Positions 1 to 64,000 of a stretch of 64,000 nt of DNA are shown one piece after another. The notes below the pieces were generated by a model, which searched no databases, was not told where the DNA came from, and saw nothing but the letters and a program-made list of their open reading frames with translations. This DNA comes from a virus, in IMG/VR virus record IMGVR_UViG_3300046004_001116, positions 21,920 through 85,919 of that record; one strand, 5' to 3'. The first letter of the stretch is position 1, and the number at the start of each line of letters is the position of its first letter. The position numbers and the translations under genes are program-made.

Positions 1-1
1 A

Positions 2-1093
2 GGTGCTCTTGCAATCTCTGGTGCTGCTGCAAGTATAACTACATACGCTGAATTAGTTAGAGCTCTTGAAGATCATATCTTTGGTTTCTCTGGTGCAGGA
101 CCACAAGATGCTGATCCTTACCAAGGTGATGGAACTAACGGTTTAACTTCTTACGAACCAATGCGTAGAGGTGTAGGTGAAACTACTCAATACAGAACTA
201 TGGGTCTTACAGCATTCACGAAATTCGTTGAAGCTGAAACATTCCAAGTTGCTGCTACTGTAACAACTGAGCAAATTCAAGATCTTAACCGTCAATACGG
301 TATTGATGTAATCTCTATGATGGAAAATGCATTAGTAAATGAAATCTCTCAATCAATCAACAAACACATCTTATCTAGAGCGTTTGCATTAGGATGGGAA
401 AATCACGTTACATTCAACAGTGCAGAAGGAGTTAACTTAAACTTATCTCTTGTATCTCAAGTTGGTACTGTAAATGCTCGTTTCCAAGGTGCTGTTCCAA
501 CATCAATTGGTAACTTACAACAACTAGCTTGTCCAGCATTTGCTAACTACGGTGGAACAACTGCTAACTTTGAAAACCAAGGTACTGTTCAAAGACGTAT
601 CCAATCTAAAGTTTTAGCTGCTGCTAACGTAGTTGCTCAAAGAGGTCGTAGAGGACCAGGTAACTTTGTGGTTACTAACCTTCAAATTGCTACTGCATTA
701 CAAGATTCAGCTCAATTCACATTCTACCCATTAGCTAACACAGTAAACCAAAACAATGGTGCTCTTTATCCATTAGGAACTCTTGCTGGTTTAACTATCT
801 ACGTAGACCCTAACATGAAATATGATGATACTCGTATCCTTGTAGGTCGTAAAGGTGCTGATGAAGAGCCAGGTCTTAAATTCATGCCTTACTTAATGGC
901 TGAATCAATCCAAACTATTGCTGAAGGAACTATGGCTCCTAAGCTTGCAGTTAAATCTCGTTACGCTCTTGTTGAGGCAGGTTTCCACCCAGAAACTCAA
1001 TACTTAACATTACTTGTTAACTTGAAATCTGTTGGTACAGTTTCTACATCACAATACTGGGATTTACTTCCATCTGCTGCTACTATTGCATAA
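2..1093 (+). CDS. Major capsid protein, T4 gp23-like (5' truncated by window edge)
   Basis: Frame is open from base 2. Motifs EQIQDL..YGID, EISQSINKHIL, RRGPGNFVV, GTLAGLTIYVDP, FMPY and PKLAVKSRYAL are typical of the gp23 C-terminus. Confidence 0.9.
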   Translation, partial: GALAISGAAASITTYAELVRALEDHIFGFSGAGPQDADPYQGDGTNGLTSYEPMRRGVGETTQYRTMGLTAFTKFVEAETFQVAATVTTEQIQDLNRQYGIDVISMMENALVNEISQSINKHILSRAFALGWENHVTFNSAEGVNLNLSLVSQVGTVNARFQGAVPTSIGNLQQLACPAFANYGGTTANFENQGTVQRRIQSKVLAAANVVAQRGRRGPGNFVVTNLQIATALQDSAQFTFYPLANTVNQNNGALYPLGTLAGLTIYVDPNMKYDDTRILVGRKGADEEPGLKFMPYLMAESIQTIAEGTMAPKLAVKSRYALVEAGFHPETQYLTLLVNLKSVGTVSTSQYWDLLPSAATIA

Positions 1094-1118
1094 TTTTAGT
1101 TTAACAGATTAATATCTT

Positions 1119-1146
1119 AAAGAGAGACTTCGGTCTCTCTTTTTTT
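1119..1146 (+). terminator. Intrinsic terminator
   Basis: agagagac-ttcg-gtctctct hairpin followed by a U-run. Confidence 0.9.
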
Positions 1147-1221
1147 GTCCTTATTTTCTACCACAACTTGTAGTAAAGTAGAAAGATATATAAAATGGAA
1201 TAAAAACATAATAAAGATACT

Positions 1222-3594
1222 ATGACTTCATTTAAGAAATTTGTTCATGCTAAGGAAAAGATTACCGAAACTGTCGGTTTTCCTAAGACTATGAATAAGA
1301 ACTATATTATACGCAAAGAACTTGAAACTATTAATGAATTTGCTGGAGCTGCTGCTGCAACAAAAGGTGGAGAGATTGATAGTTTAATGGTTGCCATTGG
1401 TGCAGCTGGTGCTTTATTTGCTAAAGCAATGTATAATGGAATAATCTATAAATCTTTAATGGGTGAAATGCCTGGTTACTTAGAAAAGTATAAGAAATGG
1501 AGTGCACCTAGCGCAGATGCTGTGTTTAAAGCTACTACTGGTAAAGCAATAGAAAAACTTAAACAACAAAAAGCAACGTTATCAGGAACTGGTGGAGAGC
1601 GTGAAGATCGTAGCGGTTCTAAAGAAGAATCAGCAGAAGAAAAGATTACGAAAATGTTTAAAGCTAAAATTGACGCTGCTGAAGGTGATGCAAAAGACGC
1701 AGTTAGACAACAACGTGATGCTGCAATTGAAAAAGTTAAACTTAACATACAAAGTATATCAAAAAAAATTGAAGATCTACAAAACAAATCAGATGATGTT
1801 TTTGCTAAAGGTCAAGAGCAGTTTCGACAAGAGGAAGAAAAATGGACAAAGAAACAAGATGGGTTTGTCGAAGGTGGCGGAGCGCTTGGTAGTTCATGGA
1901 AAACCAAATGGGGTGTTGAATACAGAAATGCTAAAGAAGCAGCTAAATTAGAAGTTCTAGCGCAAGCAAAGAAAATTGCGACTGATGCAAAGAATGATAA
2001 AGAAGTTGCAGCAATTACTAAAGCAGAAGAACGCGCTAAACAATCTCAAGCTGAAGCTGATAAAAGAATAAAAGAAGTTGAGGATGATAGTGAAAAAGCA
2101 GAACGTGAAATGGCGTCTGCTGGCGAATTTAAAATTCCTCAGTACTTGCAAGCTTTACAATCGTACGACATGGCATGTGCTACTGCTTATGGCGAGTGGG
2201 ATAAAAAATCTCAAGGATTAGACAAAGGCGAAGGCGATGATAAAGAAAGTGCAAATAAAGCTACACAAGCTAAAATTGACAAGTTAGAAGGTAAGATTAC
2301 TAAAATAGAAGATATTATTAGTAAACTACGAGATTCTAAAGAAGAAGCTGACATTAAAAAAGTTGAAAAGGGTGATAGAATCATAACACAAATTAAAAGT
2401 GATATTGATGCTGAAAAAGCAAAACTTGCAGCTGATGAATCTTTTAACGATTTTTACTCAATGCAACTACGTTTAATAGAAACTAATGATATGATCAATA
2501 ACTTGGTAATTGAATTAGGTTTATTTGAAGAAGAAGAATCAAGCTCTATTCCTGGTGACGATCAAGTTCCAAACTTATCTCAGATTAGAGCTATTATTAA
2601 AAAGGTTATTGCTAAAACTCCTGAGGAAGGTCGTCAAAAAGAAGCTGAAAATGGAATTGCTACTTTAACAAAATTAAAGAGTGCAAAAGAAGATATGAAT
2701 AAAGCAAGAAACGACATGGCGGCTATATTCAAAGCACAAGCTGAAGAAGAAGATACTTCTAAAAGATTAAAGTTATCTCCTGAATTACAAAAAGGATTTG
2801 GATCTCTTAAAGCTGTTGATGAAACAGACGGTACTAAAACTTTTGATGAATACATAAAAGAGTTTCAAACGGATTATAAAGTTGATGATGAGGTTGCTAA
2901 AGAGGCTAAAGCTAAAGCTGACAAAGAAGCGGCTGAAAAAGCTGCGGCAGCGCAAACAACTCTTAATGCAACCGATAAAGATGGTAAGCCCGAAGTTGAT
3001 GAAGAAGCTGTTAAAGCAACAGAAGGCGAAGTATCAGCCGCTAAAGAAGAATACGACAAGGTAAAAGATGGCGATGATAAAAAAGCAACTTCTTTGGCAA
3101 AGATTAAACATCTTCAAGCGCAACAAAAACTTTCCAAATTAAAAGGTGATGACGCAGAGACTCAAGCAGGATTCCCACAAGAAATTGAATTGGAAATGAA
3201 AAAGATCCAGGATTTAGATAAAACAGCGGCTGCGCCCACTGATAATGATAGTGAAGCGGTTAAAAAACAAAAAGAGTCTATTAAGAAAACAATGGATAAT
3301 TTGGAATCTATGAAACGTGACGGTAAAATTCCACCTGCTTTAATGGAGCCCGGTAAAACAGGTCACAGCCAAACTGATCTTTTACAAAAACAATTAGATA
3401 AACTTAAAGAACTTCAGAATAAAGAAAAACCAACAGAAGAAGTAAAAGATTCTGTTGATCCTGATGATGAACTTGAAGATACCGATGATGAACTGGAAAA
3501 CACTAAGGATGAAACGCCAGATTTAGGAAAACCTAAATCTGCTCCGAAGTTTATGAAGTTTGAGGATTACATTATATCAAAACAAAAGAAATAA
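1222..3594 (+). CDS. Large charged coiled-coil protein, possibly head-internal
   Basis: 790 aa, K/E/A-rich, follows the capsid gene; F-x-x-F/Y motif at both termini. Confidence 0.6.
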   Translation: MTSFKKFVHAKEKITETVGFPKTMNKNYIIRKELETINEFAGAAAATKGGEIDSLMVAIGAAGALFAKAMYNGIIYKSLMGEMPGYLEKYKKWSAPSADAVFKATTGKAIEKLKQQKATLSGTGGEREDRSGSKEESAEEKITKMFKAKIDAAEGDAKDAVRQQRDAAIEKVKLNIQSISKKIEDLQNKSDDVFAKGQEQFRQEEEKWTKKQDGFVEGGGALGSSWKTKWGVEYRNAKEAAKLEVLAQAKKIATDAKNDKEVAAITKAEERAKQSQAEADKRIKEVEDDSEKAEREMASAGEFKIPQYLQALQSYDMACATAYGEWDKKSQGLDKGEGDDKESANKATQAKIDKLEGKITKIEDIISKLRDSKEEADIKKVEKGDRIITQIKSDIDAEKAKLAADESFNDFYSMQLRLIETNDMINNLVIELGLFEEEESSSIPGDDQVPNLSQIRAIIKKVIAKTPEEGRQKEAENGIATLTKLKSAKEDMNKARNDMAAIFKAQAEEEDTSKRLKLSPELQKGFGSLKAVDETDGTKTFDEYIKEFQTDYKVDDEVAKEAKAKADKEAAEKAAAAQTTLNATDKDGKPEVDEEAVKATEGEVSAAKEEYDKVKDGDDKKATSLAKIKHLQAQQKLSKLKGDDAETQAGFPQEIELEMKKIQDLDKTAAAPTDNDSEAVKKQKESIKKTMDNLESMKRDGKIPPALMEPGKTGHSQTDLLQKQLDKLKELQNKEKPTEEVKDSVDPDDELEDTDDELENTKDETPDLGKPKSAPKFMKFEDYIISKQKK

Positions 3595-3596
3595 GT

Positions 3597-4052
3597 ATGG
3601 ACTTTAAAATGTTTGAAGAAACCGCTGGTGAAGTAACTACGGTTTACGTAAGAGAACCACAAGGAATGCTAAGAAAATCTGCAGCTGTAAAAATCTGGGA
3701 TAAAATTGGCGTTGGTAAATCTGGAGACGGATTTGGTGTCTATGCTATTGCAGATATTGCAGATAATGAGTTAATAGAGGAATGCTCGGTTATAGAAATG
3801 ACCCGAGATGAATTTAATAGCAAGGTATTAATGGATTATATGTTTAAAATTTCCGGTGATCTATATGTACTTGCATTAGGGAACGGATCTATCTATAACC
3901 ATAGAAACCAACCAAACGCACGTTGGGAATACGACGGAGAAAAGAAAATACTTAAAATAGTTGCTACTCGTCCTATTGAAATGGGTGAAGAACTGTTTAT
4001 ATCATACGGTAGAGATTACTTCAAAACTCGTGAAACAAATATGAAAGCATAA
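3597..4052 (+). CDS. SET-domain protein-lysine methyltransferase
   Basis: SET motifs GFGVYA, YNHRNQPNA and GEELFISYG. Confidence 0.85.
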   Translation: MDFKMFEETAGEVTTVYVREPQGMLRKSAAVKIWDKIGVGKSGDGFGVYAIADIADNELIEECSVIEMTRDEFNSKVLMDYMFKISGDLYVLALGNGSIYNHRNQPNARWEYDGEKKILKIVATRPIEMGEELFISYGRDYFKTRETNMKA

Positions 4053-4351
4053 TGAAAACATTTTTAGAAGCAATTAATGAAGATAACAAATTTTCATCTT
4101 CAGGATTTACATTTAGTATTCGTGGTGTTCAAGATGGTAAAGGTGCTGCTATAGGTTTCATTCCAGATAGCAAAACTGTTGATTCTTTTAGTAAAGACGA
4201 ACAAGCTGCGTTTATTGAAAAATACTTTAATAACATGGAGTTCTTTAGAGACTGCATGATTTGGGATAAAAACCACAATGCGGCTGGTATAGTTTTTAGG
4301 ATTAACCCAGACTATTTAGCTGACGCACTTGTAAAAGAATTTAAAAGATAA
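4052..4351 (+). CDS. Hypothetical protein with internal-protein-like N-terminus
   Basis: ORF track; starts MKTFLEAINE. Confidence 0.7.
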   Translation: MKTFLEAINEDNKFSSSGFTFSIRGVQDGKGAAIGFIPDSKTVDSFSKDEQAAFIEKYFNNMEFFRDCMIWDKNHNAAGIVFRINPDYLADALVKEFKR

Positions 4352-4740
4352 TGAAAACATTTTTTGAAACAACAGCACCGGTTAAAGAAGTAACTGAGGA
4401 TACAGTTGAAACACCAACTAATTTCCCTACATTCTCTCAAGTAGTGCATAACGAGGTTGCCGAGGGCTTTACAGGAAAGGATGATGTCTCAGCTGCATTT
4501 GAGAAACTACATGCTTTACAATTAGAATTACAAAAGTTACAAACTCAAATGTTGGAAACTCGTTCTAAGTTTATGTCTTTTGCTAAAGAAGCACCACAAA
4601 GAAAGGCTATTGCTGCTGATCTTATTGGTTTAAGTAAAAAGAAAAATGATCTTGTGAAAAAGATCTCTGACGCTGAAGTAGTTGCTCAAAGAGCCCTTGC
4701 TTCAGATACTAGTGAATTAGAGGACTTAGATGTGCTATAA
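4351..4740 (+). CDS. Hypothetical coiled-coil protein
   Basis: ORF track; translationally coupled to upstream gene. Confidence 0.7.
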   Translation: MKTFFETTAPVKEVTEDTVETPTNFPTFSQVVHNEVAEGFTGKDDVSAAFEKLHALQLELQKLQTQMLETRSKFMSFAKEAPQRKAIAADLIGLSKKKNDLVKKISDAEVVAQRALASDTSELEDLDVL

Positions 4741-4777
4741 TTCCCAATGATAAATAGAATAACAAATAACAATAAAT

Positions 4778-4963
4778 ATGGAAACTTACAATTCAATCAT
4801 TGCCTTAATTGAGGCAGCAAAACCAGATGTTGAAAAATTCTTCGCAGGAGGAAACAAATCTGCAGGAACACGCGTTCGTAAACACATGCAAGATCTTAAA
4901 GCACTTGCTCAACAGTTAAGAACAGAAGTTCAAGACAACAAAAAAGGTGGAGCTGAAGCTTAA
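4778..4963 (+). CDS. Histone H1-like Hc1-family small protein
   Basis: KFFAGGNKSAGTRVRKHMQDLKALAQQLR resembles Bacteroidota and chlamydial Hc1 domains. Confidence 0.75.
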   Translation: METYNSIIALIEAAKPDVEKFFAGGNKSAGTRVRKHMQDLKALAQQLRTEVQDNKKGGAEA

Positions 4964-4984
4964 TCTAGGACAAACAAGTAACAA

Positions 4985-5016
4985 AAAGCAGGGTAGTCAA
5001 ACATCCTGCTTTTTTT
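4985..5016 (+). terminator. Intrinsic terminator
   Basis: agcagg...cctgct stem plus U-run. Confidence 0.75.
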
Positions 5017-5044
5017 GTGATATATACTAAGAAATTACAATATA

Positions 5045-5476
5045 ATGAAAGTGGAACTCTATATAGAAAAAGAAGAATATGATATATTCTACCGCTGGAT
5101 TAACAGAATTAGCCTTGGCATTTATTCGACGGCACCTGTTAGGTTTTCTCATAGAATAGAGGACATTGGAGACCCTCTAAAGGTATCTCTAGATTCTCGT
5201 GAATATACTCTAATAAAAGATATTCAAACCGATATAGAGGAAATACAGAAAACACACGGTCCAATAGAAATTGATTTTTCTCCAGTTAACACAGCAACAC
5301 ACCTTTTAGCAATACATGATGTAATTCGCGAAGCTGAAAGAAAAGATTTACTAACTGAAGTGGTTTATTCCGCTTTACAAATAGCATTACAAATGCCTGA
5401 CATAACTCCGACTGAAGCAATGGTTATTGCAGAACACGAGTGGCTGGGTATTCGTGGAGCAGACGATGATCTGTAA
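5045..5476 (+). CDS. Hypothetical protein
   Basis: ORF track, 143 aa. Confidence 0.7.
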   Translation: MKVELYIEKEEYDIFYRWINRISLGIYSTAPVRFSHRIEDIGDPLKVSLDSREYTLIKDIQTDIEEIQKTHGPIEIDFSPVNTATHLLAIHDVIREAERKDLLTEVVYSALQIALQMPDITPTEAMVIAEHEWLGIRGADDDL

Positions 5477-5718
5477 CCACTTAAATTATTCTTTAAAGAA
5501 CTATTATTCAATTCTGTATAAAAATACTATCTCTTAGTTTGGAAGGTAGAACAGTAAACAACAAAGTAAAGTTGATCTTTCTATGGATAAGATCCGAGAT
5601 CCTTTGGAGGTTTCTACCTTGTTTAACAATGCAAAAGAAAAGAAAGGATCGTGAATGTATATTCAGTTCTTCTTTTATTAAAAGCAAGAGATATGAAAAA
5701 CAACTATTTCCTAACGGC

Positions 5719-6396
5719 ATGTCAAAACTTAAAACATCAATAGTTTTATTTATAGCTGTACTTGTTGCTTCGGCCATGATGTCGGTTAACAAGAATAATC
5801 TTATAGTAGTAAAACACAAGTATTACAAATCAACATTTGATACTAACTTAAATTATCCAGTGAAAGTAGAATATTGGCTTACTCGCAATATGCACTTATG
5901 TAATAAACATATTCCTCGTCCTGGAGATTTTAAAGAAGACCCACAAATTGGCAAATCCAATAACCTGGATATATCATATGTTAAAAGCGGTTACGATCGC
6001 GGTCATAACTTTCCAGCATACGATGGTTCTTGTGACCAAACTGGAATGTACGAATCATTCTATTATACAAACATGACACCACAAGCACCTGGATTAAACA
6101 GAGGCGGTTGGAAATCACTTGAAGAGAACATAAGAAAAGAATCTGAGCTTAACGATAGTATATATGTAGCAACAGGTTCAATCCAAGGAATCTCAACAAA
6201 AACTGTAGGTGGCAACGGTTGTCCTAAAGTAGCAATTCCAGCATCTTGTTGGAAAGCATATTGGGTAAAACGCACTGGTAAGAAAGTAGCTTATCTTTTT
6301 CCTAATTCTAAAGTTGACGTAAAAGACATTGATAAATACTTAATCAGTGTTAAACAACTCGAAAAAAGCGTTGGAAAACTATTTCCAACCAATTAA
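5719..6396 (+). CDS. DNA/RNA non-specific endonuclease (Serratia/NucA type) with signal peptide
   Basis: YDRGH active site, NMTPQ..LNRGGW; hydrophobic N-terminus from ATG 5719. Confidence 0.85.
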   Translation: MSKLKTSIVLFIAVLVASAMMSVNKNNLIVVKHKYYKSTFDTNLNYPVKVEYWLTRNMHLCNKHIPRPGDFKEDPQIGKSNNLDISYVKSGYDRGHNFPAYDGSCDQTGMYESFYYTNMTPQAPGLNRGGWKSLEENIRKESELNDSIYVATGSIQGISTKTVGGNGCPKVAIPASCWKAYWVKRTGKKVAYLFPNSKVDVKDIDKYLISVKQLEKSVGKLFPTN

Positions 6397-6417
6397 TATA
6401 ATAACTATAAACTTAAT

Positions 6418-6699
6418 ATGAAACATATTCATAACTTTACAGAATTTATTAATGAAGCTACATCTGCTTATACCGAAATGATTTTGTCTAAAGACCAAGA
6501 TTTCGATCAAGTTAAAAAGTTACTTATAACCGATAAGAAAGCAAATCATCTAAATTTTACTCATTGGTCTCATGGTCAACCTTTAGGTTCAATCCGAGGA
6601 CATTTAATTACTATGTTCTTCAATAATCCAAAATCCGAAGTTTCCGATTTCATTCAAAGGAATGACATCAAAATAGCAAATAAATCCTATTTCGAATAA
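6418..6699 (+). CDS. Hypothetical protein, internal-protein-like N-terminus
   Basis: Starts MKHIHNFTEFINE. Confidence 0.7.
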   Translation: MKHIHNFTEFINEATSAYTEMILSKDQDFDQVKKLLITDKKANHLNFTHWSHGQPLGSIRGHLITMFFNNPKSEVSDFIQRNDIKIANKSYFE

Positions 6700-6716
6700 A
6701 TAACTATAAACTCAAT

Positions 6717-7142
6717 ATGAAACACGTACAACAATTTGATGAATTTATTAATGAAGCTGCAAATGCAATAGTTAAACCTAATGCAAAACTAAAAAGTGGT
6801 ACAGGGTTTCCATACGCTTCTTTTTACTTGTCAACTCAAGCATTAGACATAATGATAAATTTTGACGACCCAAAACATATTGCTGTTATTAAACTGCTAG
6901 CCGACCAAGAAAAAGAAATGAAAGACAACGGCTTTTTAAGTAAAAGTTCAATGGATAAAGCAAGAACAGCATATAAAAACGCACTTGGGACTTATGTAGT
7001 GCAGGCAAAGTACGACGGCCCGGATATAACTTTCCGTTTGTCTAGTACGCCAGACGCTAACTTAGATGACGGTAGTAAAAAGCAATGGTTACCTGGATCA
7101 GAGAGCAGCGGCGGTGGAATTACAATGGCAAAGTACATTTAA
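6717..7142 (+). CDS. Hypothetical protein, internal-protein-like N-terminus
   Basis: Starts MKHVQQFDEFINE. Confidence 0.7.
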   Translation: MKHVQQFDEFINEAANAIVKPNAKLKSGTGFPYASFYLSTQALDIMINFDDPKHIAVIKLLADQEKEMKDNGFLSKSSMDKARTAYKNALGTYVVQAKYDGPDITFRLSSTPDANLDDGSKKQWLPGSESSGGGITMAKYI

Positions 7143-7196
7143 AACTTTTCTATTAAAAACAATATTTGCTGGTATAAAAAAACAAAATAAGTAATA

Positions 7197-7892
7197 ATGA
7201 ACAAAACACAATTTACTAATCGTTGGTCAAATATGAATTTGTCCCAACAGGAGTTAGACCGCAAATGGCGTTTACAATTAGAAGCGCAAGAACAAGAACT
7301 TATGATGGCTGAACAAGCTGTTTATTTGGCAAGTATTAATCCTATGAATGCACTGCATGTTGGTGCTTTTGGCGGAGGAACTTTAACACCTCCTGAACCA
7401 CCTGCACCGTCTTCACCATTAACAGTTTTACGGTATGCTACTTCACAAGGTGAAGAAGTTGTGTGGCCTGAAGATTTTCCATTAACTTTTACGTTAGATC
7501 CAACTTTACCTGATTTTTCTTATACTCTTGATGTATCCTATATCCCACCATCTCAAGTCCCAACTCCTGCTGCTTTAATAGGTGTTACAATTGGAAATAC
7601 AGTTACAAGTATTGGTGACCTTGCTTTTACTAATTGTTTTAATTTGGCATCTGTTACATTTGCGCCAATTTCAACAGTTACAAGTATTGGTTCTAACGCG
7701 TTTTCAACTTGCCCCTCATTAACATCTATTGAAATTCCAGATTCAGTTACAAGTGTGGGTGGTAATGCATTTGCTAGTTCAGGATTACAAACTGTAACTA
7801 TATCTTCAGCAACCGCAATTGCTATTGGTATAACATCACCTACTGTTGGGGTTAACTTTTTTGGAGTGACTGTTGATACTATTCTTCCTTAA
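7197..7892 (+). CDS. BspA-type leucine-rich-repeat protein
   Basis: Repeats VTSIGDLAFTNC, VTSIGSNAFSTC, IPDSVTSVGGNAF. Confidence 0.8.
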   Translation: MNKTQFTNRWSNMNLSQQELDRKWRLQLEAQEQELMMAEQAVYLASINPMNALHVGAFGGGTLTPPEPPAPSSPLTVLRYATSQGEEVVWPEDFPLTFTLDPTLPDFSYTLDVSYIPPSQVPTPAALIGVTIGNTVTSIGDLAFTNCFNLASVTFAPISTVTSIGSNAFSTCPSLTSIEIPDSVTSVGGNAFASSGLQTVTISSATAIAIGITSPTVGVNFFGVTVDTILP

Positions 7893-7938
7893 TAACGTAA
7901 AAGTACATTTAAAACTTTTTTCAACTTTTTTCACTAAA

Positions 7939-7978
7939 TGTAAAACTAAGTAAAAAGGCAAGTATATATAATAAACAA
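7939..7978 (+). promoter_or_regulatory. Putative phage promoter of tRNA operon 1 leader
   Basis: tgtaaaactaa-N12-gtatatataataaacaa, same boxes and spacing as at 12623. Confidence 0.6.
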
Positions 7979-8000
7979 AACAATTAATAAATCAAAAACA

Positions 8001-8102
8001 ATGAAATCTCAAGTAATAAATATGGTCCCTGCGTATATTGCCAATCAGCCGATTGAGCAAAAGGAATCTTATTCTAAATCTGGAGATATTATATTTGAGT
8101 AA
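8001..8102 (+). CDS. Leader peptide 1 (33 aa, MKSQVINMVPAYIANQPIEQKESYSKSGDIIFE)
   Basis: A-rich start context; 26 of 33 residues are amino acids whose tRNAs lie in the downstream operon; contains TCTGGAG complementary to the terminator 5' arm. Confidence 0.8.
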   Translation: MKSQVINMVPAYIANQPIEQKESYSKSGDIIFE

Positions 8103-8127
8103 ATACACAACTATAACCAACATATCT

Positions 8128-8160
8128 AAGCTCCAGAATTAATTTTCTGGAGCTTTTTTT
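8128..8160 (+). terminator. Attenuator terminator 1
   Basis: aagctccagaa-ttaatt-ttctggagctt plus U-run; identical to 12812-12843. Confidence 0.9.
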
Positions 8161-8171
8161 ATTGCGATTAA

Positions 8172-8246
8172 TTTAACAAAACTTTAACATATAGAATTTG
8201 CTTGGTATGAAATTATTGGTTAATTTTGCTCTATAATTAAAAACAA
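8172..8246 (+). promoter_or_regulatory. Bacteroidota-type early promoter with upstream TTTAACA repeats
   Basis: TTTG-N20-TAATTTTG fits the -33/-7 consensus; element recurs about 12 times in the window. Confidence 0.7.
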
Positions 8247-8253
8247 CATTATT

Positions 8254-8406
8254 ATGGCAACAATTACAACATACAAGATTAAAGAAAAGTACAAATCACT
8301 TTTAGCTACATATGCTTGGACTAAACTTGATTTAAACGGATCTTATTCTAAAGAAGATTGGAATAAAGCTGGTTTTAAAGATTCTGTCTTAGATATTAAT
8401 TGTTAA
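8254..8406 (+). CDS. Small hypothetical protein (50 aa)
   Basis: ATG just after promoter, open to TAA. Confidence 0.55.
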   Translation: MATITTYKIKEKYKSLLATYAWTKLDLNGSYSKEDWNKAGFKDSVLDINC

Positions 8407-8771
8407 TAACTTTATGAATAAAAGTTTGCATTAGTCAATTTAATTGGTTAATTTTAACTAACAATAAAAATTTAATTATCATGTCTATACAAAATCGAAA
8501 GTTAATCAGAAGCATATACGGAATCCACGGTCTAATCAATATTTTAAGTGGGTTTGACGTAAACGGAAATAATTGTTAAAATTTCATTTAGCTTCGGCTA
8601 AGTATTATTCGTGGTACCAGGCGGGCAGTAGGGGTTACCGAATTAAAACAAACAAGAATGGTGAAATATGGGCTGGCCAGGCAACATAAAGTAACAACGA
8701 CGCTCAGCGGTATCAATTCAAAACCTCCTCGTGGTGATACTGGAAACTTGATTCGTCAAGGCTAATTTGAA

Positions 8772-8783
8772 GTTCATTGACAT
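8772..8783 (+). promoter_or_regulatory. boxA-like antitermination site
   Basis: gttcattgacat, about 14 nt before the first tRNA; counterpart at 12941. Confidence 0.55.
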
Positions 8784-8796
8784 AGTGATAACATTT

Positions 8797-8871
8797 ACGA
8801 GATTAGCTCAGTTGGTTCAGAGCAACTCTTTTACACGGAGAAGGTCACAGGTTCGAATCCTGTATCTCGTA
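8797..8871 (+). tRNA. tRNA-Val(TAC)
   Basis: Cloverleaf; anticodon loop tttacac. Confidence 0.9.
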
Positions 8872-9074
8872 CTAATGAATTAAACGGTCTAAGGATTAGG
8901 ACGCTGGCGTAAGGCACCGGCTGAAACGCCGACCATCGTTGGAGAGATTCTACTCTCTAATTCATAACACACTGCAGTGATTGCCGGCCACACGCATCGG
9001 TTCTTAACGGGAAATCGTTCTCGTCGTTAGGTGAACAGACCGGACAAATTCCTTAGGTGGTGCTAGGGTCAACT

Positions 9075-9148
9075 GCTGCTATAGACGAATTGGTTAAGTC
9101 GTCGCCCTTTCAAGGCGGAGGTTGCGGGTTCAAGTCCCGTTGGCAGTA
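9075..9148 (+). tRNA. tRNA-Glu(TTC)
   Basis: Cloverleaf; loop ctttcaa. Confidence 0.9.
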
Positions 9149-9153
9149 CAACA

Positions 9154-9230
9154 TGAGCGCTGAAGCACAATCGGACGTGCACCTGGCATACGGCCAGTAG
9201 GATATAGGTTCGAATCCTATCTTTGCTCCA
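9154..9230 (+). ncRNA. Degenerate tRNA-like RNA
   Basis: Good T-arm and 3' CCA; imperfect acceptor stem; non-canonical loop catacgg. Confidence 0.5.
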
Positions 9231-9237
9231 AATACTT

Positions 9238-9311
9238 TCTCCTGTCGTCTAGTCGGCTCAGGACGCTGCCCTTTCACGGCGGTAACGCGGGTTCGAATCC
9301 CGTCGGGAGAA
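9238..9311 (+). tRNA. tRNA-Glu(TTC)
   Basis: Cloverleaf; loop ctttcac. Confidence 0.9.
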
Positions 9312-9413
9312 CAACACTACCGAATGGTGTAATCTATGTGTTAAAAGAACAGCGCTGGCTGAGACCAGAGTTCCACCGTAATTGTAGTAATCGGTGATTC
9401 GGTAAACAATATT

Positions 9414-9485
9414 GGTTTCGTAGCTCAGAGGCAGAGCGGCACCCTGTTAAGGTGAGGGTCGGGATTTCGATATTCCCCGAGACCG
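9414..9485 (+). tRNA. tRNA-Asn(GTT)
   Basis: Cloverleaf; loop ctgttaa; variant T-arm. Confidence 0.85.
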
Positions 9486-9497
9486 CAATTAAAAAAT

Positions 9498-9666
9498 AGC
9501 TTTCAGCCAAAGGTGGCGGGCAATACTTTTACTCAGTTATGTATGGACTGTCTTAGACGTAAGGTGGAAAATCATAAAGGTTTAAATAGGATATGACTCT
9601 GATTGTCGACGAGATGAGAGTATCTGATAAGTATCGCTGGGTGGGTTCGATTCCCATTGTGAGCTC
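9498..9666 (+). ncRNA. tRNA-shaped RNA with about 110 nt inserted in place of the anticodon loop
   Basis: Paired ends agctttca/tgtgagct, D-like hairpin, T-arm gtggg-ttcgatt-cccat. Confidence 0.5.
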
Positions 9667-9671
9667 AAGAT

Positions 9672-9745
9672 TCCTCAGTAGCTCAGTTGGTTAGAGCGTC
9701 GGACTGTTAATCCGTAGGTCCTAGGTTCGAGTCCTAGCTGGGGAG
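9672..9745 (+). tRNA. tRNA-Asn(GTT)
   Basis: Canonical cloverleaf. Confidence 0.95.
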
Positions 9746-9749
9746 CAAA

Positions 9750-9892
9750 AGTTGATTACTTTAGGTTACAGGAATTACCAGAAACCTGTCGACATACTCT
9801 TGGGCGTAAGGCAAGAGCAGATTTTGAACCAGGTTTAATCTGTAATGTAAACCTACTCGTATTTAACAATTATACGTTAAGTCTAATCAACT
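9750..9892 (+). ncRNA. Unknown multi-hairpin structured RNA
   Basis: Ends agttgatta/taatcaact pair; internal hairpins acagg/cctgt, ctcttg/caagag, cagatt/aatctg. Confidence 0.55.
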
Positions 9893-9903
9893 AAATTGTA
9901 ACT

Positions 9904-9989
9904 GGCCTTGTAGCTCAATTGGATTGCATTACGCTTAGAGCCACCGACTTTTAATCGGTAGGTTGGGGGTTCGAGTCCCTCCAGGGTCA
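9904..9989 (+). tRNA. tRNA-Lys(TTT) with enlarged D-loop
   Basis: Loop cttttaa; about 12 extra nt in the D-loop. Confidence 0.85.
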
Positions 9990-10087
9990 CAAAGGAATAA
10001 TTACTCTGGCGGTGGTGCGGGTAAGCGCCGGGAAGTAACGCCCGGTTGGCAAAGTAAATTATTCAGAGGTAAGGAAAAGACTAAACT

Positions 10088-10160
10088 GGGGCTATGGTAT
10101 AGATGGCTAACACACTTGCCTTGCACGCAGGAATCCCGAGTTCGAGGCTCGGTAGCTCCA
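10088..10160 (+). tRNA. tRNA-Ala(TGC)
   Basis: GGGGCTA acceptor with G3-U70; loop cttgcac. Confidence 0.9.
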
Positions 10161-10417
10161 CGGGAGTTTTTGAAACGGCCTACTCTTTGAGGCACGTGAT
10201 ATTTGTACTTTAACAAAATTCACAGTATGGCAAGAGGGTTTTTGGAAGCGGCTTTAAGGTATAAGCAATGTATTTGACCAGAACAAAATCATAGTATAAC
10301 TATCTTCTGTCACGTTAGCAGACCGGGTATGGCTACGCACAGTTTGGAAGTAATATGTGTATTAAACAAAACTTTCACCGCGGCGAAACGTTTCCCAAAA
10401 CAAAGTAGTCGCAAGAA

Positions 10418-10502
10418 GGGAGTACGCCGGAGTTGGAGAGCCGGAGCGGTCTGTAACACCGTTGGCATTACGCCTGAGTAGGTTCGAATCCTACTACTTT
10501 CA
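10418..10502 (+). tRNA. tRNA-Tyr(GTA)
   Basis: Loop ctgtaac; long variable arm. Confidence 0.85.
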
Positions 10503-10509
10503 CAAAAAT

Positions 10510-10586
10510 TGAAGCGGAGGTAAGAGTTACATCAACTTTTTATTGGAAAAAACAAACAAACACTCTTCCTAATATTCTCAATTTCA
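10510..10586 (+). ncRNA. Short Y-RNA-like element
   Basis: GAAGCGG..AGAGTTACATC..CTCTT..TAATATTCTC motif shared with RNAs next to the Ro60 gene. Confidence 0.65.
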
Positions 10587-10587
10587 T

Positions 10588-10658
10588 TGTCCGATGGTGT
10601 AACGGTAACACTACTGTTTTTGGTGCAGTCATTCAAGGTTCGAATCCTTGTCGGATAA
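10588..10658 (+). tRNA. tRNA-Gln(TTG)
   Basis: Cloverleaf; loop ttttggt. Confidence 0.9.
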
Positions 10659-10667
10659 CTATTATAT

Positions 10668-10740
10668 TGGAATATGGTATAATGGCTCATTACACGTGGT
10701 TTTGGTCCACGCAATCAAGGTTCGATTCCTTGTATTCCAA
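10668..10740 (+). tRNA. tRNA-Gln(TTG)
   Basis: Cloverleaf; loop ttttggt. Confidence 0.9.
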
Positions 10741-10745
10741 CAATT

Positions 10746-10820
10746 CGCGTAGCGATCCACAGAGAGAGGTTACCCGCCTTGGACGCGGGGTTATTGCAGG
10801 TTCGAGTCCTGTCTACGCGA
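10746..10820 (+). tRNA. tRNA-Pro(TGG), atypical D-arm
   Basis: Loop cttggac; good acceptor and T arms. Confidence 0.75.
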
Positions 10821-10831
10821 CAAATTTTTAA

Positions 10832-10904
10832 CGGGGTGTAGATCAGTTGGTAGATCGCGTGCTTTGGGAGCATGAGGCCGCAGGTTCGAGTCCTGTCACC
10901 CCGA
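10832..10904 (+). tRNA. tRNA-Pro(TGG)
   Basis: Canonical cloverleaf. Confidence 0.95.
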
Positions 10905-10970
10905 CGAGACGAGACTGTTACTAATTCATAGGGGCCCATTCACGCAAGTGTCTGCATAGAATTAGAATTT

Positions 10971-11044
10971 AGGTGGTTAGCTCAACTGGTTAGAGCACTC
11001 GCCTGATACGCGAGAGGTTATGAGTTCGACTCTCATATCACCTA
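10971..11044 (+). tRNA. tRNA-Ile(GAT)
   Basis: Loop ctgatac. Confidence 0.9.
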
Positions 11045-11112
11045 CTAAAAAATATAAAAGTCAAATGAAACAAATTTTAGTCAACTCCTCATAGGTTAGC
11101 ATTGCTAAACTT

Positions 11113-11343
11113 ATGACTCAGAAATTGAGAATTTGGAGAGTAGTTCCCGTTCGTAACGGCGTTCAGGCTCCCACTTTTTTTGTAGAAACTACAGAAGAAG
11201 GACGCGACAAGGCAGAAGTATCTGCTTTAAAACAAGCAAGACAAAGGTCAGGCTTGAGTAAATTTGATTGTTGGAATTTCAATCTTATCAAAACAGAATT
11301 AAGGTTAGATAAGTTTGGAAGATATGTAAAGTATCACCAATAA
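11113..11343 (+). CDS. Hypothetical protein within tRNA operon
   Basis: 76-aa ORF in an inter-tRNA gap. Confidence 0.6.
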   Translation: MTQKLRIWRVVPVRNGVQAPTFFVETTEEGRDKAEVSALKQARQRSGLSKFDCWNFNLIKTELRLDKFGRYVKYHQ

Positions 11344-11389
11344 TAAACTGGGCAGTTTTCGGTCTGCGTAATAATTAAAACCGAAATTT

Positions 11390-11461
11390 GGTGATGTAGC
11401 TCAGCGGCAGAGCACCCGGCTCATATCCGGAAGGTCGAGGTCTCGGAATCCTCCATCGCTA
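11390..11461 (+). tRNA. tRNA-Met(CAT), variant T-loop
   Basis: Loop ctcatat. Confidence 0.8.
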
Positions 11462-11465
11462 CAAA

Positions 11466-11524
11466 TGTATACTTTAATATACAATATGGTCTAAAACGGC
11501 TATAATTGTATATTAAAGTATACA
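11466..11524. repeat. Perfect 20-bp inverted repeat
   Basis: tgtatactttaatatacaat ... attgtatattaaagtataca. Confidence 0.9.
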
Positions 11525-11535
11525 AACAATAAATT

Positions 11536-11672
11536 CCAGAAGCGGCAAAGAGAGTTACTTCGTCTGTTAAACGAGAGGTCGTAGGTTCGAGTCCTACTGC
11601 GTGTACCTTGATGGGAAACGTATAGCTCAGTTGGTTAGAGCGCTAAAAATCTCTCTCTTAATTATTCTCTGG
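11536..11672 (+). ncRNA. yrlA: YrlA-type Y RNA with circularly permuted tRNA domain
   Basis: Terminal ccaga/tctgg stem with GAAGCGG; T-arm, then closed acceptor-like stem, then D-arm. Confidence 0.8.
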
Positions 11673-11678
11673 CAATTT

Positions 11679-11752
11679 GACTCGGTAGCTCAGTTGGTAG
11701 TAGCACCTCACTTTTAATGAGGGGGTCGTGGGTTCGAGTCCCACCCGGGTCA
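11679..11752 (+). tRNA. tRNA-Lys(TTT)
   Basis: Canonical cloverleaf. Confidence 0.9.
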
Positions 11753-11766
11753 CAAATATTAATCAT

Positions 11767-11844
11767 GGGAGCAGCTGGGATAGCGCGGGTGGTGTCGAGC
11801 CACCTTTCACCGGTAGCTTGAGGTTCGAGTCCTCTTTGTTCCCC
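11767..11844 (+). ncRNA. Degenerate tRNA-like RNA
   Basis: Acceptor gggagca/tgttccc and T-arm present; non-canonical loop tgtcgag. Confidence 0.5.
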
Positions 11845-11858
11845 TAAATGTTATCAGT

Positions 11859-12110
11859 ATGACACGAGAACAGAAAATAGCAAAAAGGAAACTTCGTGCT
11901 TCTATCCACAGAGAAAAAAGAAACGAAAAGTACTTTAAAAAAATACGAGCGGCAAATGATATAGGCGGGTGGGTTCCACTTTATGCCGTTGATAGCCGTG
12001 GATACGTTTCAGGTTCATGGCCTGACTCAAGTAGCCCTACAGGATATTCACAAAGATGTTCTTATGATGCCTGGGGAACTTGTCAAAGTCCATGCAACGG
12101 AGACTGTTAA
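11859..12110 (+). CDS. Hypothetical Cys-tailed protein
   Basis: 83-aa ORF in an inter-tRNA gap. Confidence 0.6.
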   Translation: MTREQKIAKRKLRASIHREKRNEKYFKKIRAANDIGGWVPLYAVDSRGYVSGSWPDSSSPTGYSQRCSYDAWGTCQSPCNGDC

Positions 12111-12114
12111 AAAT

Positions 12115-12173
12115 TGGGAGGTCGCATAGTTGGTTAGTGCTCATCTTCGGTGGTTCGAGTCCACCCCTCCCCA
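12115..12173 (+). ncRNA. Mini-tRNA lacking the anticodon arm
   Basis: Acceptor, D and T arms intact; only 8 nt (tcatcttc) between D and T arms. Confidence 0.65.
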
Positions 12174-12175
12174 CT

Positions 12176-12359
12176 AAGATTTAATCTGCTAAACGCAAAA
12201 TGGTATGTTGCCGCCGATAACTACGGAAACACAAGCAAGGAAGGAGGTCACTTGCCGCATACAGGAAACACAGATCCGTTCATTTTGTTAGTAAGGTATC
12301 GGGTACATTCGGTTGTACTTGGGTATTCACCAATCTGTGCCGGTGACAGATTAAATTTT
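12176..12359 (+). ncRNA. Unknown structured RNA
   Basis: 13-bp terminal stem aagatttaatctg/cagattaaatttt with internal hairpins. Confidence 0.5.
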
Positions 12360-12362
12360 TAT

Positions 12363-12436
12363 GGCCATGTAACTCAGTTGGTTAGAGTGCCCGCCTCATA
12401 AGCGGAGAGTCCTTGGTTCGAGTCCAAGCTTGGCCA
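12363..12436 (+). tRNA. tRNA with CAT anticodon (Met or lysidine-type Ile2)
   Basis: Loop ctcataa; lacks the initiator GGG/CCC anticodon stem. Confidence 0.85.
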
Positions 12437-12622
12437 CATGAAAACGCAAGTAACGGTATTATTCCGAAGCGATGATAAGAATTACAATTGGTCATCAGTA
12501 TTATCTAAAGAAGTAGGATATGAATTTGTTAAACTACAGAAAATAGAGAACACGGATAATCCAAGATGGCCAAAATGGTCTTTTATCATTACTTACAAAA
12601 AAAGTAAATAAAAATGCAAAAG

Positions 12623-12663
12623 TGTAAAACTAACCGTTTTCACGTGTATATATAATAAACAAC
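12623..12663 (+). promoter_or_regulatory. Putative phage promoter of tRNA operon 2 leader
   Basis: tgtaaaactaa-N12-gtatatataataaacaa, as at 7939. Confidence 0.6.
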
Positions 12664-12677
12664 AAATAAATTAAACA

Positions 12678-12785
12678 ATGCAAACACAATCATTACATAC
12701 AAGATCGTTTACGTCAAGCTGGAACTTATGTTTCGGACTAGGGCGCGATTGTGACATAGATCTGGAGGATCTGACTACTATCTAA
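12678..12785 (+). CDS. Leader peptide 2 (35 aa, MQTQSLHTRSFTSSWNLCFGLGRDCDIDLEDLTTI)
   Basis: 28 of 35 residues are amino acids whose tRNAs lie in the downstream operon; TCTGGAG at 12761. Confidence 0.8.
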   Translation: MQTQSLHTRSFTSSWNLCFGLGRDCDIDLEDLTTI

Positions 12786-12810
12786 TGTAATTTGCATACA
12801 AGATATTTTC

Positions 12811-12843
12811 AAAGCTCCAGAATTAATTTTCTGGAGCTTTTTT
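12811..12843 (+). terminator. Attenuator terminator 2
   Basis: Same hairpin as 8128-8160, plus U-run. Confidence 0.9.
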
Positions 12844-12854
12844 ATTGCGATTAA

Positions 12855-12930
12855 TTTAACAAAACTTTAACATATTAAATTTGCTTTACATCTTTTAATT
12901 GGTTAATTTTATACTGTAATTAAAAACAAC
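12855..12930 (+). promoter_or_regulatory. Bacteroidota-type early promoter
   Basis: tttaacaaaactttaaca ... TTTG-N20-TAATTTTA. Confidence 0.65.
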
Positions 12931-12940
12931 CATTAATTGC

Positions 12941-12952
12941 ATTCTTTGACAT
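12941..12952 (+). promoter_or_regulatory. boxA-like antitermination site
   Basis: attctttgacat just before tRNA-Phe. Confidence 0.6.
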
Positions 12953-12968
12953 ACTGAAAACTAAAATT

Positions 12969-13041
12969 GGTGCTGTGGCAGATCAGGTGATTGCGGCGGA
13001 CTGAAAATCCGTAGGAGTGGGTTCGATACCCACCGGCACCA
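12969..13041 (+). tRNA. tRNA-Phe(GAA)
   Basis: Loop ctgaaaa. Confidence 0.9.
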
Positions 13042-13156
13042 CACAAACTTATTTAAGGTTCGACCCTCACCCATTTTGCGCTCAATTCGCATTTACTTTG
13101 GAAGACTGGTTCTAGAGGGAGCTACCGACTGATAAGTGGCCGCACACGCGGCAAAT

Positions 13157-13231
13157 GCCTGAGTGGGTAAACTGGTAAAGCCGCTTGACTTAGGATCAAG
13201 AGTTCTGTGGGTTCGACTCCCACCTCGGGTA
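13157..13231 (+). tRNA. tRNA-Leu(TAG) with short variable region
   Basis: Loop cttagga; only 6 nt variable region. Confidence 0.85.
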
Positions 13232-13315
13232 CAAATTATTTAGTTCCATGCATAAGCTCAAACAGCTCCCTGAAATTACATGGTTTAAAGGAGCTTAAAC
13301 TAAATAATAAATTTT

Positions 13316-13392
13316 GGTGCCGCAGCATATCGGCGTATGATGCTCGCCTGTCACGTGGGAGATTGCGGGTTCGAATCCCGTCGGTACCGCCA
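13316..13392 (+). tRNA. tRNA-Asp(GTC)
   Basis: Loop ctgtcac; encoded CCA; weak D-arm. Confidence 0.8.
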
Positions 13393-13432
13393 TCTGGTTA
13401 AGATTCCAGAGAACAATCAAAAATCTACAAAC

Positions 13433-13506
13433 ACCCTCATGGTCCAGTTGGAGTGGATGTCGCCCTGTCACGGCGAAGATCGCGGGTTCGAGTCCCGCTG
13501 GGGGTG
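13433..13506 (+). tRNA. tRNA-Asp(GTC)
   Basis: Loop ctgtcac. Confidence 0.9.
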
Positions 13507-13612
13507 CAAAAAACTGGGGTAGAAAAATCTTAGGACGGCAATCCGTAGATGTAATACGATGGTTACTGCACAAAGAGAAAAGTAATTTGCCGATGAAATT
13601 CACTTAGCAGTT

Positions 13613-13700
13613 TTCCTTTTGATGAAATTGGCAAACATGGCTCGCGCGAAGCGAGTGCTCAGGGTTTACTCTGATAAAGGTTCGAGTCCTTTAAGGGAAA
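13613..13700 (+). tRNA. Type II tRNA-like gene, anticodon uncertain (CGA/Ser with G33?)
   Basis: Full cloverleaf with long variable arm; loop cgcgaag lacks U33. Confidence 0.5.
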
Positions 13701-13750
13701 CAAATTTCAGGAGTAATTAACCTGAAGCTGAATGGTTCGAAACATTCGAT

Positions 13751-13860
13751 TGGTCATGGTGTATTGGGCACGGTAGAACGGAGTAATCGTACGCAGAGCG
13801 TTAGGCTCTCAACGGCGGTGAAAGGGAAAACAGGTTAAAGGTTCGAATCCTTAGGATCAG
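13751..13860 (+). ncRNA. tRNA-like RNA with substituted central domain
   Basis: D-like start and T-arm aaggttcgaatcctt; no anticodon arm. Confidence 0.4.
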
Positions 13861-13862
13861 CT

Positions 13863-13933
13863 TGCGTTAAAGTGTAAAGGTTGCATGGGACTCTCATAAG
13901 GTCTACGGGGTGGTTCGAGTCCACGCTACGCTA
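13863..13933 (+). tRNA. Degenerate tRNA with CAT anticodon
   Basis: Loop ctcataa; mismatched acceptor stem. Confidence 0.5.
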
Positions 13934-14020
13934 CAAAATTCTAAGTGTGTCTTGGTACGCTCTGACAACCGTCAACGACAAGGTCTCGGTAGGCAAAACG
14001 CGTTTGATCCTACCCATTCT

Positions 14021-14094
14021 GCAGTAGTAGCTCAGTTGGTAGAGCGCTGCCTTGCCAAGGCAGAGGTTCGCGGGTTCGAATCCCGTCTACTGCT
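14021..14094 (+). tRNA. tRNA-Gly(GCC)
   Basis: Loop ttgccaa. Confidence 0.95.
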
Positions 14095-14101
14095 CAAATA
14101 T

Positions 14102-14175
14102 GCGGGTATGGTGTTTAACGGTTAGCACGTGAGCCTTCCAAGTTTGAAGTTTCGGTTCGAATCCGAATATCCGCT
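14102..14175 (+). tRNA. tRNA-Gly(TCC)
   Basis: Loop cttccaa. Confidence 0.9.
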
Positions 14176-14180
14176 CAACT

Positions 14181-14254
14181 GGTCTTGTAGCTCAACTGGA
14201 TAGAGCATTGGTTTTCTAAACCAACGGTTATGGGTTCGATTCCCGTCAAGATCA
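14181..14254 (+). tRNA. tRNA-Arg(TCT)
   Basis: Loop tttctaa. Confidence 0.9.
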
Positions 14255-14261
14255 CAAACAT

Positions 14262-14332
14262 ACGCCTATGGTGCAACGGTAGCATGACGGTCTCCAAAAC
14301 CGTTGATAAAGGTTCGAATCCTTTTGGGCGTG
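14262..14332 (+). tRNA. tRNA-Trp(CCA)
   Basis: Loop ctccaaa. Confidence 0.95.
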
Positions 14333-14341
14333 CAAATATAA

Positions 14342-14428
14342 GGAGAGGTGCCAGAGTGGTCGATTGGACCGGTCTTGAAAACCGGAGAGCGTGAAAGCGC
14401 TCCGTGGGTTCGAATCCCACCCTCTCTT
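14342..14428 (+). tRNA. tRNA-Ser(TGA)
   Basis: Loop cttgaaa; long variable arm. Confidence 0.9.
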
Positions 14429-14431
14429 CAA

Positions 14432-14579
14432 AATTAGAAGCGGTACATTGAGATACTTCAATATCCAAAACTGCCATTTGTTGGTTCGAGTCCAACCTGA
14501 GGTGTTAATAGCACCTCGGTGGTGAAATGGTAAACACAGCAGTCCCAAAACAAGACGCTCATGTAAACATTCTCTAATT
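14432..14579 (+). ncRNA. yrlA: Second YrlA-type Y RNA
   Basis: aattaga/tctaatt stem with GAAGCGG; T-arm, closed acceptor gaggtg/cacctc, then D-arm. Confidence 0.8.
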
Positions 14580-14584
14580 GAATT

Positions 14585-14658
14585 GCTGGCGACGCATGAA
14601 TGGTGGTGCACCGGATTTGTAACCCGGACTAGAGTCGGTTCGATCCCGACCGTCAGCT
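14585..14658 (+). tRNA. tRNA-Thr(TGT)
   Basis: Loop tttgtaa. Confidence 0.85.
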
Positions 14659-14664
14659 CAAAAT

Positions 14665-14735
14665 GGCCCTATGACCGAGCGGTTAGGTGCAGGTCTGCAA
14701 AATCTGTTAGGTTGGTTCGACTCCAACTGGTGCCT
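14665..14735 (+). tRNA. tRNA-Cys(GCA)
   Basis: Loop ctgcaaa. Confidence 0.9.
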
Positions 14736-14738
14736 CGA

Positions 14739-14934
14739 GAATAATCAGAGGACTCATCGCTGGAAACAGAGGAAGTTCGCGACAACTAAACCTAACATGG
14801 GAGATGTAAAAATCGTTCGTACCACGGAAGTTGCAAGTTAAACAGTTTGAGGGTGTCGGTTTCCCTATGAGAACGGGTTAATGCAAAGTCAAATGATGGG
14901 ATAAAACAGAAACGCGGCTACGCTCAATTATTCA
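14739..14934 (+). ncRNA. rnpB: Reduced RNase P RNA (about 196 nt)
   Basis: P1 gaataat/attattc; P4 strands GAGGAAGTTCGCG and AACAGAAACGCGGCTA resemble conserved regions I and V. Confidence 0.75.
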
Positions 14935-14938
14935 AATT

Positions 14939-15020
14939 GCCCAGGTGGAGAAATTGGTAGACTCGCCAGCCTAAGGAGCTGGTGCCGCAAGGCGTGAGGG
15001 TTCGAGTCCCTCCTTGGGTA
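14939..15020 (+). tRNA. tRNA-Leu(AAG)
   Basis: ccagc-ctaagga-gctgg; long variable arm. Confidence 0.85.
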
Positions 15021-15032
15021 CAAAATTAAAAT

Positions 15033-15121
15033 GGGCCGATTGGTGTAACTGGGAATGAATACCAGCTTGGGTTAACACGAACCTGTAGGTTCGGCTGAGA
15101 GTTCGAATCTCTCATCGGTCC
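15033..15121 (+). ncRNA. tRNA-like RNA with 8-bp acceptor and no clear anticodon arm
   Basis: gggccgat/atcggtcc; T-arm gagag-ttcgaat-ctctc. Confidence 0.5.
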
Positions 15122-15238
15122 CGGTATCTCCCAAGGGAGAAAACTCTGGTTGGTGGTCTGACCTTATAGACCGCAATAAGACTGTCAAGGTAGGACGTCA
15201 GTTATAGAGAGGTGAGCCATACCTATTCCTCTCAACAT

Positions 15239-15313
15239 GGTGATTGTAGCTCAGTTGGTTAGAGCGCTGGTTTGTGGTACCAGAGGTCGCGGGTTCGACC
15301 CCCGTCATTCACC
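15239..15313 (+). tRNA. tRNA-His(GTG)
   Basis: G-1:C73 pair; loop ttgtggt. Confidence 0.9.
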
Positions 15314-15328
15314 CTAAAAAGAATACTT

Positions 15329-15478
15329 ATGAAAGGCATTGAATTAATTCCAATTGGGCCTGTTTCTGAAGAAGCAAAGGCTAGGTTAAAGAAACGATCT
15401 GAAAGGGATAAAGCAAGATTAGACCAAATGGTTAAAGACGCTAAAGAAGGCAAGTATGATCATATAATAAACAAATAG
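15329..15478 (+). CDS. Small hypothetical protein
   Basis: ATG at 15329 downstream of tRNA-His, 49 aa. Confidence 0.5.
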   Translation: MKGIELIPIGPVSEEAKARLKKRSERDKARLDQMVKDAKEGKYDHIINK

Positions 15479-15483
15479 AAAGC

Positions 15484-15705
15484 ATGAAAGCGGGAGCTAA
15501 AACAACAGACAAAGATTTTAATAACTTAATTACATACTTGGAAAGATTCAAAGGTGCTAATATTACAATCACTGTTGATAAAAATCCTTCGCCTGAAAAG
15601 ATTGCTTATATAAAAGAAAGAATAAAGATAAGTGAGCAACGTGCTCAAAACGGCCGGGTGGTGGAACTGGTAGACACGCTGGGTTTAAGCCCCAGTGGGC
15701 AGTAA
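15484..15705 (+). CDS. Small hypothetical protein (3' end overlaps tRNA-Leu)
   Basis: ORF track. Confidence 0.4.
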   Translation: MKAGAKTTDKDFNNLITYLERFKGANITITVDKNPSPEKIAYIKERIKISEQRAQNGRVVELVDTLGLSPSGQ

Positions 15706-15737
15706 TGCCCGTGCGGGTTCGAATCCCGCTCTGGTCA
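15652..15737 (+). tRNA. tRNA-Leu(TAA)
   Basis: Loop tttaagc; long variable arm. Confidence 0.9.
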
Positions 15738-15741
15738 CAAA

Positions 15742-15827
15742 GGAGAGGTAAGCATAGTGGTACTGCAGCGGATTGCTAATCCGTTCGGCGTTTATTCGTC
15801 GCGTGGGTTCGATCCCCACTCTCTCCG
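15742..15827 (+). tRNA. tRNA-Ser(GCT)
   Basis: Loop ttgctaa; long variable arm. Confidence 0.9.
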
Positions 15828-15846
15828 CAATATATAATAAAACAAT

Positions 15847-15918
15847 GGCCTGTTAGTTTAACGGATAGAACTCTGGTTTACGGCATCAGCGATGGGGGTT
15901 CGAGTCCCTCACGGGTCA
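15847..15918 (+). tRNA. tRNA-Arg(ACG)
   Basis: Loop ttacggc. Confidence 0.85.
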
Positions 15919-15942
15919 CTAATCAAATAAAAAACAAATGTC

Positions 15943-16395
15943 ATGGTATTTAGAAAGCTCGCAGATAGGCAGGAAGTTGACTTATTACCATACGCACATG
16001 ATTTCCTAACGGAACATCCAGAGCATAAACTCTACGTGGGTACGGATAGTCAAAACATCGGAAAAACTACAGTTTATGCAACAGTTATTGTGTTTCATAA
16101 TAACAACGGTGGTGGTCACGTTTTATATTCTAAGGTAACAGTACCTAGAATCGCGGACAGATGGACCAGATTGTGGAAAGAAGTAGAAATGTCAGTTCAA
16201 GCAGCTGACCTTTTAAAAGAAGGAGATTTTCATCCGGTAGATTTTATTGACTTGGATTTAAACCCAGACCCAAGATACAAATCGAATATGGTCTTAAGAT
16301 CAGCTGTTGGTTATGTTGAGAGTTTTGGTTACAAAGCAAGAGTAAAACCGAATGCGACTATTGCATCTTGTGTTGCAGATAGTATCTTCCGTTAA
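15943..16395 (+). CDS. RNase H-like YkuK (DUF458) family protein
   Basis: YVGTDSQ, RLWKEVEMS, IDLDLN, ASCVAD pattern. Confidence 0.75.
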   Translation: MVFRKLADRQEVDLLPYAHDFLTEHPEHKLYVGTDSQNIGKTTVYATVIVFHNNNGGGHVLYSKVTVPRIADRWTRLWKEVEMSVQAADLLKEGDFHPVDFIDLDLNPDPRYKSNMVLRSAVGYVESFGYKARVKPNATIASCVADSIFR

Positions 16396-16488
16396 GAACT
16401 ATTATATAAGAAGTGAATATATAATCTATAATACTTTGGGGTGTAAAAGCCCCAAATATTTTTACTAACTAAAATAAAACAAAAAAAC

Positions 16489-16845
16489 ATGAAGTAGGTA
16501 CAAACAAAATTCTCCGAAACAAAATTAATCGTTGTCACTAGATCTGATATTTCTCCGGGCTATCAAGTAGTCCAATCAACACACTCAATCGCTGATTTCT
16601 CATATCAGCATCCTGAAGCTTTCCAACAGTGGAAGAATGATTCAAACTCAATCATTTGCCTTTCAGTGCCTTCAGAAGAGAAACTTCTCAAACTATTTAA
16701 TAAATTCGAAAACCGTATACCGGCTACAGCGTTCTATGAACCAGACGTATCCGAATGGACTTCCGTGTGCTTACTTGGCACCCCAGAGATTCGTAAAGCA
16801 CTTTCGCATTTACCGCTATCATTAAAAAACTCCGATGTATTATGA
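16489..16845 (+). CDS. PTH2-like peptidyl-tRNA hydrolase with in-frame TAG at codon 3
   Basis: ATG AAG TAG then an open frame KLIVVTRSDISPGYQVVQSTHS...FYEPD..WTSVC; stop overlaps the next start (ATGA); absent from ORF track. Confidence 0.7.
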
Positions 16846-17267
16846 AAGGAATCTTAAAAGTTAGAAGCTTTGATGCGCTTAAAAAATTAAGTACAAAAAG
16901 AGCTTACGGTAAACACAAAAGATTACATGAAAGAATGAGACATATTCATACGTCTATTCTATTTCTTGAAGAACACAAATTACTTACTGTGGATATGCTA
17001 TGGGATATGTTATGTGTTTACATTAGCTATCAAAGAGAAGCAGGTAAACTTTATTATGTTTACGCTTACGCTAGACCAGATAGTTGGTATAAGACAAACA
17101 ATCGAATATTTACCGAATTTACACCAGAACATGTTGATTCGTATATTAATCATATACTTACAAATGCTTATAGCCATGTAATGAATCTGCCGTATGAACT
17201 ACATAAAAAATACAGAGACATTATCATCGGGAGAGAAAAAGAACTAAAATTAAAAAACAACAATTAA
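16842..17267 (+). CDS. Hypothetical protein
   Basis: ORF track. Confidence 0.65.
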   Translation: MKGILKVRSFDALKKLSTKRAYGKHKRLHERMRHIHTSILFLEEHKLLTVDMLWDMLCVYISYQREAGKLYYVYAYARPDSWYKTNNRIFTEFTPEHVDSYINHILTNAYSHVMNLPYELHKKYRDIIIGREKELKLKNNN

Positions 17268-17277
17268 AACAAACATT

Positions 17278-17571
17278 ATGAAAACACAAGCACAACACAG
17301 ACAAGACGTAGTTAATTATTTAAGATTAACAGCACAACACAAATTCCTAAAAGGGGAAAGTAATTTATTAGGATTAATAGAAACTGCAGATGGAAGTTTC
17401 TTTCGAGTAGACAATGGAACTCCAGTAACATCACAAATTAACATCGATTGGTTTGTAGAGCATTATAAAGGTGATGCTAAAAACGTAATCAAAAACCAAA
17501 TCTTTTTTCATGGCCATGGTTACACTAGTATTAAAAGAAAATATTATGAAAAGTTGTTAGCCGCTAAATAA
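17278..17571 (+). CDS. Hypothetical protein
   Basis: ORF track. Confidence 0.65.
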   Translation: MKTQAQHRQDVVNYLRLTAQHKFLKGESNLLGLIETADGSFFRVDNGTPVTSQINIDWFVEHYKGDAKNVIKNQIFFHGHGYTSIKRKYYEKLLAAK

Positions 17572-17622
17572 AACTAAAGATAACTCCTGAATATAAATAC
17601 TCAATAAAATAAAACACAGACT

Positions 17623-17901
17623 ATGAACAAAGTAATTAAATTCTCAGCAGATTGGTGTGGACCATGCAAAGTATACAAACCAAACTATATAAAATTTGCT
17701 GAACAAGTTAGTGGAGATGGAAAGGACATTGATGTGCTTGATCTTGATGTAGATAAAAATTCAGATGAGGCAAGTAAATACGGAGTAAGATCTATCCCAC
17801 TTACACTTTTTATTAAAGATGGTGAAGTTGTTGATAAAATCAGCGGTGTAATACCAACAAGTGCATTACTTGACAAATATGCAGCAGTTTATCAGAATTA
17901 A
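17623..17901 (+). CDS. trxA: Thioredoxin
   Basis: FSADWCGPCK and GVRSIP. Confidence 0.9.
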   Translation: MNKVIKFSADWCGPCKVYKPNYIKFAEQVSGDGKDIDVLDLDVDKNSDEASKYGVRSIPLTLFIKDGEVVDKISGVIPTSALLDKYAAVYQN

Positions 17902-17925
17902 AATACTTTTAAAGAATTAGAAATC

Positions 17926-17949
17926 AGGGACCAAAAGGTCCCTTTTTTT
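17926..17949 (+). terminator. Intrinsic terminator
   Basis: agggacc-aaaa-ggtccct plus U-run. Confidence 0.85.
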
Positions 17950-17996
17950 GACATCTCAAATGATAAATACTGTAACTAAAATAACTCAGTATTCAT

Positions 17997-18284
17997 ATGG
18001 GACAAAAAGAAAACGTGTTTAAAAGAATATTCACCTGGTTAGGTGGTGTCTTACAAGACGAAACGGGAACTCCGTCATCAAAAAGAGTAGTAGGGCTTTT
18101 ATGTGGTGTTACTCTATGTATTACTTTATATGCAAACAGCTTCTCACATGGAGATATTAAACCATCAGACATATTGGTTGAAGCAGTTACTGCTTTAGCT
18201 TTTGGTTGTTTAGGATTATCTTCAATTGACAAAATTTGGGGTAAAAAGAAAACAGAACCTGCTGCTGAAGAACCTGCTGAATAA
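17997..18284 (+). CDS. Small two-TM membrane protein (holin-like)
   Basis: SSKRV followed by two hydrophobic segments and a charged tail. Confidence 0.55.
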   Translation: MGQKENVFKRIFTWLGGVLQDETGTPSSKRVVGLLCGVTLCITLYANSFSHGDIKPSDILVEAVTALAFGCLGLSSIDKIWGKKKTEPAAEEPAE

Positions 18285-18541
18285 GTAAACTTAAAATTAT
18301 CCTTAAAACAATGTCAGACCAACTACGAATAGAGTTGGACATAATCATAGTTTTAATGAAAGCAGGTATTCCTGCAGACATAGCAAGAATTATGGCCAGA
18401 CAGATAATGATTGATAGCACTACAGCATAGTTTTTAACAATTAGAAAAAAAGTTTAAAAAAATGTAAAAATGCAAAAACTATCTGAAATGATATGTATAA
18501 ATATACTATAAATTAATTACAATAATACGTTCTTACAATAC

Positions 18542-18781
18542 TTTGTCATCTCGAAGCGGTCATCAGAGTTACATCAAACTATAACTATGACAGCCAATTC
18601 TTTAAAAACGCAGTAGGTGTAAAAGCCTAACCGTTTTAGAGATCCTACCGTCTTTTACCTCTACAGGCCAGGCGGCTATCGCAAGATAGGAAATCAGTAG
18701 ATCGGTGATCCACTTAATATCGGATCGACTCGCGCACGTAAGGCGCAATCCTTTGAGGAGAAATTCTCGGGCACTGACAAA
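18542..18781 (+). ncRNA. Long Y-RNA-like element (about 240 nt) with multi-helix insert
   Basis: tttgtca/tgacaaa ends; CGAAGCGG..GAGTTACATC..ATTCTCG motif; upstream of Ro60. Confidence 0.7.
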
Positions 18782-18797
18782 TTGCATACAAAACATA

Positions 18798-18871
18798 ACC
18801 GACGCGGAGATAGGAGTTACATCAAACTTTAAGCAAAATTCGAACAAACGCTCCTTTCTAATATTCTCGGT
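18798..18871 (+). ncRNA. Short Y-RNA-like element in the Ro60 leader
   Basis: accga/tcggt stem; GACGCGG..GGAGTTACATC..CTCC..TAATATTCTC. Confidence 0.7.
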
Positions 18872-18909
18872 CATTTTGAAATTTCTTGCCACATTGGCAT
18901 TTCTATAAT

Positions 18910-18946
18910 GACGAGTATCGCTTCACAGCTTTACTCGTCTTTTTTT
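18910..18946 (+). terminator. Terminator between the Y RNAs and the Ro60 gene
   Basis: gacgagta/tactcgtc stem plus U7, about 25 nt before the ATG. Confidence 0.8.
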
Positions 18947-18970
18947 GTTTAATAACTAAAACCAATTATA

Positions 18971-20593
18971 ATGAGCAGATTAACACCTTATTCAGACAAA
19001 AGAACAGCTACATCTAATGAAGCTTATTCTACCGTAGTGGAAAACTACATGGGCGGAAACTCTTTTAACGTTTCTCCGCTTGCAACTCTTAAAATTGTAA
19101 CCGCAAGTTCAATCTTTGGAGAACCAAGATATTACCAAGACGGTATAGGATCTTCTAAAACTATTAAGAATCATTCAACTCTTATGGAGTATGATATCTT
19201 TAGTGATGGGGTGAAAGATAACCGAAGTGTAGTGGATGTATTTACTTCTGCAATTGACAATGCATTAGACTTTGACTTCAAAGCAACATTGGATTTTGCA
19301 TTAGAACTACGTACAGAATACTTCATGCGTCTTAACCCAGCGGTTATCTTTGTTCGTGCTTCACAGCATCCAAACAGAGTTGCGTTTAATGAAGCTAATC
19401 CAGGCTACATGAAATCTATCGGAAAAGCAATCGCTTTAAGACCTGATGACGTAACAAACCAATTGGATTACTACATGTTCTTAAACGGTTCTAAGAAAGG
19501 TTTGCCTTCTTTACTTAAAAGAACTTGGGCTGATACTCTTGAGTCATTCTCTAGATATCAATTAAACAAATATAAAGGTAAAAGTCTTATTGACCTTGTA
19601 AGAATCTCACACGCAAGTAACGATGATATTACTGAGTTAATGAAGACAGGAACAATTAAAGTTACATCATCTGAACAAACTTGGGAAAGTTTAAAGAGTG
19701 CTGGAAAAACTTGGGTTGAGATTCTTGACACAATTAAAGTTCCTCACATGGCTCTTTTAAGAAACCTTCGTGGAATCTTTACAGAAATCAATGATGCGGC
19801 TATTGCGGCTAAAGTTCTTGAGCAATTGGAATCTGGTGTTTTATACGGAAAGCAATTTCCTTTTAGATACTGGAGTGCTTTTAAAGCAATTCAATCCGCG
19901 GACGTTAATCACTCTGGATTAATTAAAGACAGTCTTGAAAAATGTATGGACCTTGCGGTTGCTAACATGCCAAAACTTGACGGTCGAGTAATGTCTCTTT
20001 GTGATAACTCAGGTTCTGCTTGGGGATCTCTTAATTCAGAATACGGTTCTGTTACAGTGGCAGAGATTGCCAACTTGTCAGCAATCATTACTGCACAACA
20101 ATCTGCGGAAGGTTATGTAGGAGTATTTGGTGACAGACTTAAAACTCGTTCTATCTCTAAAAGAAATGGTCTTTTAACTCAGTTAAATGAATCAAACACT
20201 GAAGGAAGAGGAATTGGTGGAGGAACTGAAAACGGAATTTGGTTATTCTGGGATAAAGCAATCAAGGATAAACAACACTGGGACACCGTGTTTATCTATT
20301 CTGATATGCAAGCAGGTCACGGAAACCTTTACGGCACAAACGAAAGAGACTATGCAGAGTTTGCGCACAAACGTTCTAACCGATACATTGATGTACTTGC
20401 ATTAGTGGAAAAATATAGAAAAACTGTTAATCCAAAAGTTAACGTTTTCTCAGTACAAGTTGCTGGGTACGATAATACAGTACTTCCTGAAAACTTATAC
20501 CGTGGTGCAATCTTAGCAGGGTGGACGGGTAAAGAATGTCACTATGCCGACGCTGTTATAAAAGCTTGGAATGAAATAGAGAATCAAAAATAA
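18971..20593 (+). CDS. rsr: Ro60/TROVE-domain RNA-binding protein with vWA domain
   Basis: MALLRNLR, QFPFRYWSA, DNSGS MIDAS motif, GGGTE, IYSDMQ; flanked by Y RNAs. Confidence 0.9.
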   Translation: MSRLTPYSDKRTATSNEAYSTVVENYMGGNSFNVSPLATLKIVTASSIFGEPRYYQDGIGSSKTIKNHSTLMEYDIFSDGVKDNRSVVDVFTSAIDNALDFDFKATLDFALELRTEYFMRLNPAVIFVRASQHPNRVAFNEANPGYMKSIGKAIALRPDDVTNQLDYYMFLNGSKKGLPSLLKRTWADTLESFSRYQLNKYKGKSLIDLVRISHASNDDITELMKTGTIKVTSSEQTWESLKSAGKTWVEILDTIKVPHMALLRNLRGIFTEINDAAIAAKVLEQLESGVLYGKQFPFRYWSAFKAIQSADVNHSGLIKDSLEKCMDLAVANMPKLDGRVMSLCDNSGSAWGSLNSEYGSVTVAEIANLSAIITAQQSAEGYVGVFGDRLKTRSISKRNGLLTQLNESNTEGRGIGGGTENGIWLFWDKAIKDKQHWDTVFIYSDMQAGHGNLYGTNERDYAEFAHKRSNRYIDVLALVEKYRKTVNPKVNVFSVQVAGYDNTVLPENLYRGAILAGWTGKECHYADAVIKAWNEIENQK

Positions 20594-20596
20594 ATT

Positions 20597-20621
20597 AAAG
20601 GAGCTTCGGCTCCTTTCTTTT
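20597..20621 (+). terminator. Intrinsic terminator
   Basis: aaggagc-ttcg-gctcctt plus U-rich tail. Confidence 0.8.
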
Positions 20622-20667
20622 GCATATATAAGTACTTAACCTAATGATATATAAAATAAACAAAATT

Positions 20668-21561
20668 ATGTATCATTACGTCTATAAAGTAAAAGATCCT
20701 ATTACTAAAGAATATTACATAGGTAGTAGAAGTTGCAACTGTTTACCGTCTGAAGACACTAGTTATAAAGGGTCTATGAAAACTTGGATTCCTAATAATT
20801 ATGTTTTTTTAGAAAAAGAAATCTTACAAGAAGATTTTGAAAGCAGAGAAGATGCGCTTATCTTTGAAAGCAGCTTGATAGGAAAACATATTAAAGATGC
20901 ATTAAATAGAAATTACGCTCAACCTGGACCAAAATTTCATACAGTGGGTAAAGACTGTTCTGGTGAACTTAATGGCTTTCATAATAAAAATCATGATGAG
21001 GCTACAAAAATAAAAATTGGGCGCTCAGGTAATCTTAATGCTGCATTTGGAAAAAAGTGGATTCATAAAGACGGCCAACGAAAATTTATTAAGAAAGAAG
21101 ATTTAAACACTTACATTAATGCTGGTTGGTCTTTAGGTAATCTTATTTTAAATAATCCACTTAAAGAGACAAGAATTTGGATAACTGATGGATCTGCTAA
21201 CAAATATGTTAAAGAAAATGAATTAAATTTGCCTGATGGTTGGAGAATAGGAAAGACTTATTCAAATGAGGCTAAAGAAAAATTTGGTAACCAGCTTTCT
21301 AAAAGTAGAACTAAAGCTATACAGAATACAAAAGAAGTAACATCTAATACTGTTTGGATGAATGATGGCTTAAAGAATCATCGAATAAAACTATTTAATG
21401 TTGAAGAATATAAAACTAAAGGATTTAATATGGGAAGACTAAATTATGAACCGTGGAATAAAGGCTTACCGCGAGTATCTGGCGCTGGTAGACAACCAAA
21501 AGAACCAGTGTATGCTAAAGCTATTATCGATGCTTGGGACTCTATTGAAAACAAACAATAA
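20668..21561 (+). CDS. Free-standing GIY-YIG homing endonuclease
   Basis: YVYKV..YYIGSR, Y.GS, NUMOD-like NGFHNKNH..ATK.KI and repeated W-I-x-D-G modules. Confidence 0.75.
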   Translation: MYHYVYKVKDPITKEYYIGSRSCNCLPSEDTSYKGSMKTWIPNNYVFLEKEILQEDFESREDALIFESSLIGKHIKDALNRNYAQPGPKFHTVGKDCSGELNGFHNKNHDEATKIKIGRSGNLNAAFGKKWIHKDGQRKFIKKEDLNTYINAGWSLGNLILNNPLKETRIWITDGSANKYVKENELNLPDGWRIGKTYSNEAKEKFGNQLSKSRTKAIQNTKEVTSNTVWMNDGLKNHRIKLFNVEEYKTKGFNMGRLNYEPWNKGLPRVSGAGRQPKEPVYAKAIIDAWDSIENKQ

Positions 21562-21788
21562 TGATTAGACAGCAACTCTACAGAAATGGGGAGGACTTAT
21601 ATCTTATCCTACGCGAGGTAGAAATATCTCGCTTGTTGGATAAAGCTGGTCAGATTAGAGGTGACGCCTTTAATGCTCTCAAAGATTACTTAGGATCTGA
21701 TAAGGTTCTTAAGAATCAATCCCACTTTTTGTTTTGTGAAACAGTGCAAGAAGCTAATTGGGAAGACATTACAGATACAAATGATTAA
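21561..21788 (+). CDS. Hypothetical protein
   Basis: ORF track. Confidence 0.65.
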   Translation: MIRQQLYRNGEDLYLILREVEISRLLDKAGQIRGDAFNALKDYLGSDKVLKNQSHFLFCETVQEANWEDITDTND

Positions 21789-21790
21789 AA

Positions 21791-21814
21791 AAAGAGCCTT
21801 CGGGCTCTTTTTTT
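21791..21814 (+). terminator. Intrinsic terminator
   Basis: aaagagcc-ttcg-ggctcttt plus U-run. Confidence 0.85.
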
Positions 21815-21963
21815 AGCTTACCATGAAACTTTATTCTTAAGCATGTATATATAATTAAATTCTGGGGAGCCAAACTTAGGCTTGCTTCGGGTGTCACAGC
21901 CTTGGAATATTCATACGTGGATATAAAGAAGTAAGAGTAATCAAAAACAACCAGACAACTATT

Positions 21964-22725
21964 ATGACAATAACAACTACTGCCACTAGTGGCACATGTG
22001 GTCTTAGCATCACAACCAACAGAAACCGTGTGAAAGAATACGGTTCTAATGTGTATTTAAGAGACGGACAAAAGTTCGAAATTGAATTACACAACCCTCA
22101 CACTTACAAAGTATTAGCAAAAATTAAACTTAATGGCTATTACATTTCTACAAGTGGGTTAGTCCTTAACCCAGGCCAACGAGTATTCTTGGAAAGATTC
22201 ATTGACAAAGATGAAAGTTTTATCTTCTCAACTTATGATGTTGATGGCACTCCTGAATCTAAAGCGGCAATTGCTTACAATGGTGATGTTGAAGTAGAGT
22301 ACTATGCTCAATACATACCAAGCAATTTGAGTTTAGGTAATTGGAACACAGGACAAACTTACACTTACTTTAACGGTAAAACTACAACTGACCTTAACAA
22401 CACTTTTTATTGTTCATCAAATATCTCTAACACAGCAGGGATTTCAAGTGTAACACAGGATAGTTTTTCTTTTAATGCTTCAAACACATTATCAGAACCT
22501 GTAGAAACTGGAAGAATTGATGGCGGTAAGAAAACAGGACAAAAATTTGGAACATCAAATGATTCATTTAATTCTTGGGTGTTTGAGACTAAGAAAATGA
22601 AAATCATGCCTATTTCAGCTAAACCTGTTGAAGTAAGTGAACTTCGTAACTACTGCACTAACTGCGGAACAAGAGCGAAAAAAGCATCATGGAAATTCTG
22701 TCCATCTTGCGGAACTAAAATGTAA
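21964..22725 (+). CDS. Hypothetical protein with C-terminal zinc ribbon
   Basis: CTNCG...FCPSCG. Confidence 0.7.
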   Translation: MTITTTATSGTCGLSITTNRNRVKEYGSNVYLRDGQKFEIELHNPHTYKVLAKIKLNGYYISTSGLVLNPGQRVFLERFIDKDESFIFSTYDVDGTPESKAAIAYNGDVEVEYYAQYIPSNLSLGNWNTGQTYTYFNGKTTTDLNNTFYCSSNISNTAGISSVTQDSFSFNASNTLSEPVETGRIDGGKKTGQKFGTSNDSFNSWVFETKKMKIMPISAKPVEVSELRNYCTNCGTRAKKASWKFCPSCGTKM

Positions 22726-22797
22726 AAAACTGGGTTGGCTCCCTTAATTTTTTATCTTAAAAGTCTAAGAATATATACCAAAAATATAATGTAAAAG

Positions 22798-23541
22798 ATG
22801 AATAAGAATCAATTCTTTAACAAACATAAATTCCAGCAAATACCTCAACAAGAACTTGACAGAAAATGGCGAGTTTTTAATGAGCAAGAAATGTTTAATA
22901 ACATGAGTGCTCCTGCAACTGCTTTTGGCGGCGGCGGTATTAGTGATACTGAACCACCAGTACCTTCTTGTATTGATGGCTGGATGACTACAAATCTAGA
23001 TGTAATTGCTTTTAGAGACGGCTATCCAATATTACAAGCATTAGATGCTTTAGAATGGACAGACGCTAATAACAGCCTTATTCCAGTATGGTGTTACTAT
23101 AATTTCGATTCTAATACAGGTCCAACTTACGGAAAACTTTATAATTACTATGTTGTTGAAGAATCATTAATAAGAGGAATTGGGCCTGCTGGGTATGCTG
23201 TTCCGTCAGAAGAGGATTGGACTATCTTAGAGAATTGTTTAGGAGGTAATGAAATTGCTGGTGGTAAATTAAAAACAACAGGAACTTCTGACGATACTGG
23301 ATTATGGTTACCTCCAAATTCAGGAGCAACTGATGAAGTTGGATTCTCCGGTATACCTAGCGGATATATGTCAGATGGCGGAGTTGCTGGGAATCTGAAA
23401 TCTCGAGGAAGTTTTTGGACAACTACTGAAGTTTCTGAAACCATAGCAATGGTTATGAACTTAAATTATAATAGTACTGCTGTTTATCACGGTCCAGATA
23501 CTAAAAGTAAAGGATATTCTATTAGATTGAAAACTATTTAA
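22798..23541 (+). CDS. FISUMP (Fibrobacter succinogenes major domain) protein
   Basis: WMTTNL, YGKLYN, P.G..VPS.EDW..L, GFSGIPSG, GYSIR. Confidence 0.8.
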   Translation: MNKNQFFNKHKFQQIPQQELDRKWRVFNEQEMFNNMSAPATAFGGGGISDTEPPVPSCIDGWMTTNLDVIAFRDGYPILQALDALEWTDANNSLIPVWCYYNFDSNTGPTYGKLYNYYVVEESLIRGIGPAGYAVPSEEDWTILENCLGGNEIAGGKLKTTGTSDDTGLWLPPNSGATDEVGFSGIPSGYMSDGGVAGNLKSRGSFWTTTEVSETIAMVMNLNYNSTAVYHGPDTKSKGYSIRLKTI

Positions 23542-23804
23542 TTTGTATTGAATATAACTATCAAATAAAAATAATACCACAGAAATTCTTTTGAGAGGTT
23601 ACTCCGTTGCTAAACCCTGACGGACTTAATCGTTAAACTTAAATAAACATATCGGAAATCGCTAATGTGCAAGTTCTTGCAATACTGCCAGTCCTTTCCC
23701 TGTTTAAATTTGTGTTTACTCATCACAGCAACATGATGCTGGAAATAGTCAAGAGTAAAGGGATATGAGACTATTGGGAATTTCTTTTTTAACATATACA
23801 TACC

Positions 23805-24152
23805 ATGATACAAGAAGAAAGAGTTATACTTACACTTGCTGATATTGCTGAAGAATTTGATGTAGTAGAAAATGAAGAAATAGTTTTTGCTGAAGAGCTT
23901 GAACATATTGGTGCAAAAAATGCATCTGAAGTATTTTTTATTGGTATAATGGAAGATGACATCAATGAAGGTGAATTCATATCTGAAACTGAGACAGAAA
24001 CTATAAAAGGTTCAGACATTTACGGATTAATTGGATTAAATGATTGTTTTGTAACTAAAGGCAAAATTAAAGGATATCCAGCATTTAAAGTATATGATGG
24101 AATAAGCGAATTTGTTTTCGCAGGTCCAGATTTTAAATTGAATCTTCTATAA
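23805..24152 (+). CDS. Acidic hypothetical protein
   Basis: ORF track. Confidence 0.6.
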   Translation: MIQEERVILTLADIAEEFDVVENEEIVFAEELEHIGAKNASEVFFIGIMEDDINEGEFISETETETIKGSDIYGLIGLNDCFVTKGKIKGYPAFKVYDGISEFVFAGPDFKLNLL

Positions 24153-24159
24153 AATATAT

Positions 24160-24232
24160 TGCGGGGTAGAGCAGTTGGTAGCTCAGTGGGCTCATAACCC
24201 AAAGGTCGCAGGTTCGAGTCCTGCCCCCGCTA
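24160..24232 (+). tRNA. Initiator tRNA-fMet(CAT)
   Basis: Unpaired 1-72, GGG/CCC anticodon stem, loop ctcataa. Confidence 0.9.
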
Positions 24233-24251
24233 CTAACTTAAATTATTAAAA

Positions 24252-24422
24252 ATGGCGACAGCAGCTAAAAGATCGAGACAGGCAAGGGTTTTAGAAGTCT
24301 TAGAGAAGCAACTCAAAAGCGGTGTAAAAACTGAAAAGAAAACCACTGATGTGAAAGTTCCCTTAACCGAACATGACATCAAAAGAATTAAGAAAGAAAT
24401 TGAAATACTACAAGGTAAGTAA
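24252..24422 (+). CDS. Small basic hypothetical protein (56 aa)
   Basis: A-rich start context, open frame to TAA. Confidence 0.55.
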   Translation: MATAAKRSRQARVLEVLEKQLKSGVKTEKKTTDVKVPLTEHDIKRIKKEIEILQGK

Positions 24423-24443
24423 TTTCTTGGATATATAATTTAA

Positions 24444-24561
24444 GAGAGAGTAGCTCAGGTAGTAGAGCAAATCCTAGTAGTGCAACATTAGATAAGTTCT
24501 CGAGATTAGTCTATACGCAACAAACCCGATCGTGCCGCCGATGCAAGTCCGGCCTCTCTCT
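24444..24561 (+). ncRNA. tRNA-shaped RNA with substituted anticodon region
   Basis: gagagag/ctctctc acceptor, tagctcag..agagc D-arm, degenerate T-arm. Confidence 0.5.
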
Positions 24562-24628
24562 TAAATTGTTAATAACTTAAGACCTGCAAATTTTTATTTG
24601 TAGGTTTTTTTGTTTAATTTTATATACT

Positions 24629-25444
24629 ATGAAAACAATAAAAACATACAGCATTGGTGATATCCACGGTAGAAACGATTGGATGTACTTTACACACGGA
24701 TCTCCTGTAGATTTTGAAACCTGGAGAACTCACGTAGAAGCTAGCGGCGGGCCAGATGGATATGCTGACTTTGACCAACCTGACTGGCATAACTATACAA
24801 TGTATGACAAGATCATATTCGTTGGTGATTATGTAGATTCTTTTACTGTCTCTAACTTGGAGATTAAAAAGAATCTTGAGGATATCATTTTCTTTAAGAA
24901 GACTTGTCCTGACAAAGTAGTTCTTCTTTTAGGAAATCATGACATATCTTACATTGTGCCTAATCAAGAATGTTCTGGGTTTAGATCTACTATGAAATGG
25001 GATTTAGCTGACATCTTTACTAAAAACGCTAATCTTTTTAAACTTGCTCATCAGATTGGTAATGTTCTTTGGACACATGCAGGTGTAACTGTTGGTTGGT
25101 GGAAAGAATTTGAAAAAGAGATGTATGATCCAAAGAATAGATTCATTGACGTTGCTAGAGATAACATGGGTGCAAACTTTGCGGACTTACTTAATCTTGG
25201 ATGGGATATGAAACTCGAAAGCATTTATAACGTAGATCATATCTCTGGCGGGTTTCAAATGTGGGCAGGGCCTCTTTGGGTTAGACCTCATGTTTTAAAT
25301 AAAAATGCTATGGGCGGTATCAAGCAAATTGTAGGTCATACACCACAAGCGGCTATTTGGGAATGTGAAAACGTAGTTTACATTGACTGCTTAGAGCACG
25401 GTGGTGATTCTGGTGATTGCTATGCACTTGATGTAGTAGTATAA
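24629..25444 (+). CDS. Calcineurin-like metallophosphoesterase
   Basis: GDIHG, GDYVD, GNHD, THAG, GHT. Confidence 0.85.
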   Translation: MKTIKTYSIGDIHGRNDWMYFTHGSPVDFETWRTHVEASGGPDGYADFDQPDWHNYTMYDKIIFVGDYVDSFTVSNLEIKKNLEDIIFFKKTCPDKVVLLLGNHDISYIVPNQECSGFRSTMKWDLADIFTKNANLFKLAHQIGNVLWTHAGVTVGWWKEFEKEMYDPKNRFIDVARDNMGANFADLLNLGWDMKLESIYNVDHISGGFQMWAGPLWVRPHVLNKNAMGGIKQIVGHTPQAAIWECENVVYIDCLEHGGDSGDCYALDVVV

Positions 25445-25491
25445 GAACTTTCGGGTTGCTCATGTATATAAGTTTAATAAACTAACGATAC

Positions 25492-26016
25492 ATGAGCAAA
25501 ACGTATATCATTACTGATACACACTTTAATGGGAATGTTTACAGCAATCCCAACTACACACAAACTATTTTTAACTATTGGTCTACTATCGTTGGTCCAG
25601 ATGATACTATCATTCATGGCGGTGATGTTTGCTCGGGTTCTTGGAATAAGGTATCTGAACAAATTGCTTCAATGCCTGGAAAGAAAATCCTTGTCCGAGG
25701 AAATCATGACGGTGCTAAAGATGAAAAGTATCTTGAAGCATTTGATGAAGTCTATTCAACATATGTTGACACAGAGAATGATGTAGTTTATTCTCACTAC
25801 CCAGTAGATGCAGAGATATATAATTGTAAATATAACATCTTTGGACACTTCCATAAGTACCCCCAGAATATGAAAGACAGTCTTGTACGCAGGTACAAAG
25901 GTTTCTTTGATTTTAATCGTAACTTTACTTACTGTATTGTGGATTGGGAATACAAACCTGTAGAAGTTCAGGTGTTTCTTAAAAAATGTATAGATCATGC
26001 CAAATTTTGTGTTTAG
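25492..26016 (+). CDS. Calcineurin-like metallophosphoesterase
   Basis: TDTH, GGD, GNHD, SHYP, GHFH. Confidence 0.85.
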   Translation: MSKTYIITDTHFNGNVYSNPNYTQTIFNYWSTIVGPDDTIIHGGDVCSGSWNKVSEQIASMPGKKILVRGNHDGAKDEKYLEAFDEVYSTYVDTENDVVYSHYPVDAEIYNCKYNIFGHFHKYPQNMKDSLVRRYKGFFDFNRNFTYCIVDWEYKPVEVQVFLKKCIDHAKFCV

Positions 26017-26764
26017 CTTTCAAGAGTTCTTAACAGAGAACGAAGTATTTGAAGGAACCAATAGAGTAGATAAAAGACTATCTGACGAAGTACAAGAAGA
26101 GTACAACAAATTAAAAATCGAATCTTTAAAGAAACAAATTGACTTGTGTAAAAAACATAAAGTTAAGTGCTTTATAGATTATGGTTCACTATTAGGTTTA
26201 TACCGAGACAAAAAACTTATCAAGCACGATAACGATACTGATGTTGCTATCTTTGGTGAAACAGTAACAAAAGAATTTCTTGAAGATGTAGAGAAAGAAT
26301 TTGTTTTACAACGTCCAACAAAAATGAGTGCTTTAATTAATAAGTTATTTGTAAGTGATGAAAATGCTGATGATTATCACCAGATTCCTTACGTAGGTCT
26401 TGCGCTTAAAGGTAAAGATGGTAAAGAAATTCAGGTTACCGCAATGTCTAAAAAGAAAATTGGCGTTCCTGGAGATTTCTTTTTCTATTATCCATACGGT
26501 GATGGGAAACGTATTACAAGATATCCAGGATGGGAAGTTCAATTAACTGATGCAAAGCATTTTGATAAACTTGGAACTTTAAAACATGATGGGTATGATT
26601 TTCCAATTCCTGGAGATCCTGAAGTCTATTTAGAATATCTTTATGGTAAAGATTGGAAAACACCAAAGTCAAATTCAGGTCTAAACGATGATTGCGAATT
26701 TATATCCAGAGCAAAAGGTAAAGCATACTGCTATTCCCATAAAGAAGGTAAGTACAAGAAGTAA
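25997..26764 (+). CDS. LicD-family phosphotransferase
   Basis: GSLLGLYRD..IKHDNDTDV and P.DPEVYLEYLYGKDWKTP. Confidence 0.8.
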   Translation: MPNFVFSFQEFLTENEVFEGTNRVDKRLSDEVQEEYNKLKIESLKKQIDLCKKHKVKCFIDYGSLLGLYRDKKLIKHDNDTDVAIFGETVTKEFLEDVEKEFVLQRPTKMSALINKLFVSDENADDYHQIPYVGLALKGKDGKEIQVTAMSKKKIGVPGDFFFYYPYGDGKRITRYPGWEVQLTDAKHFDKLGTLKHDGYDFPIPGDPEVYLEYLYGKDWKTPKSNSGLNDDCEFISRAKGKAYCYSHKEGKYKK

Positions 26765-26891
26765 TATAATGTTGATATAGATAATATCAATAATTTTTTT
26801 TTCACACATTGGAGGTCTTTATAGGTCCTCCATTGTTTTGCCCAGAAAACTATTAACTATTTAAAGTATATAATTTCAATAAAACTTATTT

Positions 26892-27284
26892 ATGATACAT
26901 ACATTTATTATTGATGTTGACGATACCATTTTAACCACGCCTCTCAAAGAAGATGGAAAGTATGATTATGATAATTCTCAGCCTATTCCACTAACCATTG
27001 AGAGGATTCGTAGTCTTAAAAAGGATGGTCATAGCATCATATTGTTTACAGCTCGCGGTATGAAAACATTTGCCGGAGATGTTAAAAAGATTAAGAAAGA
27101 ACATGAAGATCGTTTACTTAATTGGCTTAAAGTCAATGACTGTCCTTACGATTCTATTATCTTTGGTAAACCTTGGGGTCCTAATCCTGTTTACGTAGAT
27201 AATCGTAATTTATCTTTACATGCATTTGCTACAAGTGCTCCAGAATTTTTTGAACCAATCATCCTAGTCGAAAATAAACTATGA
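26892..27284 (+). CDS. HAD-family phosphatase (capsule-biosynthesis type)
   Basis: DVDDT, FTARGM, FGKPW, YVDNR. Confidence 0.8.
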   Translation: MIHTFIIDVDDTILTTPLKEDGKYDYDNSQPIPLTIERIRSLKKDGHSIILFTARGMKTFAGDVKKIKKEHEDRLLNWLKVNDCPYDSIIFGKPWGPNPVYVDNRNLSLHAFATSAPEFFEPIILVENKL

Positions 27285-28873
27285 CATCAGTAATTATTCC
27301 AGCCGCTGGTTTAGCCAGTAGAATGAAACCTCTTTCACGAGGTGTAAGTAAAGCAATGATCCCAGTTAACGGTCGTCCGTTAATTTCATATATCATTGAA
27401 ACCCTACTTAAAGATTATCCAACTAGAGAAATCGTAATCGTTGAGAATGAACTTGGCGATATTAAAGAATTTGTTAACCGAGTCTATAATACTTCCAATA
27501 TTAAAACTGTTGTTCAAGAGGAAAAACTTGGACCGCTGCATGCAATATCTTTAGGTCATAATGCCTTGGAGAATAAAGAATCTGGTGTAACAGTTTGGTT
27601 AGGTGATACTATCTGTCTTGATGAATTTCCCTTTCATAAAGATTTCTTAGCAGTTCAATCTGTTGAAGATCCTCATCGTTGGTGTCTTGTAGACCAAGAC
27701 GGTAAACTGTATGATAAACCTGATACTGCAGTTCCTACAGATTTAGCATTAATTGGTGTGTATAACTTTGCTAATCGTAAAGCATTTGATACTTCTATGA
27801 AAGTAGGCATGAAAAAACCAACACATAAAGGTGAGTACCAAATTGCTGCTCTATTAGAAAACTATATCTTAAGCTATAAAATGCAACTTGTAGGTACTAA
27901 TGAATGGTATGATTGTGGCGAACTTAATACTTATTACGAATCTAAAGCAAAATTGCTTCAAAGAACTGCCAGATCATTTAACAAGATCAAGGTAGATACA
28001 TTCTATAATATCATTTCTAAATCTAGTGATTCTCCGGAAAAGCAAAGAAAGATACAAGATGAAAAAGAATGGTTCTTAGCTCTAGATCCTTGGGCATCAC
28101 AATTCATTCCAAGAATACTTCCGTCTGAGGTTGGTGAGTTATCAATGTCATTGGAACCGGGTATTGCTTTAAACGAAATTATTGTGTATGATAATTTAAG
28201 AACAGATATTTGGCATGATATTATACGTAAGATTGTAAACATTCATCATGGTGTCTTTAAAAGACCTTCTAAAATATCAGAAGATCGCATGAAAGAAGAA
28301 TGCTTCCGTGCTTATGTTCTAAAAAATGTAAACCGTCTTGACGGCATGAAGGATACTATTATTACTTCTCAAGATAAGTTTCAGATGGTTAGAGATTTCG
28401 TTGAGCAAACTGGCTACATGTTATGTTCAGATCCTCATCCATACTGGTCACAAATCATGCATGGTGATTCTCATTTAGGAAATCTTATTTATGATCCACA
28501 CTCAGGTTCTATTAAATTTGTTGATCCTCGAGGTTCATTTGGTAATCTTAAAGGTACTGAAGGCGACATGCGATATGATATGGCAAAATTAATGCAAGAT
28601 TTTTACTGCGGGTACAGTATGATTATGGCAGATCGTTATATCTTATTTGGAGAAACTTGTTCTATTGACTGGGTTCCTGGAACGGAAAACTTATCAGCTA
28701 TGCTTGAAGAGCAACTTGTAGAAAACTTTTACGATGTAAACTTACTTAAACGATTGGCAATTGTTTTATTAATCACAGCAATTCCTTTTCATACTGATGA
28801 TAAAAATCGACAAGAAGCATTTTGGTTAAGAGGTATTGAACTAATCGAGGCTATAAAAGACGGAGATAAATAA
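27281..28873 (+). CDS. Sugar nucleotidyltransferase fused to an APH/choline-kinase-like domain
   Basis: IPAAGLASRM..SKAMIPV; C-terminal HGDSHLGN, DPRG, YDMAKL. Confidence 0.8.
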   Translation: MTSVIIPAAGLASRMKPLSRGVSKAMIPVNGRPLISYIIETLLKDYPTREIVIVENELGDIKEFVNRVYNTSNIKTVVQEEKLGPLHAISLGHNALENKESGVTVWLGDTICLDEFPFHKDFLAVQSVEDPHRWCLVDQDGKLYDKPDTAVPTDLALIGVYNFANRKAFDTSMKVGMKKPTHKGEYQIAALLENYILSYKMQLVGTNEWYDCGELNTYYESKAKLLQRTARSFNKIKVDTFYNIISKSSDSPEKQRKIQDEKEWFLALDPWASQFIPRILPSEVGELSMSLEPGIALNEIIVYDNLRTDIWHDIIRKIVNIHHGVFKRPSKISEDRMKEECFRAYVLKNVNRLDGMKDTIITSQDKFQMVRDFVEQTGYMLCSDPHPYWSQIMHGDSHLGNLIYDPHSGSIKFVDPRGSFGNLKGTEGDMRYDMAKLMQDFYCGYSMIMADRYILFGETCSIDWVPGTENLSAMLEEQLVENFYDVNLLKRLAIVLLITAIPFHTDDKNRQEAFWLRGIELIEAIKDGDK

Positions 28874-28887
28874 TCTATACAAAACAA

Positions 28888-30303
28888 ATGGCGCTATTTA
28901 TAAAAACGCATGATCGTCCTTTAACAGGAAAACCTAAAGCAATGTTATTCTTTCCTCGTGACTTCGAGAAAATGGAATACATTATGGGATTCGGTATTCC
29001 TGTTTTAGAATACCTAAGCGAACACTACGATCCAATCATAATCACGGGTTCTAACAGTGACACTACACACTTTAAAAAGTACGGACAAGTTTGGGGTTTC
29101 TCAATTGCACATCTTTTAAAGCTGAAAGAGTTCTCAATGAAACGCGCTGATGAAATGGAAGGCGATGACACAAACTGGGAATACAACCGAGACATTGTCA
29201 CAGCTGAACTTGAACTATCATTTGGTAAAGAATTCTTTCAAGATCTTACCAAAATCTTTATGATAGATCCTATTGATTTTATCTTACCACAAACTTCATA
29301 CGTTCCTAAGAAATCTAGTGAACTTCTTTGTGAAAGAAAAAATGAATTTCATGATACGGTAAACGCAGATCTTCATGAACTTGCTACAATTACTGACTAT
29401 AATAAAAAGACTGCTGAAAAGTATTATTCTCGTGCTTCGGTCTTAGCTTTTGGTAGTCACAACAAAAACATCAGTATGTCATTAATTGACTGGAGTGTTA
29501 AACAAGCAAGTAATTTTGAGTGTGCTTATGGATTTATTAATGATCCTGCTTTTTACTATCCTATCTTTGAGCTTTGGGGTATTCCGTTTAAAGCACTTTA
29601 CTTTGCTGATGATAATCGAGGTACTCGTGATTTCCATGAATTTCCAATTGGCGAACTTCAACATATAGTATGGGACAGCCGCAAAAAAGTAAAAGATCTT
29701 CTTTCTTTTGATGAACCAGTGAAACAAGATAAAGATTTCTTTTTTGCTGGAACTATCTTTCAAGAAAAAGGTGGCCGAGTTGAGCTATATGAAAGATACT
29801 TAAAAGATTTAAGACTTCCTAACTCGGATCTGTTTATTCCACAAAGAGCAAACGGTATTGTTTACTCTAAAGATAACAATGACAGATTTGTAAATAAACT
29901 TACAGATAAGTTTGCTGAACTGCATGCAAATGTTTTAGCTCATCCTATGTATGCTAATCATATTGTTCCTGCTGAATATGAAGATACTGTTAAGCACTAC
30001 AAGTACGGAATGTTATTACGTTGTGTATCTTATTATGATTCTTTAAACTTCAGACCTATACTATATGCAAGATTAGGAATACTTCCTTTCATAGATCCTC
30101 AATATGATCCGCTTGGATTACAAATTCCACTAGACATACAAGAGCACTTGGTTGTTCAAGATGCTGCGGATATTGAGAAAAAAGTTGCATATTTTAATGC
30201 AAATCCTGCACACAGACAAGAACTATTAAGTAAACTTGAATATAAATTTAAGGTTAAAACATTCAACAAGGAATGGAAAACCATCTTATCTCAATACATA
30301 TAA
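28888..30303 (+). CDS. Putative GT-B glycosyltransferase-like protein
   Basis: C-terminal FFAG..LNFRP..LGILPF pattern; cluster context. Confidence 0.45.
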   Translation: MALFIKTHDRPLTGKPKAMLFFPRDFEKMEYIMGFGIPVLEYLSEHYDPIIITGSNSDTTHFKKYGQVWGFSIAHLLKLKEFSMKRADEMEGDDTNWEYNRDIVTAELELSFGKEFFQDLTKIFMIDPIDFILPQTSYVPKKSSELLCERKNEFHDTVNADLHELATITDYNKKTAEKYYSRASVLAFGSHNKNISMSLIDWSVKQASNFECAYGFINDPAFYYPIFELWGIPFKALYFADDNRGTRDFHEFPIGELQHIVWDSRKKVKDLLSFDEPVKQDKDFFFAGTIFQEKGGRVELYERYLKDLRLPNSDLFIPQRANGIVYSKDNNDRFVNKLTDKFAELHANVLAHPMYANHIVPAEYEDTVKHYKYGMLLRCVSYYDSLNFRPILYARLGILPFIDPQYDPLGLQIPLDIQEHLVVQDAADIEKKVAYFNANPAHRQELLSKLEYKFKVKTFNKEWKTILSQYI

Positions 30304-30306
30304 TTA

Positions 30307-31701
30307 ATGAAAACAGAAAATTTAACAGTTGCAGTTTATCCTATTGGATCTTCAATGAAGTTCAGTAAGGAAAAACTTAAAAGATCTGATGGATCATCTG
30401 AGTATTTTAAATTAATCTGGGCGCTTGTTCGTAACGAATCCATTAGTTCAGTTTGGTTAGTTCAGCGTAGTGATTGGAAACGTTTATCTTTTGAAGAAAA
30501 GGCAGAAATTGACCCAAGAGGTGTTCTGCGTGATATTCATTCAGAATTTGCCGTTGAACTACCACCTGGTAGACGTCAAGGTCCTGATGGAAATCTTATT
30601 CCTCATACAAAAGAAGAACAAGAAAAATACATGGATCTTTGGAACAAAGTAAAAGATCTTCCACAACCTGACTTTGGGTTTGGATTTGCTTCACAAGGAT
30701 TAACTATGGTAAATATTCCTGGAATAGTGCCAAGTATTAAAGATCCTTCAAGAATGACAGGTGCATTGGATATGACTCTTATTTATGGAGCTCCACTTGT
30801 ACACTACTTAAATATGTCAAACATCCCTTGGTTTATGATTATGACGGATCCTCGTTACATCAAGAAAAACCAAAAATGGCGTGATATGGTTAACGGTCCT
30901 AGAGAATGTATTGCACAATACAATTCTGACATTAACTTTACTCACTTTGACACTTACCCTGATTTAACAAGTGGAAACGAAATCACTGAGAAACTTATTC
31001 TTACGTACTCCGGTATTGAGAAAATGAATCTTATTGGTGAAACTGTTGTACCACCTGATACTGAGCGTGATGTTAAATTCTCAATCGTTGCAATGCAATC
31101 TGCTTATGGTAAAACTACAACTGTAGATTATCGTTTAGAAGCATTAAAGAAATGGATCTTAACTCAACCTAATTCTAAAGATTGTGAAATCTTTGGTAAA
31201 TGGGACGAGCGCTTCATTAAACAATACCCACAGTTTAAAGGTTATAAGGCTCCCGAGGAAATTGATGAAATCTTTAAAAGAACTCGATACACACTTATCA
31301 TACCTATTCGTCCTGACTGGGTTACAAGTAAATATGCAGAAATGCTTCGCGTAGGTGTACTTCCTTTTTATCACCCTGATTACGATACACAATTTTCAAC
31401 TATTCCTAAAGATCATTATCTTAGAGTAAAAACTCCTAAAGAAATGTTTGATAAGATTGAAGATCTTGAAGCAAATCCAGAGAAACGAATTGCTTTGGTT
31501 AAACAATTACAATTAATGTTCTTACGGGGTGTTCGTCAAGGTTCGTTTATTGCTGATGTGGTTAATCCTTTCTTAGAGCGTGCAGGTGTTCCTGTCGTTG
31601 TAGGTAAAGGCTATTCTGATGAATTACTTCGTACACCACAAATGTCAGATTATAATAAACCAACTAAAGCACCGGTGATTAATTCTGCAGCATTATTTTA
31701 G
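30307..31701 (+). CDS. Putative DNA glycosyltransferase (BGT-like GT-B)
   Basis: MTDPRY and YTLIIP..WVTSKYAEML.VGVLPF; next to TS and kinase genes. Confidence 0.55.
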   Translation: MKTENLTVAVYPIGSSMKFSKEKLKRSDGSSEYFKLIWALVRNESISSVWLVQRSDWKRLSFEEKAEIDPRGVLRDIHSEFAVELPPGRRQGPDGNLIPHTKEEQEKYMDLWNKVKDLPQPDFGFGFASQGLTMVNIPGIVPSIKDPSRMTGALDMTLIYGAPLVHYLNMSNIPWFMIMTDPRYIKKNQKWRDMVNGPRECIAQYNSDINFTHFDTYPDLTSGNEITEKLILTYSGIEKMNLIGETVVPPDTERDVKFSIVAMQSAYGKTTTVDYRLEALKKWILTQPNSKDCEIFGKWDERFIKQYPQFKGYKAPEEIDEIFKRTRYTLIIPIRPDWVTSKYAEMLRVGVLPFYHPDYDTQFSTIPKDHYLRVKTPKEMFDKIEDLEANPEKRIALVKQLQLMFLRGVRQGSFIADVVNPFLERAGVPVVVGKGYSDELLRTPQMSDYNKPTKAPVINSAALF

Positions 31702-31702
31702 T

Positions 31703-32440
31703 ATGAAAGATTATTCAAAATTTTGGGATGCGGTCTACGTAATCAATCTTGATTTTAGACAAGACCGCTGGGAAAGCATACAGGCAAAAGCAGCGGTCAT
31801 AGGATTACCTATAGAACGCTGGAATGCTGTTAAAGCAACTGATGTTAATTTAGAAAAGGACCGAGTTGGAATCCGAGTGAAAAAGACTTCATGTGTTGCT
31901 TGCGCTTTATCACATTATGGAATTTATCGTGATGCACTATCTAAAGGATATGATAACATACTTGTTCTTGAAGACGACGCTGATCTTCCTCTTGACTTAT
32001 ATGAACAAGTGGATAATATGTTTAACACAAATGAATATTACTTAAAGAATTATGATCTTATCTATTTAGGATGTGCTGACAAATATCCAAATGTTTCTTT
32101 AACAGAAAATTTAGCATTATCACAATTTACATTACTTACGCATGCACTTCTATTTTCTAAAAGAGGTATGGAAAAAGTAATAGAAATCATTGATACTCAA
32201 GATGACGGTAAATGTCGTATGAGTGTTGATGTATTCCTTGCAGAAAGATTACAACCGCTAAATAAAACTTTTCAAGCGGTTCCTTCAATTATAACAACTA
32301 TTACAAGCACATCAGATATCGCAGGTTGGAAAAGAACTTGGAGCTCTATGCTATCTGACTGCAAACATCAAGGATTAAAGAATCCGAAAAAATGGGAATC
32401 TTTTGAGAAAAGAGCCAAATCAATAAAACAATACTTATAA
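31703..32440 (+). CDS. Glycosyltransferase family 25
   Basis: YVINLD.R.DR, CALSH, LVLEDDA. Confidence 0.85.
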   Translation: MKDYSKFWDAVYVINLDFRQDRWESIQAKAAVIGLPIERWNAVKATDVNLEKDRVGIRVKKTSCVACALSHYGIYRDALSKGYDNILVLEDDADLPLDLYEQVDNMFNTNEYYLKNYDLIYLGCADKYPNVSLTENLALSQFTLLTHALLFSKRGMEKVIEIIDTQDDGKCRMSVDVFLAERLQPLNKTFQAVPSIITTITSTSDIAGWKRTWSSMLSDCKHQGLKNPKKWESFEKRAKSIKQYL

Positions 32441-32449
32441 AAATTAATT

Positions 32450-33664
32450 ATGACAAAAGACGGAAAAATAAAGTACGGTGTCGCAGTTCCATTAATTGGT
32501 GGAATGGCCGTTGCCAATAAAAATTCTACTGGGGAAGATCCAAGTTTCATTGTGTCTTTTCCTGCGTTTGCTGGTAACGATGCCCACTGTGTGAACAGAT
32601 TTAAAGACGTGCCATATTTGCTAGCAGATGAAGAAACTAATGAGTTAGGAGATTATGAAAGTGCACTTTTTGATGATGTAGATTTTGTATCTGCCGTTTG
32701 TCCTTGTGCAGGTTTATCAATGCTTAACTCAAGTACAACAGGTTCAGCAAAAGCAAGAGGTGGAGACGCCGCTCAAAATGACTGGATGTACAAAAGTGCT
32801 CGTCTTGTTCTTGGTACTGTTAAACCAAAAGTATTCTGGGGCGAAAACGCGCCAGGACTATACAGTGCTATGGGTGAAAAGGTTGTTGAGAATTTAAAAG
32901 TAATTGGTAAAGAATTTGGTTATTCTTTCTCACTTGTTAAAACTGATACATTCTTACATGGTATTCCTCAACACAGAATGAGATCGTTTTACTTTTTCTG
33001 GAAAGACAGTGAAGCACCAATCTTAGGTTACACAAAACGTGAGGCTCCAATGTTAAAAGATTACCTTGATATGATTCCTGAAGGTGTTACAGAAATGGAC
33101 AGACCGTTTGGACTTGGTGATATTTCTGAAAATGGATGGTTCTTGTTTGCAAAAACTCAAGGATGGGATACGCAAAAATTACTAGAGAGTCATTATAAAA
33201 CTATGTTCCACTTTGTTTCTGGTGAAGGTTTAGTTCAGGAAGCACTTGATTGGGCAGAAGCTAATGAAAATCTACAAATGAAAAAGTTTATTGCACACAC
33301 GCAAAAGAAACTCGCAGATAATAAAGGTTGGTGGGACGGAACTCCACTTATCTTTAATGAAGCAACCAATGCTATCATTGCAAAGAACTCAGCAATTATA
33401 CGACCTGGGCATGAAAGAGGTATTACAATTCGTGAAGCAATGTGGTTAATGGGTCTTCCTCATGATTTTGAATTGGTAGGTGGTTCTTTTAATCATATCT
33501 GTCAGAATGTTCCTGTAACAACTGCAACCGATTGGACAAATGAAATCGTAAGATTCATTAAAGGAGAGATAACAGAATTTGGTGGTGATTTTGTAAAACA
33601 GAATAACATTAACCAAAGAATTGACTATGCTGCTAAAACTATGACCTCAAAAAAATTATTCTAA
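32450..33664 (+). CDS. C5-cytosine DNA methyltransferase-like protein
   Basis: PCAGLS, ENAPG, PQHRMR, TIREAMWLMGLP; motif I divergent. Confidence 0.75.
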   Translation: MTKDGKIKYGVAVPLIGGMAVANKNSTGEDPSFIVSFPAFAGNDAHCVNRFKDVPYLLADEETNELGDYESALFDDVDFVSAVCPCAGLSMLNSSTTGSAKARGGDAAQNDWMYKSARLVLGTVKPKVFWGENAPGLYSAMGEKVVENLKVIGKEFGYSFSLVKTDTFLHGIPQHRMRSFYFFWKDSEAPILGYTKREAPMLKDYLDMIPEGVTEMDRPFGLGDISENGWFLFAKTQGWDTQKLLESHYKTMFHFVSGEGLVQEALDWAEANENLQMKKFIAHTQKKLADNKGWWDGTPLIFNEATNAIIAKNSAIIRPGHERGITIREAMWLMGLPHDFELVGGSFNHICQNVPVTTATDWTNEIVRFIKGEITEFGGDFVKQNNINQRIDYAAKTMTSKKLF

Positions 33665-34371
33665 TGCTTGGAGATTGTTTTTTAGCCACTATTGCATACG
33701 AGAATCACGAGTACTTGCCTCTACTTGTAGAACAGTTTCCTGATTTGATAATATATGATGCCTCTGTAAAAAACATTTATAGAGGTCCTGGTAAGATTGT
33801 AAAAATTCCTAATGAAGGTTTCACTGGTAATTGGAATCTTATCTTTGAAGATTTTGAACATTCAGACAAAAAGTTTATTTGGATGACAAATAACGATATC
33901 ACAATTGAGACTTCGACTGTTGAGAGAATGAGAGAAGTGCTATGGAGTGAACCTAAAGCAGCTTGTGTGGTTGCTTCTTATAATTCTCATCATCAACCAT
34001 TAAGATGTCAGGAAAAGGGAATTCGTCCTGTGCCTTTCATGGAACAAACTTCACCTTTATACCGTAAAGAAGCACTGCTATCACTTTTTAATTCTAAAGG
34101 ATATTTCTTATATCCAGGTATTAAAATGGGTTGGGGCGTTGATGTAATCTCATCATTTCAATTAAGAGAATTAGGCTGGGATTTACTTGTTATTGATGAC
34201 GTAGAATTTAAACATCATATTGCTGAAAATGCAAAAGCAGAATATGGTTCTAAAAAGGAATACTCTAAGATTGCTGCTGCTGACCGAGGCAGACATATTG
34301 TTGAAGTATTAGGAACAGGTTACAAAAAGAAATTACTTAAAGGTCTTGAAGAATACAAATACAAAATTTAA
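33664..34371 (+). CDS. Glycosyltransferase family 2-like
   Basis: GFTGNWN, TNNDI, GWGVD. Confidence 0.65.
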   Translation: MLGDCFLATIAYENHEYLPLLVEQFPDLIIYDASVKNIYRGPGKIVKIPNEGFTGNWNLIFEDFEHSDKKFIWMTNNDITIETSTVERMREVLWSEPKAACVVASYNSHHQPLRCQEKGIRPVPFMEQTSPLYRKEALLSLFNSKGYFLYPGIKMGWGVDVISSFQLRELGWDLLVIDDVEFKHHIAENAKAEYGSKKEYSKIAAADRGRHIVEVLGTGYKKKLLKGLEEYKYKI

Positions 34372-34372
34372 C

Positions 34373-34984
34373 ATGAGAAAATTAAACATTACACGAGAAG
34401 AATTTATTACGCTCTGGCCTAAAGGACTTAAAGTAGCAGAGATTGGTGTGTTTAAAGGAGTTCATTCAAAAGAACTAATAAAATCTAACCCATCACAATT
34501 AACATTAATTGATATCTGGCGTCATATTGAAGACGATGGAGTTTACAGCACACTTGATGCATGTAATTTATCAAACCGCGGTCATATCCGTATTTGGAAT
34601 AAAGTAATTAAAGCGTTTGCCGATAATCCTGAAGTAGAAATTGTCAGAGAATTTGGTGATGTTCATGCTCAGACTGTTGCTGATGAACACTACGACGTAG
34701 TTTATATTGATGGCGACCATTCATATGAAGGTTGCTTGAGAGATATGGAAGCTTGGAAAACTAAAGTTGCTAAAGGTGGATTTATGTATGGCCATGATTA
34801 CACAGATTCATACGCTTGGATTGAGGTAATCAAATCAGTAACACAATTTTTACAAGATAACCTAGATTGGCATTTAGTAGCAATCACAGGAGAAAGACCA
34901 AGAAAATCACCAAGCTGGATCATAGCTCGTAAAGAATCTTTTGTGTGGGATCTGTTAACATTATCACCAGAAACCGAGAATTAA
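34373..34984 (+). CDS. Class I SAM methyltransferase (Methyltransf_24-like)
   Basis: AEIGVFKG, IDGDHSYE, GHDY. Confidence 0.8.
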   Translation: MRKLNITREEFITLWPKGLKVAEIGVFKGVHSKELIKSNPSQLTLIDIWRHIEDDGVYSTLDACNLSNRGHIRIWNKVIKAFADNPEVEIVREFGDVHAQTVADEHYDVVYIDGDHSYEGCLRDMEAWKTKVAKGGFMYGHDYTDSYAWIEVIKSVTQFLQDNLDWHLVAITGERPRKSPSWIIARKESFVWDLLTLSPETEN

Positions 34985-35023
34985 TAGTTCTTGGATGTAT
35001 ATAAAATTTAACTAACTTATTAT

Positions 35024-35593
35024 ATGAAACTATTAATCATAGAAGGCACAGATCGTTGTGGCAAAGATACTCTTATAGAATCTATAGCTCGCGAATATAA
35101 GCATGTCATCAAACGTCATTGGGGCTATCCTTTAGGTGAAACCAATGAAGATAAAACAGCGTATCAAAAAGATTCTTTTAACTGGGAATTTAAGTTGCAC
35201 AACATCTTACAAACTGCAAGTAATGAAGTTGATAAAAACTCCATCATAATTTGGAATCGTTCTCACATTGGAGAATTGGTTTACGGAACTATTTACAGAG
35301 ATAGCCAGCCTGAAACGTGGGTAATGGATCTTGAAAGAAAATACTGTTTTGATCAAGCTGATAACATTTACTTGGTTTATTTACACGCAGATCCAGAGTT
35401 TGTTGTAAAACAAGATGATGGCAAATCATATTCAGCAAATCTTAAAGATAAACAGACTGAACTATCAAAATTCAATAGTGCTTGTAACCGATCTACTATC
35501 CGTAAAAAACTTTTTGTAAAAGTAAATGAAAACGGAGAATATAAAAGTCAACAAGATATCCTTAACTCAGTATTTACATTTATTAACGACTAA
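35024..35593 (+). CDS. dNMP (thymidylate-type) kinase
   Basis: IEGTDRCGKDT P-loop; NRSHIGELVY. Confidence 0.8.
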   Translation: MKLLIIEGTDRCGKDTLIESIAREYKHVIKRHWGYPLGETNEDKTAYQKDSFNWEFKLHNILQTASNEVDKNSIIIWNRSHIGELVYGTIYRDSQPETWVMDLERKYCFDQADNIYLVYLHADPEFVVKQDDGKSYSANLKDKQTELSKFNSACNRSTIRKKLFVKVNENGEYKSQQDILNSVFTFIND

Positions 35594-35595
35594 AC

Positions 35596-36444
35596 ATGCA
35601 GCATTCTTTAAATTCAGAATTTCACAAACTAATTAACAAGATAGAAAATCAAGGTTTCTTATCACAGCCTAGAGGATTAAAAGTTAAAGAATTAGAAATG
35701 GAAAGGTTAACGATTAACCCAACCATGCCTTTAGCTGATTTTGATGCTCGTCCTTTTAACTGGAAGTATTTCATGGGTGAGATGGCTTGGTATTTAAAAC
35801 AAGATAGAAATGTTGATTACATTAATAACTTTTCATCTTTTTGGAAAAACATTGCTGATGAAGAAGGCAACATACATTCAAACTACGGGCATTTACTTTT
35901 TGGAAAACAAATTCAATGGGCACTTGACTCATTAAAGAAAGACATTAACACAAGACAAGGAATTGCTTTTATCAGTAACCCAGGCGTGCAATATCCTGGT
36001 AATAAAGATTTTGTTTGCACAATTTATCTTAACTTTTGGGTAAGAAACAATAAGTTAAATATGAAAGTTCAGATGCGCTCAAATGATATCTTTTACGGAT
36101 TAACTTTTGATGCACCATTCTTTGCGTTTGTGCAACAAACAATGCATCAGTGGTTATTAGAATCGTATCCTGACTTAACATTAGGTACTTATTATCATTG
36201 TGCAGATAACATTCACTTTTATGAAAGACACTTTGAGCTTGCTCAAGAAATCATAAAAGAACCAATTAAAAATCCAAACTTCTTTTTACTTAAAACTCCG
36301 TTATTTGTTATGAAAGATAACATTATGGTATTAACTGTAGCAGGTATTAAGTTCTTAAATGAAGTTGAAGAACTAATTCAAAACAAACCTATAACACAAG
36401 AACAATCTAAAGCTGTTCTAAACAATTATTTTTACATTCAATAA
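35596..36444 (+). CDS. Thymidylate-synthase-fold enzyme, probably dCMP-modifying
   Basis: SNYG, TRQG, FVCT, MRSNDIFYGLTFD (Asp at specificity position), HFYERH. Confidence 0.8.
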   Translation: MQHSLNSEFHKLINKIENQGFLSQPRGLKVKELEMERLTINPTMPLADFDARPFNWKYFMGEMAWYLKQDRNVDYINNFSSFWKNIADEEGNIHSNYGHLLFGKQIQWALDSLKKDINTRQGIAFISNPGVQYPGNKDFVCTIYLNFWVRNNKLNMKVQMRSNDIFYGLTFDAPFFAFVQQTMHQWLLESYPDLTLGTYYHCADNIHFYERHFELAQEIIKEPIKNPNFFLLKTPLFVMKDNIMVLTVAGIKFLNEVEELIQNKPITQEQSKAVLNNYFYIQ

Positions 36445-36456
36445 ACACAATCAATC

Positions 36457-36891
36457 ATGGAAGAAATTATCGACAAGAGAATTAAAATAGCAAGAACAAG
36501 AACTGGTGTACCATGTCTTTGGGAAAGCACAATGAAATTTGCTGACTTAAGAAGAGCTACTGCAATTCTTGATAAAAATGGAAAATCAAAAGCAGCTGTA
36601 TTTTTAAACGCTGATAAAGAAAAGCAAGCCTTAGTGCCTATTCAACAAAATGACTACATAGCAAAAGCATTTGAAGATAAACACGGAGTTGCTTTATCAG
36701 TATTTAAAGTTACTGAAATTTCATCAATGGAAAACACGGCAACAATAGTTCCGGTGTACCGCAAATCATCTTTAATTGCTGAGTATGAAGTTCCTACTGA
36801 ATATAAGCATATGATAGAATCTGTTATTAGTAAATTAGGAAACACAAAACACGTAGTTTCTTATATGTCAGAATTTGAAACTGCTAAATAA
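36457..36891 (+). CDS. Hypothetical protein
   Basis: ORF track. Confidence 0.65.
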   Translation: MEEIIDKRIKIARTRTGVPCLWESTMKFADLRRATAILDKNGKSKAAVFLNADKEKQALVPIQQNDYIAKAFEDKHGVALSVFKVTEISSMENTATIVPVYRKSSLIAEYEVPTEYKHMIESVISKLGNTKHVVSYMSEFETAK

Positions 36892-36965
36892 GTTGTTAAA
36901 AACTTTAAGGTAAAACTATTGCTTATTCAGATTATTTAGATTAAATTTATACAAATAATAAAACT

Positions 36966-37328
36966 ATGACACAATACTTAATCTATGTAAGAGGTGAAAA
37001 GGTGGAAAGCCTTTCTTCTTGGTTTAGACATCAATTTGGTCCTCATTCAAAATTACTTAGGTTAAACAAATCTGATGTTGCTTTTGACGTAGAGGCTAGA
37101 AAATCAGGCTTTGTCTCTATGATGATAGGACATGAAGAATTTACTAGACTGCAAGATTTTCTCGATGACCCTGAAAATATAAAGAAACCTATTAATAGAG
37201 AAGCTGTGTTAGTAGAATACTTAACAAGAATGGGTGATTCTCCTAGAAATAGATTTTCACCCGCTGCACAAAGTGTTGAAGACATCATTACCATAGTTGC
37301 TGATATAATTGAAGAAAAATACTTTTAA
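36966..37328 (+). CDS. Hypothetical protein
   Basis: ORF after early-type promoter. Confidence 0.65.
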   Translation: MTQYLIYVRGEKVESLSSWFRHQFGPHSKLLRLNKSDVAFDVEARKSGFVSMMIGHEEFTRLQDFLDDPENIKKPINREAVLVEYLTRMGDSPRNRFSPAAQSVEDIITIVADIIEEKYF

Positions 37329-37330
37329 TC

Positions 37331-37774
37331 ATGAGTTACAAATTATACCTTGACGATATCCGAATGCCACATGTAAGTGCAAAGAAATTTCCTTACTTGG
37401 CTGAACTATACAATGATCCGACTTGGATTATAGTTAGAAGTTACGATGAATTTACAAGTCAAATTAAAAATAGTTGGGAAACTACAAAAGAAGCACCAAG
37501 TATTATATCTTTTGACCATGATCTTGGCCCAGAACATACAAAATACTTTTTTGATAATGGTGGGCGAGAAAACCCACCTAATCCAGACGATGCTACTTTT
37601 ACTGAAAAGACAGGAAAAGACTGCGCAAATTGGTTAGTTGATTTTTGTGAGACCAAAGGAATGCCGTTACCCGATTTTTATATTCATAGCGCAAATCCTG
37701 TAGGTGGTAAAAACATTGAGTCATTATTAACACAATACAAAAAATTCTTAAGACAAGTCAATGAGCTGGAATAA
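37331..37774 (+). CDS. Cyclic-phosphate-processing receiver-domain protein
   Basis: LYLDDIR, SFDHDLG, TGKD, HSANPVG. Confidence 0.75.
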   Translation: MSYKLYLDDIRMPHVSAKKFPYLAELYNDPTWIIVRSYDEFTSQIKNSWETTKEAPSIISFDHDLGPEHTKYFFDNGGRENPPNPDDATFTEKTGKDCANWLVDFCETKGMPLPDFYIHSANPVGGKNIESLLTQYKKFLRQVNELE

Positions 37775-38027
37775 ATATGATGAAGAAGAAGAAAAAATGT
37801 ATCTTGAAGATGCAAAAGTTCTACACCGTATGACTAGACCAAGAAGTCCACTTATACGTGAATACATACAAGATCCTAAAGACCACGAACTTATTCACGT
37901 TATCATCAAAAGACGTGTAGGTAATGTATGGACAAATTCTTCAATGATTGTTGATACACATTTATGTACTTGGCTAAACCATGATTTATCACAAGGCTGG
38001 ATTGATGAACTAGCCGTACCAAAATAA
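37761..38027 (+). CDS. Hypothetical protein
   Basis: ORF track. Confidence 0.6.
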   Translation: MSWNKYDEEEEKMYLEDAKVLHRMTRPRSPLIREYIQDPKDHELIHVIIKRRVGNVWTNSSMIVDTHLCTWLNHDLSQGWIDELAVPK

Positions 38028-38033
38028 TTAACT

Positions 38034-38732
38034 ATGATATACTTTACATCAGATTCCCATTATAACCACAAGAATATTGTAAGTGGTGTTACCCGTTGGG
38101 AAGACAAAAGCGGATGTCGTGATTTCGCAACAAAAGAAGAAATGGACGAGGCAATTATTGCTAACATAAACAAAGTTGTCAAAACTGACGATACACTGTT
38201 TCATTTAGGTGATGTTGCTTTTCAAGGTCCTGACAAAGTAAAAGAATTTAGAGCTAGAATAAAATGTAAGACTGTTCATTTAATCTTGGGTAATCATGAT
38301 GTGGATATTCATACATTAAAAGAACTACAAGAATTATTCACTACTGTTGATTTCTATCGTGAGATTAACATTAACGGACAAAAGATTATTCTTTGTCATT
38401 ATCCGCTAAGAACTTGGAATAAATGGCACCACGGAAGTTGGATGTTACACGGACACTGTCACGGTAAACTTCAACACCAAATTCCTGCAAGTTTACTTAA
38501 ACGTTTACTTGAAGAAAAAGAAATGGATGTTCTATGGGCTCTTGCTAATAATGAAGATGTTGAAGGCTACTGTCCTAACGGTAGATCTCTTGATGTTGGA
38601 CTTGATACACACCCGCAATTCCGTCCGTATAGCATGTCTGAATTACATGATATTATGGCAAAGAAAACCTTTACTGCTACTGATGCACATAATGAAGATT
38701 CCGCAAGGAAAACTAATATGGGAGCAAGATAA
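38034..38732 (+). CDS. Calcineurin-like metallophosphoesterase
   Basis: TSDSH, HLGD, GNHD, CHYP, HGHCH. Confidence 0.85.
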   Translation: MIYFTSDSHYNHKNIVSGVTRWEDKSGCRDFATKEEMDEAIIANINKVVKTDDTLFHLGDVAFQGPDKVKEFRARIKCKTVHLILGNHDVDIHTLKELQELFTTVDFYREININGQKIILCHYPLRTWNKWHHGSWMLHGHCHGKLQHQIPASLLKRLLEEKEMDVLWALANNEDVEGYCPNGRSLDVGLDTHPQFRPYSMSELHDIMAKKTFTATDAHNEDSARKTNMGAR

Positions 38733-38752
38733 ATACTAAAAATCTAGTTACG

Positions 38753-39808
38753 ATGCTATCATATACAGAATGGATATTAAATGAAGGAGGATGGTCTTCT
38801 ATTAAAACTCAAGGAATAAAAATCACACCAGCAATACTAAAAGTTGCTGATGATTATGTTAAGCAATTATTTGCTGACTTTGAGAAATGGATGTCTAAGA
38901 CTTATCCTGATACATTACCTTTAAAAGGAATCCGTCCTGTAGGCTCAGGAATCTATTACGAAGAAGATTTAAAGAATGAACCGGAGAAAATATACGGAGA
39001 TATAGATTATCTTGTAGAATATCCTGTCTATGGTGATTCTTCAGATCCTCGTAAAACTGAAACTGACGCTATTCGTTTTTACAATAAAGCAATGTTTCAA
39101 TTCTTCAATGAAACAAAATACAAAGGTGTAGATTTAAAAGATTCTCGAGGTGCAGACGGTACCGGAGCAGTTCTTATTGCTGAAGTACAACCCAATGTAT
39201 ACATTCAAGTAGATTTTGTCTCTACACACGCAAAATATGTAGAATGGGCGCTTGACCGTTTTACACCTATTCACAATATTAAAGGATTCGTCTCAGGAAA
39301 CCTTTACTCTTCACTTGCTGATGCACTTTCTATTTCTATGGGAGATAGAGGTGCACGAGCAAAACTTCAAGCAGGAGCACTTGTTCCGTTTCGTATGAGA
39401 AAAGATGTTGAAGAACTTGCAATCTCTATGAATTTCAAAACGCTTTTCACAGACATTGTCAGTTTCTTCATGTCTTTAAAAGATAACACTACATCACCAG
39501 AATTTCAGCAGTCAGATATTGCAGGTATTGATTCTAAGAATCTTACATTAGCAGGAATTGCTAAAGGAATCTCTTCACTTGCAGATGTTCTTGAAAGAAA
39601 CGGTATTCTTGATGGAAAAACTGTTCAGTTTAAAAATGCAGCAGATATGAAAAGAGCCGTTGCACAAAATTACTCTGCTAAGATGGCTGAATTACGTGGA
39701 GATTCTAAATTTAACAAAGCCGCTGACCCAATGGCAATAGCCACACGAGATAAGATATTTAAAGTTTCTAAAGATTCAGAGGATGAAGTTGCCTCTATCT
39801 TAAAATAA
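38753..39808 (+). CDS. Putative Pol-beta-fold nucleotidyltransferase
   Basis: VGSG..YGDIDY..QVDF; starts MLSYTEWILNE. Confidence 0.5.
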   Translation: MLSYTEWILNEGGWSSIKTQGIKITPAILKVADDYVKQLFADFEKWMSKTYPDTLPLKGIRPVGSGIYYEEDLKNEPEKIYGDIDYLVEYPVYGDSSDPRKTETDAIRFYNKAMFQFFNETKYKGVDLKDSRGADGTGAVLIAEVQPNVYIQVDFVSTHAKYVEWALDRFTPIHNIKGFVSGNLYSSLADALSISMGDRGARAKLQAGALVPFRMRKDVEELAISMNFKTLFTDIVSFFMSLKDNTTSPEFQQSDIAGIDSKNLTLAGIAKGISSLADVLERNGILDGKTVQFKNAADMKRAVAQNYSAKMAELRGDSKFNKAADPMAIATRDKIFKVSKDSEDEVASILK

Positions 39809-39877
39809 GAACTATTGTATTACTTGTGAATATATAATCTATAACCATGTGATCTTTAATCACGCAAAACTACATTT

Positions 39878-40204
39878 ATGTTAAAAAGAATTTGGAACTT
39901 CTTCTTTGGAAGAAAAGAGGTCCCTACTATTGCCGTTGAAATAAACACAATAGAAGTTACTGAAGCTAAAACAGTAAAACCTTTAAAAGACGTTCACTTC
40001 CCAGTTACTGCATTAGCGGAAACTTTAGCTCCTGCTGAAGTGAAAAAAGCTCGTAAACCGAGAAAACCAAAACCAGCTGTTGCTAAAGAAGAAGTTGTTA
40101 CTGACTCTGCTGATGCTCCAGTAAAAAAGAAACGCAGATACTACAAACCGCGTAAAAAGAAAACTGACGATGGCTCAGCTAAACCTACAGAAAAGAGCCT
40201 TTAA
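39878..40204 (+). CDS. Basic hypothetical protein
   Basis: K/R/P-rich ORF. Confidence 0.6.
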   Translation: MLKRIWNFFFGRKEVPTIAVEINTIEVTEAKTVKPLKDVHFPVTALAETLAPAEVKKARKPRKPKPAVAKEEVVTDSADAPVKKKRRYYKPRKKKTDDGSAKPTEKSL

Positions 40205-40247
40205 TCCGGCTCTTTTCAATGTAAGAAATCAATTGTAAATATATTAT

Positions 40248-41399
40248 ATGAAAAAAGACAAATCTCCTACTATATGTCTTAACATGATCGTCAAGAATGA
40301 ATCTCGAATCATGAAAAGATGTTTGGAATCTGTACTACCTTTTATAGATACATGGTGTATTGTTGACACAGGTTCTACTGATGGCACACAAGATATCATA
40401 AAAGAAATCTTAAAAGATAAACCTGGAATACTTCATGAAAAACCTTGGGTTAACTTTGGCCACAACCGTAATGAAGCATTAGCACTCGCAAGATCATGGG
40501 GTGATTTTACTTTATTAACTGATGCTGACATGGTATTAGTTGATAAAGGATTTAAGAAAGACAAACTTGATATTAACATCGATGTTTATGATATTGCTCA
40601 AGATAACTTAGGAACATATTATCATAACATGCGAGTTCTTAATAATAAAAAGACTTGGAGATGTATTGGCGTAACACATGAATATTATGACTGTGTTGAA
40701 GGTGTTCAATCAAGAGCGGTTCTTGATACATTGTTTTTTGATGATGTATCTGACGGCGGATCTAAAGGTGATAAGTTTCCTCGTGATATTGCTTTACTAG
40801 AGCAAGGACTTATTGACGAACCTGAGAATGGCCGTTATATGTTTTATCTTGCTCAATCCTACCGAGATTTTGGCAATCTTGACAAAGCTATTGAATGGTA
40901 CACAAAACGTGTTGAGTTTGGTGGATGGGAAGAAGAGCAATGGTTTGCGCAGTATATGATAGGTTGGTGCATGATACAAAAAGACTTACCATTTGATGAA
41001 GTATATCCAGTGACAATGAAAGCTTGGATGATGAGACCTTGGAGATCTGAACCAATTTCAGTGTTAGCAGCGCATGCTAAAAAATTAGGAATGTGGCAAC
41101 ACGCGTATCAATTATCAAAAATATGTGCTACTACACCTTGGCCTGCTAATGATGTTCTATTTATAGTAAAATCTATTTATGGACCGTTTAGTGTTGATGA
41201 ATTTGCAGTTGCTGCATTTTGGGCTGGCCAGTATGCTGAAGCAGAACAAGCCAATCTTTCATTGCTAAATAACCCAGAACTTGATAAACATCAAATACCA
41301 AGAATTAAGAAAAATCTTTGGTTCTCACGAAAAAACTTAGGTGTATACAACGAAGAATCTTTAAATAATTACTTCGAAGAAAAACGAAAAACAATATGA
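40248..41399 (+). CDS. GT2 glycosyltransferase with TPR-like C-terminus
   Basis: MIVKNE, DTGSTDGT, DAD, THEY, FYLAQSY. Confidence 0.85.
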   Translation: MKKDKSPTICLNMIVKNESRIMKRCLESVLPFIDTWCIVDTGSTDGTQDIIKEILKDKPGILHEKPWVNFGHNRNEALALARSWGDFTLLTDADMVLVDKGFKKDKLDINIDVYDIAQDNLGTYYHNMRVLNNKKTWRCIGVTHEYYDCVEGVQSRAVLDTLFFDDVSDGGSKGDKFPRDIALLEQGLIDEPENGRYMFYLAQSYRDFGNLDKAIEWYTKRVEFGGWEEEQWFAQYMIGWCMIQKDLPFDEVYPVTMKAWMMRPWRSEPISVLAAHAKKLGMWQHAYQLSKICATTPWPANDVLFIVKSIYGPFSVDEFAVAAFWAGQYAEAEQANLSLLNNPELDKHQIPRIKKNLWFSRKNLGVYNEESLNNYFEEKRKTI

Positions 41400-42850
41400 A
41401 CATAGGAATACTCGCATCTGTCTATGGATATGGTCCTGAACAGATTAAACCTTGGGTTGAAAGTTTAAAAGCAACAAAATTTGGTGGTAAAGTTTTTGTG
41501 GTAGTTTACAACCCACAAGATTCTATTTTATTAGATTACCTAAAAGAAAACGGAATCTTTACTTTTACTAGTGAATTAAACGGTGATACCAACATGGCTA
41601 CTCAAAGATTTTTGGAATATTCAGAAATCTTAAAATCTGAATACACAAGTGATGTTGATGCATTTATCGCAACAGACATACGTGATGTAATCTTTCAGTC
41701 AGACCCAGGTGTTTGGTTAAAAAATAACATTCAAGATTATGATTTAGTTGCAACATCAGAAGGTGTTACATTTAGACACGAAGATTGGAATGGGGATAAC
41801 TTAGAATTACATTTAGGTAAGAACTTGTTCCTAAAACTTGCAGACAAAGAAACTTTATGTTCTGGAATCATTGCAGGCAAAAAGGAAATGTTAATTAAAT
41901 TGTTTCAAACAGTTTATGAATTAGCATTCTTTTCAGCTGACCCAGGTGCTTTTGTTGACCAAATCTTTTACGCTGCCGCAATATACGAAGTATTTGCTGA
42001 AAGAACAAAAATAGTTCCTGCTAGTGATAACTGGTGCGCAAACTTAGGAACAATTAAAGCAATTCCTGAAAGTTCACAAGATTGGTCAATGGGATCAAGA
42101 TCTCAACATAATTCATTTGAAAGAATCCGTAAAGTTAAAACTTTTAACGAAGCTTTATCTTGTGCTATTCCTACTATGGAAAATGGCAAAGTTGTAAATG
42201 AAAAGAAACAGCCGTATGTAATAGTTCATCAGTATGATAGATACCAACCGTGGAAAAAAGAAATACATAGTAATTACGGTATAGTAGAAATGGAATTAGT
42301 TAATTACCAAGATGTTATTACCGAAGATGCTACAATAGTTCAAATTGGATCTCATGATGGTATAGAAGGTGAAGAATATGGATTAAAAGAAACATTAGAC
42401 AGATTAAAATCATTTAAATTATTCTTAATTGAACCGTTACCTAAATATTTTGACAAATTAAAAGATGTTTATGCTAAATGGGAATCTAACATAGTATTTT
42501 CAAACTGTGCTATTACAGAAGCAGATGGCAATTTTATGATGGTTGACCAAGGCGGAATGTCAAAAATAACAGACGGCGGAAACATTTTAGTATCAGGAGT
42601 TTCATGGAAATCATTTACCGCAATACATGATTTAGCTAAAGTAGATTTCTTAATGTTAGATTGCGAAGGTTACGAAGACACAATTCTTAAAAGCATAGAT
42701 TATGATACTTGTGATATTTCTTGTATACGTTTTGAATATTTTCACATTCAAGATAAACTAGGAATTGATGAATTTTTAAAGTCTAAAGGATATGTAGTTA
42801 ATTTATGTGTAAAAGATCCAAGCTATAATAAAATTGCCATTAAGAAGTAA
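41396..42850 (+). CDS. Glycosyltransferase-like domain fused to FkbM-type methyltransferase
   Basis: TDIRDVIFQ, VDQ, VHQYDR; QIGSHDG, IEP, DCEGYE. Confidence 0.7.
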   Translation: MNIGILASVYGYGPEQIKPWVESLKATKFGGKVFVVVYNPQDSILLDYLKENGIFTFTSELNGDTNMATQRFLEYSEILKSEYTSDVDAFIATDIRDVIFQSDPGVWLKNNIQDYDLVATSEGVTFRHEDWNGDNLELHLGKNLFLKLADKETLCSGIIAGKKEMLIKLFQTVYELAFFSADPGAFVDQIFYAAAIYEVFAERTKIVPASDNWCANLGTIKAIPESSQDWSMGSRSQHNSFERIRKVKTFNEALSCAIPTMENGKVVNEKKQPYVIVHQYDRYQPWKKEIHSNYGIVEMELVNYQDVITEDATIVQIGSHDGIEGEEYGLKETLDRLKSFKLFLIEPLPKYFDKLKDVYAKWESNIVFSNCAITEADGNFMMVDQGGMSKITDGGNILVSGVSWKSFTAIHDLAKVDFLMLDCEGYEDTILKSIDYDTCDISCIRFEYFHIQDKLGIDEFLKSKGYVVNLCVKDPSYNKIAIKK

Positions 42851-43593
42851 TGAAAATTGCGGTACTTTATTTTGGTCAACCTCGGTTTGTAAATAATGAA
42901 AAGTGTTTTTCTACACAGTCTAATAAAATTTTTAGTCAAGGTGAAGTAGATGTTTTTGCTCACCTGTGGGAAAACACAAATGAAGGGTATGGTTTTTCTA
43001 CTTGGAGCGGTATGAATGAATGCCCGTCTGATATAACTGATGTTAAAACATTTGTTGAAAAATGGAAACCTATTAGAATACTGTCTGAGCCTTCTTATGT
43101 AATAAGCAATGACAATCTGTTTAAAAAATTACATGATAGGCTGCCTGGCGGAGATGACCGTTTACGCAATTTTAACAATTGCTTATCACAGTTATATTCG
43201 TTAGAAGAATGTATAAAACTATATGAAACTTACGTTGAAGAAACTAATGTTAAATATGACTTGGTAATTGTATTAAGAACTGATATTTGTGTTTGGGATT
43301 TTCCTATTTTAAAAGAATTAGATAATAACTATTTTTACTTTTCATCATTATTTTCAGCTAATCATTTTGCTGATTTGTGTTATATCATGGGTGCAGAATA
43401 CATAAAAGGCTTAAAGGTATATTCATATCTTACCAATGAAAATTCTGACGTAAATTCCAAGTTACATTTTGGTAATGCTGAAAGTATTAAACGTCTATCA
43501 GTATTAAATAATTTTGATGATAGCAAATTAAGACAAGTTCCAATACCCGTTAGGGTTGTTAGAACATTAGATGATATAGGAAAACAATGGTAA
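42850..43593 (+). CDS. Hypothetical glycan-related protein
   Basis: IAV..GQPR and YDLVIVLRTD; cluster context. Confidence 0.55.
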   Translation: MKIAVLYFGQPRFVNNEKCFSTQSNKIFSQGEVDVFAHLWENTNEGYGFSTWSGMNECPSDITDVKTFVEKWKPIRILSEPSYVISNDNLFKKLHDRLPGGDDRLRNFNNCLSQLYSLEECIKLYETYVEETNVKYDLVIVLRTDICVWDFPILKELDNNYFYFSSLFSANHFADLCYIMGAEYIKGLKVYSYLTNENSDVNSKLHFGNAESIKRLSVLNNFDDSKLRQVPIPVRVVRTLDDIGKQW

Positions 43594-43682
43594 AATTGTT
43601 AATAACTTTAGACCCACAAATTTTTATTTGTGGGTTTTTTGTATTAATTTTAACTATCAATATAAAACTATACACTATATGA
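43593..43682 (+). repeat. Terminator/promoter cassette duplicated at 53594-53684
   Basis: About 90 bp near-identical; cccacaaa..tttgtggg hairpin with U-run overlapping a TTTG/TAATTTTA promoter. Confidence 0.85.
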
Positions 43683-43897
43683 ACGCATTCTGTGAAAATC
43701 TAAAAGGAGTCGAAAAGGTAATGTACAAATCAGCATTTAACTTTCATATGAAAAATCATGCCGGAGCTACTGATGAATCTGCACATGAGGCTGGTCTTAA
43801 AGAATTAAAAAGATTAGGAAAACTTAGAGAAGAGCACACAAAACCACAAGTGTGGGTAGACATAACAACTGGAGAAAAACATTTAGCAAATTACTAA
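43679..43897 (+). CDS. Hypothetical protein
   Basis: ATG after promoter. Confidence 0.6.
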   Translation: MNAFCENLKGVEKVMYKSAFNFHMKNHAGATDESAHEAGLKELKRLGKLREEHTKPQVWVDITTGEKHLANY

Positions 43898-43899
43898 AC

Positions 43900-44388
43900 A
43901 TGGGAGAAACTAAACCAAAGACTACGAGAAAGAAAGCAGAACCGCAACCGGAGAAAACTGCATTTGAAAAAGTACATGACTTATTCATGGAAGATTTTAA
44001 TGATAAAGAACTTCAAGAGCGATACGAGAACTTCATAAGAACTCGTGAAGGTGCTAAAGAAAGACATAACGCAATGGTACCGGAGATTAATGCTATAATC
44101 CAAAGAGGTGAGTCGTTAAAAGAAATTATTATAGATATGGCTGTTCATGGTTTAAACACCGATGAACCAGCTCGCATACTTAGAGAAACAGTTCCGCAGG
44201 CTAAAGAACTACGAGATAAGATTGCATATCAAAAAGGTATTATGGACAGTGAAGATGCTTTAATAAAAAAATACAAAGAAAATTCTGAAAACAAACTTTT
44301 TCATTATTGGAAAATCTTTAAAGCTTTGGATCCTACAATAGAGCCTTGGTTAGAGTGGAAAAAACCATATTGCCACCACATTATATAA
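43900..44388 (+). CDS. Hypothetical protein
   Basis: ORF track, start moved to ATG. Confidence 0.65.
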   Translation: MGETKPKTTRKKAEPQPEKTAFEKVHDLFMEDFNDKELQERYENFIRTREGAKERHNAMVPEINAIIQRGESLKEIIIDMAVHGLNTDEPARILRETVPQAKELRDKIAYQKGIMDSEDALIKKYKENSENKLFHYWKIFKALDPTIEPWLEWKKPYCHHII

Positions 44389-44402
44389 TTAATATAGTAA
44401 AA

Positions 44403-44783
44403 ATGAAATACGTTAAGCAAATTCACAGAGGTGATCTTATTAGCAATTACTTGCTAACTGAGTTTTATGACCACATTGGATATAATGAAGAAGTGCCCTA
44501 TGATATAGAAATCATTCATATTGGTAATGGCAGAGCTGATAACGAACCTATTGCTATTTCACATCTAAAAGAAATGATTGATGAATTAGAACAAAGAGGT
44601 TCAACCCATGTTGCCGTAGATTATAATCGTGACCATGATGAATACGAATTATCAGGGTATTCTTTTGAACAGTTAAACGCACAAGAACTTGAAGCAATAG
44701 AAAATAAAAAATTAACCGAGCTGGAAAAGATTGAAAAAATTCGAATCTTGGAAAGACAAATACAAGAAATTAAGAACACTTAA
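44403..44783 (+). CDS. Hypothetical protein
   Basis: ORF track, start moved to ATG. Confidence 0.65.
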   Translation: MKYVKQIHRGDLISNYLLTEFYDHIGYNEEVPYDIEIIHIGNGRADNEPIAISHLKEMIDELEQRGSTHVAVDYNRDHDEYELSGYSFEQLNAQELEAIENKKLTELEKIEKIRILERQIQEIKNT

Positions 44784-44876
44784 AATTTGTTAATAACTTT
44801 AAGCCCCAAAGTTTGCTACTATCAACTATAATAGTTAAATTTAACTAATCAATTAAATTAATCAAAATTAATCGCT

Positions 44877-45284
44877 ATGTTTTTTACAAATCCTGACAAA
44901 AGACCGAAGATGGCAGAACTAGAAGAAAAAATGTTCTCTGTCGTTGAAACTATGGTCAAAGCACCAGACTGCATCATTGAGATAGATCCTGATGATATGA
45001 GTTACATGCTATCATTAGAAAAAGAACAATATTACATGCTGCTAGACGGTAACGGAGTTCAATTTAGTAATCACGGCTTTATTGTGATTAAGTCTTACTC
45101 TTCTAAAGTTCTTGACTACTTTAAACACACAGTTAAAAAAGAAACTATGCGTAGGAGAAAACTGCGTAAAGGTGAAATCTTTAAGAACGAAGGTAACTTG
45201 TTAGTTGCCATTAATGAAAAATTAACTAAACGTATACCTGTAGAGTTTCCTATACAACTTGCCAGGGTTTCAGCTGATGCGTAA
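44877..45284 (+). CDS. Hypothetical protein
   Basis: ORF after early-type promoter. Confidence 0.65.
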   Translation: MFFTNPDKRPKMAELEEKMFSVVETMVKAPDCIIEIDPDDMSYMLSLEKEQYYMLLDGNGVQFSNHGFIVIKSYSSKVLDYFKHTVKKETMRRRKLRKGEIFKNEGNLLVAINEKLTKRIPVEFPIQLARVSADA

Positions 45285-45367
45285 AGTTTAACAAAAATTT
45301 AACATTCTAAATTTGCTTTACATTGGTATTTTGGTTAATTTTAACTATCAAATTAAAAATACACAAA

Positions 45368-45484
45368 ATGAAAACCGTTACTTTTACAATGCAAGAGATC
45401 TGGGCAGCCTCGAAAACAACAGTCCAAAAGAATAAGAAAAAATACGACCGTAAAGATAAACACAAAAACTCTAAAAACAAATAA
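45368..45484 (+). CDS. 38-aa basic peptide with ArfA-like tail
   Basis: MKTVTFTMQEIWAASKTTVQKNKKKYDRKDKHKNSKNK, first ORF after a promoter. Confidence 0.5.
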   Translation: MKTVTFTMQEIWAASKTTVQKNKKKYDRKDKHKNSKNK

Positions 45485-45485
45485 T

Positions 45486-45761
45486 ATGAAAAGATTCTTA
45501 ATCCTAGCCGTATTGGCTTTAACACTTGCTTCTTGTACTGACCAACAAATGGCAAAAGATTTTGGTGGGTCTGCAACTGTGGAATTACCAGCTGGTGAAA
45601 AACTTGTAACCGTAACCTGGAAAGGTGAAGCTGACATCTGGTACTTGACCCGTAAAATGACAGAAAAAGATTCTGCTGAAACATATACGTTCCGTCAAGA
45701 AAAAGGAGCAATGTTTGACTTGACTGGAGACGGTCAAGTAATCATAAAAGAACGAAAATAA
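45486..45761 (+). CDS. Lipoprotein
   Basis: Signal peptide with LASC lipobox. Confidence 0.75.
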   Translation: MKRFLILAVLALTLASCTDQQMAKDFGGSATVELPAGEKLVTVTWKGEADIWYLTRKMTEKDSAETYTFRQEKGAMFDLTGDGQVIIKERK

Positions 45762-45781
45762 GTTTAACCAAAACCCAAATT

Positions 45782-46111
45782 ATGCAAAACACAATTAACA
45801 CGAAGTCGAAGTTCAAAATTAACACAGAAGCTATTTTTACAGCTCTTAACAAAATTGGAAAAGCAACTGTTATTATTCTTGCAGTAGCAATAGGTTTCAT
45901 CTCAGGTGATATCTATAACAACTACAAAAACCACACTAAAATCTCGAGCATGCAAAATGCTCACAAATCTGACGAAACATCCGTTGCAGTTAATGAACGC
46001 GGCGAACTTATGATTATCGACAGAAAAACCGGAGCATACACTTTGTATGAAAACGGATTAGGACAATCTATCTTCAACATCTACGCAAACCGTATCTATC
46101 AGAAAAAATAA
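45782..46111 (+). CDS. Membrane-anchored hypothetical protein
   Basis: One hydrophobic segment. Confidence 0.6.
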   Translation: MQNTINTKSKFKINTEAIFTALNKIGKATVIILAVAIGFISGDIYNNYKNHTKISSMQNAHKSDETSVAVNERGELMIIDRKTGAYTLYENGLGQSIFNIYANRIYQKK

Positions 46112-46119
46112 TAGAGCCT

Positions 46120-46635
46120 ATGAAGGATATGTTAAAATCACTGATCATTTTTATGATCGTGGGATTGGCTGCCTTCTGGCTTTATATGAAGAACGAAACA
46201 ACCTTCAAATTGCCAGATGCGCCTGTGATAGACCAAACGTCCCCACCGTGTCTGCAAATGTACTATCTGATAGATAAGTACGCAGAAAAATACAACATCC
46301 CAAGAAAATATGCTTATGGGATTGCGTATTGTGAAACTCGTTATGTTAATCCGTTTCAGTGGAATTATGACCATAAGCAAACTTCATTTGCTGGAGCAGT
46401 TGGACCCATGCAAGTTATGGTACCTACTGCACGAATGATGTGGCCGAAAAAGAAATTCACAAAGGCAGATTTAAAAGATAACATACAATTTAATGTTGAG
46501 ACAAGTATGAAATTACTTAGGCACTTACACGATAGGTATGGAAATTGGAAACTTGTCTTTGGTGCTTATAATACTGGAAGACCTATGGTTAACCAATATG
46601 CACTTAATGTTTACAATTACAATCTAAAATTCTAA
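46120..46635 (+). CDS. Lytic transglycosylase (SLT) with N-terminal membrane anchor
   Basis: IAYCET, GAVGPMQV, GAYNTG. Confidence 0.85.
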   Translation: MKDMLKSLIIFMIVGLAAFWLYMKNETTFKLPDAPVIDQTSPPCLQMYYLIDKYAEKYNIPRKYAYGIAYCETRYVNPFQWNYDHKQTSFAGAVGPMQVMVPTARMMWPKKKFTKADLKDNIQFNVETSMKLLRHLHDRYGNWKLVFGAYNTGRPMVNQYALNVYNYNLKF

Positions 46636-46636
46636 T

Positions 46637-46879
46637 ATGAAAAAAGTACTACTTATATTACTTTTAGCAGTCGGGTGTGAAAGAGCACCCGACTTTGTCA
46701 AAAACGGTAAAGGTTATTGGATTAACACGCGTTGTGTTAAGTCTCATAGCGAAAGCAGGTTTGGACCACACTACGGTTACAACATAATGAAAGGTAAGTA
46801 TGAATGGCATAACGGAACTTACACTCATACTATTTGTGATAGTTCTGTTACTGATACAATAGAAATACCAAAGAAGTAA
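46637..46879 (+). CDS. Lipoprotein
   Basis: MKKVLLILLLAVGC lipobox. Confidence 0.65.
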   Translation: MKKVLLILLLAVGCERAPDFVKNGKGYWINTRCVKSHSESRFGPHYGYNIMKGKYEWHNGTYTHTICDSSVTDTIEIPKK

Positions 46880-46969
46880 AGTTTAACAAAAATTTAACAT
46901 TTAGAATTTGCTTTGCTTCTTTATTTTGGTTAATTTTAACTATCAATATTAATCAAACACATATTACTT

Positions 46970-47215
46970 ATGTATTCAGCCAATTACAAAATGCCAACTA
47001 AATTAATGGAAATCACTGCGCTTCTTGGTACTATCGAGATTTACAACAATACTTGTTATACTTGGTGCGGTCAAAAAGGTTTCTTTGTTAAAGAAGATGA
47101 TAATCTTTTTGCGTGGTGCCCTGGTCCTGAAGGTAAAGGAACACCCTCATATTATAACAGAGAACATATTCAACATATCTGTATCAGCTACGGAGTACCA
47201 TACATTTCTAAATAA
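46970..47215 (+). CDS. Hypothetical protein
   Basis: ORF after early-type promoter. Confidence 0.6.
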   Translation: MYSANYKMPTKLMEITALLGTIEIYNNTCYTWCGQKGFFVKEDDNLFAWCPGPEGKGTPSYYNREHIQHICISYGVPYISK

Positions 47216-47232
47216 TCTAAAACTTAATCATT

Positions 47233-47469
47233 ATGGAAAATTCTGCTAACATTGCAATTCTTTTACAGCTTCTGAAAAAACTTGAGCAACCTTATGTATA
47301 CTCAGGTAATACATTAATCATTTCTCCTACATCTTCCCCAATGCTTGAGATACTTCCTGGGGAATGGGTTGACACCGAAATTTCTACTGACCTTCATTTA
47401 GATCTTACTACATTCGATACATTCGATTATATTGCTAACACATTCAAATCTTTTGCTGAAACTATCTAA
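47233..47469 (+). CDS. Hypothetical protein
   Basis: ORF track. Confidence 0.55.
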   Translation: MENSANIAILLQLLKKLEQPYVYSGNTLIISPTSSPMLEILPGEWVDTEISTDLHLDLTTFDTFDYIANTFKSFAETI

Positions 47470-47481
47470 AACTTAATCATT

Positions 47482-47778
47482 ATGAAAAATCAAATCAACA
47501 ACCAATCAGATTTCTTAAATGTAACTCTTAATCAAGTATCCCAAATTTACGTTGGTAAAGATCATTGTTGCCGATGTGGATGTGGAGGAACTTATGTTTC
47601 AACTTCATTCATGAAAGACGCAAGGAGCGATGTAAACGATTCGTTAGCTCAACGCAGATTAAACAAAGCACACAAACTTGTTAGAGAAGGTGCCTTTGCA
47701 GAATATGAAGGATCTTACGCAAACATTGTTTCTGGAGATAACCGAGCAATCTGTATCTACTTTGACGAAATTGCATAA
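47482..47778 (+). CDS. Hypothetical protein with CCRCGCGG motif
   Basis: ORF track. Confidence 0.65.
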   Translation: MKNQINNQSDFLNVTLNQVSQIYVGKDHCCRCGCGGTYVSTSFMKDARSDVNDSLAQRRLNKAHKLVREGAFAEYEGSYANIVSGDNRAICIYFDEIA

Positions 47779-47867
47779 GTAAATTTTAACAAAACTTTAA
47801 CACTTAAAGTTTGCTTTGCTTCTTTAGATTGGTTAAATTTAACTATAATTAAAAAACAATATACAAT

Positions 47868-48260
47868 ATGACAAATCATTTTATTTACACCGGCCAATCT
47901 TTAACAATCGACGGAAAAAGTATTACTACAGGTGCTCACGTAAAAACCTTAGAAAAATCTGTATCTGGGATAACTGCTCTCGTTGAGACTATCTATACAC
48001 ACGGCGGATTAAGGTTCCAGTGTTTAGCTTCTGAATTAAAACCGTTTATCTTTTCTGAGAAAACTCCTATTGAGTTTGATTACTCAAAGATATCTAATGT
48101 AATGGTGGAAGGAATTGACATGGAAGACTACGGTGATTTTTGCGATGCCTCTATCACGTCTGCAGATTACGATGGTGAACCAATGACTGACGAACAAATT
48201 GAGGCACTAAATGAAGATAGTGAATTCGTTAACCAAAGCGTTTTTGCTCAAATCTATTAA
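47868..48260 (+). CDS. Hypothetical protein
   Basis: ORF after early-type promoter. Confidence 0.65.
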   Translation: MTNHFIYTGQSLTIDGKSITTGAHVKTLEKSVSGITALVETIYTHGGLRFQCLASELKPFIFSEKTPIEFDYSKISNVMVEGIDMEDYGDFCDASITSADYDGEPMTDEQIEALNEDSEFVNQSVFAQIY

Positions 48261-48262
48261 TC

Positions 48263-48505
48263 ATGAGTGGAACTAAAAAATTCGTTGTCCTTGAGCATTT
48301 AAGAATGCCGGACAGAGGTTTCCGTTTCTGGACCACAAACACAGAAAACAATACGCATGTAAATGACGGTGGATTAGCTTACAAAGAAATCCTATTTACT
48401 GATGATACTGATGAAGCTATTAAAGTTTCACAGCAATCAAATCATGAAGCAATCCCTACTATGAGAGAGATTGAAGAATACGTTCAACAAAAATACCAGA
48501 GTTAA
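48263..48505 (+). CDS. Hypothetical protein
   Basis: ORF track. Confidence 0.6.
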   Translation: MSGTKKFVVLEHLRMPDRGFRFWTTNTENNTHVNDGGLAYKEILFTDDTDEAIKVSQQSNHEAIPTMREIEEYVQQKYQS

Positions 48506-48972
48506 TGAGAGTCGCATATCTACATGGCCTTGAGGCGCCGCATAAAACAGTTAAAAATGAATATCTGTCTGAAACATTTGAGTTCGTCTATGATCCTCCA
48601 ATGAACTACAGAGATCTTGGTTTATTTGGTACGGTACTGCAAGGTGTAAAAGAACACAAAATAGATCTTATAATTGGTTCATCAATGGGTGGTTTCTTTG
48701 CTCATAGATTATCTACACTTACAGGTATTCCTGTTCTACTTTTTAATCCTGCTGTCGTTGACCGTAGTTTTGATCCTGTTTCCCACATGGGTGTTGAACG
48801 CGCAGAACATACAATTGTATTAGGTGCACATGATACTGTAATAAGTCCAGTTAAATCTTTGGATTACTTTAAATCTTGGGGCGCTAATCCTGATCTTATT
48901 CACGTAGAAGATATGGGTCATCGTAACCCACTAGAGATATTCCAAAAATATGTTAATAACTTTGTGAAATAA
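48505..48972 (+). CDS. YqiA/YcfP-type alpha/beta hydrolase
   Basis: YLHGL, GSSMGG, LFNPA, D, GH. Confidence 0.8.
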   Translation: MRVAYLHGLEAPHKTVKNEYLSETFEFVYDPPMNYRDLGLFGTVLQGVKEHKIDLIIGSSMGGFFAHRLSTLTGIPVLLFNPAVVDRSFDPVSHMGVERAEHTIVLGAHDTVISPVKSLDYFKSWGANPDLIHVEDMGHRNPLEIFQKYVNNFVK

Positions 48973-49031
48973 AATTTGCATGGTATGAAATTATTGGTTA
49001 ATTTTGCTCTATAATTAAAAACAACCTATAT

Positions 49032-49292
49032 ATGAAATCATACGTCTCAACTTATTACGCAACACAAAACCAAGCCTTAGAGGCTGTGTACGCTGAAATT
49101 GCTCGAGAAAATCGATATGAAATCGTTTTCCCAGAAAATATCTGGACTGAACACGTAGCCTACGGTCATCAAGTTTTTTACAATCTAGAGTTAAAAGTTA
49201 AGAGAACTGGAAACCCTGCTAAGAAATATCTACATATCATTCTTTACAGAATGGCATCAGGTTCTTATGAATTAACTTTTTACAAAGCATAA
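49032..49292 (+). CDS. Hypothetical protein
   Basis: ORF after promoter nearly identical to the one at 8196. Confidence 0.65.
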   Translation: MKSYVSTYYATQNQALEAVYAEIARENRYEIVFPENIWTEHVAYGHQVFYNLELKVKRTGNPAKKYLHIILYRMASGSYELTFYKA

Positions 49293-49334
49293 GAACTAAT
49301 GTTAAGAACAAGAATATAAACTAAAATCAACAAT

Positions 49335-50474
49335 ATGAATCCAAACCAAGAAGTAATTGAGCAAATCCAAAAAGGATCTGCTGAGTTTTTGGAAAGACTT
49401 GCGGACAGGTCTACCAGTGAACTAAAAATCCAAGATCTAGACATTGATGCAAATGGTATCTCTCATAACGGAATCCCGGTTAGAGATAATGCTTTGTCAA
49501 AAATCTTTGGTATGTTAAGAGTTAAGAAAAACTTTTCTGACTTTGCAACAAAAATGACAGAAGAAGATTGGAGATCTGTTTCTGACAAACTTAAAACAGC
49601 TGAGGGTAACGTAAAAATGTACGGCTCAATTGTTAAAGACGAAAAAGGAAATCAACAAATCGTTGATGTATTACCTCACAGAGATGGAAAGAAAAATGAT
49701 GATGATGCTTCGCACCGTCAATATTTTGATTGGATAACTGAATCTTTAGAAGAATCTGAAAAGGAATACTCATTAAAGGCTATGAACTTTGATGTTGCTA
49801 AAGATAAGGTTGAACTTATTCTTTTAAACCAATCTGAATCTGTGGATGTATTTGGAAATGACGCTGACCTATGGAAAATGGGTGATCGTTTTGCTTTCAC
49901 TGGATTACAATTTAACTATGCTCCGTTCTTTGAGAGACTAGTGTGTACTAATGGAAATACCGCTAACCAATTTGGATTTGGTGCTGACATTTCTAAAAAC
50001 ACTTTCAATAACAAGAAAATCCAATCAGTTATTGAAAAATCCATCAAGTTTCACTCTGAAACAATGCCTGCTACTTTAGAACAAGCTGTTCAACATTTAA
50101 AAGGTAATAACATCTCAATTAAAGAGTTCTATCAATTCCGTGAATTTTTCTCAAGCAGAAATGAAGAAGGAGTTTATGATAGATTACTTTTAGATTACTT
50201 TGATGATAAACCATTCTTCAAAGGGTACGGTATGGATATTGCATCTAAATCTCGTAAATGGAAAGGTACTGCTGACTCAGGAATTAATGCATATGATTAC
50301 TTTAATGCTTTAACGTATATCGCTAGTCACCCAGACGAAATCAAATTAATTGGTGATCATAGAGCAGCATTGCAGATTGAAGCATCTAATCTTTTATTCA
50401 AGAAAGAATTGGATCTTGAAGATATTGCAACTGGTGTAAAAATTGATTACCCACGTTTGATTATCATGAACTAA
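49335..50474 (+). CDS. DUF932-like protein
   Basis: ERLVCTNG and AYDYFNALTY.ASH. Confidence 0.55.
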   Translation: MNPNQEVIEQIQKGSAEFLERLADRSTSELKIQDLDIDANGISHNGIPVRDNALSKIFGMLRVKKNFSDFATKMTEEDWRSVSDKLKTAEGNVKMYGSIVKDEKGNQQIVDVLPHRDGKKNDDDASHRQYFDWITESLEESEKEYSLKAMNFDVAKDKVELILLNQSESVDVFGNDADLWKMGDRFAFTGLQFNYAPFFERLVCTNGNTANQFGFGADISKNTFNNKKIQSVIEKSIKFHSETMPATLEQAVQHLKGNNISIKEFYQFREFFSSRNEEGVYDRLLLDYFDDKPFFKGYGMDIASKSRKWKGTADSGINAYDYFNALTYIASHPDEIKLIGDHRAALQIEASNLLFKKELDLEDIATGVKIDYPRLIIMN

Positions 50475-50496
50475 TCATACACATATTATATCTACA

Positions 50497-50525
50497 AAGG
50501 ACTGTCTTCGGATAGTCCTTTTTTT
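50497..50525 (+). terminator. Intrinsic terminator
   Basis: aaaggactgtc-ttcg-gatagtccttt plus U-run. Confidence 0.85.
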
Positions 50526-50568
50526 ATACATTTCTATTATGAATATATAAAGAAAATACTAAACCTTA

Positions 50569-51723
50569 ATGCTGAATTACACAGAGTTTATAATTGAAAC
50601 CTATGACGTTAGACATACGGCAAAATCTAAAGAAGTATTTCTTTTAGCTTGTGCTGAAAAAGGTGGTGCTTCTTTAGAAGAAAGCGAGTCATTACAGTTC
50701 TTTATTAACGAAGGTCTTATAGATACTTTATTCGAAACCTGTTTAAGTATTAATGAAGAAAGTTTTGCTGATAAGTTTAAGGCACTTGCCGCTGCTGCAC
50801 AAGAAAAGATAAAAGAAAAGGGAAAAGACTATGCAGATAAACTTGGTGCAAAATCACAAGCTGCTTTAAAGTTTGGCGGTAAACTTATGGCGCCACTTAA
50901 ATCTGTTTTAGGTAAGGTTAAAGAAGTATTGTTAAAAGCATGGAACTTAGCAAAAGATACTGCTCGTGCTTCTGTTGAAAAGGCTAAAGAAAAGATTAAA
51001 GCAAAAATTCAGCCATATCTTAAAGATTCTGATAAACGCAAGAAAATTACAGAGGAAGGTAAAAACCTTGCTGCAATGGGTGGAGCGGTTGCTAAATGGG
51101 CAACTGGAGATTTCGTTGGAGAATTGGTAAAAGGTGGAGAAAAAGCAGCAACTACTGAAGAATCATATATACAAGCATTTGAATCCTCATTTTACTATGC
51201 GGTAGCTGAAACGCTTAAAGAAAATTATTCAATAGATGATATTCTTAGTGAATGCGAATTATTTGAAAGTGACCATGCGGAAGCAAAAGGTGGTTTACAA
51301 ATACCATTCATTTCATCTATCATGAGTAAACTTGCACACATGCCTCCATTTTCAGTGTTTCATAAAATAGAAGCTAAAGTTGCTTCTGCTGCTGAGACAG
51401 GATTGGAAAGAATGTCTATTCTTGCAACCAAAATTGCAAGTGCACCTGGGCCTTTTAAATTCCCAGTTGTTGCAGGGCTTGTTGGAATTGCTGCGGGATA
51501 TCTTGCAGAGTCTACTTTTAAGAAAGGTGTTATGGATTTACAAGGTCTAGCAGAAAAAGGACTTGGCTTTGCTATCCCAGGATTTGGTATGGCTATCAAG
51601 TTTATGAAATACGGTGGTCTTGCATTAGCAGTCTATGGAGTAATTAATGAACTTGTAGGCGGTGACGAAAAAAAGGAAGAACCTAAGGAAGAAACTCCTA
51701 ACGAAGAAAAACCTAAAGAATAA
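50569..51723 (+). CDS. Hypothetical protein with hydrophobic C-terminal helices
   Basis: Starts MLNYTEFIIE; Gly/Ala-rich hydrophobic C-terminus. Confidence 0.65.
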   Translation: MLNYTEFIIETYDVRHTAKSKEVFLLACAEKGGASLEESESLQFFINEGLIDTLFETCLSINEESFADKFKALAAAAQEKIKEKGKDYADKLGAKSQAALKFGGKLMAPLKSVLGKVKEVLLKAWNLAKDTARASVEKAKEKIKAKIQPYLKDSDKRKKITEEGKNLAAMGGAVAKWATGDFVGELVKGGEKAATTEESYIQAFESSFYYAVAETLKENYSIDDILSECELFESDHAEAKGGLQIPFISSIMSKLAHMPPFSVFHKIEAKVASAAETGLERMSILATKIASAPGPFKFPVVAGLVGIAAGYLAESTFKKGVMDLQGLAEKGLGFAIPGFGMAIKFMKYGGLALAVYGVINELVGGDEKKEEPKEETPNEEKPKE

Positions 51724-51911
51724 TGAAAAACATAATTAAAACATACGAAGAATTTATCGGAGACGAAACTACTGATAAAGAAAAAGATCAAGCCTTAGCT
51801 CAAGCTGCTAAAGACGGAGATAAAGTTTACGTTGATGGCGACGGTAGTGCAGAAGATAGCGGTGCCGGTGAAACAGACTATGATGACTCAGAGGACGCAA
51901 TGGGCGCATAA
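51723..51911 (+). CDS. Small acidic protein
   Basis: Starts MKNIIKTYEEFI. Confidence 0.6.
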   Translation: MKNIIKTYEEFIGDETTDKEKDQALAQAAKDGDKVYVDGDGSAEDSGAGETDYDDSEDAMGA

Positions 51912-51926
51912 AATAAATAACACAAA

Positions 51927-52256
51927 ATGGGAGTAATTAAAAGTTTTAGTGATTTCGTTAAAGAAACTGAAACATCAGAAGCAACGCCGTCAGGAATGGG
52001 TGTATCAACAAATCCAGCTATGTCTGAAAGTTTATGTAATAAACTAAAAGAATGTATGGAAATGGCAATGACTGAATGTAACGAATATCATAATGATGAT
52101 AACACTGAACATAAAGCTGATGGTTATCTAAAAGAAGCTGAAGCTTGGATGGATTTATTCATGGAAGGAATGAAATCTACGTGTGAAGGTTTAATGAATA
52201 CACCAGACGCACCAGACGGAGACATGCGTCAAGGTAACACTCAAGATATGAACTAA
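51927..52256 (+). CDS. Acidic hypothetical protein
   Basis: Starts MGVIKSFSDFVKE. Confidence 0.6.
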   Translation: MGVIKSFSDFVKETETSEATPSGMGVSTNPAMSESLCNKLKECMEMAMTECNEYHNDDNTEHKADGYLKEAEAWMDLFMEGMKSTCEGLMNTPDAPDGDMRQGNTQDMN

Positions 52257-52277
52257 CATAGGATTTAACGAAAAGTA

Positions 52278-52733
52278 ATGAAACATATTAGTACATTTGA
52301 AAATTTCTTATATGAAAGCAGTTTTAATAACGTAGCTTATCATACGTCAGGTACTAAGATTTCTTCTTTTAAACCTGCACCAGTTTGGGTAACCGCAAAC
52401 CCTGTGTTTGCTAAAGCATATCATAGTAATTCTATTGATGATGGACTTGAAGAAGCATATACATATGAAGTAAGAGTATCTGGTAACATGCTTTCACAAG
52501 ATGATGCTAAAAAGTTATCAGAAGTGCTAGGAATAGATTTTGAAGAATTGGTTGCTGATCTTACAGCGCAGCCTGATGTAAGAGAACGTAATAAGTTAAT
52601 TAAACCCTTTATTGGAAAGTGTGATGGTTTCTTTCATTGGGACTACGATCCTAGAGATTGGGGTGATGGGGAATCTTTATTAGTCTTTAACCCACAAAAA
52701 AATCTGCGTATAGTAAAGCAGATGAAATTTTAA
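52278..52733 (+). CDS. Possible ADP-ribosyltransferase-fold protein
   Basis: YHTS..VWVT..FAKAY..YEV..DGF..LVFNP pattern. Confidence 0.45.
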   Translation: MKHISTFENFLYESSFNNVAYHTSGTKISSFKPAPVWVTANPVFAKAYHSNSIDDGLEEAYTYEVRVSGNMLSQDDAKKLSEVLGIDFEELVADLTAQPDVRERNKLIKPFIGKCDGFFHWDYDPRDWGDGESLLVFNPQKNLRIVKQMKF

Positions 52734-52747
52734 AAAACAGTAAAACA

Positions 52748-53590
52748 ATGAGTCTTAAGAATTATAATAGTTGGATGGAACTTAACGAATCAACTTCTGC
52801 TAAATCATTTCAGTATTTAGAGGCATATGTTAATTCAGGAGGTAACACTAAAGTAGTAAATTATAGTGACATCTTAAATGATAAAGCTAATGCTTTGAAT
52901 GAAGGTGCGGTACTTAATGAAATAAATTTCTTTGAACATTTATTAGATGTTCTTGATAAAGATGCTCGAGAAGTTTCAAAATACACTGAAGATCTTGTTG
53001 CTATTTTACTTAAAGGAAGCAACTCAAATAATTACGGTGAAGCTGATACAATCTTTTCTGATGTTACAATGCCAAACGGTGAAAAAGTTTCAGTGAAATC
53101 ATCAAAGCAAGTTGGATTTATGAAAGTTCTTGGGAGTTCAAGAATCAAAGTTAATCAAATCTTTAGTATCATATACAGCGGAGGGTTATCTCCGGTAAGT
53201 GATAAAGAAAAAGATCAATACTTTATAGATCTTGCGGCAGGTATTCGCCCAAAGGTTGAACCGTCTGGAACTTATTCTATTGCTGCTTGTTATAAAAGTG
53301 GGAATGACTTTGTGGTTGAAAAGACTACCGCTGTGTCAGGTAAAGACTTATTAACTTCTTTCATTAATAATGTAGATAAATTGCACGGTGATAATAAAGG
53401 AAGACTTGGTGCTGGAGATGCACTACAAAATATCTTAGGGTTTAAACCTACTGAAACTTATACAATTAAAGGTATTAGTGGAAGCGATATTCAAAAACTT
53501 GCAGGTGAAAGAAAGATTATTCTTAAAGCAATTGAAAATTTACCCACCAAAGATTTACGTAATATTGCTACTGAGTACCGTATTAAATAA
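52748..53590 (+). CDS. Hypothetical protein, possible PD-(D/E)XK fold
   Basis: SDV..VSVKSS. Confidence 0.45.
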   Translation: MSLKNYNSWMELNESTSAKSFQYLEAYVNSGGNTKVVNYSDILNDKANALNEGAVLNEINFFEHLLDVLDKDAREVSKYTEDLVAILLKGSNSNNYGEADTIFSDVTMPNGEKVSVKSSKQVGFMKVLGSSRIKVNQIFSIIYSGGLSPVSDKEKDQYFIDLAAGIRPKVEPSGTYSIAACYKSGNDFVVEKTTAVSGKDLLTSFINNVDKLHGDNKGRLGAGDALQNILGFKPTETYTIKGISGSDIQKLAGERKIILKAIENLPTKDLRNIATEYRIK

Positions 53591-53680
53591 CAGAAAATTG
53601 TTAATAACTTTAGTCCCACAAATTTTTATTTGTGGGTTTTTTGTATTAATTTTAACTATCAATATAAAACTATACACAAT

Positions 53681-54001
53681 ATGAAATCAATGCAAGATTA
53701 CTTAGAGCAGGACGGAAACATTGGATTTAACATTGCTATTTACAATCGTTTCTCTACTATCGGGGATTCTTCATACGCTGGTATCTGCGGTGGATTTGTT
53801 GAAGGAGTTTATCAATGGGCAGATCATAACATAAATGATATCTCTGAGGTTGCTAATTCAAAATACACAGGTTGGATTATTCGTTTTAATTCTGAATCTG
53901 AAGGCCGAGTTTATATTCCTAACTGGGTTATGGATGTTAAACCAAGAGATTGGAAACATGCCAAAAATCTGTTTAACAAGTACTTACAAGTTAAACAATA
54001 A
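53681..54001 (+). CDS. Hypothetical protein
   Basis: ATG after the duplicated promoter cassette. Confidence 0.6.
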   Translation: MKSMQDYLEQDGNIGFNIAIYNRFSTIGDSSYAGICGGFVEGVYQWADHNINDISEVANSKYTGWIIRFNSESEGRVYIPNWVMDVKPRDWKHAKNLFNKYLQVKQ

Positions 54002-54053
54002 GCAATTTTAATGACATTAAAGACACTTTTATTATCCATTAAATTATATACCT

Positions 54054-55508
54054 ATGAGTATTAATACATATCATGAGATTACTGCAGAAGGCTCTAACAT
54101 TTACCTTAAGAAACCAAATAGCAATAAAAAAGTATTACTCGGTGTTTTAAACGTTGATGATGAAAGATACATCGAGAAACTAAATGCAATTAAGAACGTT
54201 CTTTGTGAAGACCGCTTTGCAGAAATTCTTGACATTATATTTGACCGTCTTCCACCGTCTGCAAGAACCACCGGTACCAAAATCATAGGACGCTTAATTA
54301 AAGCATTCTATAATGGCGGTACTGAAAATCTTGACATCTTAACGGATATGATTAAAAATCCAGCGTACATTACAGCAGAATCTTTATCTGACGAACCTGT
54401 AGATATCATATCAGTTTTAACCAATCATTACAACTTTTTTACACCAGAGTTCTTTGAGGAATTATTTAAAGAACAGCCTGGTGATATGGGTCCAAGCGAA
54501 TTAATGTTCTCATGTTTTACTACTTTCCAAAAAGGAACTAAAGGAGATCTTTGGGATCCAGCTACTGAAAGAGGAATTGAAGTAAAGGGTAAAATGGGTC
54601 GCTTGTGTGGTATTGGCAAAGTCTCCAATGGATTAGATGCTTTGGATAAACTTAATAAGATGTTTAACATTGATGTTGAGTTCCGTACTTTATCATCTTC
54701 GTATCTTAAAGCCTATGTATACCCACTACTTAAAGATGGTATATCATATGTTGATGCTGAGACGTTTATCATGACATTATCGCAACATCCTGAAACATTC
54801 CTTACATATAAGAATGAACTTATTACGCGAGTTCATAACGGTTTAAGAAACAAAGAAGAACTTTCAAATATTTTTCTTGCAGTTCAGATATTAAACTACT
54901 ATGATTATTCCGGGTTTGATGATTTACTAATCTTTGGTGATGGTAAAGATGAAAATCCAAAATGTAAACTCTTTAAGATTAACGGAGCTTCACTTGATGA
55001 AATCATGGAATATGGTAAAATCATATCTTACTCTGGTTGGGGTGTAGGTCAAGAGTTATCAATAGGTGTAAGTATTCGTAAATCTGATTGGTTACAAATC
55101 GAAATTAGTAAATATGGTAGGATGACAAAATCTGAACGTGAAGAATACATCAAAGAATTTCCAGAGATGCTTGACTATTCTGATGAATTGGAAAAATCTG
55201 TTGAGTTAGCAAAAGAAAAGAATCGTGAGGCATCACGCTTACTTATGGAAAAGATTAAAGCAGATCCTATTCGTCTTGAGGCACATCGTCAAAAACAACG
55301 AGAACAATCTGCGGCTCTTAAAGCTAAAATTTACGCGGATCCTGTTTTACTTGCGGAGTACCTTAAAAAACAACGAGAACAATCTGCCGCTTCTAAAGCA
55401 AGGCTAATGGCGGATCCTGTTAAGTGGGAAGCACATAAAGAAAAACAACGCGAGGCATCACGCAGAAGAAATTTACTTAAAAAGGCTAAACTATCTAAAG
55501 ATATATAG
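54054..55508 (+). CDS. PD-(D/E)XK nuclease-like protein with 25-aa C-terminal repeats
   Basis: GPSEL..KGDL..IEVKG..GRL; ADP..KQRE.S three times. Confidence 0.55.
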   Translation: MSINTYHEITAEGSNIYLKKPNSNKKVLLGVLNVDDERYIEKLNAIKNVLCEDRFAEILDIIFDRLPPSARTTGTKIIGRLIKAFYNGGTENLDILTDMIKNPAYITAESLSDEPVDIISVLTNHYNFFTPEFFEELFKEQPGDMGPSELMFSCFTTFQKGTKGDLWDPATERGIEVKGKMGRLCGIGKVSNGLDALDKLNKMFNIDVEFRTLSSSYLKAYVYPLLKDGISYVDAETFIMTLSQHPETFLTYKNELITRVHNGLRNKEELSNIFLAVQILNYYDYSGFDDLLIFGDGKDENPKCKLFKINGASLDEIMEYGKIISYSGWGVGQELSIGVSIRKSDWLQIEISKYGRMTKSEREEYIKEFPEMLDYSDELEKSVELAKEKNREASRLLMEKIKADPIRLEAHRQKQREQSAALKAKIYADPVLLAEYLKKQREQSAASKARLMADPVKWEAHKEKQREASRRRNLLKKAKLSKDI

Positions 55509-55530
55509 TCTATAAAATAAACTATAAAGT

Positions 55531-55989
55531 ATGAAACATTTTAAAACTTTTGAATCTTTTGTAAACGAAAAGAGCGAATATACAAATGAAATTGCAGATA
55601 TCACTCTAACCGAAGAAGAACTTAATGAAGGAACTGCTTGGTTTCCAGGTGAAACTATTGATGACCGTATTGGAGACGATTCTTCTGAATGGAACAAGTT
55701 TTGGAAAAACGCTAAGAAAGGGGATACATTCAAATCAGAAGCTGATGGAGTTGATCTTTATACTTGTAAACCAGGTGATGTTGGCAAAGCCAAAATAAAG
55801 CCAAGCATGATGAGTATTGGACACAACTATAGCAGAACAGGTGATGAGCCTGGCGAAGATTGTTTAATCATTGATAGAAAACCTTGCCAATGGATTGATT
55901 CTGATTATGATGAAGATGATAAAATTGACACAATCTTTTACACTATGAAAGGTGAGAACGGTAAAGTGTTCATGCTTGGAGAATTGTAA
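55531..55989 (+). CDS. Hypothetical protein, internal-protein-like N-terminus
   Basis: Starts MKHFKTFESFVNE. Confidence 0.7.
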   Translation: MKHFKTFESFVNEKSEYTNEIADITLTEEELNEGTAWFPGETIDDRIGDDSSEWNKFWKNAKKGDTFKSEADGVDLYTCKPGDVGKAKIKPSMMSIGHNYSRTGDEPGEDCLIIDRKPCQWIDSDYDEDDKIDTIFYTMKGENGKVFMLGEL

Positions 55990-55991
55990 TA

Positions 55992-56324
55992 ATGAAACAT
56001 ATACAAACATTTGAGTCATTTGTTAATGACGAAATATTTGAAGGACAAACTTTTAAAGATTTAAGTAAAGCAGAACTTGATGAATTTAAAAACTTGTTTT
56101 GGGAAAGAATTGCTAAGGCTAATATAATTAAAAGCTGTAATTTTAACACAGAAACAAAATCTTTTAATATATTGTTTTATAGCGGAGTAGGACATGGCAC
56201 TCTAATGGCAGTGTACAGCGAAATTAGAGATAACTTTGAAGCAATAAAAACTTTTGTTAAAAAGAAGTTTCCTGATGCTAAACAAATTAAAGAAACTGGT
56301 GAACATAAAACTTGGGAATTATAA
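55992..56324 (+). CDS. Hypothetical protein, internal-protein-like N-terminus
   Basis: Starts MKHIQTFESFVND. Confidence 0.7.
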   Translation: MKHIQTFESFVNDEIFEGQTFKDLSKAELDEFKNLFWERIAKANIIKSCNFNTETKSFNILFYSGVGHGTLMAVYSEIRDNFEAIKTFVKKKFPDAKQIKETGEHKTWEL

Positions 56325-56429
56325 TTTAACATAATCTTGGATAGAAAGTTGGACAGTTTGTCCAACTTTTTTTATGACGAAAAACTATCTTATACTTAGT
56401 GAATATAAATAAAACAAAAATATACTATT

Positions 56430-56666
56430 ATGTCAGAAGAAACTGAATACGTAAACCCAGAAGTAGTAAATGAATGGGACAGTGTCATTATACAAATAAG
56501 TAATGGCGAAGAAGGAACTGGAGCAATCCGAATGATGAAGCAAGATATTGATGCTCTTATGGAATTACATGGAGAAAGCAGAGGTAACATCTTAGATATG
56601 TGTTTACTTGCTATTGAAACTACTCCTAAAGAAAACTTTGGTCCAGAACTTCCAGAAAAAGAATAA
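56430..56666 (+). CDS. Hypothetical protein
   Basis: ORF track. Confidence 0.6.
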   Translation: MSEETEYVNPEVVNEWDSVIIQISNGEEGTGAIRMMKQDIDALMELHGESRGNILDMCLLAIETTPKENFGPELPEKE

Positions 56667-56669
56667 CAC

Positions 56670-56996
56670 ATGCCATTTCATCAAGATTTTGACGATTTAT
56701 ACGGAAAAGGGGAAATTAGCGTTAGACCTAATGGCTGGACTCCGCTCGTTGTCGAGTATGGCTACGGGAACATATCTAATCAAAAGAATTTCTACTGGCG
56801 TGTTAAAGGAACACAGCATACCTTTAGAATTTCTTATCAATCTTTAAATGAACTTTCACACGGAGACTATGGGAATCATATCGAATACGCTTTGGAAAAT
56901 TTTAGGCAAGAGTACCTCTCGTGGGCCGCAAGCGGATTCACAGAAGAATGGATGGTCGAGTACCACAGAGAGTACAGAAACTTCCTTGAAATCTAG
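56670..56996 (+). CDS. Hypothetical protein
   Basis: ORF track. Confidence 0.6.
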   Translation: MPFHQDFDDLYGKGEISVRPNGWTPLVVEYGYGNISNQKNFYWRVKGTQHTFRISYQSLNELSHGDYGNHIEYALENFRQEYLSWAASGFTEEWMVEYHREYRNFLEI

Positions 56997-57021
56997 TGAA
57001 ATATATACTAAAACAAATAAT

Positions 57022-57582
57022 ATGAGTCTTAAAACTTATCAATGGATCAAAGGTGAAAAAGCCGGAGACGTTGTAAAATCAGACAGTGAAATCGTTGAAG
57101 AAGGTGGAATGCAATTCTTAAATTTCATTGATGGCAGCCGATGTAATGCAAGCTTACTTGGTGATTACATTTTAGAAATAGCAGATGATAGCCCTGATAG
57201 TCTTATCATGCTAAACGATATGGCGCCACAACCACTACAGCGAGTTGAACCTGTAGCTGCAGTGAGTCAAGTAGTTAAAGAAGAACCTGTTAAAACTACC
57301 AGTCCTTTAGAAGCATTGCTTTTATCTTCAAAGAAATCTATTCAAAAAGTTGCTATTACTATTCAAATAGATGTACCTCCGTTTGACTTAATTAAAGTTT
57401 TAGCTTCTTCTTTTGAAGATGGCCAAGAACAAGTTTTAAAATACTTACAAGATAGTATTACACCAGAAATGGTTGAAAGTTTAAAACAACAAATAGCTCT
57501 TGAACTTACATCTGATATTTTTGACATACCAGCTTCTACTCAAGAACTAACAGAAAATTTAGAAAAATATGAAAGAGTATAA
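57022..57582 (+). CDS. Hypothetical protein
   Basis: ATG 57022 in A-rich context. Confidence 0.65.
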   Translation: MSLKTYQWIKGEKAGDVVKSDSEIVEEGGMQFLNFIDGSRCNASLLGDYILEIADDSPDSLIMLNDMAPQPLQRVEPVAAVSQVVKEEPVKTTSPLEALLLSSKKSIQKVAITIQIDVPPFDLIKVLASSFEDGQEQVLKYLQDSITPEMVESLKQQIALELTSDIFDIPASTQELTENLEKYERV

Positions 57583-58114
57583 AGTACTTAAAAGTTTTAA
57601 ACATTTTGATGTTATTAAAATTGAAGGTCACGAAAAGATAAAAATGAAATCCATGTCAGTTGGTGTTTTGCCATTTACTGTAGATGACATGAAAATGATT
57701 AGCAAAGTTGGATTACTTAAAGAATACAACACAATGCGTGAAGGTGATTTTTGTCATACAATAATTACAGGAACTGTTGATGATAAAGACGCTGATTTAC
57801 TGTCTACTGCTAAACGTGAACTAACTGAAGAAGGTGGTTACACAACACCTGATGATGAAAATGCAAGATGGATTTATTTAGGTAACTTTTATCCTTATAA
57901 AGACAGTGACAGACAAGTTCCAACATTTGCGGTTGATGTAACAGGATTATCGGCAAAGACTCCTGAAACTGATGGCAGTAAAAAGGAAATGCTTTCAAAA
58001 TTAGAAATGATGCCATCTAATGAAATTATGGTTACTGAAGAAACATTAGCATTGGCAGCATTCCTTAGATTATTTAATTACTTTTACCTTAAAGCAACAG
58101 GAAATGTACAATAG
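57569..58114 (+). CDS. NUDIX hydrolase
   Basis: G..D.....AKRELTEEGG Nudix box. Confidence 0.8.
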   Translation: MKEYKVLKSFKHFDVIKIEGHEKIKMKSMSVGVLPFTVDDMKMISKVGLLKEYNTMREGDFCHTIITGTVDDKDADLLSTAKRELTEEGGYTTPDDENARWIYLGNFYPYKDSDRQVPTFAVDVTGLSAKTPETDGSKKEMLSKLEMMPSNEIMVTEETLALAAFLRLFNYFYLKATGNVQ

Positions 58115-58421
58115 AAAACAACGAAGAGAGTTAGAGAAAAAAGTAGGTCTAATTAAAACTTACCAGAATATGTCTGAAAAAGACAAAGCTGAATTGCGTA
58201 AAAGACGTGCTGCTGCTGGTAGAGAAATACATTTGCAAAATCAGCAAGCTCGCGAACAATACGAAATGGAACAAGAAGTATTACGTTACCAACGAATACT
58301 TGTAAGATTCCAAGATGAAGGTATGTCTGACGAAGATGCCACAAAAGCTGCAGACGCTATTCTTAAACAAGAACAAGATAAAGCAGAAAAGAAACATCTG
58401 AAAAAACTAAGAAAAGAATAA
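58104..58421 (+). CDS. Hypothetical protein
   Basis: NRKQRR start, coupled ORF. Confidence 0.65.
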   Translation: MYNRKQRRELEKKVGLIKTYQNMSEKDKAELRKRRAAAGREIHLQNQQAREQYEMEQEVLRYQRILVRFQDEGMSDEDATKAADAILKQEQDKAEKKHLKKLRKE

Positions 58422-58852
58422 TGAATCTTTACATAACAGTAGAAGACAAAAATAAACTTAAGAAAGCTTTTCTTAACTTAAGAAAACAACAGATTATCAC
58501 AGTTGATGATGTTGTTGTTGAACTTGGGTATGAAGTGGGAAAGGTGGATGATTATGCGTCTTTTATTGTTAATCAAAAGATTAAGAAAATAATAGCTTCG
58601 ACTGCATCAGGTAAAAAGATGCAGTCAATTATATATGTCAACGATAAACTCAACGATGAGATTATTCGTGGACTAATCCACTTTTGCCAAGAGCAAACAG
58701 TTGTTAACCAAGTAATCCTCCTTACAGAAAAAGGTAGCAACGAAGATTTCTACGAGCTCTTTGAAGAAATCTTATTTTTCCCTACAATTAAAAAAGTGCA
58801 TATCATAGAATGTGTATCTGTTCCTGTTGATTGGTTAGAAGAAACTGAATAG
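58421..58852 (+). CDS. Hypothetical protein
   Basis: ORF track. Confidence 0.65.
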   Translation: MNLYITVEDKNKLKKAFLNLRKQQIITVDDVVVELGYEVGKVDDYASFIVNQKIKKIIASTASGKKMQSIIYVNDKLNDEIIRGLIHFCQEQTVVNQVILLTEKGSNEDFYELFEEILFFPTIKKVHIIECVSVPVDWLEETE

Positions 58853-58934
58853 TCTTTTCTAATTTCTTAGAATTTCATTGTGTGATATATACTTAAAATA
58901 GACTAAAAGTCTAAGAAAAATCATTTATTTTTAA

Positions 58935-61010
58935 ATGGCGGAAATTAAATACACATACGACATTATTCAAAGCGGCACGAATCAGCGTTTTCGTGTTTAT
59001 AAAGATGATGCGGAAATATATGTTGAGCGTTACGATCTGGAAGAAGATGAAGATGTAACAGTAGATTACATGCGAGAGGAAGCAATACGTACATTGCTTG
59101 CACTTAATCCTGGAGTTGAAGGTATGACACAAGCGCCAGGCAAACCTACTACTAAACCTACTACTAATACAGTTGCCGCAGACGAAGGGACTAAAAAAGA
59201 AAAACCTACCGAAGATCTTAATCCAACAGATCCTAGATTAGTTTTTGCAGTTGGCCGAGATAAGCAAATAGTTTATTCTTTTGGTGCGGGTAATGAACAT
59301 CCATTAACTGATGGTATGGTGTTTGGCGAAGGTGAAAAAGGAGATGGTAAGAAAAAACCTGCTAGAGATTTTAAAGAAGGTGAACTTGACGTAATGGCTA
59401 AAGACTTCTTTGGTGTACCTGCATTAATTAACCCTAACTCTTATATTAATTTACAAGGTGCTGGCGGAAAGGTAAATAACAAATATCTTATAGACCGTGA
59501 AAACGGTATACGTTGGTACAACATGTCCGAGCCTAATAGTGGTGGCGGATCAGGTGTAGAATCTTCAACTGCGCCAACAGTTAGTGAAATTATACGATGG
59601 TCATTAACAGAAGATAACGAATACAAGTTTCCTTATAAGTTTACAGACTTTGCTTTTTGCAAGTGGTGGAATAAAATACCAAATAACTATATGATAACGC
59701 TAAGACGTTATCCATATCCTGTAAATGATGCGGTCACAAGTGGCGCTGAAGCGCGTAAGACAGTTGAGAAAAAAGAAAATCTTAAACCTGTTGCTACTAT
59801 GATTACGTTTTTAGGTGAAGACCCTGGAAATAAAATATCTTCTATTCTTGGTCCTATTGAAACAGGGTTAAACTGGGAAGATTTTACAGCTGACGTTTGG
59901 ACAGTGTCAACAAGTGGTGAAGCTGCTTCTGCAAATAATCCTGCACCTAACATGGCTAAAATGTTAGGTTTCTTACAAACTGGTGATGCAAGAACTGGTG
60001 AAAGAGTACAACCCGTTGATCCTTATACTAATGGTCCTTACATCAATAAGATTATTGGGCCGGTTAACGTAATTGACACAACAAAAGGTAGAAAACGTGG
60101 ATTAATGTTTAAACACTCAATGAATCTTGTGTTTGAGTATAGTTTAAGAGGGATTGGTGGAATTAATACAAAAGCAGCTGGATTAGATATCATAGGTAAT
60201 GCTATGTTAATGTCTTCTGCATCTGCATCTTTCTGGGGCGGCGCAAATAGACACGTTCCTAATGCAGGCTTTGGGCAAACTGACCCATTTTTAGGTGGAG
60301 CTGATGGTCTTGCTGCTTGGCTTCGTGGAGATCCTGCTGGATTTATGACTTCATTAAAGAATCAATTTCTTGACATTGGAAAAAACTTAGACGCAATTTT
60401 TAATAAGATGTTAAGTGGGTCACCTACAGAGGCTTTATCAGATCTTGCTGCTGGTGGTGCTGCATTATTTATGAAAAATAGTACAACAAAATCAAGCATG
60501 GTTACTACAGGTATTCACTCTTTATTAACAGGAGCACCTGTTGGTGAATGGCATGTTTGTGTTGGACCGCCACAGAATCCGATGATGATGATGGGTAATA
60601 TGATTTGTACTGGTTCTAAATTGGAGTTTAGCGATGAACTAGGACCTGATGATTTTCCAGCTGAGATAAAAATAACAATTACACTTGAACATGGAATGCC
60701 TCGAGATAAAGATGCAATTGAATCTATGTTTAATAAAGGCCGAGGAAGAATTTATGCTTTACCTAAAGGTTATGAAAAAAGTTTTGCGTCAAGCTCACAA
60801 TCACCTATTGATACTTCTATTAAACCAAAGTATCATTATGCTAGAAACGATTCGTCTGCGGATGCAAATACTACAAACGGTAAAACACCAGATAAGCAAA
60901 AAGATGCTGACACAAATGCAGCAACACTTAGTAAAGATCCAGTTGTAAGTACAGTATTTGGTACAATGTATGCACAAGGATATGGTTATGAAGCAGCGTT
61001 TAAAAAATAA
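58935..61010 (+). CDS. Putative virion (tail/baseplate) protein
   Basis: 691 aa; upstream of a gp53-like gene; beta-rich C-terminus. Confidence 0.5.
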   Translation: MAEIKYTYDIIQSGTNQRFRVYKDDAEIYVERYDLEEDEDVTVDYMREEAIRTLLALNPGVEGMTQAPGKPTTKPTTNTVAADEGTKKEKPTEDLNPTDPRLVFAVGRDKQIVYSFGAGNEHPLTDGMVFGEGEKGDGKKKPARDFKEGELDVMAKDFFGVPALINPNSYINLQGAGGKVNNKYLIDRENGIRWYNMSEPNSGGGSGVESSTAPTVSEIIRWSLTEDNEYKFPYKFTDFAFCKWWNKIPNNYMITLRRYPYPVNDAVTSGAEARKTVEKKENLKPVATMITFLGEDPGNKISSILGPIETGLNWEDFTADVWTVSTSGEAASANNPAPNMAKMLGFLQTGDARTGERVQPVDPYTNGPYINKIIGPVNVIDTTKGRKRGLMFKHSMNLVFEYSLRGIGGINTKAAGLDIIGNAMLMSSASASFWGGANRHVPNAGFGQTDPFLGGADGLAAWLRGDPAGFMTSLKNQFLDIGKNLDAIFNKMLSGSPTEALSDLAAGGAALFMKNSTTKSSMVTTGIHSLLTGAPVGEWHVCVGPPQNPMMMMGNMICTGSKLEFSDELGPDDFPAEIKITITLEHGMPRDKDAIESMFNKGRGRIYALPKGYEKSFASSSQSPIDTSIKPKYHYARNDSSADANTTNGKTPDKQKDADTNAATLSKDPVVSTVFGTMYAQGYGYEAAFKK

Positions 61011-61020
61011 TTAATAAGTA

Positions 61021-61641
61021 ATGTTAGAATTTCCAAAGACACAAGATACTAAACCACTTGTAAAGGACGGTAAAGGTAATGAAATAGTAAACTTTATAGA
61101 ACAAGATTTAATTGGCGGACAGTTAGGTTATAAGCCAACTGTTATTGATTTCTATTTAATTACAGCTGAAGACGTAATGCGAGCAGATTTAGTTACACAA
61201 AAAATGTACGGTTACTTAAAAGGATTAGAAGGTATGTTAAAGTTTAATGGGATAAGTAATCCTTTCTGTCTTGATGAAGGTGATGTACTATATACATTTG
61301 ATGTACCAAGTATGAATGCAAATTTACGAAATGGTGCGGCACTTTCAGCAAGAACTGATATACGTGATCAATACCTTACACCTGAGAAAAAATCTACAGT
61401 CGATCCTGCTTTACGTGCTTTTGATAAACGAGACACACCAAGAAAAGCAAATCCAGCTAAAGGTAATAATCCTGCATTACCTCCAAATTATGCTGCATTT
61501 GGTGATACAGAATTACAAGTAAGAAATGGAAAAATTGTTTTTGGACCTAATGTTACAAAACAAGACGCTGACTGTGATAAACCACTTTCAAAAAGCGAGT
61601 TTATATCACGCTTAATTAAGAACAGACTAAACAATAAATAA
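61021..61641 (+). CDS. Baseplate wedge gp53-like (LysM-fold) protein
   Basis: RADLVTQKMYG..LKFNGISNPF.L.EGD.L. Confidence 0.65.
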   Translation: MLEFPKTQDTKPLVKDGKGNEIVNFIEQDLIGGQLGYKPTVIDFYLITAEDVMRADLVTQKMYGYLKGLEGMLKFNGISNPFCLDEGDVLYTFDVPSMNANLRNGAALSARTDIRDQYLTPEKKSTVDPALRAFDKRDTPRKANPAKGNNPALPPNYAAFGDTELQVRNGKIVFGPNVTKQDADCDKPLSKSEFISRLIKNRLNNK

Positions 61642-63194
61642 TGGCACAAGACGAAAAGACAATTATTAGATCATTACTTGACCCCAAAATAAAAATTGAT
61701 AGACTTGAAGTTGAAGATGCTTTTGTTGGGACTAGCCCTAAGTTACCTGATAATAAGAAAGATACTGCAACTGGTCATCAAGTACAAAATGAATTAGGTG
61801 TTGATTATCCGTTTTTGTCTATTAACAATTACGTATTTGATGCTGATGAAATTAAGCTGTTTAAAATAGATGCTACTGAGTTTTTACCACAAGTAACATT
61901 TATGTTTACTTTAACTAAGTCAGACGCATTCAAATCTCAAGGATATCCAAAAGATGGCGATATACTTAATGTTTTTATTAGAGCAAAGAATAATGCGTTT
62001 AAGCCAATTCGTAATGACTATATTATTAAGAATGTATCTTCAGGGCCAGGAGGTAATGAAAATGCTGGAGGAACTACAACTATAACCGGAGAATTGTTTA
62101 TTCCTCATATTAAAGATGAACTTATTAAGTCATACACAGGTACTTCTTTTGATGTTCTAAATAAGATTGCGCAAGAATTAGAAATGGGTTTTGCTACAAA
62201 TGAAACTTCTACTATAGATTCTCAAGCTTGGTTATGCGCTGGTAGTACATGGGAAGAATACATTAATCATATTGTAGAAGCTGCTTGGAAAGATGAAAAT
62301 AGTTTCTATAAGTGCTATATTGATGTTTACTATCATCTTAACTTTATTAACGTAAATAACCAAATAGAAGGTGATGGCACAATGGCTGCTGGTATTCTTG
62401 ACGTGACAATAGCTAAAGACTTCTTTAACAATAAAGTTGGTGATGTTGCCGCTGCTGAAAAACCTGTAGGTAAGTTTTTAACTAACATGGGAAATATGTC
62501 AGGGACTAACATGTTTATTCGCGGGTATAAAACCAAGAATGAAAGTTCCAAGATAAATGAACAATACGGTTACAAATATAATGTTCAGTTTTTTGATCTT
62601 AAAAGTTTAAAGTATTGGAATATCTTTGTAGACCCAAAAACTTCAGACGGCGCTGAACAGAAAAAGATTATCTTAAAAGGTAGAACTTTTCCAAAGAAAG
62701 ATGATGAAAAGGACGCACAAGGAAGATCACCATCAGCAAGTGAATATTGGAAAACACAAAACAAGTTTGTTTGGAAAGGAATACAGAGTACTAATGTTCA
62801 CGATAAGTATACATTTGCTATTGCACATAATGAAAGAAACCTTCTTGAATTAAAAAAGTTATATCTTGAAGTAAATGTTGAAAGATGGAACCCAAATATA
62901 TACAATAGCGAGAGAATACCGTTATTGCTAATTTCGCAAGCTGACCCAGTTAAAGCTGCAGCAGATGCTTCAAATAAAGATGCAGTTGCCAATGCTACGC
63001 CACAAGGTGCTGGCTCACAGCCGTCAATGGATCAATTTTATAGTGGGTTTTATATGGTAAATGGAATTATGTTTACTTATAATCAAGACGGACCTAGAAA
63101 AACTGGAGGACCTAGTGAAGGTGATTATGATGGACCGGCGTTCTTCCAAACTTTTGTAATGACAAGACGAGAATGGCCAACACCGCTCGGATAA
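61641..63194 (+). CDS. Putative baseplate hub-like protein
   Basis: Position; S..GTSFDVL.KIA.EL and FYSGFY.V.GI patterns. Confidence 0.5.
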   Translation: MAQDEKTIIRSLLDPKIKIDRLEVEDAFVGTSPKLPDNKKDTATGHQVQNELGVDYPFLSINNYVFDADEIKLFKIDATEFLPQVTFMFTLTKSDAFKSQGYPKDGDILNVFIRAKNNAFKPIRNDYIIKNVSSGPGGNENAGGTTTITGELFIPHIKDELIKSYTGTSFDVLNKIAQELEMGFATNETSTIDSQAWLCAGSTWEEYINHIVEAAWKDENSFYKCYIDVYYHLNFINVNNQIEGDGTMAAGILDVTIAKDFFNNKVGDVAAAEKPVGKFLTNMGNMSGTNMFIRGYKTKNESSKINEQYGYKYNVQFFDLKSLKYWNIFVDPKTSDGAEQKKIILKGRTFPKKDDEKDAQGRSPSASEYWKTQNKFVWKGIQSTNVHDKYTFAIAHNERNLLELKKLYLEVNVERWNPNIYNSERIPLLLISQADPVKAAADASNKDAVANATPQGAGSQPSMDQFYSGFYMVNGIMFTYNQDGPRKTGGPSEGDYDGPAFFQTFVMTRREWPTPLG

Positions 63195-63209
63195 AAATAC
63201 TTATTAATT

Positions 63210-64000
63210 ATGCAATACGCAGATAGTGTAACAAAATCTTTTTTATCATACGGTGTGCCTAATGCCACGGTAGTAGGGAGTCTTATGTCTACATGGCAAG
63301 ATCCTACTTACATGGGGTTTCAATTTAGATTAGTGCAAAGCGCAAACGGTGATACTGATTTAGATGATTTACCACATGGTATTTTCTGCGGGCAATACAT
63401 ATCTCCACCAGCTCCAAAGGAAGGGCAAACACCTAATACCACTGAAGGATGGAAGCATAGCAATAAATATTCTGCGTACAATTATCTAATTAATCGTGGC
63501 GAATACAAAAGAGCTGAGTACATACGTTTATTTGAACAAGGTTTTGAGGCTTTAGTTAAAGAATGTCCTTGGTATTTTGTAAAAGTTTCTGGACTTGCGG
63601 ATTCATGGAAAATGGACCCAGGAAATAACTTTAGAGGAAAAGATAAAAAAATAACTATAGAAACATTAGAATCTATAGATATGAAAATAACATTTCTTTT
63701 AGACTGTTATCGAAAAGCTGTATGGGACGCTAATTGGATGAGATGGGCTGTCCCTGATCATATGCGTTATTTTAAAATGGCAATTATAGTTAGTGAAGTG
63801 CGACCAATGAAAATTGGAAAGGGTGCCGCGGCTGCTGCAGTTAATCCAGGGCAAGACAATGCAAACCCAACACAAGATTCAAAACTTAAAGCATTAGCAA
63901 AAAAGGTTGGTGCCGCTGCACAAGAAAAAGCTATGGGAGCAGCAAGAAATTTAGCTGGTAGTGCAGGATTAGATATTCCTGGCCTTTACCCAAGGATCTC
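63210..64000 (+). CDS. Putative virion protein (3' truncated by window edge)
   Basis: Frame open from ATG 63210 to the window end. Confidence 0.6.
   Translation, partial: MQYADSVTKSFLSYGVPNATVVGSLMSTWQDPTYMGFQFRLVQSANGDTDLDDLPHGIFCGQYISPPAPKEGQTPNTTEGWKHSNKYSAYNYLINRGEYKRAEYIRLFEQGFEALVKECPWYFVKVSGLADSWKMDPGNNFRGKDKKITIETLESIDMKITFLLDCYRKAVWDANWMRWAVPDHMRYFKMAIIVSEVRPMKIGKGAAAAAVNPGQDNANPTQDSKLKALAKKVGAAAQEKAMGAARNLAGSAGLDIPGLYPRI

What the first reader, a model, noticed from the sequence alone, without database searches (positions are those of the whole stretch)
7939..15918. Two leader-peptide attenuators whose codons match the tRNA operon each one precedes: a candidate tRNA-depletion sensor
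Seen: operon 1 (8797-12436) has tRNAs for V,E,N,K,A,Y,Q,P,I,M. Operon 2 (12969-15918) has tRNAs for F,L,D,G,R,W,S,T,C,H plus one degenerate CAT gene, a near-clean 10/10 split of the code. Leader 1 (8001-8102, MKSQVINMVPAYIANQPIEQKESYSKSGDIIFE) contains all ten operon-1 amino acids, and codons 4-22 come only from that set. Leader 2 (12678-12785, MQTQSLHTRSFTSSWNLCFGLGRDCDIDLEDLTTI) contains all ten operon-2 amino acids, with 21 of codons 5-26 from that set. The otherwise unrelated leaders both carry TCTGGAG (8079, 12761) in different reading frames, 21-22 nt before the stop. This 7-mer is complementary to the CTCCAGA 5' arm of an identical terminator 52-54 nt downstream. Both leaders follow the same promoter-like motif. 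Established: this is the layout of ribosome-mediated attenuation (trp/his/thr leaders), and hosts cleave tRNAs as anti-phage defence (PrrC, PARIS, VapC-type). Inference: stalling on a depleted or cleaved tRNA frees TCTGGAG, blocks termination and induces the operon holding the replacement tRNA. I know of no described attenuator of this kind controlling tRNA arrays. Caveat: host-type promoters lie just downstream of both terminators and could bypass the control early in infection.
Basis: partly seen in the sequence, partly recalled or inferred. Interest (0 to 1): 0.96.

Follow-up and report, generated by a model that had tools for sequence, protein, structure and literature searches.

The report
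Codon-sampling attenuators gating phage tRNA operons
Each of this lake phage's two tRNA gene blocks sits behind a tiny test gene written in the codons that block's tRNAs read, joined to a switchable transcription stop, so the phage probably makes a tRNA set only when ribosomes decode its codons slowly.

Summary
Two short ORFs (8001-8102, 12678-12785) follow the same promoter-like motif. Each is followed by the same terminator and carries a 7-nt copy of the terminator's 3' arm. Each ORF core uses only (19 of 19 codons) or almost only (21 of 22) the ten amino acids whose tRNAs lie in the operon behind it. Random peptides matched this 7 and 0 times in 100000.

Relatives give the decisive evidence. 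45 loci were fetched through a neighbouring Ro60 gene. 28 of them carry at least 3 tRNAs, and 19 of those 28 have the same layout. Their tRNA groupings differ, their leaders differ to match, and each leader carries a copy of its own, unrelated terminator arm. The match reaches isoacceptor level: for example, Ile ATA appears where the operon has Ile-tat, and ATC/ATT where it has Ile-gat.

Best reading (0.78): ribosome-mediated attenuation that couples tRNA-operon transcription to the supply of those tRNAs. The anti-defence role is only a guess.

Ten literature searches found no published account. This scan has reported the same class on other phage genomes.

Caveats:
- There is no experimental evidence.
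- Promoter-like elements lie downstream of both terminators in this phage.
- 9 of the 28 tRNA-bearing relatives show no leader.

The parts
7940..7978 (+). Promoter-like motif 1: a 10-nt upstream box at 7940-7949 plus an exact 17-mer at 7962-7978, both shared with leader 2.
   Evidence: The exact 17-mer occurs only at 7962 and 12646. With up to 3 mismatches there are 8 matches, against 1.1 expected.
8001..8102 (+). Leader ORF 1 (33 codons plus stop).
8010..8066 (+). Sensor core 1: codons 4-22. All 19 are read by tRNAs of operon 1, and all ten amino acids are sampled.
   Evidence: 7 of 100000 random peptides match.
8079..8085 (+). Antiterminator strand 1: TCTGGAG, a copy of the terminator's 3' arm, complementary to 8131-8137.
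   Evidence: With the 3' arm absent, the minimum-energy fold pairs it with the 5' arm (-11.7 kcal/mol).
8128..8160 (+). Intrinsic terminator 1: an 11-bp stem, a 6-nt loop and a run of 7 T.
8172..8245 (+). Repeated promoter-like element downstream of terminator 1. A further copy lies at about 8420-8478. It could bypass the attenuator.
   Evidence: The same element lies before ORFs at 8255, 8482, 46970, 47868 and 49032.
8797..12437 (+). tRNA operon 1: Val, Glu, Asn, Lys, Ala, Tyr, Gln, Pro, Ile and Met (CAT, twice), interleaved with small ORFs and other structured RNAs.
   Evidence: No strong + strand terminator lies between 8160 and 12811.
12624..12662 (+). Promoter-like motif 2: the same two boxes as motif 1.
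12678..12785 (+). Leader ORF 2 (35 codons plus stop).
12690..12755 (+). Sensor core 2: codons 5-26. 21 of 22 are read by tRNAs of operon 2, and all ten amino acids are sampled. Its codons address all three Ser tRNAs and both Arg tRNAs of the operon, and two of its three Leu tRNAs.
   Evidence: 0 of 100000 random peptides match.
12761..12767 (+). Antiterminator strand 2: TCTGGAG, in a different reading frame from leader 1.
   Evidence: -16.7 kcal/mol with the 3' arm absent.
12811..12843 (+). Intrinsic terminator 2: a 12-bp stem and a run of 6 T. It also closes operon 1.
12855..12930 (+). Repeated promoter-like element downstream of terminator 2.
12969..15919 (+). tRNA operon 2: Phe, Leu (three), Asp (two), Ser (three), Gly (two), Arg (two), Trp, Thr (weak call), Cys and His.
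16435..16464 (+). The next terminator-like site after the array. It follows an RNase H-like ORF at 15943-16395.

Best explanation
These are ribosome-mediated (leader-peptide) transcription attenuators that gate tRNA operons.

Proposed mechanism (inferred, not shown):
1. Transcription starts at the shared upstream motif and enters a short ORF. The ORF's core is a sampler of the codons read by the tRNAs encoded downstream.
2. If all those codons are decoded quickly, the ribosome runs to the end of the ORF. There it covers or unwinds a 6-9 nt stretch that is a copy of the terminator's 3' arm. The terminator hairpin then forms and transcription stops before the tRNA genes.
3. If any sampled aminoacyl-tRNA is scarce, the ribosome stalls upstream. 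The free stretch pairs with the terminator's 5' arm as that arm emerges, the terminator cannot form, and RNA polymerase reads into the tRNA genes.

The result is negative feedback: each operon is made when its own tRNAs run short.

Without any translation the default would be read-through.

Shown here: the anatomy, its statistics, and its co-variation across relatives. Inferred: translation of the leaders, the direction of the switch, and its physiological trigger.
For: 1. Window statistics. 19 of 19 and 21 of 22 core codons come from the adjacent operon's ten amino acids, with 10 of 10 coverage each. Random peptides reach this 7 and 0 times in 100000. The cross-count is 25 against 7 residues for leader 1 and 6 against 28 for leader 2.

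2. Independent recurrence. 45 loci were fetched through the Ro60 neighbour. 28 carry at least 3 tRNAs on the + strand, and 19 of those 28 have leader-type ORFs. A screen blind to amino-acid composition (short ORF, hairpin plus T-run, a copy of the 3' arm of at least 6 nt, a tRNA within 900 nt) gave 29 distinct peptides. 17 of them match their operon at p <= 0.001 and 20 at p <= 0.01 (approximate background). With the measured background, 11 representative pairs gave 7, 0, 0, 739, 1, 39, 0, 1, 0, 0 and 0 hits per 100000.

3. Different partitions, matching leaders.
- L050 clade: three operons, of 6, 4 and 16 amino acids.
- L058/L072: operons of 12 and 8.
- L063/L064: operons of 7, 10 and 5.
- L074: an operon of 4.
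The cross-matrices are dominated by the diagonal.

4. Isoacceptor level.
- In the L050 clade, four amino acids have tRNAs split between operons. 22 of 25 leader codons for them are read by the leader's own operon: Ile ATA with Ile-tat against ATC/ATT with Ile-gat; Arg AGA with tct against CGC with acg; Ser TCA/TCG with tga against AGT/AGC with gct; Leu TTA with taa against CTT/CTA with tag.
- L058 has Gly-gcc and the leader codon GGC. L072 has Gly-tcc and GGA at the same place.

5. Substitutions stay within the set.
- Family A: 14 of 17 variant codons are still readable by the leader's own operon, although only 14 of 61 sense codons are.
- Family C: 19 of 19 (43 of 61 sense codons are readable).

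6. Antiterminator.
- A copy of the 3' arm of at least 6 nt lies 12-95 nt upstream in 28 of 36 terminators that sit within 150 nt before a tRNA, and in 4 of 5 that sit 150-700 nt before one. Among other terminators of the same loci the figure is 3 of 120. That is about 8 of about 14 unrelated terminator sequences.
- Family C: 68 of 68 cells pair, and all changes are G-U.
- Family A: 92.9% of cells pair, with one compensatory A-U to U-A change at a position in the terminator loop.
- With the 3' arm left out, the minimum-energy fold pairs the copy with the 5' arm in 9 of 9 leaders. In L063 (leader at 15206) that helix (-24.6 kcal/mol) is nearly as stable as the full-length fold (-25.9).

7. No strong + strand terminator lies between attenuator 1 and attenuator 2.
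Against: - There is no experimental evidence that the leaders are translated or that termination responds to tRNA supply.
- In the window the antiterminator is only 7 bp (about -12 to -17 kcal/mol), against terminator-containing folds of -21.5 and -27.8. It would have to act kinetically.
- My shuffle control on that folding was uninformative: 16 to 153 of 200 shuffles gave as many upstream-to-arm pairs.
- Within-family covariation is thin: one compensatory pair, which 46 of 500 shuffles reach, and no pair with changes on both sides in family C.
- A repeated promoter-like element follows both terminators in this phage and could bypass the control. Leader 1 lies 645 nt from its first tRNA.
- Most codons occur only one to four times, without the long runs seen in classical attenuators.
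- The leader of the Glu-Asp-Met-Leu operon matches weakly: 739 of 100000, and 8 of 29 variant codons stay in the set.
- L047 keeps the 16-amino-acid leader but shows only Trp, Arg, Cys and Gln tRNAs in the 2.8 kb to the end of the locus.
- 9 of the 28 tRNA-bearing loci show no leader: L032, L057, L059, L060, L061, L062, L067, L073 and L075.
- The tRNA calls in relatives come from ARAGORN at a relaxed threshold only.
Confidence: 0.78

Rival explanations
1. The same ORF and hairpin parts work with the opposite sign or by another route. For example, efficient leader translation could promote read-through by ribosome-polymerase coupling or by protection from Rho, or the ORF could mainly affect RNA stability or processing of the tRNA precursor.
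For: The sign of the switch is not observable in sequence. The window's antiterminator is weaker than its terminator. Contigs from RNA libraries bridge both terminators, so read-through forms may exist.
Against: In the window the stop codon lies about 26 nt before the terminator stem, and up to about 40 nt in relatives. A terminating ribosome cannot cover the hairpin at that distance, but it does sit on the antiterminator copy. The conserved copy of each terminator's 3' arm at the end of each ORF has no role in a pure coupling or Rho model.
Confidence: 0.08
2. The leaders sense amino-acid starvation, as in classical attenuators, and not tRNA abundance.
For: A ribosome reads only aminoacyl-tRNA and cannot tell a missing amino acid from a missing tRNA.
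Against: Synonymous codons in leaders follow the anticodons of their own operon: 22 of 25 in the L050 clade, plus the Gly GGC/GGA switch between L058 and L072. Making more tRNA would not relieve amino-acid starvation.
Confidence: 0.05
3. The small ORFs encode functional micro-proteins, and the match with tRNA content is a by-product.
For: The ORFs are conserved within clades.
Against: What is conserved is set membership, not residue order or chemistry. In family A the substitutions swap Ile, Leu, Ser and Pro freely. Unrelated peptides sit at equivalent places in different lineages. In family A the stop codon moves while the RNA motif stays.
Confidence: 0.04
4. Chance composition of two small ORFs next to tRNA arrays.
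For: Small ORFs are plentiful: 359 of 20-60 codons in the window.
Against: Random peptides match 7 and 0 times in 100000. Only these two of the 359 ORFs reach full coverage. The pattern recurs in 19 of 28 related tRNA-bearing loci with different sets.
Confidence: 0.01

Closest known systems
Multivalent leader-peptide attenuators of enterobacterial amino-acid operons: thr leader (Thr and Ile codons), ilvGMEDA leader (Ile, Val, Leu), and trp, his, leu and phe leaders (recalled textbook knowledge, not from a call).
   Same: A short ORF with regulatory codons lies in the 5' leader. It is followed by an intrinsic terminator whose 5' arm can pair instead with an upstream strand, and ribosome position decides which pairing forms. 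The terminator is more stable than the antiterminator, so the choice is kinetic.
   Different: The regulated genes are tRNAs, not biosynthetic enzymes. A leader samples 4 to 16 different amino acids, mostly one to four codons each, at isoacceptor resolution and without long runs. The antiterminator strand lies inside or at the end of the ORF. I saw no trp-type 1:2 protector hairpin, so the default without translation would be read-through. No Rfam leader family matched the region.
T-box riboswitches (recalled).
   Same: The status of a specific tRNA controls a terminator/antiterminator choice upstream of translation-related genes.
   Different: A T-box binds uncharged tRNA directly and has no ORF. 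Here the ribosome is the sensor. No T-box hit was found at E <= 0.1 in 7000-17000.
Inducible long tRNA array of Anabaena sp. PCC 7120 (PMC8421152; I read the abstract and searched passages).
   Same: A supernumerary tRNA array is silent until translation is impaired and then contributes to survival. tRNA supply is coupled to translational stress.
   Different: [quoted passage not shown] The text holds no occurrence of 'attenuat', 'leader' or 'terminator'.
Phage tRNAs as a counter to host tRNA-targeting defences (PMC10264068 and PMC10802454; search listing and start of abstract only).
   Same: They supply a rationale for a phage to replace depleted tRNAs.
   Different: Those papers concern the tRNAs themselves. 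What I saw of them says nothing about leader-peptide control of their transcription.

Membership tests
Ribosome-mediated (leader-peptide) transcription attenuator | A short ORF in the 5' leader enriched in codons tied to the regulated product. | tested here: met
   19 of 19 and 21 of 22 core codons are read by the downstream tRNAs. Random peptides match 7 and 0 times in 100000.
Ribosome-mediated (leader-peptide) transcription attenuator | An intrinsic terminator between the leader ORF and the regulated genes. | tested here: met
   Stems of 11 and 12 bp with T-runs at 8128-8160 and 12811-12843.
Ribosome-mediated (leader-peptide) transcription attenuator | An alternative antiterminator pairing that uses the terminator's 5' arm and is placed so that the ribosome's position selects the fold. 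| tested here: met
   A 7-nt copy of the 3' arm lies 14-15 nt before each stop codon. The same arrangement, with unrelated sequences, is seen in about 8 of about 14 terminator families, against 3 of 120 control terminators.
Ribosome-mediated (leader-peptide) transcription attenuator | An upstream protector or pause hairpin (trp-type 1:2) that gives termination when the leader is not translated. | tested here: inconclusive
   No conserved upstream partner for the antiterminator strand was evident. I did not search for one systematically.
Ribosome-mediated (leader-peptide) transcription attenuator | Read-through rises when the cognate charged tRNA is limiting. | not testable with these tools
   This needs reporter, Term-seq or in vitro coupled assays. 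The RNA-library contigs cannot show RNA ends or strand.
Ribosome-mediated (leader-peptide) transcription attenuator | The leader ORF is translated. | tested here: inconclusive
   Indirect only. Codon-level constraint on substitutions: 14 of 17 and 19 of 19 variants stay readable by the leader's own operon. There are no ribosome-profiling data.
Known Rfam leader or T-box families | A match to a curated covariance model (His, Trp, Thr or Leu leader; T-box). | tested here: not met
   No such family appears among 39 matches at E <= 0.1 in 7000-17000.

The most novel reading that the evidence does not exclude
Giant phages of several lineages regulate their own tRNA supply by a principle I did not find in print. 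Each tRNA operon is preceded by a translated 'test track' that samples, isoacceptor by isoacceptor, exactly the tRNAs encoded behind it. The operon is transcribed only when one of them is limiting. This would be a virus-encoded demand sensor for the tRNA pool. It could also switch on replacement tRNAs when the host's tRNAs are cleaved by a defence system or are degraded during infection.
Probability: 0.6. Interest if true: 0.92.

Novelty: new variant of a known kind. Interest (0 to 1): 0.88.

Why it matters
Why phages carry tRNA genes has been debated for decades, and how those genes are regulated is largely unknown.

If these leaders work as proposed, three things follow:
- They show that a virus measures the decoding capacity of the infected cell codon by codon, and tops up only what is missing.
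- They extend leader-peptide attenuation, a textbook mechanism for amino-acid operons, to RNA genes whose products are the very molecules being sensed.
- They give a direct read-out of which tRNAs a phage expects to become limiting. That read-out can be set against the targets of host tRNA-cleaving defences.

The leaders are also compact natural parts that report the availability of chosen tRNAs, which is of use for synthetic biology and cell-free systems.

Tried and rejected
**Searches for close relatives that gave nothing**
- Close relatives in the INPHARED phage collection: none, by DNA or by a 790-aa neighbouring protein.
- An exact scan of IMG/VR for the terminator core: none.
- The LRR protein upstream of leader 1 gave 22 loci. 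None has a tRNA array; there is one tmRNA in L017.
- The RNase H-like protein downstream gave no relatives.

**Two possible precedents, both checked and not supported**
- Bacillus phage G shares the Ro60 gene at 51% identity. Its tRNAs sit directly behind sigma-A-type promoters without leader ORFs.
- I half-remembered that an E. coli tRNA-Phe gene has a Phe-rich leader. The roughly 105-nt regions upstream of pheV and pheU in K-12 hold plain promoters and no leader ORF.

**RNA evidence**
- Only assembled contigs of four metatranscriptome runs could be laid.
- One contig covers 7900-8203 (run X24), one covers 12302-12873 (X19), and one covers 12508-13392 (X22).
- Contigs from RNA libraries therefore bridge both terminators.
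- The contigs differ from the window by 10-22 letters. Strand and ends are unknown, and DNA carry-over cannot be excluded. I draw nothing from them beyond presence.

**Controls that fell short**
- My fold-shuffle control for the antiterminator was uninformative.
One search repeats the key tests with frequencies measured from the window.

**Literature**
- Ten searches found no paper on leader-peptide or attenuator control of tRNA genes.
- Subscription journals and supplementary files were not searchable.

Full report
**Source**

The window is bases 21920-85919 of an 85.9-kb IMG/VR viral contig, estimated at 30% complete. Near-identical DNA occurs in lake-water metagenomes. The region 7900-16500 has 40-46% G+C, against about 34% in its surroundings, and it is packed with tRNA genes.

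**The observation**

tRNA content:
- ARAGORN finds 31 tRNAs between 8797 and 15919 and one more at 24160. No further tRNA lies in the 21.9 kb of the contig outside the window.
- Rfam adds hits at 9156, 9904 and 14585. A relaxed ARAGORN run calls 14585 as Thr-tgt.
- The block 8797-12437 covers Val, Glu, Asn, Lys, Ala, Tyr, Gln, Pro, Ile and Met.
- The block 12969-15919 covers Phe, Leu, Asp, Gly, Arg, Trp, Ser, Thr, Cys and His.
- Two relaxed-threshold calls that would blur this split (Arg at 11768, Lys at 15034) have no Rfam support, and I dropped them.

Leaders and shared signals:
- The two short ORFs, the shared 17-mer motif, the identical terminator, and the 7-mer at 8079 and 12761 are all as described.
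- Leader 1 uses only operon-1 amino acids in codons 4-22, and all ten occur.
- Leader 2 uses operon-2 amino acids in 21 of codons 5-26, and all ten occur.

Chance:
- Among 359 small ORFs of the window, scored against both sets, only these two reach full coverage with runs of 21-22.
- Random peptides of the window's composition reach the same score and coverage 7 and 0 times in 100000.

**Relatives**

How they were found:
- The window has no close relative in the phage collection.
- The Ro60/TROVE gene at 18971-20593 brought in 45 IMG/VR loci at 25-77% identity.
- 29 of the 45 carry tRNAs, and 28 carry at least three on the + strand.

What they show:
- In one clade of 14 such loci (L035 through L056, plus L068) the tRNAs are grouped differently from the window:
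  - a block of Ser, Arg, Pro, Ile, Met and Leu;
  - a block of Glu, Asp, Met and Leu;
  - a block of 16 further amino acids.
- Each block is preceded by a short ORF and a terminator.
  - The ORF before the 16-member block uses exactly those 16 amino acids over 29 consecutive codons.
  - The ORF before the first block is built of Ile, Leu, Pro, Ser and Arg over 13-14 codons.
- More distant loci repeat the pattern with other partitions (L058/L072, L063/L064, L074). One example is a 32-36-codon stretch made of exactly the ten amino acids of the block behind it.

Statistics:
- A screen that used only structure gave 29 distinct peptides. The criteria were a short ORF, a hairpin with T-run, a copy of the 3' arm of at least 6 nt near the ORF end, and a tRNA within 900 nt.
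- 17 peptides match their operon at p <= 0.001 and 20 at p <= 0.01.
- Of the other 9:
  - two lie at truncated locus ends;
  - two had merged operon boundaries, because the next leader failed my exact-copy filter;
  - one (L047) keeps the 16-amino-acid leader with only four tRNAs visible behind it;
  - four match only weakly (p 0.04-0.08): three leaders of the Glu-Asp-Met-Leu type and one leader of L072.
- With measured background frequencies, 11 representative pairs gave 7, 0, 0, 739, 1, 39, 0, 1, 0, 0 and 0 hits per 100000. Within each phage, every leader matches its own operon far better than the others.
- 9 of the 28 loci show no recognisable leader.

**Codon level**

The correspondence is with tRNA isoacceptors, not only with amino acids.
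- Where a clade splits the isoacceptors of one amino acid between operons, each leader uses the synonymous codons read by its own operon. The count is 22 of 25 such codons in L050:
  - Ile ATA with Ile-tat, against ATC/ATT with Ile-gat;
  - Arg AGA against CGC;
  - Ser TCA/TCG against AGT/AGC;
  - Leu TTA against CTT/CTA.
- L058 and L072 differ in their Gly tRNA (gcc against tcc) and in the leader codon at the same place (GGC against GGA).
- In the window, 25 of 32 codons of leader 1 and 28 of 34 codons of leader 2 are read by the leader's own operon. Leader 2 includes the rare TCG, which matches a Ser-cga tRNA.
- Substitutions within leader families stay inside the set:
  - 14 of 17 variant codons in family A, where only 14 of 61 sense codons qualify;
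  - 19 of 19 in family C, where 43 of 61 qualify;
  - only 8 of 29 in the weak family B, where 9 of 61 qualify.

**RNA switch**

- Every well-matched leader ends with a copy of its own terminator's 3' arm, although the terminators are unrelated between families.
- Such a copy of at least 6 nt lies 12-95 nt upstream in:
  - 28 of 36 terminators that sit within 150 nt before a tRNA;
  - 4 of 5 terminators that sit 150-700 nt before a tRNA;
  - 3 of 120 other predicted terminators of the same loci.
- Counting unrelated terminator sequences once, this is about 8 of about 14.
- Within families the pairing is kept.
  - Family C: 68 of 68 cells pair, and all changes are G-U.
  - Family A: 92.9% of cells pair, with one compensatory change at a terminator-loop position. 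That change is weak on its own, because 46 of 500 shuffles reach it.
- In family A the ORF ends either inside or beyond the motif, while the nucleotides stay the same. This points to an RNA-level constraint.
- With the 3' arm left out, the minimum-energy fold pairs the copy with the 5' arm in 9 of 9 leaders. In some relatives the antiterminator is about as stable as the terminator fold. In the window it is clearly weaker, so it must act kinetically, as the trp antiterminator is held to do (recalled).
- The geometry fits the model.
  - The sampled codons end 12 nt (leader 1) and 5 nt (leader 2) before the 7-mer.
  - A ribosome stalled in most of the core therefore leaves the 7-mer free.
  - A ribosome at the stop codon sits on the 7-mer and is still too far from the hairpin to block it.

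**Operon structure in the window**

- No strong + strand terminator lies between 8160 and 12811. The next one after 12843 is at 16435.
- Attenuator 2 therefore also ends operon 1.
- A repeated promoter-like element follows both terminators. It also precedes five protein ORFs elsewhere in the window.
  - Its TTTG ... TAATTTT(A/G) layout resembles Bacteroidota promoters (recalled).
  - The BspA-type LRR and Fib_succ_major domains in neighbouring proteins hint at such a host, but I did not test the host.
- These elements could drive tRNA synthesis independently of the leaders, for example early in infection.
- In most relatives the terminator ends 27-48 nt before the first tRNA, with no room for such an element.

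**Comparison with what is known**

- The parts list is that of leader-peptide attenuation.
- Closest in logic are the multivalent thr and ilv leaders (recalled).
- The differences:
  - The regulated genes are tRNAs.
  - The product is itself the sensed molecule.
  - The leader samples up to 16 amino acids at isoacceptor resolution.
  - No protector hairpin is evident.
- No Rfam leader or T-box model matches the region.
- Ten literature searches found no account of such control of tRNA genes.
- The nearest paper I could read, on the Anabaena tRNA array, describes induction under translational stress through promoter repeats, not attenuation.
- Two possible precedents failed on inspection: Bacillus phage G and E. 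coli pheU/pheV.
- Earlier notes of this scan report the same class on other phage genomes. I did not re-test those.

**Verdict**

- The attenuation reading is supported by independent comparative evidence at three levels: amino-acid set, synonymous codon, and terminator complement.
- It is a new variant of a known mechanism.
- The physiological trigger is open. It could be defence-induced tRNA loss, host shut-off, or simple homeostasis.

Noticed in passing
window 8710-8772: A weak match to an HDV-like ribozyme family (33.1 bits; gathering score 44). It lies 25 nt upstream of the first tRNA of operon 1, inside a structured stretch at about 8582-8780.
   Followed up: no
window 11536-11675 and 18971-20593: A Y-RNA-like (YrlA) match at 34.3 bits (gathering score 69) lies next to tRNA-Lys, inside operon 1. 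A Ro60/TROVE protein gene lies 7 kb downstream. The Ro60 gene is linked to tRNA arrays in most of its relatives.
   Followed up: partly
window 14740-14932: A sub-threshold match to archaeal-type RNase P RNA (26.4 bits; gathering score 84), between tRNA-Cys and tRNA-Leu.
   Followed up: no
window 9904-9989: A tRNA-like gene found by Rfam (58 bits) but missed by default ARAGORN. It is 86 nt long with an extra segment.
   Followed up: partly
window 8773-8790 and 12945-12960; L050 about 8725, 11350 and 13310: A conserved motif containing TTTGACAT (TTTGAAAT in one case) lies 20-30 nt before the first tRNA of each operon, in the window and in relatives. It does not have the spacing of a sigma-70 or Bacteroidota promoter. 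It may be a processing signal.
   Followed up: no
L059:9839; L060/L067/L073:12185; L061:1826; L068:17787: Suppressor-like tRNAs occur in relatives, with anticodons cta or tta by ARAGORN at a relaxed threshold. Bacillus phage G also has an annotated tRNA with anticodon tta. This may mean stop-codon read-through in this phage group.
   Followed up: no
window 8172-8245, 8420-8478, 12855-12930, about 46880, 47785 and 48960: A repeated promoter-like element of about 70 nt, with an invariant TTTGC and TTGGTTAA core, lies about 25-30 nt before ORF starts.
   Followed up: partly
L045/L046:12588-12647: A variant of the first-block leader lacks Pro codons, and its operon (Arg, Met, Ile, Leu) lacks tRNA-Pro and tRNA-Ser. 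The leader nevertheless keeps three Ser codons and gains Phe codons, so the co-loss is only partial.
   Followed up: partly

What the first reader, a model, noticed from the sequence alone, without database searches (positions are those of the whole stretch)
8001..12785. Leader peptides sample synonymous codons, suggesting isoacceptor-level surveillance
Seen: leader 1 uses V GTA/GTC, P CCT/CCG, A GCG/GCC, Q CAA/CAG, E GAG/GAA, K AAA/AAG and I ATA/ATT. Leader 2 uses T ACA/ACG/ACT, S TCA/TCG/AGC, L TTA/CTA/CTG, R AGA/CGC, F TTT/TTC, G GGA/GGG and D GAT/GAC. Neighbouring genes favour A/T-ending codons, so this spread looks selected. Inference: the leaders probe most host isoacceptors, not just amino-acid supply.
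Basis: partly seen in the sequence, partly recalled or inferred. Interest (0 to 1): 0.7.

Follow-up and report, generated by a model that had tools for sequence, protein, structure and literature searches.

The report
Codon-tuned leader peptides before phage tRNA operons
Two tiny leader genes in front of a phage's two tRNA operons choose their synonymous codons non-randomly, in a way that fits a sensor of individual tRNA species, although RNA folding explains part of the pattern.

Summary
The codon lists are correct and the contig's genes do prefer A/T-ending codons (GC3 0.23). In this window alone, codon diversity is only marginally above chance (38 distinct codons vs 33.6, P 0.04). Rare-codon use is clearer (12 vs 4.7, P 0.001).

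The two ORFs are leader peptides of attenuators before two tRNA operons of a jumbo-phage fragment. Related cassettes occur in many related phages. Pooled over 16 leaders, the bias is confined to four-codon boxes: T-ending 40 vs 93 expected, G 47 vs 12.5, C 31 vs 16.5, A unchanged. NNY boxes match genome usage. T-avoidance is specific to amino acids whose tRNA lies downstream (16/129 vs 23/60, P 8e-5). Synonymous sites drift far less than in neighbouring genes.

So codon choice is selected and tied to decoding. A census of host isoacceptors is not shown:
- The G excess sits at predicted paired bases.
- Y-ending codons do not track Y-reading tRNAs in the block.
- The closest relative lost three codon pairs.

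Earlier notes of this scan made the same point on this same stretch. I saw none on other DNA.

The parts
7942..7972 (+). Promoter-like motif A, copy 1 (AAAACTAA, 12 nt, GTATATATAAT) upstream of leader 1
   Evidence: There are only two exact copies in the 85.9-kb contig, one before each leader. The same motif stands before the leader in L007. Promoter function is inferred.
8001..8102 (+). Leader peptide 1 (33 codons). Codons 2-22 use almost only the ten amino acids whose tRNAs form block 1.
   Evidence: 20 of 21 residues are in the block-1 set (Fisher P 2e-8 against leader 2). The ORF has the same length in relative L105.
8040..8058 (+). Hairpin inside leader 1 (GCCAAUC / GAUUGAGC). It holds four of the leader's seven G/C-ending regulatory codons (GCC, CAG, CCG, GAG).
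   Evidence: Predicted. One compensatory pair change separates it from L105 (AAT/ATT swapped with ATT/AAT at codons 15 and 18).
8079..8085 (+). Antiterminator strand 1 (TCTGGAG), a copy of the terminator's 3' arm, 15 nt before the stop codon
   Evidence: It pairs with 7 of 9 bases of the terminator's 5' arm in the MFE of the nascent RNA. It is conserved between the two leaders in different reading frames.
8130..8160 (+). Intrinsic terminator 1 (9-bp stem, 6-nt loop, T run)
   Evidence: -14.5 kcal/mol. Two copies in the window against 0 expected.
8155..8247 (+). Copy of a repeated promoter-like element B between terminator 1 and the tRNAs
   Evidence: Repeat families D1 and D3: 11 and 6 copies in the window, mostly just before start codons. 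Function is inferred.
8797..12437 (+). tRNA block 1: Val, Glu x2, Val, Asn x2, Ile-like, Lys-like, Ala, Tyr, Gln x2, Pro x2, Ile, Met(CAT), Lys, Met(CAT)
12626..12656 (+). Promoter-like motif A, copy 2
12678..12785 (+). Leader peptide 2 (35 codons), made mostly of the ten amino acids of block 2
   Evidence: 23 of 27 residues at positions 2-28 are in the block-2 set. 104 of 108 nt are identical in L105.
12712..12745 (+). Two-tier hairpin inside leader 2. It contains ACG, AGC, AAC, TTC, GGG and CGC.
   Evidence: Predicted, and kept in L105. There is no compensatory change, so support is weak.
12761..12767 (+). Antiterminator strand 2 (TCTGGAG), 16 nt before the stop codon
12814..12843 (+). Intrinsic terminator 2, with a stem identical to terminator 1
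12838..12930 (+). Promoter-like element B copy between terminator 2 and tRNA-Phe
   Evidence: D3, 85% identical to the copy at 8155-8247.
12969..15919 (+). tRNA block 2: Phe, Leu(TAG), Asp x2, Ser(CGA), Gly(GCC), Gly(TCC), Arg(TCT), Trp, Ser(TGA), Thr(TGT), Cys, Leu(AAG), His, Leu(TAA), Ser(GCT), Arg(ACG)
   Evidence: Thr is found only at the lowered ARAGORN threshold and as a 38.8-bit Rfam match.

Best explanation
The two ORFs are leader peptides of ribosome-dependent transcription attenuators in front of two tRNA operons of a jumbo-phage fragment.

How the attenuator works. The 3' part of each leader carries a copy of the terminator's 3' arm. If that copy is free, it pairs with the terminator's 5' arm and lets RNA polymerase read on into the tRNA genes. 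A ribosome that reaches the stop codon covers it, and the terminator forms. A ribosome held up earlier, at a codon whose tRNA is short, leaves it free.

How codon choice fits in. Synonymous codon choice at the regulatory codons is under selection tied to decoding. In four-codon boxes the leaders avoid the genome's favourite T-ending codon, which standard wobble rules let more than one tRNA class read. They spread over A-, G- and C-ending codons instead. A stall can then report shortage of particular tRNA species rather than of an amino acid. Part of the G/C-ending excess serves RNA helices instead: a hairpin inside each leader and the antiterminator.

Shown: the anatomy, its covariation across lineages, the codon statistics, and the restricted synonymous drift.
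Inferred: translation of the leaders, stalling, read-through, and which tRNA reads which codon in the unknown host.
For: Anatomy.
- Each leader lists the amino acids of its own block.
- In 10 of 11 cassettes from several lineages, which carry at least seven different terminator stems, the terminator's 5' arm pairs in the nascent-RNA MFE with a leader segment 3-17 nt before the stop codon.
- In relatives the first tRNA starts 12-38 nt after the terminator.

Codon level.
- Rare codons: 12 vs 4.7 in the window (P 0.001), 56 vs 21.2 in 8 leaders, 50 vs 23.0 in 9 further leaders.
- Box-specific bias over 16 leaders. Four-codon boxes: A 72/67.9, C 31/16.5, G 47/12.5, T 40/93.1 (P 6e-30). NNR boxes: G 41/29.8 (P 0.02). 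NNY boxes: C 35/36.5 (P 0.77). Ile: no bias.
- T-ending codons are 16 of 129 at regulated amino acids against 23 of 60 at non-regulated ones in the same leaders (P 8.5e-5).
- In this window, T-ending codons are 3 of 20 regulated four-box codons (10.3 expected, P 0.0008) against 4 of 5 non-regulated ones.
- At third positions predicted unpaired, A is 23 vs 13.4 and T is 7 vs 18.4 (P 0.002).
- Block anticodons with a readable codon in the leader: 82 of 85 vs 73.6 (P 0.0001) and 57 of 62 vs 52.5 (P 0.02).

Synonymous drift.
- Among four related phages, leaders differ at 0-11% of conserved degenerate codons. Genes inside the same tRNA regions differ at 23-32%, and genes near the capsid gene at 20-36%. 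L094 vs L095: 1 of 67, P 7e-7.
- Window vs L105: 5 of 50 against 811 of 2919 in 14 ORFs (P 0.002).
- Of 11 third-position differences at four-box codons that I read by eye, one involves T.
Against: - G-ending excess is concentrated at predicted paired third positions (25 vs 3.9) and nearly absent at unpaired ones (4 vs 2.6). That classification is partly circular, because G/C bases are more readily predicted as paired.
- G is also enriched at non-regulated codons (15 vs 3.6).
- A compensatory change supports the hairpin that holds four of leader 1's G/C-ending codons.
- Y-ending codons do not follow the presence of a G34/A34 tRNA in the block (16/47 vs 24/79, P 0.70).
- Leader 1 of this window is no better matched to its block's anticodons than chance (19/24 vs 19.6).
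- L105 lost the V, P and E codon pairs.
- In cassette 2 the non-coding parts are 94-100% identical to L105. Synonymous conservation there cannot be credited to codons.
- In this window and in L105 a promoter-like element B lies between terminator and tRNAs. Part of tRNA transcription may therefore bypass the attenuator.
- One candidate leader (L085) shows no bias.
- Leaders from related phages are not fully independent samples.
Confidence: 0.5

Rival explanations
1. RNA structure only. The G/C-ending codons are there to build the hairpin inside each leader and the antiterminator. Codon identity as seen by tRNAs plays no part.
For: - G is 25 vs 3.9 and C is 9 vs 3.7 at predicted paired third positions, with no G excess at unpaired ones.
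- There is a compensatory pair change in the leader-1 hairpin between the window and L105.
- G is enriched at non-regulated codons too.
- The whole of cassette 2, non-coding parts included, is 94-100% conserved.
Against: - There is no C excess in NNY boxes (35 vs 36.5) and only a weak G excess in NNR boxes.
- A-ending codons are not depleted overall (72 vs 67.9), while T-ending ones are halved.
- T-avoidance holds at unpaired positions (7 vs 18.4).
- T-avoidance is specific to regulated amino acids (P 8.5e-5).
- Gly and Ala codons swap places between L090 and L092 while the same codon types are kept.
Confidence: 0.15
2. Sensitivity tuning by rarity. Leaders use rare, slowly read codons so that one or two codons per amino acid suffice to stall the ribosome. 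No census of isoacceptors is intended.
For: - The rare-codon excess is strong and replicated.
- There is precedent. Codon bias in attenuation leaders was first explained by rare codons, with the leu leader as the example. Replacing its CUA codons by CUG reduced sensitivity (passages of PMC1183508 read, citing Carter et al., which I did not see).
Against: - The common A-ending codons are kept or enriched at regulated amino acids (56 vs 45.4). Only the T-ending common codon is avoided.
- Rarer NNC codons are not preferred in NNY boxes.
- The same paper calls the rare-codon explanation an oversimplification.
Confidence: 0.2
3. Feedback on the phage's own tRNAs. Leader codons are chosen to be read by exactly the anticodons encoded in the downstream block, which are mostly U34 tRNAs. 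The operon would shut off once its own products accumulate.
For: - Leader codons readable by block tRNAs under strict wobble: 169 of 189 vs 153.4 (P 0.0001) and 130 of 151 vs 122.6 (P 0.025).
- Anticodon coverage: 82 of 85 and 57 of 62 (same calls).
- In the window, leader 2 has TCA, TCG and AGC for Ser(TGA, CGA, GCT), and AGA and CGC for Arg(TCT, ACG).
Against: - Y-ending codons are as frequent where the block has only U/C34 tRNAs (24/79) as where it has a G/A34 tRNA (16/47).
- GCC occurs in the window's leader 1 and in the L105, L007, L090, L092 and L142 leaders, although every Ala tRNA listed in the printed blocks is Ala(TGC).
- Gly(GCC) of block 2 has no GGC or GGT codon in leader 2 of this window. 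Leu(AAG) has no CTT or CTC; only CTA could serve it, and only if A34 is deaminated to inosine. Counted by inosine-style wobble, as, leader 2 covers 15 of 16 block-2 anticodons.
- Leader 1 is at chance (19/24 vs 19.6).
Confidence: 0.2
4. Chance or relaxed selection. These are short ORFs with unselected codon usage.
For: In this window alone the count of distinct codons is only marginally high (P 0.04). Leader 1 taken whole is unremarkable (distinct 20 vs 20.3).
Against: - The bias is replicated in two sets of leaders.
- It runs against the AT-rich background.
- It is confined to one class of codon box and to regulated amino acids.
- Synonymous sites are conserved well below the gene background.
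Confidence: 0.02

Closest known systems
Leader-peptide (ribosome-mediated) transcription attenuators of amino-acid operons (trp, his, leu, thr, pheA, ilv)
   Same: A short leader ORF with regulatory codons, an intrinsic terminator, and an alternative antiterminator whose formation depends on where the ribosome sits.
   Different: - The regulated genes are tRNA genes of a phage, not biosynthetic enzymes.
- Each leader lists about ten different amino acids once to three times instead of a run of one amino acid.
- I see only two alternative helices plus one internal hairpin, not the classical 1:2, 2:3, 3:4 scheme.
- Seven full-text searches found no paper describing leader-peptide attenuation of phage tRNA arrays. 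Subscription journals and paper supplements were not searchable.
[quoted passage not shown]
   Same: Synonymous choice in a leader is selected according to which tRNA isoacceptor reads the codon (passages of PMC1183508). Here too, codon choice departs from genome usage only where isoacceptors differ.
   Different: Classical leaders repeat one chosen codon. These leaders spread over A-, G- and C-ending codons and avoid T-ending ones. The quantity sensed would be tRNA supply as such, not amino-acid supply; that is inference.
T-box riboswitches
   Same: A leader RNA that senses a specific tRNA and controls a downstream terminator.
   Different: T-boxes bind uncharged tRNA directly and need no translation. 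No T-box match appears in the Rfam scans (window at gathering score; 8100-16400 at E up to 1). Here the sensing element is an ORF.
Phage tRNA arrays as replacements for host tRNAs lost to degradation or to tRNA-cleaving defence systems
   Same: A near-complete phage tRNA set. The literature links viral tRNAs to rescue from tRNA-targeting immunity (abstract of PMC12409363 seen in the listing).
   Different: Those reports, as far as I saw, concern what the tRNAs do and not how their expression is controlled. A demand-driven switch upstream of the arrays is the new element.

Membership tests
Ribosome-mediated transcription attenuation (leader-peptide attenuators) | Short ORF immediately upstream of the regulated genes, kept open in relatives | tested here: met
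   Leaders of 33 and 35 codons. L105 has the same lengths, with 12 and 2 amino-acid changes and no frameshift. Related leaders occur in many lineages.
Ribosome-mediated transcription attenuation (leader-peptide attenuators) | Regulatory codons cognate to what the operon supplies | tested here: met
   Leader 1 residues 2-22: 20 of 21 in the block-1 set. Leader 2 residues 2-28: 23 of 27 in the block-2 set (Fisher P 2e-8). In all 15 leader-block pairs listed, at least 10 of 11 block amino acids are present in the leader.
Ribosome-mediated transcription attenuation (leader-peptide attenuators) | Intrinsic terminator between leader and regulated genes | tested here: met
   9-bp stem plus T run at 8130-8160 and 12814-12843.
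Ribosome-mediated transcription attenuation (leader-peptide attenuators) | Mutually exclusive antiterminator that a ribosome at the end of the leader would mask | tested here: met
   In 10 of 11 cassettes the terminator's 5' arm pairs with a leader segment 3-17 nt before the stop codon. The segment changes together with the terminator sequence across lineages. The exception is L105 leader 1.
Ribosome-mediated transcription attenuation (leader-peptide attenuators) | The regulated genes are transcribed through the attenuator | tested here: inconclusive
   In the window and in L105 a copy of the repeated promoter-like element B lies between terminator and tRNAs. In other relatives the first tRNA follows the terminator by 12-38 nt. 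Laid RNA-library contigs cannot show transcript ends.
Ribosome-mediated transcription attenuation (leader-peptide attenuators) | Read-through rises when the cognate charged tRNA is short | not testable with these tools
   This needs a reporter, term-seq or ribosome profiling.
Isoacceptor-selected regulatory codons (as in the leu leader) | Codon usage at regulatory codons departs from genome usage | tested here: met
Isoacceptor-selected regulatory codons (as in the leu leader) | One synonymous codon, read by the most sensitive isoacceptor, is used repeatedly | tested here: not met
   Regulated four-box codons are spread A 56, G 32, C 25, T 16 of 129. In the window, 15 of 17 repeated amino acids use at least two codons.
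Isoacceptor-selected regulatory codons (as in the leu leader) | Synonymous replacement changes regulation | not testable with these tools
   Needs an experiment.
T-box riboswitch | Match to the T-box covariance model (specifier loop, T-box sequence) | tested here: not met
   No T-box match appears among the Rfam hits.

The most novel reading that the evidence does not exclude
The leaders act as a codon-resolved census of the tRNA pool. For each amino acid the operon serves, the leader carries the codons that are each read by essentially one tRNA class: NNA by U34, NNC by G34, and NNG by C34 with U34. It avoids NNT, which several classes can read. Loss of any single tRNA species, for example to a host anticodon nuclease or to phage-induced tRNA turnover, would then stall the ribosome and switch on the very operon that carries the replacement tRNAs. 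That would be an on-demand counter-defence circuit, widespread in a clade of freshwater jumbo phages.
Probability: 0.3. Interest if true: 0.85.

Novelty: new variant of a known kind. Interest (0 to 1): 0.65.

Why it matters
Phage tRNA arrays are usually discussed as codon-usage helpers or as spare parts against tRNA-cleaving defences. How their expression is controlled is hardly known.

The leaders list the amino acids of the operon behind them, and their codon choice is selected only where tRNA species differ. That would make the ribosome itself the sensor that turns the arrays on. It would extend leader-peptide attenuation from amino-acid supply to tRNA supply.

It also gives a direct test. 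Synonymous recoding of a 100-nt leader should change which tRNA losses induce the operon. The many natural variants found here, each matched to a different tRNA block, provide ready-made comparison material.

Tried and rejected
Searches that led nowhere.
- blastn of both cassettes against the phage collection gave no match.
- The exact terminator sequence in viral contigs gave none.
- The promoter-A pattern in viral contigs gave 4 loci. Three are one unrelated phage gene promoter (L081, L083, L084). The fourth is the L007 contig already found.

Relatives without the cassette.
- The records of two relatives with about 80% capsid-protein identity to the window's (G001, G002) carry only a small array, with a different candidate leader (L085/L086). 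That candidate shows no codon bias: rare codons 5 vs 3.5, distinct codons 20 vs 21.4. I kept it in the 8-leader pool and left it out.
- L097 (His-only block) was left out.
- L091, L093, L094, L095, L105 and L114 were left out of the pooled codon counts as near-duplicates of L090, L092, the window and L110.

A test that failed. If leader codons tracked block anticodons at full resolution, Y-ending codons should be commoner where the block has a G34/A34 tRNA. They are not (16/47 vs 24/79, P 0.70).

Rare-codon preference as the sole explanation is rejected, because A-ending common codons are retained.

Sequencing runs. 20 of 23 listed runs hold part of the stretch, 5 of them RNA libraries. All four runs I laid are kept as contigs, so they show no transcript ends, levels or strand. 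One 572-nt contig of an RNA library spans 12302-12873. This says nothing about termination, and DNA carry-over cannot be excluded. Variation inside the leaders could not be read, because only 40 of 354 differences were listed.

Not attempted:
- Whether one of the two CAT-anticodon tRNAs of block 1 is a lysidine-type tRNA-Ile that would read the leader's ATA codons. I had no reference set.
- The host's identity and its tRNA genes.

Supplements of papers were closed and were not needed for any claim here.

Full report
WHAT IS THERE. The window is the last 64 kb of an 85.9-kb, 35.5% G+C virus contig. Its capsid protein has up to 86% identical relatives on freshwater metagenome contigs and in 200-430-kb phage records, so the contig is probably a fragment of a jumbo phage.

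Between 8797 and 15919 lie about 36 tRNA genes on the + strand, in two blocks. Block 1 serves V, E, N, I, K, A, Y, Q, P and M. Block 2 serves F, L, D, S, G, R, W, T, C and H.

Each block is preceded by the same cassette, in this order:
- a promoter-like motif found only twice in the contig;
- a short ORF;
- about 28 nt of spacer;
- an identical 9-bp terminator with a T run;
- a copy of a promoter-like element that recurs about 11 times in the window.

THE OBSERVATION. The contig's 79 long ORFs have GC3 0.23, with GCC, GTC, TCG, ACG, CTG, CGC and GGG each at 0.07 or less of their family. I resampled synonymous codons from that usage, both leaders together:
- distinct codons 38 vs 33.6 (P 0.039);
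- repeated amino acids with at least two codons, 15 of 17 vs 11.8 (P 0.054);
- rare codons 12 vs 4.7 (P 0.001);
- likelihood P 0.0002.

The signal sits in codons 1-22 of leader 1 and is absent from its 11-codon tail. Against real gene windows, leader 1 is in the 4% tail and leader 2 in the 0.5% tail. In this window alone, then, diversity is marginal and the departure from genome usage is moderate.

WHAT THE ORFS ARE. Residues 2-22 of leader 1 are 20 of 21 from the block-1 set. Residues 2-28 of leader 2 are 23 of 27 from the block-2 set (Fisher P 2e-8).

Both leaders contain TCTGGAG 15-16 nt before the stop codon, in different reading frames. This is the 3' arm of the terminator. In the MFE of the nascent RNA it pairs with the terminator's 5' arm.

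Related cassettes stand before tRNA blocks in many relatives:
- L105, the closest, has both leaders.
- L007 has one 48-codon leader with all 20 amino acids.
- The L090/L091/L094/L095 group and L092 each have two leaders.
- L110/L114, L142, L099, L100, L102, L087, L104 and L098 have one each.
- L097 has a 23-residue leader with five His before two tRNA-His genes.

In all of them the leader's amino acids follow the block behind it. For example, F, W, G and R sit in the first block of the L090 group and appear in its first leader. In 10 of 11 cassettes examined, the terminator's 5' arm pairs with a leader segment 3-17 nt before the stop, although the terminator sequences differ.

This is the anatomy of ribosome-dependent attenuation. 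Translation, stalling and read-through are inferred. Seven literature searches found no description of such control of phage tRNA arrays.

IS CODON CHOICE SELECTED? In a first set of 8 leaders, each tested against its own phage's usage, rare codons are 56 vs 21.2 and G/C-ending codons 88 vs 58.5 (0 of 20000 resamplings reach either). Distinct codons are 192 vs 179.0 (P 0.006). In a second set of 9 leaders from other lineages, rare codons are 50 vs 23.0 and distinct codons 198 vs 178.8 (0 of 20000).

The bias depends on the kind of codon box (16 leaders):
- Four-codon boxes: A 72 vs 67.9, C 31 vs 16.5, G 47 vs 12.5, T 40 vs 93.1 (P 6e-30).
- NNR boxes: G 41 vs 29.8 (P 0.02).
- NNY boxes: C 35 vs 36.5 (P 0.77).
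- Ile: as expected.

NNY boxes, which a single tRNA reads, serve as an internal negative control.

Within four-codon boxes, T-ending codons are 16 of 129 at amino acids whose tRNA lies in the block. They are 23 of 60 at other amino acids of the same leaders (P 8.5e-5). In this window the figures are 3 of 20 (10.3 expected, P 0.0008) against 4 of 5. The four TCT serine codons of leader 1, whose block has no tRNA-Ser, illustrate the contrast.

HOMOLOGUES. Among L090, L091, L094 and L095, conserved degenerate codons differ at 20-36% in genes near the capsid gene and at 23-32% in ORFs inside the tRNA regions. In the leaders they differ at 0-11%. L094 vs L095 is 1 of 67 (P 7e-7).

Window vs L105: 811 of 2919 in 14 ORFs, against 2 of 31 in leader 2 and 3 of 19 in leader 1. 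Together that is 5 of 50 (P 0.002). Free synonymous drift is therefore excluded.

Two cautions apply. The non-coding parts of cassette 2 are 94-100% identical too, so the constraint there need not be on codons. And L105 leader 1 has lost the V, P and E codon pairs, while five of five amino-acid replacements in its first 22 codons stay inside the block-1 set.

Between more distant leaders the peptide changes at about half its positions. The Gly (GGC/GGG) and Ala (GCC/GCA) codons swap places between L090 and L092. Of 11 four-box third-position differences that I read by eye, one involves T.

WHAT THE BIAS MEANS.
For a link to tRNAs:
- Block anticodons with a readable codon in the leader number 82 of 85 vs 73.6 (P 0.0001).
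- Leader codons readable by block tRNAs under strict wobble number 169 of 189 vs 153.4 (P 0.0001).
- Both are replicated more weakly: 57 of 62 vs 52.5 and 130 of 151 vs 122.6 (P about 0.02).
- In the window, leader 2 has one codon for each Ser and each Arg tRNA of block 2.

Against a strict match:
- Y-ending codons are no commoner where the block has a Y-reading tRNA (16/47 vs 24/79).
- GCC recurs in six leaders, although the blocks carry only Ala(TGC).
- Leader 1 of the window is at chance (19/24 vs 19.6).

For RNA structure:
- G is 25 vs 3.9 at predicted paired third positions and 4 vs 2.6 at unpaired ones. This split is partly circular.
- The leader-1 hairpin, which holds GCC, CAG, CCG and GAG, has a compensatory change in L105.

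Against structure alone:
- At unpaired positions A is 23 vs 13.4 and T is 7 vs 18.4 (P 0.002).
- A is not depleted overall.
- NNY boxes show no C excess.
- T-avoidance is limited to regulated amino acids.

My reading is that two forces act. RNA helices account for much of the G excess. A decoding-related force removes T-ending codons from regulated four-codon boxes and spreads them over A, G and C.

By the standard wobble rules (established knowledge, not tested here), NNA is read by U34 tRNAs, NNC by G34 tRNAs, and NNG by C34 and U34 tRNAs. NNT can be read by G34, modified U34 and I34 tRNAs. Avoiding NNT is what a probe of single tRNA classes would do.

COMPARISON WITH WHAT IS KNOWN. The mechanism works like the classical leader-peptide attenuators. 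Codon choice by isoacceptor in leaders has precedent (PMC1183508, passages read). What is new is the target (phage tRNA operons), the multi-amino-acid leaders matched to each block, and a spread of codons instead of one repeated codon. It is not a T-box.

VERDICT. I rate it a new variant of a known kind, with interest 0.65.

Noticed in passing
L097 (reverse strand) 9259-9333: A 23-residue leader with five His (MKKMNHFIHYLRIYLHILFSIHVH), followed by a terminator and, 12 nt later, two tRNA-His genes. It is a his-type leader placed before tRNA-His rather than before biosynthetic genes.
   Followed up: partly
window 8710-8772: Weak match to the HDV-like ribozyme family RF02682 (33.1 bits, gathering score 44, E 0.003), ending 25 nt before the first tRNA of block 1. 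It may be a processing element or a chance match.
   Followed up: no
window 11536-11675 and 18971-20593: A weak Y-RNA-like (YrlA, RF02553) match inside the tRNA array (34.3 bits, gathering score 69). A 540-aa protein downstream matches PHROG 850 'RNA-binding protein' (E 5e-43).
   Followed up: partly
window 8254-8406 and 8481-8579: Two small ORFs (50 and 32 aa), each behind its own copy of promoter-like element B, lie between terminator 1 and tRNA-Val. This roughly 510-nt insert is absent from the close relative L105, where tRNA-Val follows the terminator by 129 nt.
   Followed up: no
window 9904-9989, 9596-9666, 12121-12175: Odd tRNA-like genes in the array: an 86-nt tRNA (Rfam 58 bits) with extra bases, for which ARAGORN gives conflicting anticodons; a low-scoring Ile(GAT)-like gene; and a stretch with tRNA acceptor and T arms but apparently no anticodon arm.
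   Followed up: no
window 24160-24233: A third CAT-anticodon tRNA lies 8 kb beyond the array, outside both leader-controlled blocks. Whether it is the initiator was not tested.
   Followed up: no
window, 11 copies (e.g. 8400-8472, 43596-43668, 53598-53670): A roughly 73-93-nt promoter-like element (TTGTTAATAAC or TTTAACAAAAC, then AATTTGC, then TTGGTTAATTTTAAC) recurs before many genes. Its TTG and TTTG pieces recall Bacteroidota-type promoters; that consensus is from memory, not from a call.
   Followed up: no
L011 30-330: In a relative, a tRNA-Ala(TGC)-like gene appears to be interrupted after the start of its T arm by about 230 nt of structured-looking sequence. This could be an intron or an insertion.
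   Followed up: no
window 55242-55391: A tandem duplication of a 75-nt unit (73% identical) inside a coding region (family D13).
   Followed up: no
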